Source: Nemertoderma westbladi (taxonomy: Eukaryota; Animalia; Xenacoelomorpha). Taken from it: 45,469 nt of DNA. The position numbers and the translations under genes were made by a program. This document shows, one piece after another, positions 1-45,469 of this stretch (positions are counted from its first letter, which is position 1; each line of letters starts with the position of its first letter). Under the pieces are notes generated by a model. It saw only the letters and a list, made by a program, of their open reading frames with translations, did no database searches and was not told where the DNA came from. The stretch lies in NCBI GenBank assembly GCA_032718475.1, contig JAUCBJ010005094.1, positions 1 through 45,469 of the forward strand, in the 5' to 3' direction.

Positions 1-961
1 AAAAACATAAAGCTTAGAAATGGTGATCAAATCAAATTGTTCTAGAAAAAATCTTCGAATTTTGGGAAAAAAGCATAAAAATTTAAAGTTTATAAGTGTT
101 TATCAAGGTTAATGTTACTTGAATTTTCATAAAACTATAGGAGAACATTCAAAGAATTTCTAGATTTAAAATATTATTCATTAAATAAAATATCGGGGTT
201 GGAGAGGGGGGGGGGGGGGGATTGTCCGGGGGGCAATAGATGCCCCCCGGCATCTTTATTAAATGCCTACAATGTAATTTACTATTAAACATCTGGCTGG
301 TGAGATATTCTTATTGTTTAAAACCCAGCAGCGCCCAACGTCTACATTTGTAACCCCATAATGGACTGTTTTCAAATCAATGCTGTAGTTACTTAATATA
401 TCCTATAACTATTATAATGCTATAATATGATTAATTAAAGGTGCATCTATATGACTGACACTTAAAAAACGGTAAATTTTAAAAATTTGCATTTCTAAAG
501 TGACTCTAAAAATCGGAAATATATTTTTTCAGACATCGATTGGCATTACTTCATTCTATGTAACTATATTGTTATAGACAACAGGGATTGTGGCATATTT
601 TTATTGTCAGATAATGGGAGATTTAATAAAACAATAAAATATCATGTAGTCTACCCTCTTTAGTCTAGCAAATTCAAATTATTTACAGAAGACTACATTT
701 GTAGTGCTTGGGCACTACATAGTGATTGATACTTTTAGACACAATCTGTGTGATACTGTACCAGCTGACCAGAGGTACCGGTACCCAGAATATTACTACA
801 GTACGGCCTGACAGTACTGCAGTAGGTACTACACCTTCCACTGTCAGACTGTACCACTTTCCTAATGCAGGAGTTACTGGTACCTGTACAGCAGTAACAA
901 TACAGCAATAGGCTACACTAGCCCGCTAACATTCCAAGGCATTAGAATGATTGACTGTGCC

Positions 962-1898
962 CAGGGATGGCAATTAGGTTTTAATATTAGGTTTTATTAT
1001 TAGGTTTTAATAAAAAACCTAGTGTAAAAATTATTAGGTTTTATTAGGTTTTATTGGGTTTTATTCCAGTCTGCCACGAGAGTGCAATCCGTTGGCCTAA
1101 TTATTGGGTATGGGGGAAAAACCTCACATTTCGTTGTGTGCTAGAGTGCTAGACTTTCAAAGACGGTTCGATTAGACATTAGCAGATTATCCAGTCGGGG
1201 AGTTCTATTTACAACTGAGTTGAAATTTAAACTTTATTTTTTAAAATTCAACTTTTTTTAAAATTCAACTTTTGGAGTTGGTTTGGAAATACTGATAAAT
1301 ATGGAATTGGGATCCATTACTGGTATTCCATTGTATAATATAATGATGAATGACATAGGCCTATAGCGGTAATTTAATACAACTAACAGCAGAGCAGTCT
1401 AATAAATTCCTGTAGTATTTCAGCTAATTTGCAAATGTAATCACTTAAAATGTTTTTAAAAAATGTAATCCCGGCGGTGAAAGTTTTTATTCCATCGGTA
1501 ATGAGGGTTGATTTTTCGAGTTACACCCATAAAAAGAATAAAAACACCCTTCTGTAACGTCTTGGGGCTAACTGCAGTACGCAGTACTGTACGTGTACGA
1601 TAGTTTTGCCATAGTTTGGTGAGATTATTATAAGTTAATAAGTCATACTTGCAATTGCTTCACAGACTTGAGAATAGGCGCAATGAAACCGCAATGGTCG
1701 ATTTAGTGGGTGTTACAACCTTCAAAACAGCAATTAAGTCATTGGTTCTCGAAAAATTTCTTAATTTTTGTATGAAAATTTAGGTTTTATTAGGTTTTTT
1801 TAGGTTTTATTAGGTTTTATTAGGTTTTATAAGGTTTTATTCAATTAAAGAAAAAACCTAATTTTGTTTTTTTTAAAATTAGGTTTTAACCATCCCTG
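962..1898. mobile_element. Non-autonomous hAT-type DNA transposon (MITE), 937 bp
   Basis: Terminal inverted repeats (TIRs) CAGGGATGG (962-970) and CCATCCCTG (1890-1898). Perfect 8-bp TSD ACTGTGCC (954-961 and 1899-1906). Clustered subterminal TTAGGTTTTA motifs at both ends. An 8-bp TSD with a CAG terminus is typical of the hAT superfamily. No transposase ORF. Confidence 0.88.
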
Positions 1899-2228
1899 AC
1901 TGTGCCTGTCTCAAAGTCTGGAAATTTCTGAATGCAGTTCAAAACTTTTGAACGCAGGAATTTTTGTAAATAAAATATAATTGCTGCTTCTAACAGCAGA
2001 ACAGTCTGAACTCTATTTAAATACCACTGAACCATTGCCCTGTGTACTCTGCGCTACAACTGTACTCCCTTCACCCAAGTCTAAACACTACATGCGCACA
2101 TTCACATGCCCACTTAAGATTGTTGCTGTGATTGTGACGCTCACCACATGGTGCATTGGCAGATTGGCCTGGAATCTACTCCACTTCACCCAACACCTAC
2201 TAATAAACTTGCAGTTCAGCTTAGGACT

Positions 2229-3256
2229 ATGGATTCCGATGCCGACTCTGTCGCTGATCGCTACATTCCTTTCGACGGCTTTCACAGGTCACTGGCTGAC
2301 TGGTGGATGTCAACGAAATGCAAACCAAACATCAACCCACCCCCCAGTTCAGCAGTTGACGTTGTGGAAGAAGAGCCCCTGCCAGCCCGCAACTCGATCA
2401 AGTTGAACTTGAAGCCTACAGTCAGACAGTCTCAGCGGCAGTGCTGCTAGTATCAGCAGAACCAGAAGTAACCGATACCAGTACAGACTTTCTCAAACAA
2501 AACCGGACGACAGCAAAATCCCGCGTAACACGACTCAAACCATAAGTAAGCAACCACATTGAAGGACAGGGCAGCAGCAGTACCTACGCTAAAGCTGCTA
2601 CTAGAAGACCTAACCGACGTCATTCTGGAGTACGCCGCCTCGCATCGATACACATGAAAACTCTCCAAACAGTCGGTCAGTCAGCCACTCCGAGAACATG
2701 GCGACGTGGATCTCCTCAGTGTGCAATGCAGCTAATGCATGCCGCTGCAGCACTGCTGCGCAAACCTACCTATACACCCGTTCCGGTACACAGTCCATTG
2801 TCTCGGGTGCGAGTTCTCGAATGGCTGCCCGATTGGCCCGTCAAGAACTCGAAGCCAACCTCGAACTCGAACATTTTGACAAAACTCAATCATCACACGA
2901 TCGTGAAGGCGAACTGGCCACATTTGCCGCTCGGCAGGCTGCTGACCAAGCTGCCCAAAACCTAAAACTCCCGTCTGAGTGCCGTAAAATGACGCTATGA
3001 AACTATCAAAGAACTTGAACTGAGAGTGGAGCGTTCCAGTCTCGCTTCTCGCTCTACTCCCGATCAGGAGAACGAGGACAGCACGTCCAACATTGGAGTG
3101 AATCCCGATGTTCCTGAGCCTACACAAGCCAGCCTCCCTGCGGCCCCAGCTGCCCCCTCCATGGTATCAGTTGGCCCCCCGTGGGTTCCCCCGGCTGCCC
3201 CGCTCGCAGTCGCATTGACAACTGGAAACCCGTTATTCCTACCCCCTTCCAGTTAG
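2229..3256 (+). pseudogene. Degenerate GC-rich coding remnant, possibly the gag N-terminus of a BEL/Pao LTR retrotransposon
   Basis: GC-rich island with consecutive broken plus-strand ORFs. The Ser-rich then helical Ala/Glu/Arg segment (SIVSGASSRMAARLARQELEANLELEHF) followed by a Pro/Ala-rich linker resembles BEL/Pao gag N-termini. This is resemblance only; no LTR or pol motif was seen. Confidence 0.3.
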
Positions 3257-4109
3257 GTGACCTTGGCTCCTGTGAACCTGTTGCCGTCCTCCATCGGGAC
3301 TCTATTTTCTCTCACCTACCTGTCCATTCCGCGCTCTCTCAGCAGCGTGAACTCGCCGGAGTTCTTTTCGACTTCAGCGCTCGGCTTCACATCGATAACT
3401 GCCGCTTCCAATTGTCCAATCGCCACTCCTTGAGAAACTGCCCCTGTTTAGCGTCCCCAGCCAGGCCGACACGGAGAGTTCCCGGCTTCCCCCTGGATCC
3501 TTACTATCCTTACAATTGCTATTTGAAGTAATGGACCCGGGGGGGGGGGGGGGGGGGTGGACACTACAAATACTATATTATCTACTGAAATTTTTAACTC
3601 AATTTTAGATTAAAAACTTTTTTAAACATTTGCTTTTGTGTATACTCAATTCTACACCCACCAAAGTAGTTAATAACATCCTTTTTATTATCCTTTATAA
3701 ACAAATTGGTGTTATTTTTATGAATATATAAATACCTCCATAGCGCCCAAGTACTACATTTGTACCCTACCTAATAAATCGAGATTGGTTAAAGTTTTGA
3801 TACTGTTGTTGAAACTATGTTTAAGTTAGACCATTTGGACTTAGTTCTGAAAATATGAATACATTGCCTCGAGTTTTTAGATGTCTGGGTTTTGCTGGGT
3901 TTTAATAATAAAATATTATAACTTTATTCAATCTGGCACAGCATTATGGAACATACGTTTATTAGCATTTTGCATATATATTTGGTTCAAATATAAAAAA
4001 CAGTGTTATTTTAAGTGGTTTGTTTCTTTTTTTTTTCAAGTTAATTTATTTATATTTTATCAATAACGTTTCGGGATAAATAAACACGTGGCCTACATAA
4101 TAGTGTGAA

Positions 4110-4654
4110 AAATGTGCCAGAAATGAGCCAGAAATGTTCCAGAAATGTGCCAGAAATGTGATAGAAATGTGCCAGAAATGTTCCAGAAATGTGCCAGAAA
4201 TGTGACAGAAATGTGACAGTAATGTGACAGAAATGTGACAGTAATGTGACAGAAATGTGACAGTAATGTGACATAAATGTGACATAAATGTGACAGTAAT
4301 GTGATAGAAATGTGCCAGAAATGTGACAGTAATGTTCCAGAAATGAGCCAGAAATGTGATAGAAATGTGCCAGAAATGTTCCAGAAATGTGCCAGAAATG
4401 TGACAGTAATGTGCCAGATATGTGACAGAAATGTGATAGAAATGTGCCAGGAATGTGATAGAAATGTGCCAGATATGTGACAGAAATGTGATAGAAATGT
4501 GCCAGAAATGTGACAGAAATGTGACAGTAATGTGATAGAAATGTGACAGAAATGTGCCAGAAATGTGACAGAAATGTGACAGTAATGTGACAGAAATGTG
4601 CCAGAAATGTGACAGAACTGTGACAGAAATGTGCCAGAAATGGGACAGAAATGT
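4110..4654. repeat. 11-bp minisatellite, consensus AAATGTGMCAG, about 50 units
   Basis: Visible tandem AAATGTGACAG, AAATGTGCCAG and AAATGTGATAG units. Confidence 0.95.
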
Positions 4655-5095
4655 ACACAATAAATAAAAGGGACCCAAAAACATCACAGCAGTGCCATTC
4701 TTAAAAACATACACAAGCAACATTATTGTAAAAAGTGGACAGACAAATCAGGGAAAAGTCAGGTAATTTGATATACAGGACATCATGGTGACATAAAGCG
4801 AAAATGGGTAAAATTTTCTCAGCTCGCTTCACTCGCCGCCGTTACATTTCCTCTTATCACTAAATATGTATAATACAGGTGCACTCTAATCACTTCGTTG
4901 TCAGTAATTGATGTGTTGTGGTGACATGGTGTGTGGATGTGATGTTTACCGCTAAATATATATATCTATGTGACTTTCTTTGGAATATAATTAAATGGTC
5001 ATGAATTAATTGTAGAGGTTTTTATAAATATGACTATGATAAAAAATTAATATATGAAGCCCTCGTCTCCTCGATACGTTGCTTTTGTGTTTCAG

Positions 5096-6712
5096 GTGAG
5101 TGGCAACCCTGGCCAGGGTCCACTCAACCTTTCTCCCCAACCTTTCCAGGTGAGTGGCAACCCTGGCCAGGGTCCACTCAGCCTTTCTCCCCAACTATTC
5201 CAGGTGAGTGGCAACCCTGGCCAGGGTCCACTCAACCTTTCTCCCCAACCTTTCCAGGTGAGTGGCAACCCTGGCCAGGGTCCACTCAACCTTTCTCCCC
5301 AACTACTCCAGGTGAGTGGCAACCCTGGCCAGGGTCCACTCAGTCTTTCTCCCAAACTATTCCAGGTGAGTGGCAACCCTGGCCCGGGTCCACTCAGCCT
5401 TTCTCCCAAACTACTCCAGGTGAGTGGCAACCCTGGCCCGGGTCCACTCAGCCTTTCTCCCAAACTACTCCAGGCGAGTGGCAACCCTGGCCTGGGTCCA
5501 CTCAGCCTTTCTCCCAAACTACTCCAGGTGAGTGGCAACCCTGGCCAGGGTCCACTCAGCCTTTCTCCCCAACTACTCCAGGTGAGTGGCAACCCTGGCC
5601 CGGGTCCACTCAGCCTTTTTCCCAAACTACTCCAGGTGAGTGGCAACCCCGGCCCGGGTCCACTCAGCCTTTCTCCCAAACTACTCCAGGTGAGTGGCAA
5701 CCCTGGCCAGGGTCCACTCAGTCTTTCTCCCAAACTATTCCAGGTGAGTGGCAACCCTGGCCAGGGTTCACTCAGCCTTTCTCCCCAACTATTCCAGGTG
5801 AGTGGCAACCCTGGCCACGATCCACTCAGCCTTTCTCACCAACTATTCCAGGTGAGTGGCAACCCTGGCCAGGGTCCACTCAGCCTTTCTCCCCAACTAC
5901 TCCAGGTGAGTGGCAACCCTGGCCCGGGTCCACTCAGCCTTTTTCCCAAACTACTCCAGGTGAGTGGCAACCCCGGCCCGGGTCCACTCAGCCTTTCTCC
6001 CAAACTACTCCAGGTGAGTGGCAACCCTGGCCAGGGTCCACTCAGTCTTTCTCCCAAACTATTCCAGGTGAGTGGCAACCCTGGCAAGGGTTCACTCAGC
6101 CTTTCTCCCCAACTATTCCAGGTGAGTGGCAACCCTGGCCCGGGTCCACTCAGCCTTTCTCCCAAACTACTCCAGGCGAGTGGCAACCCTGGCCAGGGTC
6201 CACTCAGCCTTTCTCCCAAACTACTCCAGGTGAGTGGCAACCCTGGCCAAGATCCACTCAGCCTTTCTCCCCAACTATTCCAGGTGAGTGGCAACCCTGG
6301 CCACGATCCACTCAGCCTTTCTCTCCAACTATTCCAGGTGAGTGGCAACCCTGGCCAGGGTCCACTCAGTCTTTCTCCCAAACTATTCCAGGTGAGTGGC
6401 AACCCTGGCAAGGGTTCACTCAGCCTTTCTCCCCAACTATTCCAGGTGAGTGGCAACCCTGGCCCGGGTCCACTCAGCCTTTCTCCCCAACTACTCCAGG
6501 TGAGTGGCAACCCTGGCCCGGGTCCACTCAGCCTTTCTCCCCAACTATTCCAGGTGAGTGGCAACCCTGGCCCGGGTCCAATCAGACTTTCTCCCCAACT
6601 ACTCCAGGTGAGTGGCAACCCTGGCCAGGGTCCACTCAACCTTTCTCCCCAACTACTCCAGGTGAGTGGCAACCCTGGCCAGGGTCCACTCAGCCTTTCT
6701 CCCAAACTACAG
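5096..6712 (+). repeat. 54-bp tandem array, 30 units (29 x 54 + 1 x 51 = 1617 bp)
   Basis: Unit GTGAGTGGCAACCCTGGCCAGGGTCCACTCAGCCTTTCTCCCCAACTATTCCAG. The length arithmetic fits exactly. Confidence 0.97.
5096..6712 (+). CDS. Candidate phase-1 coding exon of an unidentified plus-strand gene, encoding 30 copies of GEWQPWPGSTQPFS(P/Q)T(T/I)P
   Basis: Preceded by a good acceptor (GCTTTTGTGTTTCAG, 5081-5095) and followed by CAG|GTGAGT at 6713. The frame has no stops and no upstream in-frame ATG. About 8 variant types are synonymous in this frame versus about 3 in the listed QVSGNPG frame. Alternatively it is a terminal exon reading on to TGA at 6748-6750, with AATAAA at 6832-6837. Confidence 0.5.
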
Positions 6713-6891
6713 GTGAGTGTGGGACTTCCATAAATGTCAGTTTCTTTTGATAAATTGAAAAAATAGTTTATCATAATAATTATTATTGTGCATAAGAAAT
6801 GTATAACAATAAGAACGCAATTGCACCAAAAAATAAACAAACAAATTAAACTGGAATTGGAATGTCCGTAATAATTATATTTATCCCGTCA

Positions 6892-9800
6892 CATGTAATA
6901 TTAACCCATGTAATATTAACCTATGTAATATTAACCCATGGAATATTAATCCATGTAATATTAACAAATGTAATATTAACCCATGTAATATTAACCCATA
7001 TCATATTAACCCATGTAATATTAACCCATGTAATATTAACCCATATCATATTAACCCATGTAATATTATCAAATGTAATATTAACAAATGTAATATTAAC
7101 AAATGTAATATTAACAAATGTAATATTAACCCATGTAATATTAACCCATGTAATATTAACCCATGTAATATTAACAAATGTAATATTAACAAATGTAATA
7201 TTAACCCATGTAATATTAACCCATGTAATATTAACCCATGTAATATTAACCAATGTAATATTAACCCATTTAATATTCACCCATGTAATATTAATCAATG
7301 TAATATTAACCCATGTAATATTAACAAACGTAATATTAACCCATGTAATATTAACTCATGTAATATTAACTCATGTAATATTAACCCATGTAATATTAAT
7401 CTATGTAATATTAACCCATGTAATTTTAACCCATGTAATATTAACCCATGTAATATTAACCCATATCATATTAACCCATATAATATTAACAAATGTAATA
7501 TTAACCCATGTAATATTAACCAAAGTAACATTAACCCATGTAATATTAACCAATGTAATATTAACCCATGTAATATTAACTCATGTAATATTAACCCATG
7601 TAATATTAACCCATGTAATATTAATCCATGTAATATTAACCCATGTAATATTAACCCATGTAATATCAACCCATGTAATATTAACAAATGTAATATTAAC
7701 CCATGTAATATTAACCCATGTAATATTAACCCATGTAATATTAATCCAAGTAATATTAACCCATGTAATATTAACCCATGTAATATCAACCCATGTAATA
7801 TTAACAAATGTAATATTAACCCATGTAATATTAACCCATGTAATATTAACCCATGTAATATTAACCCATGTAATATTAACAAATGTAATATTAACAAATG
7901 TAATATTAACCCATGTAATATTATCAAATGTAATATTAACAAATGTAATATTAACAAATGTAATATTAACAAATGTAATATTAACCCATGTAATATTAAC
8001 CCATGTAATATTAACCCATGTAATATTAACACATGTAATATTAACAAATGTAATATTAACCCATGTAATATTAACCCATGTAATATTAACCCATGTAATA
8101 TTAACCCATGTAATATTAACCAATGTAATATTAACCCATTTAATATTCACCCATGTAATATTAATCAATGTAATATTAACCCATGTAATATTAACAAATA
8201 TAATATTAACAAATGTAATATTAACCCATGTAATATTAATCCATGTAATATTAACCCATGTAATATTAACCCATGTAATATCAACCCATGTAATATTAAC
8301 AAATGTAATATTAACCCATGTAATATTAACCCATGTAATATTAACCCATGTAATATTAATCCATGTAATATTAACCCATGTAATATTAACCCATGTAATA
8401 TTAACCAATGTAATATTAACCCATTTAATATTCACCCATGTAATATTAATCAATGTAATATTAACCCATGTAATATTAACAAATATAATATTAACAAATG
8501 TAATATTAACCCATGTAATATTAATCCATGTAATATTAACCCATGTAATATTAACCCATGTAATATCAACCCATGTAATATTAACAAATGTAATATTAAC
8601 CCATGTAATATTAACCCATGTAATATTAATCCATGTAATATTAACCCATGTAATATTAACCCATGTAATATCAACCCATGTAATATTAACAAATGTAATA
8701 TTAACCCATGTAATATTAACCCATGTAATATTAACCCATGTAATATTAACCCATGTAATATTAACAAATGTAATATTAACAAATGTAATATTAACCCATG
8801 TAATATTATCAAATGTAATATTAACAAATGTAATATTAACAAATGTAATATTAACAAATGTAATATTAACCCATGTAATATTAACCCATGTAATATTAAC
8901 CCATGTAATATTAACAAATGTAATATTAACAAATGTAATATTAACCCATGTAATATTAACCCATGTAATATTAACCCATGTAATATTAACCAATGTAATA
9001 TTAACCCATTTAATATTCACCCATGTAATATTAATCCATGTAATATTAACCCATGTAATATTAACCCATGTAATATTAACCAATGTAATATTAACAAATG
9101 TAATATTAATCCATGTAATATTAACCCATTTAATATTCACCCATGTAATATTAATCAATGTAATATTAACCCATGTAATATTAACAAATATAATATTAAC
9201 AAATGTAATATTAACCCATGTAATATTAACCCATGTAATATTAACCCATGTAATATTAACAAATGTAATATTAACCAATGTAATATTAACCCATGTAATA
9301 TTAACCCATGTAATATTAACCCATGTAATATTAACCCATGTAATATTAACCCATGTAATATTAACAAATATAATATTAACAAATGTAATATTAACCCATG
9401 TAATATTAACCCATGTAATATTAACAAATATAATATTAACAAATGTAATATTAACCCATGTAATATTAACCCATGTAATATTAACCCATGTAATATTAAC
9501 AAATATAATATTAACAAATGTAATATTAACCCATGTAATATTAACCCATTTAATATTCACCCATGTAATATTAATCAATGTAATATTAACCCATGTAATA
9601 TTAACAAATATAATATTAACAAATGTAATATTAACCCATGTAATATTAACCCATGTAATATTAACCCATGTAATATTAACCCATGTAATATTAACCCATG
9701 GAATATTAACAAATATAATATTAACCAATGTAATATTAACCAATGTAAAATAACCCATGTAATATTAACCCATGTAATATTAACCCATGTAATATTAACA

Positions 9801-12800
9801 AATATAATATTAACAAATGTAATATTAACCCATGTAATATTAACCCATGTAATATTAACAAATATAATATTAACAAATGTAATATTAACCCATGTAATAT
9901 TAACCCATGTAATATTAACCCATGTAATATTAACCCATGTAATATTAACCCATGGAATATTAACAAATATAATATTAACCAATGTAATATTAACCAATGT
10001 AAAATAACCCATGTAATATTAACCCAGGTAATATTAACCCATGTAATATTAACCCATGTAATATTAACCCATGTATTATTAACCAATGTAATATTAACCC
10101 ATGTAATATTAACCCATGTAATATTAACCCATATAATATTAACAAATGTAATATTAACCCATGTAATATTAACCCATGTAATATTAACCCATGTAATATT
10201 AACCCATGTAATATTAACCCATGTAATATTAACCAATGTAATATTAACCCATGTAATATTAACCCATGTATTATTAACCAATGTAATATTAACCCATGTA
10301 ATATTAATCCATGTAATATTAACCCATGTAATATTAACCCATGTAATATCAACCCATGTAATATTAACAAATGTAATATTAACCCATGTAATATTAACCC
10401 ATGTAATATTAACCCATGTAATATTAACCCATGTAATATTAACAAATGTAATATTAACAAATGTAATATTAACCCATGTAATATTATCAAATGTAATATT
10501 AACAAATGTAATATTAACAAATGTAATATTAACCCATGTAATATTAACCCATGTAATATTAACCCATGTAATATTAACAAATGTAATATTAACAAATGTA
10601 ATATTAACCCATGTAATATTAACCCATGTAATATTAACCCATGTAATATTAACCAATGTAATATTAACCCATTTAATATTCACCCATGTAATATTAATCA
10701 ATGTAATATTAACCCATGTAATATTAACAAATATAATATTAACAAATGTAATATTAACCCATGTAATATTAATCCATGTAATATTAACCCATGTAATATT
10801 AACCCATGTAATATCAACCCATGTAATATTAACAAATGTAATATTAACCCATGTAATATTAACCCATGTAATATTAACCCATGTAATATTAATCCATGTA
10901 ATATTAACCCATGTAATATTAACCCATGTAATATTAACCAATGTAATATTAACCCATTTAATATTCACCCATGTAATATTAATCAATGTAATATTAACCC
11001 ATGTAATATTAACAAATATAATATTAACAAATGTAATATTAACCCATGTAATATTAATCCATGTAATATTAACCCATGTAATATTAACCCATGTAATATC
11101 AACCCATGTAATATTAACAAATGTAATATTAACCCATGTAATATTAACCCATGTAATATTAATCCATGTAATATTAACCCATGTAATATTAACCCATGTA
11201 ATATCAACCCATGTAATATTAACAAATGTAATATTAACCCATGTAATATTAACCCATGTAATATTAACCCATGTAATATTAACCCATGTAATATTAACAA
11301 ATGTAATATTAACAAATGTAATATTAACCCATGTAATATTATCAAATGTAATATTAACAAATGTAATATTAACAAATGTAATATTAACAAATATAATATT
11401 AACAAATGTAATATTAACCCATGTAATATTAATCCATGTAATATTAACCCATGTAATATTAACCCATGTAATATCAACCCATGTAATATTAACAAATGTA
11501 ATATTAACCCATGTAATATTAACCCATGTAATATTAACCCATGTAATATTAACCCATGTAATATTAACAAATGTAATATTAACAAATGTAATATTAACCC
11601 ATGTAATATTATCAAATGTAATATTAACAAATGTAATATTAACAAATGTAATATTAACAAATGTAATATTAACCCATGTAATATTAACCCATGTAATATT
11701 AACAAATGTAATATTAACAAATGTAATATTAACAAATGTAATATTAACCCATGTAATATTAACCCATGTAATATTAACCCATGTAATATTAACCCATGTA
11801 ATATTAACAAATATAATATTAACAAATGTAATATTAACCCATGTAATATTAACCCATTTAATATTCACCCATGTAATATTAACCCATGTAATATTAACAA
11901 ATATAATATTAACAAATGTAATATTAACCCATGTAATATTAACCCATGTAATATTAACAAATATAATATTAACAAATGTAATATTAACCCATGTAATATT
12001 AACCCATTTAATATTCACCCATGTAATATTAATCAATGTAATATTAACCCATGTAATATTAACAAATATAATATTAACAAATGTAATATTAACCATGTAA
12101 TATTAACCCATGTAATATTAACCCATGTAATATTAACAAATGTAATATTAACCAATGTAATATTAACCCATTTAATATTCACCCATGTAATATTAATCAA
12201 TGTAATATTAACCCATGTAATATTAACAAATATAATATTAACAAATGTAATATTAACCATGTAATATTAACCCATGTAATATTAACCCATGTAATATTAA
12301 CAAATGTAATATTAACCAATGTAATATTAACCCATGTAATATTAACCCATGTAATATTAACCCATGTAATATTAACCCATGTAATATTAACCCATGTAAT
12401 ATTAACAAATATAATATTAACAAATGTAATATTAACCCATGTAATATTAACCCATGTAATATTAACAAATATAATATTAACAAATGTAATATTAACCCAT
12501 GTAATATTAACCCATGTAATATTAACCCATGTAATATTAACAAATATAATATTAACAAATGTAATATTAACCCATGTAATATTAACCCATTTAATATTCA
12601 CCCATGTAATATTAATCAATGTAATATTAACCCATGTAATATTAACAAATATAATATTAACAAATGTAATATTAACCATGTAATATTAACCCATGTAATA
12701 TTAACCCATGTAATATTAACAAATGTAATATTAACCAATGTAATATTAACCCATGTAATATTAACCCATGTAATATTAACCCATGTAATATTAACCCATG

Positions 12801-15800
12801 TAATATTAACCCATGTAATATTAACAAATGTAATATTAACCCATGTAATATTAACCCATGTAATATTAACAAATATAATATTAACAAATGTAATATTAAC
12901 CCATGTAATATTAACCCATGTAATATTAACCCATGTAATATTAACCCATGTAATATTAACCCATGGAATATTAACAAATATAATATTAACCAATGTAATA
13001 TTAACCAATGTAAAATAACCCATGTAATATTAACCCATGTAATATTAACCCATGTAATATTAACAAATATAATATTAACAAATGTAATATTAACCCATGT
13101 AATATTAACCCATGTAATATTAACAAATATAATATTAACAAATGTAATATTAACCCATGTAATATTAACCCATGTAATATTAACCCATGTAATATTAACC
13201 CATGGAATATTAACAAATATAATATTAACCAATGTAATATTAACCAATGTAAAATAACCCATGTAATATTAACCCAGGTAATATTAACCCATGTAATATT
13301 AACCCATGTAATATTAACCCATGTATTATAACCAATGTAATATTAACCCATGTAATATTAACCCATGTAATATTAACCCATATAATATTAACAAATGTAA
13401 TATTAACCCATGTAATATTAACCCATGTAAAATTAACCCATGTAATATTAACCCATGTAATATTAACCCATGTAATATTAACCAATGTAATATTAACCCA
13501 TGTAATATTAACCCATGTATTATTAACCAATGTAATATTAACCCATGTAATATTAACCCATGTAATATTAACCCATGTAATATTAACCCATGTAATATTA
13601 ACCCATGTAATATTAACAAATGTAATATTAACAAATGTAATATTAACCCATGTAATATTATCAAATGTAATATTAACAAATGTAATATTAACAAATGTAA
13701 TATTAACAAATATAATATTAACAAATGTAATATTAACCCATGTAATATTAATCCATGTAATATTAACCCATGTAATATTAACCCATGTAATATCAACCCA
13801 TGTAATATTAACAAATGTAATATTAACCCATGTAATATTAACCCATGTAATATTAATCCATGTAATATTAACCATGTAATATTAACCCATGTAATATCAA
13901 CCCATGTAATATTAACAAATGTAATATTAACCCATGTAATATTAACCCATGTAATATTAACCCATGTAATATTAACCCATGTAATATTAACAAATGTAAT
14001 ATTAACAAATGTAATATTAACCCATGTAATATTATCAAATGTAATATTAACAAATGTAATATTAACAAATGTAATATTAACAAATGTAATATTAACCCAT
14101 GTAATATTAACCCATGTAATATTAACCCATGTAATATTAACCCATGTAATATTAACAAATATAATATTAACAAATGTAATATTAACCCATGTAATATTAA
14201 CCCATTTAATATTCACCCATGTAATATTAACCCATGTAATATTAACAAATATAATATTAACAAATGTAATATTAACCCATGTAATATTAACCCATGTAAT
14301 ATTAACAAATATAATATTAACAAATGTAATATTAACCCATGTAATATTAACCCATTTAATATTCACCCATGTAATATTAATCAATGTAATATTAACCCAT
14401 GTAATATTAACAAATATAATATTAACAAATGTAATATTAACCATGTAATATTAACCCATGTAATATTAACCCATGTAATATTAACCCATGTAATATTAAC
14501 CCATGTAATATTAACCCATGTAATATTAACAAATATAATATTAACAAATGTAATATTAACCCATGTAATATTAACCCATTTAATATTCACCCATGTAATA
14601 TTAATCAATGTAATATTAACCCATGTAATATTAACAAATATAATATTAACAAATGTAATATTAACCATGTAATATTAACCCATGTAATATTAACCCATGT
14701 AATATTAACAAATGTAATATTAACCAATGTAATATTAACCCATGTAATATTAACCCATGTTATATTAACCCATGTAATATTAACCCATGTAATATTAACC
14801 CATGTAATATTAACCCATGTAATATTAACAAATATAATATTAACAAATGTAATATTAACCCATGTAATATTAACCCATGTAATATTAACAAATATAATAT
14901 TAACAAATGTAATATTAACCCATGTAATATTAACCCATGTAATATTAACCCATGTAATATTAACCCATGTAATATTAACCCATGTAATATTAACAAATAT
15001 AATATTAACAAATGTAATATTAACCCATGTAATATTAACCCATGTAATATTAACAAATATAATATTAACAAATGTAATATTAACCCATGTAATATTAACC
15101 CATGTAATATTAACCCATGTAATATTAACCCATGTAATATTAACCCATGGAATATTAACAAATATAATATTAACCAATGTAATATTAACCCATGTAATAT
15201 TAACCCATGTAATATTAACCCATATAATATTAACAAATGTAATATTAACCCATGTAATATTAACCCATGTAATATTAACCCATGTAATATTAACCCATGT
15301 AATATTAACCCATGTAATATTAACCAATGTAATATTAACCCATGTAATATTAACCCATGTATTATTAACCAATGTAATATTAACCCATGTAATATTAACC
15401 CATGTAATATTAACCCATATAATATTAACAAATGTAATATTAACCCATGTAATATTAACCCATGTAATATTAACCCATGTAATATTAACCCATGTATTAT
15501 TAACCAATGTAATATTAACCCCTGTAATATTAACCCATGTAATATTAACCCATATAATATTAACAAATGTAATATTAACCCATGTAATATTAACCCATGT
15601 AATATTAACCCATGTAATATTAACCCATGTAATATTAACCAATGTAATATTAACCCATGTAATATTAACCCATGTATTATTAACCAATGTAATATTAACC
15701 CATGTAATATTAACCCATGTAATATTAACCCATATAATATTAACAAATGTAATATTAACCCATGTAATATTAACCCATGTAATATTAACCCATGTAATAT

Positions 15801-17968
15801 TAACCCATGTAATATTAACCAATGTAATATTAACCCATGTAATATTAACAAATGTAATATTAACCCATGTAATATTAACCCATGTAATATTAATCCATGT
15901 AATATTAACCATGTAATATTAACCCATGTAATATCAACCCATGTAATATTAACAAATGTAATATTAACCCATGTAATATTAACCCATGTAATATTAACCC
16001 ATGTAATATTAACCCATGTAATATTAACAAATGTAATATTAACAAATGTAATATTAACCCATGTAATATTATCAAATGTAATATTAACAAATGTAATATT
16101 AACAAATGTAATATTAACAAATGTAATATTAACCCATGTAATATTAACCCATGTAATATTAACCCATGTAATATTAACCCATGTAATATTAACAAATATA
16201 ATATTAACAAATGTAATATTAACCCATGTAATATTAACCCATTTAATATTCACCCATGTAATATTAACCCATGTAATATTAACAAATATAATATTAACAA
16301 ATGTAATATTAACCCATGTAATATTAACCCATGTAATATTAACAAATATAATATTAACAAATGTAATATTAACCCATGTAATATTAACCCATTTAATATT
16401 CACCCATGTAATATTAATCAATGTAATATTAACCCATGTAATATTAACAAATATAATATTAACAAATGTAATATTAACCATGTAATATTAACCCATGTAA
16501 TATTAACCCATGTAATATTAACCCATGTAATATTAACCCATGTAATATTAACAAATATAATATTAACAAATGTAATATTAACCCATGTAATATTAACCCA
16601 TTTAATATTCACCCATGTAATATTAATCAATGTAATATTAACCCATGTAATATTAACAAATATAATATTAACAAATGTAATATTAACCATGTAATATTAA
16701 CCCATGTAATATTAACCCATGTAATATTAACAAATGTAATATTAACCAATGTAATATTAACCCATGTAATATTAACCCATGTTATATTAACCCATGTAAT
16801 ATTAACCCATGTAATATTAACCCATGTAATATTAACCCATGTAATATTAACAAATATAATATTAACAAATGTAATATTAACCCATGTAATATTAACCCAT
16901 GTAATATTAACAAATATAATATTAACAAATGTAATATTAACCCATGTAATATTAACCCATGTAATATTAACCCATGTAATATTAACCCATGTAATATTAA
17001 CCCATGTAATATTAACAAATATAATATTAACAAATGTAATATTAACCCATGTAATATTAACCCATGTAATATTAACAAATATAATATTAACAAATGTAAT
17101 ATTAACCCATGTAATATTAACCCATGTAATATTAACCCATGTAATATTAACCCATGGAATATTAACAAATATAATATTAACCAATGTAATATTAACCCAT
17201 GTAATATTAACCCATGTAATATTAACCCATATAATATTAACAAATGTAATATTAACCCATGTAATATTAACCCATGTAATATTAACCCATGTAATATTAA
17301 CCCATGTAATATTAACCCATGTAATATTAACCAATGTAATATTAACCCATGTAATATTAACCCATGTATTATTAACCAATGTAATATTAACCCATGTAAT
17401 ATTAACCCATGTAATATTAACCCATATAATATTAACAAATGTAATATTAACCCATGTAATATTAACCCATGTAATATTAACCCATGTAATATTAACCCAT
17501 GTATTATTAACCAATGTAATATTAACCCCTGTAATATTAACCCATGTAATATTAACCCATATAATATTAACAAATGTAATATTAACCCATGTAATATTAA
17601 CCCATGTAATATTAACCCATGTAATATTAACCCATGTAATATTAACCAATGTAATATTAACCCATGTAATATTAACCCATGTATTATTAACCAATGTAAT
17701 ATTAACCCATGTAATATTAACCCATGTAATATTAACCCATATAATATTAACAAATGTAATATTAACCCATGTAATATTAACCCATGTAATATTAACCCAT
17801 GTAATATTAACCCATGTAATATTAACCAATGTAATATTAACCCATGTAATATTAACCCATATAATATTAACAAATGTAATATTAACCCATGTAATATTAA
17901 CCAATGTAATATTAACCCATGTAATATTAACCCATGTAATATTAACCCATGTAATATCAACCCATGTA
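6892..17968. repeat. 15-bp AT-rich satellite (CATGTAATATTAACC)n, about 11.1 kb and about 740 units, with higher-order structure
   Basis: Directly visible. Palindromic TAATATTA core, recurrent variant units and occasional 14-bp units. Confidence 0.98.
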
Positions 17969-18152
17969 GTATAGATTCCATTGATCAGTCTATTCCTCAC
18001 CCGAGCAAAAAGAACGGGATGAGGAAATTAACATAGAAAATCTGAACAAGAAATTAGGTAATTCTTAGAGATAAGATTAACTATTATTATAAAACTTAAA
18101 GTAACATTAAATAGCGGCTTAAATAAAACATTACGACAACACAAAGCCAAAA

Positions 18153-20521
18153 CTATATTTTTTTAAGCAAATTCTCTAGTTTCTTTATGGTTCCAGACTC
18201 TTTATCTACTAAAGCGGAGAAGGCCTGTACGGCAGCTGATTGGCTGCTGGGTAGACTGTGGTGCATGGGGGATCTAGTCGCCCCAGCAACCGACTGACTG
18301 GGCATCTTGGCGTAGAAGATCTCGAGCAGCCCGCTCTGCTCCCCGCGTCGCAACCCCTTCATATCGAGGATCTTCTGGAAGTTATTCACGTCGAAGTCAT
18401 CGAGAAGGTTGACGTAGTTGTCGACGAAACCATCGGCGACGTCATGCGGCGACATGACGACCTTAAGGATCATCTCAGCGCGGCTCATACCCTTAATGAC
18501 GATCTTGGTGAAGCTAGTCGGGGCCTTCCTACCGATCTGGGAACCGATCTGCGGCAGCTCCAGCAGCACCGTCTTAAGCGAGTGCGTGTCCAACAGCAGC
18601 TGCTCGGCACCGACGGTGCTCACTGGTTTGCACCGGAACAACGCGTTTATAAACTTCGGTATGAAGGCGTTTACGAATCGGACGCAGAACTGGGTGAAGT
18701 ACTTCCGGACGGAGGCCAACCGGTCGCGGATCGTGGGTAACGAGAGTTTAAACTGGCCGACCATGTTGGTGACGTAGACGCCCTGGTCTCCGACGGAGTC
18801 CACACTGCGCCAGTCTACCCGCGTCATCGCTAACAGCGCCGACTCGCAACCGGTCTCCAGATCCGCGACCAGTAACCCGATGCATTGCGACACGACCCCG
18901 TGGAAGGCGTCCTGTTCCCGCGCCAGACTCACACTCTCCCGACCTCGTCCACGCAACTTCTCCCCCAGTTTCTCCTCCAGCTGTTTGCTGGTCTCCAGAC
19001 AGTACTCGGCCGTGCTGAGTATCCCGCAGACCTGTCGCACTTCCTCCCTGGAGTAGCGCGACTCACCGGAAACTCCCTCCTTCAGCAACGCCCCAACGTT
19101 CCCGTCCTTAAGACTTTCCTTCAGGATGGCGGCGAGGTTTATCCCGGAGCTCTGCGGAAGTTTCGGTAGGTTGGGGACGAGCACGCGAGTCGCGTACTCC
19201 GCCAGGTACCGTTGGAACAGTCGGGAGACGCCCAGTAACGGCTCGGGGCTCCCGAGCTGGCCGCACTCCACCATGCAGTGTTTGTAAGCGTGGAAGAGAT
19301 CCGCGCAGCTCGGGAGGACTGACTCGCTACCGAAGTCGCAACTCTCTGACAGGAATCGCTCCATCATACCCGACAGGTTTCGGTTTTGGTACTCAACGTA
19401 GACCGGCATGTGGGGCTGGAAGCAACTCGATATAAAACCGTGGAACTCCGACTCCGGCTGATTCGAGTCGGAAGGAAATCGTTTCGAGAGGAGCAGCTCG
19501 AAGTTGGTGGTCCGCTGGGTGGCGAAGAGGAGGAGTTTAACTTGAATATCGGCGGCGCGAGTCGCCATGATGGAGGAGAGTTGGTCGCGAGTTGCGCGAC
19601 AGAAGGCCACGCAGATGGTGCGACTTACGTCCCACCCGGAGGGGAACAGATGACTGAACTTGTGTTCGTAGTCCAGGAGGGAGCGCTTCAACCAGGCGTA
19701 GCGACGGTCTATCTTATCGAGCCAGGCGGCGTCCTGATTGGCTGCGAACAACACGCGATACTCGGACAGCTGGTTGTCTACGAACCAGACGAGCAGCTCC
19801 GACCGGTAACGCGTCGACAACGAGTCCAGCACCAGACACCCGTCGGCCAGCTGCTTAGAGTTAGACGCAGACCACGACTTCCCAGACTGGTAGGAGAAGA
19901 CTTCGTGGAAGTCTCCTATAATCCTGGTCCCCAAGGTCTCCTCTACAGACTTAAGACGCTCCCCGAGCTGTTTTATGTGCCGGACTTCTGCATAGGAACT
20001 AAAGTGCTGCATTACGTTCTGCGAGGCCGGCAGAACGTTCGCAACTTCCCCGTACTGTCGTTTAGGCGCTAAGTTCTCCAGCGACTCAACGCTACCCACT
20101 AGTAGATGCAAATGGTTTAGAGTTGTTATACTAGTGGTTAGGTGGCGTTTCGCGAAGTCGAGGGTTTTAATGTCACGGGTGATCTCTTTGACCATACGTT
20201 CTGACTGCTCGGCTTTTTCTTTGATACCGAGTATTTGAGCTGCGAGTTGTTCGATAGACTCTTTGGCGTCGTTGACGCAACGACTACCCTCTTCCCCAAC
20301 ATTAGTTTGACCGCGCACTACGTCCCGGATGTCGCCATCAATTCGTCGCAGTCGCATACGGATCTTAGAGACAACGTCGTCGATGTTGGCTAGACTCTGT
20401 TCCGTCGGGAACAACATGTTAATGTGGTCCACCACATTGAACTCGCGTTTATCAAGGGGGTCGTCGTTAGGGAATAGCTCCTTTATAACTTCTTCTACCT
20501 CCGGTGGGTAATTAAGATCCG
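18153..20521 (-). pseudogene. VPS53: 5'-truncated tandem duplicate of VPS53. It lacks the first 18 codons and the promoter; the rest of the ORF is intact, with the first ATG (Met53) at 20417
   Basis: Near-identical to the downstream copy at an offset of 5832 bp. Homology ends at 20521 within the PPDLNY codons. An in-frame TAA lies just upstream in the junction insert. The start listed in the ORF track (20435) is a GTG. Confidence 0.85.
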
Positions 20522-20542
20522 TTAAGATCCGATCCGGTAATT

Positions 20543-23500
20543 ATGTATTATTAACCAATGTAATATTAACCCATGTAATATTAACCCATGTAATATTAAC
20601 CCATATAATATTAACAAATGTAATATTAACCCATGTAATATTAACCCATGTAATATTAACCCATGTAATATTAACCCATGTAATATTAACCAATGTAATA
20701 TTAACCCATGTAATATTAACCCATGTATTATTAACCAATGTAATATTAACCCATGTAATATTAACCCATGTAATATTAACCCATGTAATATTAACCCATG
20801 TAATATTAACCCATGTAATATTAACAAATGTAATATTAACAAATGTAATATTAACCCATGTAATATTATCAAATGTAATATTAACAAATGTAATATTAAC
20901 AAATGTAATATTAACAAATATAATATTAACAAATGTAATATTAACCCATGTAATATTAATCCATGTAATATTAACCCATGTAATATTAACCCATGTAATA
21001 TTAACAAATGTAATATTAACCCATGTAATATTAACCCATGTAATATTAATCCATGTAATATTAACCCATGTAATATTAACAAATGTAATATTAACCCATG
21101 TAATATTAACCCATGTAATATTAATCCATGTAATATTAACCCATGTAATATTAACCCATGTAATATCAACCCATGTAATATTAACAAATGTAATATTAAC
21201 CCATGTAATATTAACCCATGTAATATTAACCCATGTAATATTAACCCATGTAATATTAACAAATGTAATATTAACAAATGTAATATTAACCCATGTAATA
21301 TTATCAAATGTAATATTAACAAATGTAATATTAACAAATGTAATATTAACAAATGTAATATTAACCCATGTAATATTAACCCATGTAATATTAACCCATG
21401 TAATATTAACCCATGTAATATTAACAAATATAATATTAACAAATGTAATATTAACCCATGTAATATTAACCCATTTAATATTCACCCATGTAATATTAAC
21501 CCATGTAATATTAACAAATATAATATTAACAAATGTAATATTAACCCATGTAATATTAACCCATGTAATATTAACAAATATAATATTAACAAATGTAATA
21601 TTAACCCATGTAATATTAACCCATTTAATATTCACCCATGTAATATTAATCAATGTAATATTAACCCATGTAATATTAACAAATATAATATTAACAAATG
21701 TAATATTAACCATGTAATATTAACCCATGTAATATTAACCCATGTAATATTAACCCATGTAATATTAACCCATGTAATATTAACAAATATAATATTAACA
21801 AATGTAATATTAACCCATGTAATATTAACCCATTTAATATTCACCCATGTAATATTAATCAATGTAATATTAACCCATGTAATATTAACAAATATAATAT
21901 TAACAAATGTAATATTAACCATGTAATATTAACCCATGTAATATTAACCCATGTAATATTAACAAATGTAATATTAACCAATGTAATATTAACCCATGTA
22001 ATATTAACCCATGTAATATTAACCAATGTAATATTAACCCATGTAATATTAACCCATGTAATATTAACAAATATAATATTAACAAATGTAATATTAACCC
22101 ATGTAATATTAACCCATGTAATATTAACAAATATAATATTAACAAATGTAATATTAACCCATGTAATATTAACCCATGTAATATTAACCCATGTAATATT
22201 AACCCATGTAATATTAACCCATGTAATATTAACCCATGTAATATTAACAAATATAATATTAACAAATGTAATATTAACCCATGTAATATTAACCCATGTA
22301 ATATTAACAAATATAATATTAACAAATGTAATATTAACCCACGTAATATTAACCCATGTAATATTAACCCATGTAATATTAACCCATGGAATATTAACAA
22401 ATATAATATTAACCAATGTAATATTAACCAATGTAATATTAACCCATGTAATATTAACCCATGTAATATTAACCCATATAATATTAACAAATGTAATATT
22501 AACCCATGTAATATTAACCCATGTAATATTAACCCATGTAATATTAACCCATGTAATATTAACCAATGTAATATTAACCCATGTAATATTAACCCATGTA
22601 TTATTAACCAATGTAATATTAACCCATGTAATATTAACCCATGTAATATTAACCCATATAATATTAACAAATGTAATATTAACCCATGTAATATTAACCC
22701 ATGTAATATTAACCCATGTAATATTAACCCATGTATTATTAACCAATGTAATATTAACCCATGTAATATTAACCCATGTAATATTAACCCATATAATATT
22801 AACAAATGTAATATTAACCCATGTAATATTAACCCATGTAATATTAACCCATGTAATATTAACCCATATAATATTAACAAATGTAATATTAACCCATGTA
22901 ATATTAACCCATGTAATATTAACCCATGTAATATTAACCCATGTAATATTAACCAATGTAATATTAACCCATGTAATATTAACCCATATAATATTAACAA
23001 ATATAATATTAACCAATGTAATATTAACCAATGTAATATTAACCCATGTAATATTAACCCATGTAATATTAACCCATATAATATTAACAAATGTAATATT
23101 AACCCATGTAATATTAACCCATGTAATATTAACCCATGTAATATTAACCCATGTAATATTAACCAATGTAATATTAACCCATGTAATATTAACCCATGTA
23201 TTATTAACCAATGTAATATTAACCCATGTAATATTAACCCATGTAATATTAACCCATATAATATTAACAAATGTAATATTAACCCATGTAATATTAACCC
23301 ATGTAATATTAACCCATGTAATATTAACCCATGTATTATTAACCAATGTAATATTAACCCATGTAATATTAACCCATGTAATATTAACCCATATAATATT
23401 AACAAATGTAATATTAACCCATGTAATATTAACCCATGTAATATTAACCCATGTAATATTAACCCATGTAATATTAACCAATGTAATATTAACCCATGTA

Positions 23501-23800
23501 ATATTAACCCATGTATTATTAACCAATGTAATATTAACCCATGTAATATTAACCCATGTAATATTAACCCATATAATATTAACAAATGTAATATTAACCC
23601 ATGTAATATTAACCCATGTAATATTAACCCATGTAATATTAACCCATGTAATATTAACCAATGTAATATTAACCCATGTAATATTAACCCATATAATATT
23701 AACAAATGTAATATTAACCCATGTAATATTAACCAATGTAATATTAACCCATGTAATATTAACCCATGTAATATTAACCCATGTAATATCAACCCATGTA
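20543..23800. repeat. Second block of the 15-bp satellite, about 3.26 kb and about 217 units
   Basis: Same unit and variants as 6892-17968. Its right boundary (...ATCAACCCATGTA|GTATAGATTCC) is identical to that of the first block. Confidence 0.98.
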
Positions 23801-23984
23801 GTATAGATTCCATTGATCAGTCTATTCCTCACCCGAGCAAAAATAACGGGATGAGGAAATTAACATAGAAAATCTGAACAAGAAATTAGGTAATTCTTAG
23901 AGATAAGATTAACTATTATTATAAAACTTAAAGTAACATTAAATAGCGGCTTAAATAAAACATTACGACAACACAAAGCCAAAA

Positions 23985-26405
23985 CTATATTTTTTTAAGC
24001 AAATTCTCTAGTTTCTTTATGGTTCCAGACTCTTTATCTACTAAAGCGGAGAAGGCCTGTACGGCAGCTGATTGGCTGCTGGGTAGACTGTGGTGCATGG
24101 GGGATCTAGTCGCCCCAGCAACCGACTGACTGGGCATCTTGGCGTAGAAGATCTCGAGCAGCCCGCTCTGCTCCCCGCGTCGCAACCCCTTCATATCGAG
24201 GATCTTCTGGAAGTTATTCACGTCGAAGTCATCGAGAAGGTTGACGTAGTTGTCGACGAAACCATCGGCGACGTCATGCGGCGACATGACGACCTTAAGG
24301 ATCATCTCAGCGCGGCTCATACCCTTAATGACGATCTTGGTGAAGCTAGTCGGGGCCTTCCTACCGATCTGGGAACCGATCTGCGGCAGCTCCAGCAGCA
24401 CCGTCTTAAGCGAGTGCGTGTCCAACAGCAGCTGCTCGGCACCGACGGTGCTCACTGGTTTGCACCGGAACAACGCGTTTATAAACTTCGGTATGAAGGC
24501 GTTTACGAATCGGACGCAGAACTGGGTGAAGTACTTCCGGACGGAGGCCAACCGGTCGCGGATCGTGGGTAACGAGAGTTTAAACTGGCCGACCATGTTG
24601 GTGACGTAGACGCCCTGGTCTCCGACGGAGTCCACACTGCGCCAGTCTACCCGCGTCATCGCTAACAGCGCCGACTCGCAACCGGTCTCCAGATCCGCGA
24701 CCAGTAACCCGATGCATTGCGACACGACCCCGTGGAAGGCGTCCTGTTCCCGCGCCAGACTCACACTCTCCCGACCTCGTCCTCGCAACTTCTCCCCCAG
24801 TTTCTCCTCCAGCTGTTTGCTGGTCTCCAGACAGTACTCGGCCGTGCTGAGTATCCCGCAGACCTGTCGCACTTCCTCCCTGGAGTAGCGCGACTCACCG
24901 GAAACTCCCTCCTTCAGCAACGCCCCAACGTTCCCGTCCTTAAGACTTTCCTTCAGGATGGCGGCGAGGTTTATCCCGGAGCTCTGCGGAAGTTTCGGTA
25001 GGTTGGGGACGAGCACGCGAGTCGCGTACTCCGCCAGGTACCGTTGGAACAGTCGGGAGACGCCCAGTAACGGCTCGGGGCTCCCGAGCTGGCCGCACTC
25101 CACCATGCAGTGTTTGTAAGCGTGGAAGAGATCCGCGCAGCTCGGGAGGACTGACTCGCTACCGAAGTCGCAACTCTCTGACAGGAATCGCTCCATCATA
25201 CCCGACAGGTTTCGGTTTTGGTACTCAACGTAGACCGGCATGTGGGGCTGGAAGCAACTCGATATGAAACCGTGGAACTCCGACTCCGGCTGATTCGAGT
25301 CGGAAGGAAATCGTTTCGAGAGGAGCAGCTCGAAGTTGGTGGTCCGCTGGGTGGCGAAGAGGAGGAGTTTAACTTGAATATCGGCGGCGCGAGTCGCCAT
25401 GATGGAGGAGAGTTGGTCGCGAGTTGTGCGACAGAAGGCCACGCAGATGGTGCGACTTACGTCCCACCCGGAGGGGAACAGATGACTGAACTTGTGTTCG
25501 TAGTCCAGGAGGGAGCGCTTCAACCAGGCGTAGCGACGGTCTATCTTATCGAGCCAGGCGGCGTCCTGATTGGCTGCGAACAACACGCGATACTCGGACA
25601 GCTGGTTGTCTACGAACCAGACGAGCAGCTCCGACCGGTAACGCGTCGACAACGAGTCCAGCACCAGACACCCGTCGGCCAGCTGCTTAGAGTTAGACGC
25701 AGACCACGACTTCCCAGACTGGTAGGAGAAGACTTCGTGGAAGTCTCCTATAATCCTGGTCCCCAAGGTCTCCTCTACAGACTTAAGACGCTCCCCGAGC
25801 TGTTTTATGTGCCGGACTTCTGCATAGGAACTAAAGTGCTGCATTACGTTCTGCGAGGCCGGCAGAACGTTCGCAACTTCCCCGTACTGTCGTTTAGGCG
25901 CTAAGTTCTCCAACGACTCAACGCTACCCACTAGTAGATGCAAATGGTTTAGAGTTGTTATACTAGTGGTTAGGTGGCGTTTCGCGAAGTCGAGGGTTTT
26001 AATGTCACGGGTGATCTCTTTGACCATACGTTCTGACTGCTCGGCTTTTTCTTTGATACCGAGTATTTGAGCTGCGAGTTGTTCGATAGATTCTTTGGCG
26101 TCGTTGACGCAACGACTACCCTCTTCCCCAACATTAGTTTGACCGCGCACTACGTCCCGGATGTCGCCATCAATTCGTCGCAGTCGCATACGGATCTTAG
26201 AGACAACGTCGTCGATGTTGGCTAGACTCTGTTCCGTCGGGAACAACATGTTAATGTGGTCCACCACATTGAACTCGCGTTTATCAAGGGGGTCGTCGTT
26301 AGGGAATAGCTCCTTTATAACTTCTTCTACCTCCGGTGGGTAATTAAGATCCGGCGGTAAATTGAGATCATCCAACACACTTGTATCCTTCTCGGTGTCC
26401 ATCAC
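23985..26405 (-). CDS. VPS53: Vacuolar protein sorting-associated protein 53 homolog (GARP/EARP tethering complex subunit), 806 aa, intron-free CDS
   Basis: Recognisable conserved Vps53 motifs: DPLD...INMLFPTEQSLANIDDVV, MVKEITRDIKTLDFAKRHLTTSITTLNHL, AWLDKIDRRYAWLKR, GAEQLLLDTHSLKTVLL and FQKILDMKGL. Full-length size. Confidence 0.97.
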   Translation of the reverse strand: MMDTEKDTSVLDDLNLPPDLNYPPEVEEVIKELFPNDDPLDKREFNVVDHINMLFPTEQSLANIDDVVSKIRMRLRRIDGDIRDVVRGQTNVGEEGSRCVNDAKESIEQLAAQILGIKEKAEQSERMVKEITRDIKTLDFAKRHLTTSITTLNHLHLLVGSVESLENLAPKRQYGEVANVLPASQNVMQHFSSYAEVRHIKQLGERLKSVEETLGTRIIGDFHEVFSYQSGKSWSASNSKQLADGCLVLDSLSTRYRSELLVWFVDNQLSEYRVLFAANQDAAWLDKIDRRYAWLKRSLLDYEHKFSHLFPSGWDVSRTICVAFCRTTRDQLSSIMATRAADIQVKLLLFATQRTTNFELLLSKRFPSDSNQPESEFHGFISSCFQPHMPVYVEYQNRNLSGMMERFLSESCDFGSESVLPSCADLFHAYKHCMVECGQLGSPEPLLGVSRLFQRYLAEYATRVLVPNLPKLPQSSGINLAAILKESLKDGNVGALLKEGVSGESRYSREEVRQVCGILSTAEYCLETSKQLEEKLGEKLRGRGRESVSLAREQDAFHGVVSQCIGLLVADLETGCESALLAMTRVDWRSVDSVGDQGVYVTNMVGQFKLSLPTIRDRLASVRKYFTQFCVRFVNAFIPKFINALFRCKPVSTVGAEQLLLDTHSLKTVLLELPQIGSQIGRKAPTSFTKIVIKGMSRAEMILKVVMSPHDVADGFVDNYVNLLDDFDVNNFQKILDMKGLRRGEQSGLLEIFYAKMPSQSVAGATRSPMHHSLPSSQSAAVQAFSALVDKESGTIKKLENLLKKI

Positions 26406-27014
26406 AATGTCCTGATGTCATTATATACTCTACAGCCCTACCTAACTAAACAGCTAAATAAATAGGCCTATACTGACGAGAAAGATTGAGCTACCGTAGA
26501 TAGAGACACAGAAGGTAGCCAATACTACAATACAATCAATACATTAAAAATTACAGGGTTGGTCATAAAGAATAGCAGTAAACAGTAGGCTGGTAGGCTA
26601 AGGCAGTAAGGTAGGCCTATAGTAAGCCAGATTGAGGTTTTGGGAATTTCCGGTTTGGGGGGCACTGAAACGCTAAAAAACGCATGTGTCTAAAACACTT
26701 GTCTGGTGGGAAAACACTTTTTTAAAATATGAATTGCCGAATATTCGGCACAAATTGCAAATTACTACGGTCTGACGGTAGAAGCAACATCCTGACAACA
26801 GAACACAGGAACATGGCTGTAAGAAATTAAATATAACAGTACAGCAGTATAATTAATCTGATATATTACGGTATACTGGTATAGGATATACAGTGAGTAA
26901 GACAGTTTGCAACCATGGTTTGCCTTATTTTATATTATCTGACCCGAATAGGCCTATGTAACAAACTGACATATGATTAGGCTTAAAGCTAAACTGTTAG
27001 GCTAAGTAGGCCTA
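26406..27014 (-). promoter_or_regulatory. Probable VPS53 5' UTR and promoter region
   Basis: Unique sequence directly upstream of the ATG. It carries four TAGGCCTA palindromes (26463, 26612, 26949, 27007) and an ETS-like TTCCGG near 26648. The call is positional inference. Confidence 0.4.
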
Positions 27015-27966
27015 CCGAGTTCAAATCCCACTCGCTGACATACTTTTTGTAATGGCATTTTTAGTACTCAATCGGGACAAAATTGGAATTATAACCTTAA
27101 ATATCAGAATTTTACTACTGTATTAACAGTATAAAACGCGTAAATTAAAATATTTTTGGTCAAATTTCTTAAATTTTATTACACATGATAAAATAGCATC
27201 GAAGTAGAAAAGTTTTGCAATCCATTCACATACTCAAAGGTTATTGCAACTTTAGTTTAATGTTTAATATTTAATGTATAGAAAACTAATGCTTGTTGTA
27301 CCTGTACAAAGTAAATTAACAATTTAACTAAAAACTTTGGTATACAGTAGACAATTTACAAATACTAGATGAAGTTACAATAAGTACCTAAAACTGTTTA
27401 TGGGTAATAATTAAATGTTGATACTTAAATGGTGATACCGGTAATTACGAGTCTTGAGAACTGCACTAATTATTATTAATATCGATGTAAAAAAATAATA
27501 TACTGTATGTAAGTATTTTTAAAAAATATGAATAAAATAAAGTAGATCGTCAATCGTGATTAAAAACGCACTGGAACTGTAAATAAAATAAGGGAAATTG
27601 TGATTTAAAAGGAAGGGAGGATCGTTAGGGAAATACATACCATACAATAAATAAAAAATACTTTGTATTCAATTCATATTGTATAAACTAAAAAAATAAT
27701 AACAAATAAAATGAAAATTTAAAACCAGATAAAAAGTTAGATTAAAAATATTGAAATATGATAAAACAATGGTAATCAGTTATAGGTGGGCAGATTAAAA
27801 TAATTTGTGTTCATATTGTATAAACTAAAAAAATATAAATAAATAAAATACAAATGTAAAATTATTTAAAAGTATAATATAAAACAGAATTATGATGAAA
27901 CATTGTTAATAGGTGGCCGATAGAACAACGATAATGCAGTAATGAGTAAATGAGTTAGGCTATAGA

Positions 27967-28062
27967 CAGTCGAGGAGAAGTTTTCAACTGAGTTGAAATT
28001 TCAACTTTATTTTTTAAACTTTTGGAAAATTAAACTTTTTTTTTAAATTCAACTTTTGGAGT
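27967..28062. repeat. Copy of a short dispersed repeat that also occurs at about 1192-1278
   Basis: Both sites share CAGTCG...CAACTGAGTTGAAATTT...AACTTTATTTTTT...AAATTCAACTTTTGGAGT. Confidence 0.75.
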
Positions 28063-28472
28063 ACCGTAATTCGGGGTGACTTGATACATTGAGGTGACTT
28101 GATACAGCAAGTTATACTTTTTTTCTTTAACGGATTGCAGGTGATTGCGTGATGTTATGATAAAAGTTGAAATATTAGAAGATGTCTGAATAAATTGTCT
28201 ATCAAATAGTAAAATAAATTTTGTCATTGCTTCGCATTTGTGATCACTAGAGCCAAGAATGCATTGTTCAAAAATTCACTTTTTTTCAATGTCAAAATAT
28301 AGGTCGAATTTTTGACACTTTGGGTTAATGTTGTTCAAAAATTATTTTTAAGAATGCTAATAGATGAGTTTGAATATTATGATCCTAAAAAAAATTTACA
28401 AATTTTCATATGAATTGGGGGTGGAGTGCCCGTTTTTTGAAAGTGTGTCTCAAAATGGGGTGACTTGATACA
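28062..28472. mobile_element. Probable fragment of a pogo/Tc1-mariner-like MITE
   Basis: Begins TACCGTAATTCGGGGTGACTTGATACA, and GGTGACTTGATACA occurs three times (about 28074, 28093, 28459). No matching right TIR was found, so the family assignment is by resemblance. Confidence 0.35.
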
Positions 28473-28657
28473 TATATATGGTATATTGGAGGCTAAAATG
28501 TTCTGATACCTGTGACTACTGTGACTTAAACGTTGATTTTGCAAAATTTGTGCTTAAATTCATTGATTTAGTTTGCAGTTTTTTCTAAAATGTTTTGTAG
28601 ACAAGTGAGTCCAGTATCGCAATTATATATTGCATGGGATTGAGTATGTATCACCTT

Positions 28658-29400
28658 GGGGGGTCATACTTTTGTACCTGGGGGGGGTCTTACTTTTGTA
28701 CCTGGGGGTGGTCATACTTTTGTACCAGGGGGGGTCTTACTTTTGTACCTGGGGGTGGTCATACTTTTGTACCAGGGGGGGTCTTACTTTTGTACCTGGG
28801 GGTGGTCATACTTTTGTACCAGGGGGGACTTACTTTTGTACCTGGGGGTGGTCATACTTTTGTACCAGGGGGGTCTTACTTTTGTACCTGGAGGGGGTCA
28901 TACTTTTGTACCAGGGGGGTCTTACTTTTCTACCAGGGGGACTTACTTTTGTACCTGGGGGTCTTACACTACTTTTGTACCTGGGGTGTCTTACATTTGT
29001 ACCTGAGGGGGGAGGTCTTACTTTTGTACCTGGGGGGGGGGTCTTACTTTTGTACTTGAGAGGGGGGGGGGGTGGCTTACTTTTGTACCTGGAGGGGTCA
29101 TAGTTTTGTACCAGGGGGGTCTTACTTTTGTACCTGAGGGGTCATACTTTTGTACCTGGGAGGTCTTACTTTTGTACCTGGGATGGGTCTTACGTTTGTA
29201 CCTGGGGGTCTTACGTTTGTACCAGGTGGTCTTACTTTTGTATCTTGGGGGGGGGGGGGGTGGGGGTCTTACGTTTGTACCTGGGGGGTCTTAATTTTGT
29301 ACCTGGGGTGGGTATTACGTTTGTACCTGAGGGTCTTACGTTTGTACCAGGGGGGTCTTACTTTTGTACAAGGGCGGGAAAGAGGGGTCTTACATTTGTA
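28658..29400. repeat. G-run minisatellite, about 22-24-bp unit G(n)TCTTACTTTTGTACCT
   Basis: Visible tandem units with variable poly-G length. Confidence 0.93.
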
Positions 29401-29890
29401 GGGTCTTTGGTCTTAGGGTGTTGGGTCTTAGGTCTTTATTTTGTAGTCCCATAATATAACTACTGTAACTGCAATATTAATTAGTTTACATGTTCTTCAA
29501 TATATTATTGTGATGTGCAATGTTATAGAATTTATAACGATGCAATATTGAATATTTCTTTCAATTTTGGTATTATTTTTTTATACTGTAGTTTTGTTAT
29601 CGTTTTGTTTATTTCTCATATTTTTGTTTATTAAAGTTTATTTTGTCAATATATACTGTAGTACAGTACGTTATGCCGATTCATATTACCGATATACCGT
29701 AAATTTAGCTTTGAATTATTTTTTATTCCGGGCAAAATTTGTTAAATAAGTTCATTTTCGACAGCCATTCGTTTATTCAGTGTAAGTGGCTAAATAAAAT
29801 AAACACCGTTCGTTGCCATCTTTAAATTATTGGTGAGGTTTGATATATTACGGAGCTCCTAAAGGGACATGAGAAAATTTTTTTTTTTTG

Positions 29891-30290
29891 CTAACTCGTG
29901 CGAACGACTTAGTATGTCGTGCGAACGACTTACTAAGTCTTGCGAACGACTTAACTGGCACGACATACTAAAGTCGTGCGAACGACATACTAAGTCTTGC
30001 GAACGACTTAACTAACTCGTGCGAACGACATACTAAGTCGTGCGAACGACTTACTAAGTCGTGGGAATGACATATTATGTCGGGCGAACGACTTAACTAA
30101 CTCGTGCGAACGACATACTAAGTCGTGCGAACGACTTACTAAGTCGTACGAACGACATACTAAGTCGTGCGAACGACATACTAACTCGTGCGAACGACTT
30201 ACTAAGTCGTGGGAATGACATATTATGTCGGGCGAACGACTTAACTAACGCGTGCGAACGACTTAGTAACTCGTTCGAACGACTTACTAA
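29891..30290. repeat. 21-bp palindromic minisatellite (TCGTGCGAACGACTTACTAAG)n, about 19 units
   Basis: Visible tandem units with no unique spacers. It may be internal to a truncated DNA element starting near 29850. Confidence 0.9.
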
Positions 30291-30965
30291 CTTTACTTTG
30301 ATTGGCTAAATAATACTGGTAATAAAAGTACAACCTTTTTAGCGGGATTTTCAATTCAATCTACAGCATTTGTTGATGGCATTATTGGTTGAAATATTAT
30401 TATCAATGGCTGAACGCGCTCTAAGGGTATAACTTTTCGCCGCATACGTATGCATTTGCCGTATCCGTATGTACATACGCGTATGTGCGTATGTAATGGA
30501 TTCCTATGGAGAATAATCAAGTATATGATTTTAGAGATTAGGCATTGCGGATCAGTAAGAAGTACATACAGACTGAAGACAGGTAGACCTACTTAAAGCT
30601 AAGTGATTTAAAGAGTGTGGCTGCCGCTACCTTATGTCAAATAAACATATTGTAGGTCCGGGATGAGTGACAGCCGGTGGCCGCCAGCCACGGGATGCGC
30701 CAGCAGTGCAGTCTACTGTATTCCAGTTAACTCTTCTTGACGCCGCTTGGAGAACTAACCAACCGTGATTTATTTTGAACTGTGTTTCCACCAACCTGGC
30801 TATATAATCTTGTTGGTTGCTACAGTATATGGCACTAACATAGTATAGTATAGATACCTAGGGTAGTCAACCTACTCCCCCAGGCTTCGGAATGGAACTT
30901 TTCTACTCCGGATAGCATCGAGGTTTACATTGACGCATCTAACACGAAGTGGGGACTTCGCGCAG

Positions 30966-31415
30966 CACGAAGTTGGCAGAGCCTTAGCGAATTGACACTG
31001 TTAGGGGGTAGGTCAATTTATGCAAATAGTCACGTTGGCCCTCTAGCGGCAGACTGGAGAACTGCAGATGGATTCGCCTCCTTTGAAAGTCACAGCTAAT
31101 GGTCTAATACATATCTGCCAAGTTTCAGCTTAAACGGATTAAAAGCAAAGAAATGGGAGGGCATTTAATGTTTAGACATGTGGCCCTCTAGCGGGAGACC
31201 ATTGCACTGATGGTGTCTGAAAGTCTCTCAAAAATCTCAACTTTTGCTCATATTGATACCTACAAATTTTCAACTTGGCAGCTTTAAATCCGACAAAGTT
31301 ATTAGCATGTCAAAATCGTAACGACGACGACGACGACAACGACGACGACAACTATTTGCATAAATTGACCCACCCCCTAACAGTGTCAATTCGCTAAGGC
31401 TCCGCCAACTTCGTG
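30966..31415. mobile_element. Foldback/MITE-like element with 65-bp inverted arms and an internal (ACG)n tract
   Basis: 30966-31030 is the reverse complement of 31351-31415 with about 2 mismatches. (ACG)n lies at about 31321-31350. No TSD was identified. Confidence 0.75.
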
Positions 31416-31819
31416 GCTCGCCCCACAAGGCCTATACGGCTTGCATCTACACGGTTAAGGGGGGATTGCATACTGTTTTCTCACTTTCTTAACCTTCTTG
31501 CACCTTCACACTCTGTTTGCGGAAGATCCTGACTTTTTCAACAGTACAAGTTTTTATATTTTTAGCGGCATTTTTATCTGTAAATAGTATATCTGCAATT
31601 TCTGTGATATCTTTTAACTTCTAACTGATTCTAATGATATAATAGTTCCGGCAGTTCTCAACGATCTCAACTTGTTTTTCTCCTCAACTTCGCTTCCTAC
31701 ACAGTCCACTTCATCGAACTCTTAACGGGAGGTGTCTAATAGCCCTCTCACTTTGGTAAGACCCAATGGAACAGGTGTGATCCCCCCTCTCTGACTCTCA
31801 CAACTCTGTACCGTTCCTC

Positions 31820-32262
31820 ACATATATAGATCAACTTGAAGGGGATACTGGACTTGAGAGAAACGAAATTGCGAGCACAATGAAGAATCTATGTTATAGT
31901 ACATTATGATAATGCTCTCCATACAAGTACAGTACTTTACTGAGTGACTGTAAAAGGCCTATATATGATAGCTCACTCCATAGCGAATAAATCTTCTACC
32001 GCCCTGGTAGCTCAGTGGTCTTAGGACACACACTCGGCTGATGATAACCGGAAGTTTGAAACCTAGGTACCGGGTTCGAGCCCCAATAGGGGCGGTTGAT
32101 ATTTTTCGCTATGGAGAGCATTATCATAATGTACTACAATATATATTTATTCGCCGTCACCCACCCCACAACAATTCATTTATAACAATGAAGAATCGGG
32201 AAGCCTGGAAGGATCTCATTTCCACTGTCCGAGTTTGCTCGACCTAGTAGTAAGTAGTAGTA
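31820..32262 (+). mobile_element. 3' end of an RTE-like non-LTR retrotransposon, interrupted by an insertion
   Basis: Removing the insert and one TSD copy restores TYIDQLEGDTGLERNEIASTMKNREAWKDLISTVRVCST*, which resembles RTE-clade ORF C-termini. It is followed by a short tandem tail, TAGTAGTAAGTAGTAGTA. Confidence 0.7.
31890..32184 (+). mobile_element. 295-bp tRNA-derived SINE-like insertion with internal inverted repeats
   Basis: 13-bp TSD ACAATGAAGAATC (31877-31889 and 32185-32197). A-box TAGCTCAGTGG (32008-32018) and B-box GGTTCGAGCCC (32073-32083). 27-bp perfect inverted repeat at 31897-31923 and 32110-32136. Confidence 0.8.
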
Positions 32263-32936
32263 TATTGAAATAATTTAATAAATATACATTTAAAATTTCA
32301 TGAATGCTTTAACATGAAAACAAGGTACAAAAGAAACATGACATTGTAAATACTGTAGTAGAACAAATCAAATAATTGGTAACGTAAAGCTGGTATAACG
32401 TTTAAGATATATAGTGCAAAAATAATATTATAACAATATTATACAACTAAAAAATTGGTACAAAAAGCTTTCACGTAGAAATTATAACTTATTTATTTCA
32501 GGTGCAAAAACTTTGAGACGGCTGATCAATAATTGCAAACAACTAATTTGGTAGCGATTGCTGCTTGTTGATTGTTCTGGTTTTACATGCAGTAGGCCTA
32601 CTAATAAATAAATAAATACAATAATATACAATTACAGTATTGTTACTGGTATGTATTTGGTAACTGAAAACAAAGGTAAGCAAATGACAACAATTGCTGT
32701 CAGATTCTAAAGAGAACATGCAGGTAAATGTAATGTTTAGAACTTTCTGATATAAAATCTGATATTACTACAATTATTGCGATTCTTTACTTAACTATTT
32801 TGCAGTGATCGTTTGATTTTCTAATAACTTAAATTGCAAAATGCAATGCAAAAGGCACTTTACTTTATAAGTACCGGATAAGATTTTATATGCCAACAAA
32901 CTGCACTTTATGGTGTAAATTGTATGATCACACCTA

Positions 32937-35900
32937 CTCCTGGAACAATGCGAGTAGTTCAATCACTAATGGAACAATGCAAGTAGTTCAATCACTCCTG
33001 GATCAATGGGAGTAGTTCAATCACTCCTGGATCAATGGGAGTAGTTCAATCACTAATGGAACAATGCGAGCAGTTCAATCACTCCTGGAACAATGCGAGT
33101 AGTTCAATCACTAATGGAACAATGCGAGCAGTTCAATCACTCCTGGATCAATGGGAGTAGTTCAATCACTCCTGGAACAATGGGAGTTGTTCAATCACTA
33201 ATGGAACAATGCAAGTAGTTCAATCACTCCTGGATCAATGGGAGTAGTTCAATCACTCTTGGATCAATGGGAGTAGTTCAATCACTAATGGAACAATGGG
33301 AGTAGATCAATCACTCCTGGATCAATGGGAGTAGTTCAATCACTCCTGGATCAATGGGAGTAGTTCAATCACTCCTGGATCAGTGGGAGTAGTTCAATTA
33401 CTCCTGGATCAGTGGGAGTAGTTCAATCACTCCTGGATCAATGGGAGTAGTTCAATTACTCCTGGAACAATGCGAGCAGTTCAATCACTCCTGGATCAAT
33501 GGGAGTAGTTCAATCACTAATGGAACAATGCGAGCAGTTCAATCACTCCTGGAACAATGGGAGCAGTTCAATCACTCCTGGATCAATGGGAGTAGTTCAA
33601 TCACTCCTGGAACAATGCAAGTAGTTCAATCACTCCTGGAACAATGCAAGCAGTTCAATCACTCCTGGATCAATGGGAGTAGTTCAATCACTCCTGGATC
33701 AATGGGAGTAGTTCAATCACTAATGGAACAATGCGAGCAGTTCAATCACTCCTGGATCAATGGGAGTAGTTCAATCACTCCTGGAACAATGCAAGTAGTT
33801 CAATCACTAATGGAACAATGCGAGCAGTTCAATCACTCCTGGATCAATGGGAGTAGTTCAATCACTCCTGGAACAATGCAAGTAGTTCAATCACTAATGG
33901 AACAATGCGAGCAGTTCAATCACTCCTGGATCAATGGGAGCAGTTCAATCACTCCTGGATCAATGGGAGTAGTTCAATCACTCCTGGAACAATGCAAGTA
34001 GTTCAATCACTCCTGGAACAATGCAAGCAGTTCAATCACTCCTGGATCAATGGGAGTAGTTCAATCACTCCTGGATCAATGGGAGTAGTTCAATCACTAA
34101 TGGAACAATGCGAGCAGTTCAATCACTCCTGGATCAATGGGAGTAGTTCAATCACTCCTGGAACAATGCAAGTAGTTCAATCACTCCTGGATCAATGGGA
34201 GTAGTTCAATCACTCCTGGATCAATGGGAGTAGTTCAATCACTAATGGAACAATGCAAGTAGTTCAATCACTAATGGAACAATGCGAGCAGTTCAATCAC
34301 TCCTGGATCAATGGGAGTTGTTCAATCACTAATGGAACAATGCAAGTAGTTCAATCACTCCTGGATCAATGGGAGTAGTTCAATCACTCCTGGATCAATG
34401 GGAGTAGTTCAATCACTCCTGGAACAATGCAAGTAGTTCAATCACTCCTGGATCAATGGGAGTAGTTCAATCACTCTTGGATCAATGGGAGTAGTACAAT
34501 TACTCCTGGAACAATGGGAGTAGTTCAATCACTCCTGGATCAGTGGGAGTAGTTCAATCACTCCTGGAACAATGCGAGTAGTTCAATCACTCCTGGAACA
34601 ATGCAAGCAGTTCAATCACTCCTGGATCAATGGGAGTAGTTCAATCACTCCTGGATCAGTGGGAGTAGTTCAATCACTCCTGGAACAATGCGAGTAGTTC
34701 AATCACTAATGGATCAATGCGAGCAGTTCAATCACTCCTGGAACAATGCGAGTAGTTCAATCACTCCTGGATCAATGGGAGTAGTTCAATCACTCCTGGA
34801 TCAATGGGAGTAGTTCAATCACTAATGGAACAATGCGAGCAGTTCAATCACTAATGGATCAATGCGAGTAGTTCAATCACTAATGGAACAATGCAAGTAG
34901 TTCAATCACTCCTGGATCAATGGGAGTAGTTCAATCACTAATGGAACAATGCAAGTAGTTCAATCACTCCTGGAACAATGCAAGCAGTTCAATCACTCCT
35001 GGATCAATGGGAGTAGTTCAATCACTCTTGGATCAATGGGAGTAGTTCAATCACTCCTGGAACAATGGGAGCAGTTCAATCACTCCTGGATCAATGGGAG
35101 TAGTTCAATCACTCCTGGATCAATGCGAGTAGTTCAATTACTCCTGGATCAATGGGAGTAGTTCAATCACTCCTGGAACAATGCAAGTAGTTCAATCACT
35201 AATGGAACAATGCAAGTAGTTCAATCACTAATGGAACAATGCGAGCAGTTCAATCACTCTTGGATCAATGGGAGTAGTTCAATTACTCCTGGAACAATGG
35301 GAGCAGTTCAATCACTCCTGGATCAATGGGAGTAGTTCAATCACTCCTGGAACAATGCAAGTAGTTCAATCACTAATGGAACAATGCAAGTAGTTCAATC
35401 ACTAATGGAACAATGCGAGCAGTTCAATCACTCCTGGATCAATGGGAGTTGTTCAATCACTAATGGAACAATGCAAGTAGTTCAATCACTCCTGGAACAA
35501 TGTAAGCAGTTCAATCACTCCTGGATCAATGGGAGTAGTTCAATCACTCTTGGATCAATGGGAGTAGTTCAATCACTCTGGAACAATGCAAGCAGTTCAA
35601 TCACTCTTGGATCAATGGGAGTAGTTCAATCACTCTTGGATCAATGGGAGTAGTTCAATCACTCCTGGATCAGTGGGAGTAGTTCAATCACTCCTGGAAC
35701 AATGCAAGTAGTTCAATCACTAATGGAACAATGCTAGCAGTTCAATCACTCCTGGAACAATGCGAGTAGTTCAATCACTAATGGAACAATGCGAGCAGTT
35801 CAATCACACCTGGATCAATGGGAGTAGTTCAATCACTCCTGGAACAATGCAAGTAGTTCAATCACTAATGGAACAATGCGAGCAGTTCAATCACTCCTGG

Positions 35901-38900
35901 AACAATGCGAGTAGTTCAATCACTAATGGAACAATGCGAGCAGTTCAATCACTCCTGGAACAATGCGAGTAGTTCAATCACTAATGGAACAATGCGAGCA
36001 GTTCAATCACTCCTGGATCAATGGGAGTAGTTCAATCACTCCTGGAACAATGCAAGTAGTTCAATCACTAATGGAACAATGCGAGCAGTTCAATCACTAA
36101 TGGAACAATGCGAGCAGTTCAATCACTCCTGGATCAATGGGAGTAGTTCAATCACTCCTGGAACAATGCAAGTAGTTCAATCACTAATGGAACAATGCGA
36201 GCAGTTCAATCACTCCTGGATCAATGGGAGTAGTTCAATCACTCCTGGAACAATGCAAGTAGTTCAATCACTAATGGAACAATGCGAGCAGTTCAATCAC
36301 TAATGGAACAATGCGAGCAGTTCAATCACTCCTGGATCAATGGGAGTAGTTCAATCACTCCTGGAACAATGCAAGTAGTTCAATCACTAATGGAACAATG
36401 CGAGCAGTTCAATCACTCCTGGAACAATGCGAGTAGTTCAATCACTAATGGAACAATGCGAGCAGTTCAATCACTCCTGGATCAATGGGAGTAGTTCAAT
36501 CACTCCTGGAACAATGCAAGTAGTTCAATCACTCCTGGAACAATGCGAGCAGTTCAATCACTCCTGGATCAATGGGAGTAGTTCAATCACTCCTGGAACA
36601 ATGCAAGTAGTTCAATCACTAATGGAACAATGCGAGCAGTTCAATCACTCCTGGATCAATGGGAGTAGTTCAATCACTCCTGGATCAATGGGAGTAGTTC
36701 AATCACTCCTGGATCAATGGGAGTAGTTCAATCACTAATGGAACAATGCAAGTAGTTCAATCACTCCTGGATCAATGGGAGTAGTTCAATCACTCCTGGA
36801 TCAATGGGAGTAGTTCAATCACTCCTGGATCAATGGGAGTAGTTCAATCACTAATGGAACAATGCAAGTAGTTCAATCACTCCTGGATCAATGGGAGTAG
36901 TTCAATCACTCCTGGAACAATGCAAGTAGTTCAATCACTAATGGAACAATGCGAGCAGTTCAATCACTCCTGGATCAATGGGAGTAGTTCAATCACTCCT
37001 GGATCAATGGGAGTAGTTCAATCACTCCTGGATCAATGGGAGTAGTTCAATCACTCCTGGATCAATGGGAGTAGTTCAATCACTCCTGGATCAATGGGAG
37101 TAGTTCAATCACTAATGGAACAATGCGAGCAGTTCAATCACTCCTGGATCAATGGGAGTAGTTCAATCACTCCTGGATCAATGGGAGTAGTTCAATCACT
37201 CCTGGATCAATGGGAGTAGTTCAATCACTAATGGAACAATGCAAGTAGTTCAATCACTCCTGGATCAATGGGAGTAGTTCAATCACTCCTGGATCAATGG
37301 GAGTAGTTCAATCACTCCTGGATCAATGGGAGTAGTTCAATCACTAATGGAACAATGCAAGTAGTTCAATCACTCCTGGATCAATGGGAGTAGTTCAATC
37401 ACTCCTGGATCAATGGGAGTAGTTCAATCACTCCTGGATCAATGGGAGTAGTTCAATCACTAATGGAACAATGCAAGTAGTTCAATCACTCCTGGATCAA
37501 TGGGAGTAGTTCAATCACTCCTGGAACAATGCAAGTAGTTCAATCACTAATGGAACAATGCGAGCAGTTCAATCACTAATGGAACAATGCGAGCAGTTCA
37601 ATCACTCCTGGATCAATGGGAGTAGTTCAATCACTCCTGGAACAATGCAAGTAGTTCAATCACTAATGGAACAATGCGAGCAGTTCAATCACTCCTGGAA
37701 CAATGCGAGTAGTTCAATCACTAATGGAACAATGCGAGCAGTTCAATCACTCCTGGATCAATGGGAGTAGTTCAATCACTCCTGGAACAATGCAAGTAGT
37801 TCAATCACTCCTGGAACAATGCGAGCAGTTCAATCACTCCTGGATCAATGGGAGTAGTTCAATCACTCCTGGATCAATGGGAGTAGTTCAATCACTCCTG
37901 GATCAATGGGAGTAGTTCAATCACTAATGGAACAATGCAAGTAGTTCAATCACTCCTGGATCAATGGGAGTAGTTCAATCACTCCTGGATCAATGGGAGT
38001 AGTTCAATCACTAATGGAACAATGCAAGTAGTTCAATCACTCCTGGATCAATGGGAGTAGTTCAATCACTCCTGGATCAATGGGAGTAGTTCAATCACTC
38101 CTGGATCAATGGGAGTAGTTCAATCACTAATGGAACAATGCAAGTAGTTCAATCACTCCTGGATCAATGGGAGTAGTTCAATCACTCCTGGAACAATGCA
38201 AGTAGTTCAATCACTAATGGAACAATGCGAGCAGTTCAATCACTCCTGGATCAATGGGAGTAGTTCAATCACTCCTGGATCAATGGGAGTAGTTCAATCA
38301 CTCCTGGATCAATGGGAGTAGTTCAATCACTCCTGGATCAATGGGAGTAGTTCAATCACTCCTGGATCAATGGGAGTAGTTCAATCACTAATGGAACAAT
38401 GCGAGCAGTTCAATCACTCCTGGATCAATGGGAGTAGTTCAATCACTCCTGGATCAATGGGAGTAGTTCAATCACTCCTGGATCAATGGGAGTAGTTCAA
38501 TCACTAATGGAACAATGCAAGTAGTTCAATCACTCCTGGATCAATGGGAGTAGTTCAATCACTCCTGGATCAATGGGAGTAGTTCAATCACTCCTGGATC
38601 AATGGGAGTAGTTCAATCACTAATGGAACAATGCAAGTAGTTCAATCACTCCTGGATCAATGGGAGTAGTTCAATCACTCCTGGATCAATGGGAGTAGTT
38701 CAATCACTCCTGGATCAATGGGAGTAGTTCAATCACTAATGGAACAATGCAAGTAGTTCAATCACTCCTGGATCAATGGGAGTAGTTCAATCACTCCTGG
38801 AACAATGCAAGTAGTTCAATCACTAATGGAACAATGCGAGCAGTTCAATCACTAATGGAACAATGCGAGCAGTTCAATCACTCCTGGATCAATGGGAGTA

Positions 38901-41518
38901 GTTCAATCACTCCTGGAACAATGCAAGTAGTTCAATCACTAATGGAACAATGCGAGCAGTTCAATCACTCCTGGAACAATGCGAGTAGTTCAATCACTAA
39001 TGGAACAATGCGAGCAGTTCAATCACTCCTGGATCAATGGGAGTAGTTCAATCACTCCTGGAACAATGCAAGTAGTTCAATCACTCCTGGAACAATGCGA
39101 GCAGTTCAATCACTCCTGGATCAATGGGAGTAGTTCAATCACTCCTGGATCAATGGGAGTAGTTCAATCACTCCTGGATCAATGGGAGTAGTTCAATCAC
39201 TAATGGAACAATGCAAGTAGTTCAATCACTCCTGGATCAATGGGAGTAGTTCAATCACTCCTGGATCAATGGGAGTAGTTCAATCACTCCTGGATCAATG
39301 GGAGTAGTTCAATCACTAATGGAACAATGCAAGTAGTTCAATCACTCCTGGATCAATGGGAGTAGTTCAATCACTCCTGGAACAATGCAAGTAGTTCAAT
39401 CACTAATGGAACAATGCGAGCAGTTCAATCACTAATGGAACAATGCGAGCAGTTCAATCACTCCTGGATCAATGGGAGTAGTTCAATCACTCCTGGATCA
39501 ATGGGAGTAGTTCAATCACTCCTGGATCAATGGGAGTAGTTCAATCACTCCTGGATCAATGGGAGTAGTTCAATCACTAATGGAACAATGCGAGCAGTTC
39601 AATCACTAATGGAACAATGCGAGCAGTTCAATCACTCCTGGATCAATGGGAGTAGTTCAATCACTCCTGGATCAATGGGAGTAGTTCAATCACTCCTGGA
39701 TCAATGGGAGTAGTTCAATCACTCCTGGATCAATGGGAGTAGTTCAATCACTCCTGGATCAATGGGAGTAGTTCAATCACTCCTGGATCAATGGGAGTAG
39801 TTCAATCACTAATGGAACAATGCAAGTAGTTCAATCACTCCTGGATCAATGGGAGTAGTTCAATCACTCCTGGATCAATGGGAGTAGTTCAATCACTCCT
39901 GGATCAATGGGAGTAGTTCAATCACTAATGGAACAATGCAAGTAGTTCAATCACTCCTGGATCAATGGGAGTAGTTCAATCACTCCTGGAACAATGCAAG
40001 TAGTTCAATCACTAATGGAACAATGCGAGCAGTTCAATCACTCCTGGATCAATGGGAGTAGTTCAATCACTCCTGGAACAATGCAAGTAGTTCAATCACT
40101 AATGGAACAATGCGAGCAGTTCAATCACTCCTGGATCAATGGGAGTAGTTCAATCACTCCTGGAACAATGGGAGTAGTTCAATCACTCCTGGATCAATGG
40201 GAGTAGTTCAATCACTCCTGGAACAATGCAAGTAGTTCAATCACTAATGGAACAATGCGAGCAGTTCAATCACTCCTGGATCAATGGGAGTAGTTCAATC
40301 ACTCCTGGATCAATGGGAGTAGTTCAATCACTCCTGGATCAATGGGAGTAGTTCAATCACTAATGGAACAATGCGAGTAGTTCAATCACTAATGGAACAA
40401 TGCAAGTAGTTCAATCACTCCTGGATCAATGGGAGTAGTTCAATCACTCCTGGAACAATGCGAGCAGTTCAATCACTCCTGGATCAATGGGAGTAGTTCA
40501 ATCACTCCTGGAACAATGCAAGTAGTTCAATCACTAATGGAACAATGCGAGCAGTTCAATCACTCCTGGATCAATGGGAGTAGTTCAATCACTCCTGGAT
40601 CAATGGGAGTAGTTCAATCACTCCTGGATCAATGGGAGTAGTTCAATCACTAATGGAACAATGCGAGTAGTTCAATCACTAATGGAACAATGCAAGTAGT
40701 TCAATCACTCCTGGATCAATGGGAGTAGTTCAATCACTCCTGGAACAATGCAAGTAGTTCAATCACTAATGGAACAATGCGAGCAGTTCAATCACTCCTG
40801 GATCAATGGGAGTAGTTCAATCACTCCTGGAACAATGCAAGTAGTTCAATCACTAATGGAACAATGCGAGCAGTTCAATCACTCCTGGATCAATGGGAGT
40901 AGTTCAATCACTCCTGGATCAATACGAGTAGTTCAATTACGCCTGGATCAATGGGAGTAGTTCAATCACTCCTGGATCAATGGGAGTAGTTCAATCACTA
41001 ATGGAACAATGCAAGTAGTTCAATCACTCCTGGATCAATGGGAGTAGTTCAATCACTCCTGGATCAATGGGAGTAGTTCAATCACTCCTGGATCAATGGG
41101 AGTAGTTCAATCACTCCTGGATCAATGGGAGTAGTTCAATCACTAATGGAACAATGCGAGTAGTTCAATCACTAATGGAACAATGCGAGTAGTTCAATCA
41201 CTAATGGAACAATGCGAGCAGTTCAATCACTCCTGGATCAATGGGAGTTGTTCAATCACTCTGGAACAATGGGAGTAGTTCAATCACTAATGGAACAATG
41301 CGAGTAGTTCAATCACTAATGGAACAATGCGAGCAGTTCAATCACTAATGGAACAATGCGAGCAGTTCAATCACTCCTGGATCAATGGGAGTTGTTCAAT
41401 CACTCCTGGATCAGTGCGAATAGTTCAATCACTCCTGGATCAATGCGAGCAGTTCAATCACTAATGGAACAATGCGAGTAGTTCAATCACTCCTGGATCA
41501 ATGCGAGCAGTTCAATCA
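32937..41518. repeat. 29-bp satellite, about 296 units (8582 bp), consensus CT(CC/AA)TGGA(T/A)CAATG(G/C)(G/A)AG(T/C)AGTTCAATCA
   Basis: 296 x 29 = 8584. Subtracting the two 28-bp units seen near 35578 and 41260 gives 8582, which matches the span. The unit at 41490-41518 lies inside the SERAC1 CDS. Confidence 0.97.
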
Positions 41519-43499
41519 TTGAATAAACGTTACGGTTTATAGCTATTCTATTGTAGATCTGTTCGACCAGAAAATCAACAGTAAGTGTGTAAAGTTTTGA
41601 TCTTCGATTGTCAGGTTTACAAATATCAGTGTGGTCCGCGGGGTACATAACAACCTTACCCAAACCGAGGTCTGCCGAATCCATGGTAACCACATGCTGT
41701 CGAATTGGAACGCCACCTAGTTGGAATATAGTCGTTTTTTCTGATTCGACTATGCTGAGAATTGAATAGTCATTGAGTTTAGCTAAATTTATGAAGTTCT
41801 TATTAAGTTTCTGGAGTTGGGAAGAGTTAGGGTGTAATTGGGACACCTCCAAGGACGGTTGAACCAGACTTCGCCAATTTTCAGTGTGAATGCAAAGGGG
41901 AACCCCGAAATGCGGTACGGAATAGAACAACAACGCCTTGGTGCTGTCAGCGATGGGATTCTGGCAGCCCGAAGCAGCAATCAACAGCTCTTTAACCACT
42001 AAACCGCCCATGGAATGTGATATCCACACAATCGGTCTATTACCAAGGCCTGACTGGGTGAGTTTCTCGAGCAACTGCTGGGCATGGTATTCAATTAGTT
42101 TAGGGCTGCGACCAGAAGGTGCAAACCATTCGCTCAAATACGATGGGTAGCCCACTGAGAGAATCCGACAGTCTGACATATCTCTAGATAACCAAGATTT
42201 AGGCCATAGCAATGTCTGTCTTCCAGATTCACCTAAATATATATCAAAGTCTGATTGCACAATCGATACAGATTGCTGTCTTTCCTCAATAGACCAGTCA
42301 TTGACTTTAAACATTACAGATGTCAAGGAATTAAAGCAATGTGATACTATCTGCGATATGATGCTGCACATGGAGTTGATTCTGCTGACAACAGCAACAA
42401 GTAAACTTTTATGTTCAACATCCCGCTGACGCCAAGTAAAGAAAGTGGAGCCTTTAATTCCATGGACAAACACTATATCGGCTAGGGGATGGTTGCTCTG
42501 GTACCAACATGGATGAACTAAATACACGTCCTCAGCAATCCGTTCATTTGTATCATCTGGGACGAGATTGACAAGGATTCTATTACTATAGACACCAAGG
42601 ACCTCGTCATTGGAGGCAAGGAACATATGAAGGGTCGGGAGCAACCCACTCGAGCGAACAATCTCGGAGGGACTCACAGAAGCCGCGTTGTTTAGAATAC
42701 ATAATACTGTCGACTTAATATTCACATTGTAAAGGGAGGACGTCAATATGGATGATAAATAATTGAGGCAACCTAATTTTATCATTTGTTTAATGCAGTC
42801 AATCCTCCTAGAGTAAACAAGAAGGGCATCAAGACAGGCAGACACCATTTTGGGTGTGTCGACATCGATTCGTATATCATCTCTAGGAGTATATAATTCG
42901 TATGGTTCAGTGTGTGGCGGATTATCTTCCTCTGATAATATGTGGCTATATAAATTCTTCAAAGGTACTATATACTCCTCAAATTCTGGGAACTTATGAT
43001 CCGGAAGATTGTATATAATTCGCAGGAGATTGGTATCGATTGAGTCGCCGCCTTCCATTTCGCTGTTTTTAGGCCCTAACAACCGCGGGTCAATGCCCTC
43101 CGAGCGAGCCAATAACGCCAGAGACTCCCAATCACATAAGTTGTAGAATAAGTTGCACTGCGTCACGGTCCAGCTACTCTGCACATCTAGAAGTCTACTC
43201 ACAACCCAACTCGAGTCGCTCCCTATTGATCGCGCCAGATACTCCGGTGTAACATCGTTCCATCGCTGTAAGATTCCTGCAGATTTACCTCTAGCTGACT
43301 TACTGCGCCATCTCTCGGTCTCAACAGCAGATGTAGCAAAGGTAATTTTGTTTCCGATATCACGGGTTTGCTCCACAATAAACGTAACTCCGACAATGCT
43401 ACTTCCAAATACAACAGGTGGGATGAGTTTCTTTAAAACTCGCTTTAATTTGTAAGGAATACGAAGCCGCTTGAAAAACGTAAATCGTAAACGCTGCAT
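41487..43499 (-). CDS. SERAC1: Protein SERAC1 homolog (serine active site-containing alpha/beta hydrolase, phosphatidylglycerol remodelling), 670 aa, intron-free CDS
   Basis: N-terminal hydrophobic segment, helical middle region, and SERAC1-type motifs DIVFVHGIKG, WPKSWL, PIVWISHSMGGLVVK (catalytic Ser), FYSVPHFG, SADLGLG and DHTDICKP. Confidence 0.93.
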   Translation of the reverse strand: MQRLRFTFFKRLRIPYKLKRVLKKLIPPVVFGSSIVGVTFIVEQTRDIGNKITFATSAVETERWRSKSARGKSAGILQRWNDVTPEYLARSIGSDSSWVVSRLLDVQSSWTVTQCNLFYNLCDWESLALLARSEGIDPRLLGPKNSEMEGGDSIDTNLLRIIYNLPDHKFPEFEEYIVPLKNLYSHILSEEDNPPHTEPYELYTPRDDIRIDVDTPKMVSACLDALLVYSRRIDCIKQMIKLGCLNYLSSILTSSLYNVNIKSTVLCILNNAASVSPSEIVRSSGLLPTLHMFLASNDEVLGVYSNRILVNLVPDDTNERIAEDVYLVHPCWYQSNHPLADIVFVHGIKGSTFFTWRQRDVEHKSLLVAVVSRINSMCSIISQIVSHCFNSLTSVMFKVNDWSIEERQQSVSIVQSDFDIYLGESGRQTLLWPKSWLSRDMSDCRILSVGYPSYLSEWFAPSGRSPKLIEYHAQQLLEKLTQSGLGNRPIVWISHSMGGLVVKELLIAASGCQNPIADSTKALLFYSVPHFGVPLCIHTENWRSLVQPSLEVSQLHPNSSQLQKLNKNFINLAKLNDYSILSIVESEKTTIFQLGGVPIRQHVVTMDSADLGLGKVVMYPADHTDICKPDNRRSKLYTLTVDFLVEQIYNRIAINRNVYSMIELLALIQE

Positions 43500-43680
43500 T
43501 ACCGGTAGGCCTAATCTAACAGTATAATCTTCAAATAAATTAAAGTTTTAGCCGGTATTTACAGATTTACTGTAGGCCTACTGCTGTAGGCTGGAACAGT
43601 AAGCAAGCACATTTAAAAACTTTTGCTTTGATTGATTACGCCAGTACGTAGGCCTACCGGGACTGTCTAAAACCCGGTCC

Positions 43681-45034
43681 CAGGGGCGGTTCTAGGATTT
43701 TGCTTGGGGGGGGGGGGGGGGGGGGGGGGCAAAATATTTAATTTGCTGAGGTCAATTTTTCGGATTTTTAAATGGCTCCACGCAAGCAGTAGAGTCCAAT
43801 CTGGACACGTTTATAAACGCCAACTTTAAATCATTAAAAAAAACATCCCCAACAACAACTTTGTCTAAACCCGTCCACTCTAATATATCTAATTATTTAG
43901 TTAACTGAAGGGTCGCAGCCGTTAGCTGGTGGTAACCCGTATCGTTCCAAAGATGTGGTGGAGAGACGCGACGTGTGTGGCACTCCTTTCCATTAATTTG
44001 TAATGATATCGTTTATTGTTTTGGTTAGTTAGGTTTCGGTATGGAGATGGTATGTTCTGCGCAATAAAATAATTATCATATATTTAATTATTTAAGAGGC
44101 AATAAATATACTTTAGTATTTTTAGCCGCACAAACTTTCATAACATGTGTGGTAGTGGAAAATATTGAAGTAATTAAATGACAGACTGAGTTTAATTTGA
44201 CTTAAATGCAATGGGCCATTATTTGTATTTTTAACCCTGTTGAAAATTATTAATTCAGACTATTTTAATTGCAAAATTATATATATATTAAGAAATGTAC
44301 TGCTTAAATTTACTTGCACATGCCTTAAACCACCAAGCCACTGAACTTACCAATGGAGATATTTCCAGTGACCATACCATGGACCAATGGCAGGAGACAT
44401 CTACCTTCTCACCTGTACACCTGTGACACCTTCACATGTGCAATGTGGGCAGTGCTGAAAGGCTATGCAACCAATACAGAACCAAACTACTATGTTTGTA
44501 TGTTGGATGGGCTAAATTTCTAGCATCAATAAGCTAAACTTGGAACCACCATTATACTATCAGCTGGCTATGATGCCACTCCTGCTCAAATTTTGGCGCC
44601 CCTTGGAAGGTGGCGCCCGGGGCCGTCGCCCCCCCCCCCCCCCTTCTGCACGCCACTGCACGGTGGAGAAGACGTTTCGGAAACAAGCTACAGTTCGTCG
44701 CAGCCCCCAATGAAAAAAAAATAAACAAAAAGAAACATTAAAAAAAATTATTATACTTTGAAAAAAATTTCCCGATTTTTTCCCGAATTCCCAAAGTTCC
44801 AGAATTTTACAAAAATATCAGAGTGTTTTATAATGGAGACCGCCGGGTAGTAACTAAATTTTGAAAAAAAATAGAAGTTTTTCCCAGAGAGGTCTGTTTT
44901 CGAGCAAAAGTCGGTACCCACTGGTACGGATTTGCCACATTACCTTTCGCTAGGGAGGGGGCAAGCCCCCCCCCAAGATACCTGGGGAGGGGCAGATGCC
45001 CCCTTGCCCCCCCCCCCCCCTAGAACCGCCTCTG
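43681..45034. mobile_element. Non-autonomous hAT-type element, 1354 bp, 181 bp upstream of the SERAC1 ATG
   Basis: 15-bp TIRs CAGGGGCGGTTCTAG and CTAGAACCGCCTCTG (1 mismatch). 8-bp TSD CCCGGTCC (43673-43680) and CCCGGTCT (45035-45042). Subterminal poly-G and poly-C tracts. Confidence 0.82.
44588..44658. mobile_element. Solitary end of a second hAT-like MITE nested in the 43681-45034 element
   Basis: GC-rich GGCGCCC motifs, a poly-C run and a terminal CACGCCACTG (CAG-type end). The partner TIR was not found. Confidence 0.45.
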
Positions 45035-45245
45035 CCCGGTCTGGTCCCGGTCTCGGTCCACTGCAGAACCTAACACCCGGTCAGTCCAATTTTTGCCCGG
45101 TCCACGTGAAAATTCCTAAAACCCGGTCCCAATAATTCCTAAAACCCGGTCCATAAACTCGCGGTCCATAAAATTTAATTATTAGTTATTAATTATCGGT
45201 CTTAAAGTTAAAATGACTAAAACCCGGTCCCAAAATCACGGTCCA
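45035..45245. repeat. Cluster of AAAACCCGGTCC / CGGTCC motifs, probably an older element split by the hAT insertion
   Basis: The motif occurs at 43669-43680 (left of the insertion) and at about 45118, 45141 and 45219, with partial copies in between. Confidence 0.6.
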
Positions 45246-45469
45246 ATTTTTTCTTACATTTTCATGATATTTTATGTTATAATAATGTTTTTATGAGGGT
45301 GAGTACAAAACAACAACTCAAGACCTGTACAAAACACATGTGTTAACTTTCGTTTATTGTTTTGATTCCCCCAGCACGCCTCTGTAACCTGCTCCTTTAA
45401 ATGGCAATGGGACCTAATTAATGCTCTTTTGGACCTAACGCGACTTTACCTCTTTGTTTTGTACAGGTC

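Follow-up and report, generated by a model that had tools for sequence, protein, structure and literature searches.

The 45,469-nt stretch of Nemertoderma westbladi DNA that we analyzed (the window) is largely made of tandem repeats, as satellites with units of 11, 15, 21, 24, and 29 nt fill over half of it (Table 1). It also contains a 30-unit array built around a splice-site motif, a pair of Vps53 genes, and another long open reading frame. The two Vps53 copies are 5832 nt apart and show 5 mismatches in about 2370 nt. In the left one, the 5' end has been lost to the 15-nt satellite, which leaves 754 codons from the ATG, versus 805 in the other. The pair could be either a recent tandem duplication or an assembly duplication. 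Among the best 120 of 1495 matches, Vps53 proteins are 48 to 53% identical to the one in the window, and all the named ones are animal. A quick unrooted tree of this protein and 21 of those 120 matches placed it on a long branch beside the vertebrates (support 0.84), but the tree took in no tunicate or acoel and long branches mislead. The 670-codon ORF presumably resembles SERAC1. Together with Vps53, it suggests that the housekeeping genes of this animal are poor in introns, and both may perhaps be nested antisense in a long intron. The region 1980-3530 is GC-richer and holds several open frames of 110 to 145 codons with no Pfam match; it is possibly a decayed mobile element. On the plus strand, an approximate matrix gives good scores to an acceptor at 32502 and to donors at 32676, 32724, and 45299, and there is an acceptor-like tract at about 45467, where the window ends. 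These sites are possible further exons of a gene hosting the array.

Table 1. Positions of the features discussed in the text, numbered from the first letter of the window.
Feature	Position	Strand	Remarks
30-unit array	5096..6712	+	Candidate phase 1-1 coding exon, (GEWQPWPGSTQPFSPTTP)-type repeat, 49% Pro+Ser+Thr
Internal junctions (29)	5150..6667	+	27 GT donors and 2 GC (5474, 6176), each after a C-rich, U-poor CAG
10-nt direct repeat, left copy	5093..5102	+	Right copy at 6710-6719; likely (putative) seed of the first duplication
Unique U-rich 3' splice site (candidate)	5083..5095	+	Approximate-matrix score, tract rarity
Unique terminal 5' splice site (candidate)	6713..6720	+	U1 pairing, openness; AT-rich (27% GC) sequence after
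15-bp hairpin, first copy	5094..5130	+	Predicted; junction -2..+8 pairs with unit positions 25-35; recurs in every unit
11-nt satellite	4110-4654
15-nt satellites	6892-17972; 20543-23804
About 24-nt satellite	28658-29369
21-nt satellite	29891-30290
29-nt satellite	32936-41518
Vps53, two intronless copies	18153-20521; 23985-26402	-
Intronless 670-codon ORF	41487-43499	-	Weak Pfam hits below cut-off: Abhydrolase_6, DUF7379

The array covers 1617 nt and consists of 29 units of 54 nt followed by a final unit of 51 nt (TRF: period 54, 30.0 copies, 94% matches, 0% indels). The first-pass annotation had described it as a 30-fold series of back-to-back acceptor and donor sites (CAG/GTGAGT) in units of 54 nt. 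The series is borne out, with 31 junctions of the form CAGG[T/C]GAGT between 5093 and 6710, spaced by 54 nt in 29 cases and by 51 nt in one. The unit length holds for all units but the last, whose in-frame shortening by 3 nt is the sole indel of the array. The junction reads CAG/GTGAGT in 29 of the 31 cases, and the other two carry GC in place of GT, as had been noted, at units 8 and 21. Units do end in CAG, but the preceding stretch, described as pyrimidine-rich, is C-rich and interrupted by A. Internal acceptors have 6 to 8 pyrimidines and only 2 or 3 U in the 10 nt that precede their final four bases, whereas the first acceptor has 8 U. We also found, as described, the unique acceptor (ending at 5095) and the unique donor (starting at 6713) that bound the array, as well as a 10-mer common to both boundaries, which is a plausible seed for duplication.

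How unusual is such an array? The motif YAGGTRAGT arises on either strand in 0.15% of 200,000 shuffles of a sequence with the composition of the unit. The motif is thus unusual once, and the array is this one motif amplified. Since the 30 copies represent a single event, their number adds no statistical weight. AGGTRAG was absent from all five other satellites tested in the window, and no other copy of the unit was found in the rest of it. The 30 units fall into 19 distinct types, and identical units occur most often six units apart (6 of 23 such pairs). This is a mark of minisatellite block duplication and argues against a simple stutter of the assembly. Each unit is also an imperfect palindrome, and imperfect palindromes can amplify without any function.

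The outer boundaries of the array resemble those of an exon. Among plus-strand AG sites outside satellites, none of 1049 scores as high as the acceptor at 5095 with an approximate matrix, which was not trained on this organism. Its tract alone is equaled by 1.8% of 12,010 background positions, and by 0.7% when the AG-free zone is included. Counting against it, opening this acceptor is predicted to cost more than opening any other (8.9 kcal/mol, versus 1.7 to 4.6 for the inner ones). At the other end, the terminal donor has one extra pair with U1 (-14.1 versus -13.3 kcal/mol for internal donors). At the start of the array, the candidate 3' splice site (5095/5096) is directly followed by a 5' splice-site motif, with a donor downstream at either 5150 or 6713. 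This corresponds to the anatomy of an RS-exon, which would not be rare by human standards: according to Blazquez 2018 (PMC6224609), a reconstitutable donor stands at the start of 3.6% of human exons, and of these exons 93.8% are constitutive. The proposal of an amplified recursive-splicing exon is consistent with the outer boundaries and with the start of the array, but finds no support at the internal junctions (see below).

Two plus-strand frames are open through the array. All three minus frames contain stops (31, 1, and 30), and coding on that strand was rejected for this reason. The frame entered in phase 1 runs for 539 codons without a stop and encodes an 18-residue repeat with the majority unit GEWQPWPGSTQPFSPTTP. 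In this frame, 9 of 20 variant alleles are synonymous, versus a mean of 4.77 (P 0.026) under a null in which each substitution type is placed at a randomly chosen base of the same kind. For the second open plus frame the count is 4 of 20, where 5.90 are expected. By codon parsimony, synonymous and non-synonymous steps number 10 and 10 in the phase-1 frame, versus 4 and 16 in the other. A crude likelihood ratio of coding over neutral evolution, averaged over omega, is ~15 (best omega 0.42). When only units 4-29 are considered, 8 of 18 variants are synonymous, versus 4.0 expected (P 0.026, uncorrected). This coding signal is modest. The excess is based on 20 alleles and corresponds to about P 0.05 once the existence of two open frames is taken into account, and 9 of 20 is likewise the count in one minus frame riddled with stops (P 0.054). 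We found no in-frame ATG for the phase-1 frame, either upstream or within the repeat; hence, this frame requires splicing at acceptor 5095. It meets a stop at 6748-6750, and an AATAAA, which is common in AT-rich DNA, follows at 6832. That the array is a last exon is thus a further possibility. The predicted peptide is also rich in Trp and Gln, and 28 units contain W-x-x-W, which we take to be a C-mannosylation motif. Its Pro/Ser/Thr richness and W-x-x-W would suit an extracellular protein.

The searches revealed no relatives of this repeat. No repeat protein matched at E <= 0.001 among 7993 candidates of 296 to 944 residues, and an exact look-up matched 0 of 4 proteins. A search of 1.84 billion representatives returned 20 hits; the 9 that we examined are unrelated repeats lacking the unit, and Pfam gave nothing relevant on 12 of the 20. 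The best match to the repeat in the Atlas was 0.90, with an unnamed cluster. A metagenome scan with a 23-nt pattern gave 0 matches, as did Rfam. One metagenome locus, from 12 stretches that fit a peptide pattern, was rejected as a chance hit because it had a single 9-codon match and no tandem repeat. Protein, metagenome, and window ORF searches found no homologue or flanking exon for the array. Within the window we identified neither a mucin-type flanking domain nor a flanking coding exon; the gene may extend beyond it.

Our preferred explanation, which we hold with moderate confidence, is one coding exon of 1617 nt that specifies an 18-residue repeat rich in Pro, Ser, and Thr, with outer sites that would normally be spliced and 29 inner junctions predicted to be mostly silent. 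An exon comprising the whole array is favored by the pattern of variants, by the last unit being in frame, and by the exposure of the terminal donor. Transcription, splicing, translation, and the host gene itself are what we infer from these data. The ancestral exon, of 51 to 54 nt, would have begun with GTGAGTG, letters identical to those of its own donor. The 10-nt direct repeat that flanks it would have mediated its duplication, and ordinary minisatellite turnover would have expanded it afterwards. In the likely frame, the junction would consist of Pro-Gly-Glu-Trp codons, which could explain the presence of the motif in every copy. The inner acceptors would be silent through their low U content and absent branch consensus, and each inner donor would be paired with a complement 25 to 35 nt downstream. 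Only the terminal donor would be open, intron-proximal, and slightly better at pairing with U1. The number of repeats would then vary mainly between alleles at the DNA level, perhaps with minor in-frame shorter splice forms. Published rules of donor choice point in both directions. Of two strong donors separated by 45 nt or more, splicing selects the intron-proximal one in about 100% of cases (Hodson 2012, PMC3413131), and here this would keep the whole array. In human F7, splicing selects the most upstream of the identical tandem donors (PMC1557585). Applied here, that rule would result in a 54-nt exon and counts against an exon spanning the whole array.

The first-pass annotation saw each junction as a potential recursive splice point, and this finds no support. 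Splice-site scoring, which it had proposed as a check, gave a mixed result: 27 internal donors are perfect matches to the consensus, but the inner acceptors have approximate scores of 5.5 to 9.7, versus 10.4 for the first. No yUnAy branch consensus was found in the 45 nt upstream of the six junctions inspected, the first acceptor among them. The strong acceptor that, together with a branch point, is expected at each junction of an RS-exon was not seen at the internal junctions (2 or 3 U per 10 nt at all 29). Recursive ratcheting needs strong acceptors, and since the inner ones are U-poor and, where inspected, without branch consensus, ratcheting at each junction is unlikely. The donors, in addition, are predicted to be buried. 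An intron of one unit would be 54 nt long (108 nt for two), and Hellsten et al. cite a minimal intron of roughly 60 nt (PMC3265369), which would count against each junction being a recursive point. In the known cases of repeated donors, F7 (PMC1557585) and the amphioxus mirages (PMC3087553), one site is used mainly or only. On the other hand, the claim that units could be spliced together without a frameshift is correct: all 432 GT/AG pairs at least 50 nt apart are in frame, because of the unit length. The variants within units do not single out the motif. Its 9 nt contain 1 of the 20 variants, the synonymous change of GT to GC, and this sparing is not significant (P 0.13). A 19-nt block around it is significantly spared (scan P 0.035), a result that the Pro-Gly-Glu-Trp-Gln-Pro codons and splicing would account for equally well.

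A feature new in this analysis is a predicted hairpin by which every unit could bury its own junction. The computed cost of opening a donor is 9.0 to 14.4 kcal/mol for the internal ones (median 12.1) and 5.7 for the terminal one. Against this cost, pairing of the donors with U1 gains about 13 to 14 kcal/mol. The ten outer stem pairs are all intact in 27 of the 30 units, and the GC units are two of the three exceptions. The least masked internal donors are predicted to be those at 5636, 5690, 5960, 6014, 6284, 6338, and 6500. Unit 28, whose own stem is broken, was considered as the most exposed donor and ruled out, as opening it costs 12.3 kcal/mol in context. These predictions should be interpreted with caution. 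One unit folds no better than shuffles (z -0.34), the masking of donors was equaled by 19 out of 300 synonymous recodings and by 17 out of 300 shuffles of the interior, which is borderline, and the 15 pairs of the hairpin show 0 compensatory changes. We regard the hairpin as a computed lead, and perhaps as an accident that allowed the expansion. One could go further and propose that a hairpin-masked donor in each coding unit enabled the expansion, and that partial opening generates an in-frame ladder of 0 to 30 repeats from one allele, mainly of the type "first k units" with extra use of the least masked donors. We think this scenario quite unlikely.

An alternative is that the whole array is coding, but that splicing makes the number of repeats variable for each allele, either through internal donors that keep the first k units or through the removal of at least two whole units as an in-frame intron. 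The 27 perfect inner donors and the products free of frameshifts are what such a process would use, and the synonymous excess is compatible with it as well. There are also precedents. A duplicated AG/GT exon was spliced in 6 to 16% of transcripts in human cells (PMC3265369), some fission-yeast introns are built of 24-nt coding repeats (PMC3629103), a minor ABCA7 isoform uses the donor of the second VNTR unit and is extended by one unit (PMC5954066), and internal tandem repeats of human genes can be retained or spliced out (PMC2812944). However, the inner acceptors are poor, the inner donors are predicted to be masked, and the F7 and Hodson models each predict one dominant donor, either the first or the last. 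Furthermore, the variants give no sign that the motif is kept for splicing, and the one inside it removes the GT. Overall, we find it unlikely that splicing sets the repeat number.

We give about the same low credence to a second alternative, in which only unit 1 (54 nt) is exonic, or the junction is a zero-length recursive point, and the other 29 units are neutral intron beyond a first donor that is the one used. This is what F7 does, using only the most upstream of 5 to 9 identical donors (PMC1557585), and amphioxus mirages are likewise described as leaving normal splicing undisturbed (PMC3087553). The size would also be right: cryptic RS-exons of Drosophila have about 50 nt and the expressed RS-exons of Ubx 51 nt (PMC8605326). 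The window, moreover, is rich in non-coding satellites. Yet the variants of units 4-29 still lean to synonymous in the exon frame, even if this is weak, the frame is free of stops, and the terminal deletion is in frame. The terminal donor is predicted to be the most open one and to pair best with U1. The analogy with F7 has its own limits, since the pseudo-sites of F7 lack a predicted masking structure (PMC1557585), whereas the donors of the array have one.

Finally, it is very unlikely that there is no spliced gene at all. The array would then be a non-coding minisatellite, rich in GC, that arose from a short palindrome with the motif in it by chance, or part of an intronless 559-codon ORF in the other plus frame (ATG 5054, stop 6733). 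In favor of this reading, Pfam found nothing above its curated cut-off in 5 upstream and 52 other unique-region ORFs scanned, the protein and metagenome searches found no true homologue, the palindromic unit could have amplified without a function, and the array was picked as odd out of many repeats. Against it, the motif and the acceptor tract are rare by chance, the synonymous excess sits in the frame that depends on the acceptor, and the ATG frame shows no constraint.

The coding exon that we favor shares traits with several known systems. Expressed RS-exons (PMC6224609, PMC8605326) are alike in having an acceptor, an immediate donor motif, and a second donor downstream, and the 51-nt Ubx microexons (PMC8605326) are close in size to the putative ancestral unit. 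The difference is that here the whole exon would have been amplified 30-fold head to tail, and that the case is known from the anatomy of its sequence. The VNTRs of F7 intron 7 (PMC1557585) and ABCA7 intron 18 (PMC5954066) and the amphioxus mirages (PMC3087553) resemble the array as tandem copies of splice signals made by minisatellite expansion. Their units straddle one boundary and the copies are intronic, whereas the unit of the array runs from acceptor to donor, is in frame, and has a weak coding signal. Intron gain by duplication of AG/GT exons (Hellsten 2011, PMC3265369; PMC4974935; PMC2812944) also involves duplicated in-frame proto-splice sites, and fission yeast splices out introns that each span several coding units of 24 nt (SPOG_01682, SOCG_00815; PMC3629103). 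The array differs from these cases in its genuine-looking outer sites and in that one unit is below the cited minimum of roughly 60 nt (PMC3265369). In Schistosoma, SmPoMuc transcripts vary in repeat number, but there the repeats are separate 27-nt exons in genomic units of roughly 1 kb (PMC2576457), unlike those of the array. The open Pro/Ser/Thr-rich in-frame repeat recalls a mucin-type VNTR exon, although the peptide of the array is rich in Trp and Gln as well. Mucin-type coding VNTR exons encode tandem peptides rich in Pro, Ser, and Thr. In a literature search that covered few subscription papers, we found no description of an amplified whole exon that is in frame and has self-masked donors.

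The significance of the locus lies in the choice between donors. For tandem identical donors, the rules derived from F7 (the first is used, PMC1557585) and from Hodson 2012 (the intron-proximal one is used, PMC3413131) contradict each other. The array is a test case for this choice, with near-identical donors 54 nt apart and unit variants that serve as barcodes, and since all products are in frame, decay should not hide any of them. It also bears on how exonic donors may be masked by RNA structure and on how repeat units may become a new intron. Should the full exon prove to be the only product, this would be an unusual but understandable repeat exon.

Follow-up and report, generated by a model that had tools for sequence, protein, structure and literature searches.

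Satellite origins are rarely traceable, according to the work that derives the CapA satellite from an intron of NOS1AP (10.1101/213868). Another described system is TRACT, a 30-bp VNTR in intron 3 of CACNA1C (10.1101/311795; PMC13131567). The locus presented here comes from Nemertoderma westbladi (assembly GCA_032718475.1), where a 29-bp tandem array adjoins a SERAC1 homolog; the window, meaning the whole stretch of DNA analyzed, comprises 45,469 nucleotides of contig JAUCBJ010005094.1. As in the published descriptions of TRACT, a monomer of about 30 bp appears to have been amplified on the spot into hundreds of copies arranged head to tail, spanning several kilobases at one locus within a gene and differing at few positions; TRACT alleles differ in unit make-up. 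However, TRACT is intronic, its single-copy ancestor was seen in chimpanzee, and its array ends are reported to be nearly constant, whereas the monomer here is the end of a coding sequence, the next unit supplies the stop codon, and samples seem to differ at the gene-side edge. CapA is similar in that the source of a satellite was located in a protein-coding gene, where the sequence is single-copy. As described, its monomers measure 1.5 kb, are of intronic origin, and were amplified elsewhere in heterochromatin, leaving the donor locus as a monomer; the SERAC1 array, in contrast, seems not to have left the place where it was born, and part of it lies in the reading frame.

In one model of satellite birth, slippage or the reinsertion of a circle creates a duplication de novo at a unique site, and local amplification through unequal crossing-over follows (PMC5615363). 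Compared with that model, the present locus shows no dissemination, and its unique site would be the terminal codons of a gene. Satellite-like arrays in Crassostrea gigas are described as the central repeats of Helentrons (PMC7492417). Those are likewise tandem arrays scattered in an invertebrate genome, but they have shared flanks at many loci, whereas the flanks here are coding sequence and unique DNA. VNTRs are also known from coding sequence (mucins) and from a 3' UTR (SLC6A3) (PMC12776774). In such cases, as here, repeat variation in a transcript can alter the protein or the UTR. The same holds for DRD4 and CEL, which are further coding VNTRs. Units of coding VNTRs are divisible by three and every copy is translated, whereas the present unit has 29 nt, translation covers a single copy, and the others would belong to the UTR. 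No array that starts with the coding end of a gene as its first unit was found in the literature searched, which lies largely outside subscription journals.

The SERAC1 gene and its repeat array

The features of the locus are as follows.

41487..43499, minus strand: intronless ORF of 670 aa, a SERAC1 homolog with an N-terminal hydrophobic segment, a helical middle, and an alpha/beta-hydrolase domain with HSMGG
41490..41518, minus strand: unit 0, which is both the first repeat unit and the last 29 coding bases, at the end of the predicted C-terminal helix
41487..41489, minus strand: TGA, the stop codon now in use, formed by the opening three bases of unit 1
32937..41518, minus strand: tandem array of 296 units of 29 bp (TRF gives 32936 as the far end)
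36677..39286, minus strand: higher-order duplication, in which 46 consecutive unit types recur at a 44-unit offset
32934..32936, minus strand: TAG directly after the last unit, candidate ancestral stop, in frame when the array is reduced to a single unit
32492..32933, minus strand: far flank, a unique sequence and candidate for the original 3' UTR, containing variant poly(A) hexamers and AATAAA at 32492-32497

The top protein matches of the ORF are named SERAC1 (E value of 1.5e-63, with 27 to 33% identity over 66 to 95% of the query). Across 80 aligned sequences, H495, S496, G498, and G499 are invariant and H623 is nearly so; we take the serine motif at H495-G499 and the late H623 to have the catalytic roles seen in lipase-type alpha/beta hydrolases. 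Structure prediction places a strand-helix domain at residues 325 to 669 and the C-terminal helix at residues 635 to 669 (pLDDT of ~70 at its end). SERAC1 has an N-terminal hydrophobic membrane segment, and the highest 19-residue hydropathy window of this protein (1.79, from residue 25) aligns with the segment of its homologs. A local copy of Pfam gave 0 family matches, and precomputed PF27756 assignments exist for many homologs. In a tree of 26 named homologs, restricted to the C-terminal part, the protein sits on a long branch (1.83) without a firm placement, its nearest rows being animal SERAC1 proteins. The activity described for SERAC1 is phosphatidylglycerol remodeling (PMC11919462). The ORF looks to be under constraint, with five synonymous differences versus one nonsynonymous difference listed between samples (P = 0.003 for a neutral share of 0.776). 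In a contig from run X2, 2 nt are deleted at 43203 (codon 99), and the resulting frameshift brings the essentiality of this gene copy into question.

The array is real. TRF reports 296.0 copies of 29 bp between 32936 and 41518 (89% matches, 0% indels), in agreement with an earlier note on this DNA that had described about 296 copies of a 29-nt unit on the minus strand; when the array was split by unit, 294 units were 29 nt long and 2 were 28 nt long. The unit sequence quoted in that note does exist, at positions 0 and 2, but these are just 2 units among 296, and it departs from the consensus at two sites. One unit type had 205 matches at three or fewer mismatches, versus 0 in 100 shuffles. Among the full-length units, 30 types were distinguished; they change along the array in an ordered manner, with rare variants concentrated at both edges and a homogenized center. 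The coordinates of the higher-order duplication were obtained by arithmetic from units 77 and 121 onward and checked against unit matches. The letters G15 and GG, found jointly in 56 of 294 units, are kept in both end units, and the letter set of the coding unit occurs in 5 of 294, of which three lie within the first four units. An in-frame TAG occupies the last codon (a CAT TAG ending) in 85 of the 294 units, a form with which the protein would end one residue earlier, and stop codons occur in all six frames of the array. Both ends are clean and in one register, with a whole number of units and no partial unit. No inverted or direct repeat pair was found bracketing the array, and neither junction has a flanking direct repeat of more than 1 to 2 nt that could explain a first duplication. 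Head-to-tail units of 29 bp fall within the 10- to 100-bp range given for minisatellites and VNTRs (PMC5615363). Classical satellite DNA comprises hundreds to thousands of units in constitutive heterochromatin; the units here number in the hundreds, in contact with a gene that seems to be constrained. We classify it as a minisatellite or VNTR, probably confined to a single locus.

At the gene side, the ORF from 43499 to 41487 ends within unit 0 and is closed by the TGA that opens unit 1, just as the earlier note had read it. A stop would be recreated by 8 of 115 possible terminal unit lengths, 29 being among these, and the junction folds no better than shuffled sequence (z = 0.87). At the far side, the TAG said to follow the last unit was confirmed in the same frame, and the last unit plus TAG is identical in runs X1 to X4. 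The chance of an in-frame stop at the first codon past the last unit is 0.054 by flank composition and 0.15 given the shared T. All 13 poly(A) hexamers tested are absent from the array and the first AATAAA is indeed at 32492-32497, but variant hexamers lie much nearer than that signal (CATAAA at 32912, TATAAA at 32890 and 32869, and AGTAAA at 32864 and 32791).

Comparison between samples and searches for further copies

Both junctions were found in three samples, two of them other than the window's. Contigs from samples S2 (run X2) and S3 (run X3) were compared with the window units; the unit letters of these samples were not directly read but were deduced from the numbers of mismatches, the loose ends of the contigs, and a single base change listed. 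At the gene-side edge, the window and X1 differ from X2 and X3 by 6 letters in 54, with three units fewer as the best fit. Unit pairs alone left 33 solutions, and constraints from loose ends and unlisted sites on consecutive units left one. Thus, the S2 and S3 data fit a single triplet out of 294, units 3 to 5 (a random triple fits with a probability of 9.6e-5), so that the array in these samples appears to begin three units further in than that of the window. The control, run X1, fits window units 0 to 4. Two features follow from this comparison.

41432..41518, minus strand: units 0 to 2, present in the window and in run X1, apparently absent in S2 (X2) and S3 (X3)
41403..41431, minus strand: unit 3, apparent coding unit in S2 and S3, giving Leu665 to Phe at the same protein length, with the stop supplied by unit 4

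Repeat turnover seems to swap the last ten codons of the protein, and the coding unit described in the earlier note does not seem to be the same in all samples. Where that note had asked about array-length polymorphism, these deduced letters bear on the gene-side edge, where they point to variation. Samples differ by many indels in the far flank, one of them a 111-nt deletion in S3. Depth of the repeat versus the gene was 3337 versus 100 in X2 and 1914 versus 9.7 in X3, figures that do not translate into copy number. A k-mer simulation of contig reach within the array was discarded after its control failed (for X1, 30 predicted versus 144 inferred).

Among the listed long records aligned to the repeat in four runs, no third flank of the 29-mer was found, only the two junctions of the window; the share of records running on into unlike sequence was 0 in all runs. 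This test is about half sensitive, since three of six junction contigs were detected through the repeat alone. No copies were found elsewhere in the window, and an exact-match search of metagenome and viral contigs returned 0 matches. Uniqueness of the 29-mer to this locus, which the earlier note asked to have tested, is favored by these results, at the roughly half sensitivity of the flank test. Among the best 150 matches from 1.84 billion representatives, no relative exceeded 44% identity in local stretches; metagenome contigs yielded no close relative, and runs X6 and X7 of other organisms gave 0 records at 80% likeness to the locus. None of these searches found an ortholog with a single unit. 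C-terminal tails are unconserved among distant SERAC1 proteins, so the lack of an IELLAL-type tail in orthologs, which the earlier note offered as a means of refutation, is unusable with proteins this distant.

Origin of the array

We consider it probable that the array is a locus-specific minisatellite born by in-place tandem duplication of the 29 coding bases that end SERAC1, with the next unit giving the stop. The ancestor would have had one unit followed by TAG. Slippage or a repair-associated duplication could have produced two copies, and slippage with unequal exchange could then have expanded and homogenized the array, including the 44-unit higher-order duplication. Later, the gene-side edge may have gained or lost three units, which would have changed the coding unit and left Leu or Phe at residue 665. 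Since the unit starts with TGA, each copy gives an in-frame stop to the copy before it, and the gene would likely have survived both the first duplication and later changes in unit number. Birth from coding DNA, as the earlier note proposed, is favored by the whole units, the in-frame far TAG, and the detection of only two flanks among the listed records. With no array-free ortholog found, in situ duplication remains the best reading rather than a demonstrated one. The earlier note had overlooked that the frame is open without any unit, that many units carry their own TAG, and that the coding unit has apparently been exchanged between samples.

Composition and peptide comparisons bear little on the choice. 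Codon-usage log-odds do not separate the unit (-0.18) from the far flank (-1.05; standard deviation of ~2), and neither does a BLOSUM comparison with 40 homolog tails (44 of 147 homologs were of suitable length, and 4 near-duplicates were dropped), in which the unit peptide was equaled by 16% of 775 noncoding peptides. Helix propensity weakly favors the unit (0.28, versus 0.84 for the far flank and 0.37 to 0.81 for real tails). It is unlikely that the 29-mer was 3' UTR when it expanded, an upstream stop being lost later so that the gene was read into unit 0 up to the first TGA. Homology to other SERAC1 proteins does fade at residues 642 to 660, upstream of the unit, homolog tails measured from the His anchor are shorter (median of 37 residues versus 48 here), and the arrays beside VPS53 copies in the window start 180 nt past their stops. 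The final 100 coding bases ahead of unit 0 are UTR-like as well (GC content of 0.33, versus 0.48 in the unit and 0.29 to 0.31 in the far flank), and because they are as AT-rich as the flank, the GC content of the unit proves little. Against this, the far TAG would be in frame only by coincidence (0.05 to 0.15), a second event would be required within the lifetime of an 89%-identical array, and a tail as long as this one is ordinary, occurring in 50 of 147 homologs.

The many units ending in CAT TAG mean that the monomer may have included the old stop, and the two unit forms differ by a double change; that a stop-bearing coding monomer came first, a stop-less variant later taking both ends with the loss compensated, is nonetheless quite improbable. 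The terminal units of the window are stop-less, the last unit is the same in X1 to X4, the apparent first unit of S2 and S3 is also stop-less, and the TAG past the last unit would have to be a chance second stop. We regard as very unlikely the insertion of a ready-made array (a dispersed satellite, a Helentron-like carrier, or a circular intermediate) that replaced the last nine codons. Such an event would fit the nearly equal length of the open frame when the flanks are joined without any unit (nine more codons, then a stop), and Helentron-borne arrays are described as common in oyster (PMC7492417). Yet the array has exactly 296 whole units, no target-site duplication or element ends were found in the flanks examined, one flank is coding, neither a third flank nor copies elsewhere turned up in the searches above, and the far TAG would again be needed by chance. 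There is only a very slight chance that a real array was inflated in length by assembly, for example at the 44-unit duplication, where 46 unit types recur exactly; no array-spanning read or contig occurs in the data used. Both junctions are present in independent samples, repeat depth is far above that of the gene (though it gives no copy number), and unit types vary in an ordered way.

Consequences for SERAC1

Returning to in-place duplication of the coding end, the array most likely has no selected function and reflects a rare birth of a repeat from coding DNA, tolerated by selection, in a setting where such births are common. Tandem arrays make up 58% of the window, which suggests that this one is a neutral survivor; no Rfam families were found in 26400-45469. 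The effect of the swap on the protein is likely small, being one conservative change in an unconserved tail. A functional role, in which turnover swaps the C-terminal decapeptide while the predicted mRNA keeps the 8.6-kb array as its 3' UTR and array length tunes SERAC1 expression, is conceivable but doubtful. Given that the region readily makes arrays and that the protein effect is likely small, the locus is a clear case study and not a new system.

Traced satellite origins in the papers cited here are intronic or transposon-derived, whereas in this locus, if our reading holds, the monomer is coding and remains at its birthplace. The locus would illustrate a rule by which a nontriplet repeat may arise and survive within a gene: the unit opens with a stop and runs to the last codon. 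The locus also offers a natural test of whether repeat turnover can rewrite a protein terminus and of whether an animal mRNA tolerates a repetitive 3' UTR of many kilobases.

The array and its two junctions

The tandem array at the 3′ end of the SERAC1 homologue lies where the earlier note had placed it, at 32936-41518 (296.0 copies of 29 bp, 89% matches by TRF), and fits the standard definition of a minisatellite (296 units × 29 bp). After splitting, 294 units measure 29 nt and 2 measure 28 nt, and one of the unit types has 205 matches in the array versus 0 in 100 shuffles. The sequence previously quoted as the repeat unit is found in just 2 of 296 units, and the consensus departs from it at two sites. 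Both junctions are as described: numbered from the gene side, unit 0 (41490-41518, minus strand) is the final 29 coding bases of the SERAC1 open reading frame (ORF), the TGA stop is the start of unit 1, and a TAG (32934-32936, the putative old TAG) directly follows the last unit, in frame when the repeat is reduced to a single unit. Every one of the six reading frames through the array contains stops, so only one unit would be translated. Rare variants cluster toward both ends (they make up 35% and 32% of the units in the outermost segments versus 2-8% inside), and a 46-unit block recurs at an offset of 44 units, a pattern expected from slippage and unequal exchange, the likely mechanisms on established knowledge such as PMC5615363.

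The gene was found in five sequencing runs, all DNA, from three studies; one run, X1, is possibly the window's own source. Contigs of runs X2 and X3 (samples S2 and S3) pass from SERAC1 coding sequence into the repeat, and on the other side contigs of X1-X4 lead from the far flank to the array's last unit; by their mismatch counts, this unit is identical in all four. Since both junctions occur in contigs of other samples, the array is not an artefact of one assembly. The far flank itself differs between samples by a 111-nt deletion at 32583-32693 and several small indels (X3 and X4). Using the last three units as bait, the gene-side contig was recovered via the repeat alone in three of four runs, and the far-side contig was missed in both runs tried. 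On the earlier note's question of whether the 29-mer is unique to this locus, no third flank appeared among the records listed from the runs' contigs, in a test of about half sensitivity with 42 and 155 further records beyond those listed. The remaining records listed were short array fragments or flank pieces, and no run gave a record that continued in sequence unlike the stretch compared. The sequence data favor an array confined to a single locus.

Of the 13 poly(A) hexamers tested, none occurs in the array, in agreement with the earlier report that AATAAA and ATTAAA are missing from the units. The AATAAA cited as the first is present at 32497, with no listed change between samples, but variant signals lie nearer, 25-145 nt past the old TAG. 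With no hexamer in the array and the first signals past the old TAG, a transcript of ~11 kb that includes the array is plausible.

The SERAC1 homologue and its neighborhood

The uninterrupted minus-strand ORF (43499-41487, 670 codons) encodes a 670-aa protein whose closest database matches are SERAC1 proteins (27-33% identity); a Pfam search returned no family. An alignment of 80 sequences shows conservation of the serine motif and the late histidine, an N-terminal hydrophobic segment is present, and the AlphaFold model (mean pLDDT of 82) has a terminal helix at 635-669, the final residues being encoded by unit 0. In a tree, the protein sits on a long branch without resolved placement. Its tail is ordinary in length, as 50 of 147 homologues have one as long (53 of 200 were excluded because they lacked the anchor or had a tail of >90 residues), and tail sequence is unconserved among homologues. 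The six base differences listed between samples in the ORF are mostly synonymous (five versus one non-synonymous; p = 0.003), which suggests a working gene. Pointing the other way, 2 nt are deleted at 43203 in the X2 contig, a frameshift at codon 99 that may be a null allele or a contig error; contigs cannot tell heterozygosity from assembly error. The same contig has an 8-nt insertion at 43567, upstream of the SERAC1 ATG. A 1.35-kb stretch with inverted arms and long G/C runs (43681-45034), ~180 nt upstream of the ATG, appears to be an insertion in DNA that is otherwise made of short direct repeats.

Seven tandem arrays span 26.2 of 45.5 kb (58% of the window), so arrays are born often here, and one that arises where a gene ends calls for no special mechanism.

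Other repeats in the window
4110-4654: minisatellite, 11-bp units, unrelated to the others
5093-6710, plus strand: 54-bp array, 30 copies, 559 codons open
6892-17972 and 20543-23804: 15-bp satellite, 740 and 218 copies, starting 180 nt past each VPS53 stop
28653-29369: minisatellite, 22-24-bp units, unrelated to the others
29891-30290: minisatellite, 21-bp units, unrelated to the others
30966-31415: MITE-like element downstream of the SERAC1 array, 65-nt terminal inverted repeats (97%)
31886-32147: MITE-like element downstream of the SERAC1 array, 38-nt terminal inverted repeats (92%)

As the 15-bp satellite trails both copies of the adjacent VPS53 gene, each of the three gene copies here has a large array at or near its 3′ end. 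VPS53 is ~52% identical to its closest matches, which are mostly molluscan, so the host is probably an animal without near relatives in the databases. The gene is intronless and tandemly duplicated (17973-26402, minus strand; 99.8% identity over 2549 nt). In the second copy, the initial 49 coding bases are missing and the next ATG, at 20417, gives 754 aa; short repeated fragments lie at its junction near 20521-20545. Each 54-bp unit carries a pyrimidine run, CAG, and GTGAGT, resembling a splice acceptor followed directly by a donor, and unique DNA at both ends of that array has a matching pattern. This may be another array derived from part of a gene.

Origin of the array

The array probably arose by duplication of the SERAC1 coding end, in which the last 29 coding bases would have been duplicated in place and then expanded with slippage and unequal exchange. 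The units are whole in number, the flanks on either side are unrelated to each other, and neither a target-site duplication nor element ends accompany the array, which is the outcome that in-place duplication gives. Insertion of a ready-made array stays compatible with the sequence, since removal of all units also leaves the frame open, for nine codons, yet we regard it as improbable. The proposed birth of the array from coding DNA gains from the whole units and from the in-frame far TAG, which would occur by chance with a probability of 0.054 (0.15 once the shared T is taken into account); a monomer that contained the old stop is marginally less improbable than insertion. On the other side, a single-unit state was seen in no outgroup or relative among database homologues, metagenome contigs, and runs of other organisms. 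That the monomer was 3′ UTR, captured into coding sequence later, is unlikely, though the least so of these alternatives; codon-usage, homologue-tail, and GC comparisons did not separate the unit from the far flank. An inflated array length is the least probable of all.

Under in-place duplication, only 8 of 115 lengths among units ending at the last codon recreate a stop, so most such duplications would extend or shift the protein end; the 29-nt duplication would have left it intact.

Coding unit in other alleles and known parallels

In X2 and X3, the contigs on the gene side depart from the window by 6 letters within the first 54 of the array and from the last three units by 9 letters, with identical loose end letters and a listed change at 41508. 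Unit pairs alone allow 33 solutions. Of the 294 runs of three adjacent units in the window, a single one (units 3, 4, and 5) fits all constraints, which a random triple meets with a probability of 9.6e-5. As a control, the 11 mismatches of the X1 contig match window units 0-4; among offsets from 2 to 7, none of the others fits. We infer that the window's first three units are absent from S2 and S3. In these samples, unit 3 would be coding, with Leu665 read as Phe, the protein length kept, and the stop taken from unit 4, the letters being inferred rather than read. The array polymorphism anticipated in the earlier note thus appears at the gene-side edge, between the window and X1 on one hand and S2 and S3 on the other; it could be either a gain of three units in the window's allele or a loss in the others. 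Own TAG codons occur in 85 of 294 units, each of which, at the first position, would shorten the protein by one residue.

The array works like TRACT in CACNA1C (10.1101/311795; PMC13131567), a 30-mer of which chimpanzee has one copy and humans have hundreds of repeats. It also recalls CapA, a gene-derived satellite from a NOS1AP intron (10.1101/213868). A limited look at the literature, including parts of two reviews (PMC12776774 and PMC8122249), returned no case of a coding-end monomer regenerating its own stop. The array is real and of a known kind, a minisatellite, in a form with a coding-end monomer. It is probably neutral, and its most interesting feature is that the final codons of the protein appear to have been swapped.
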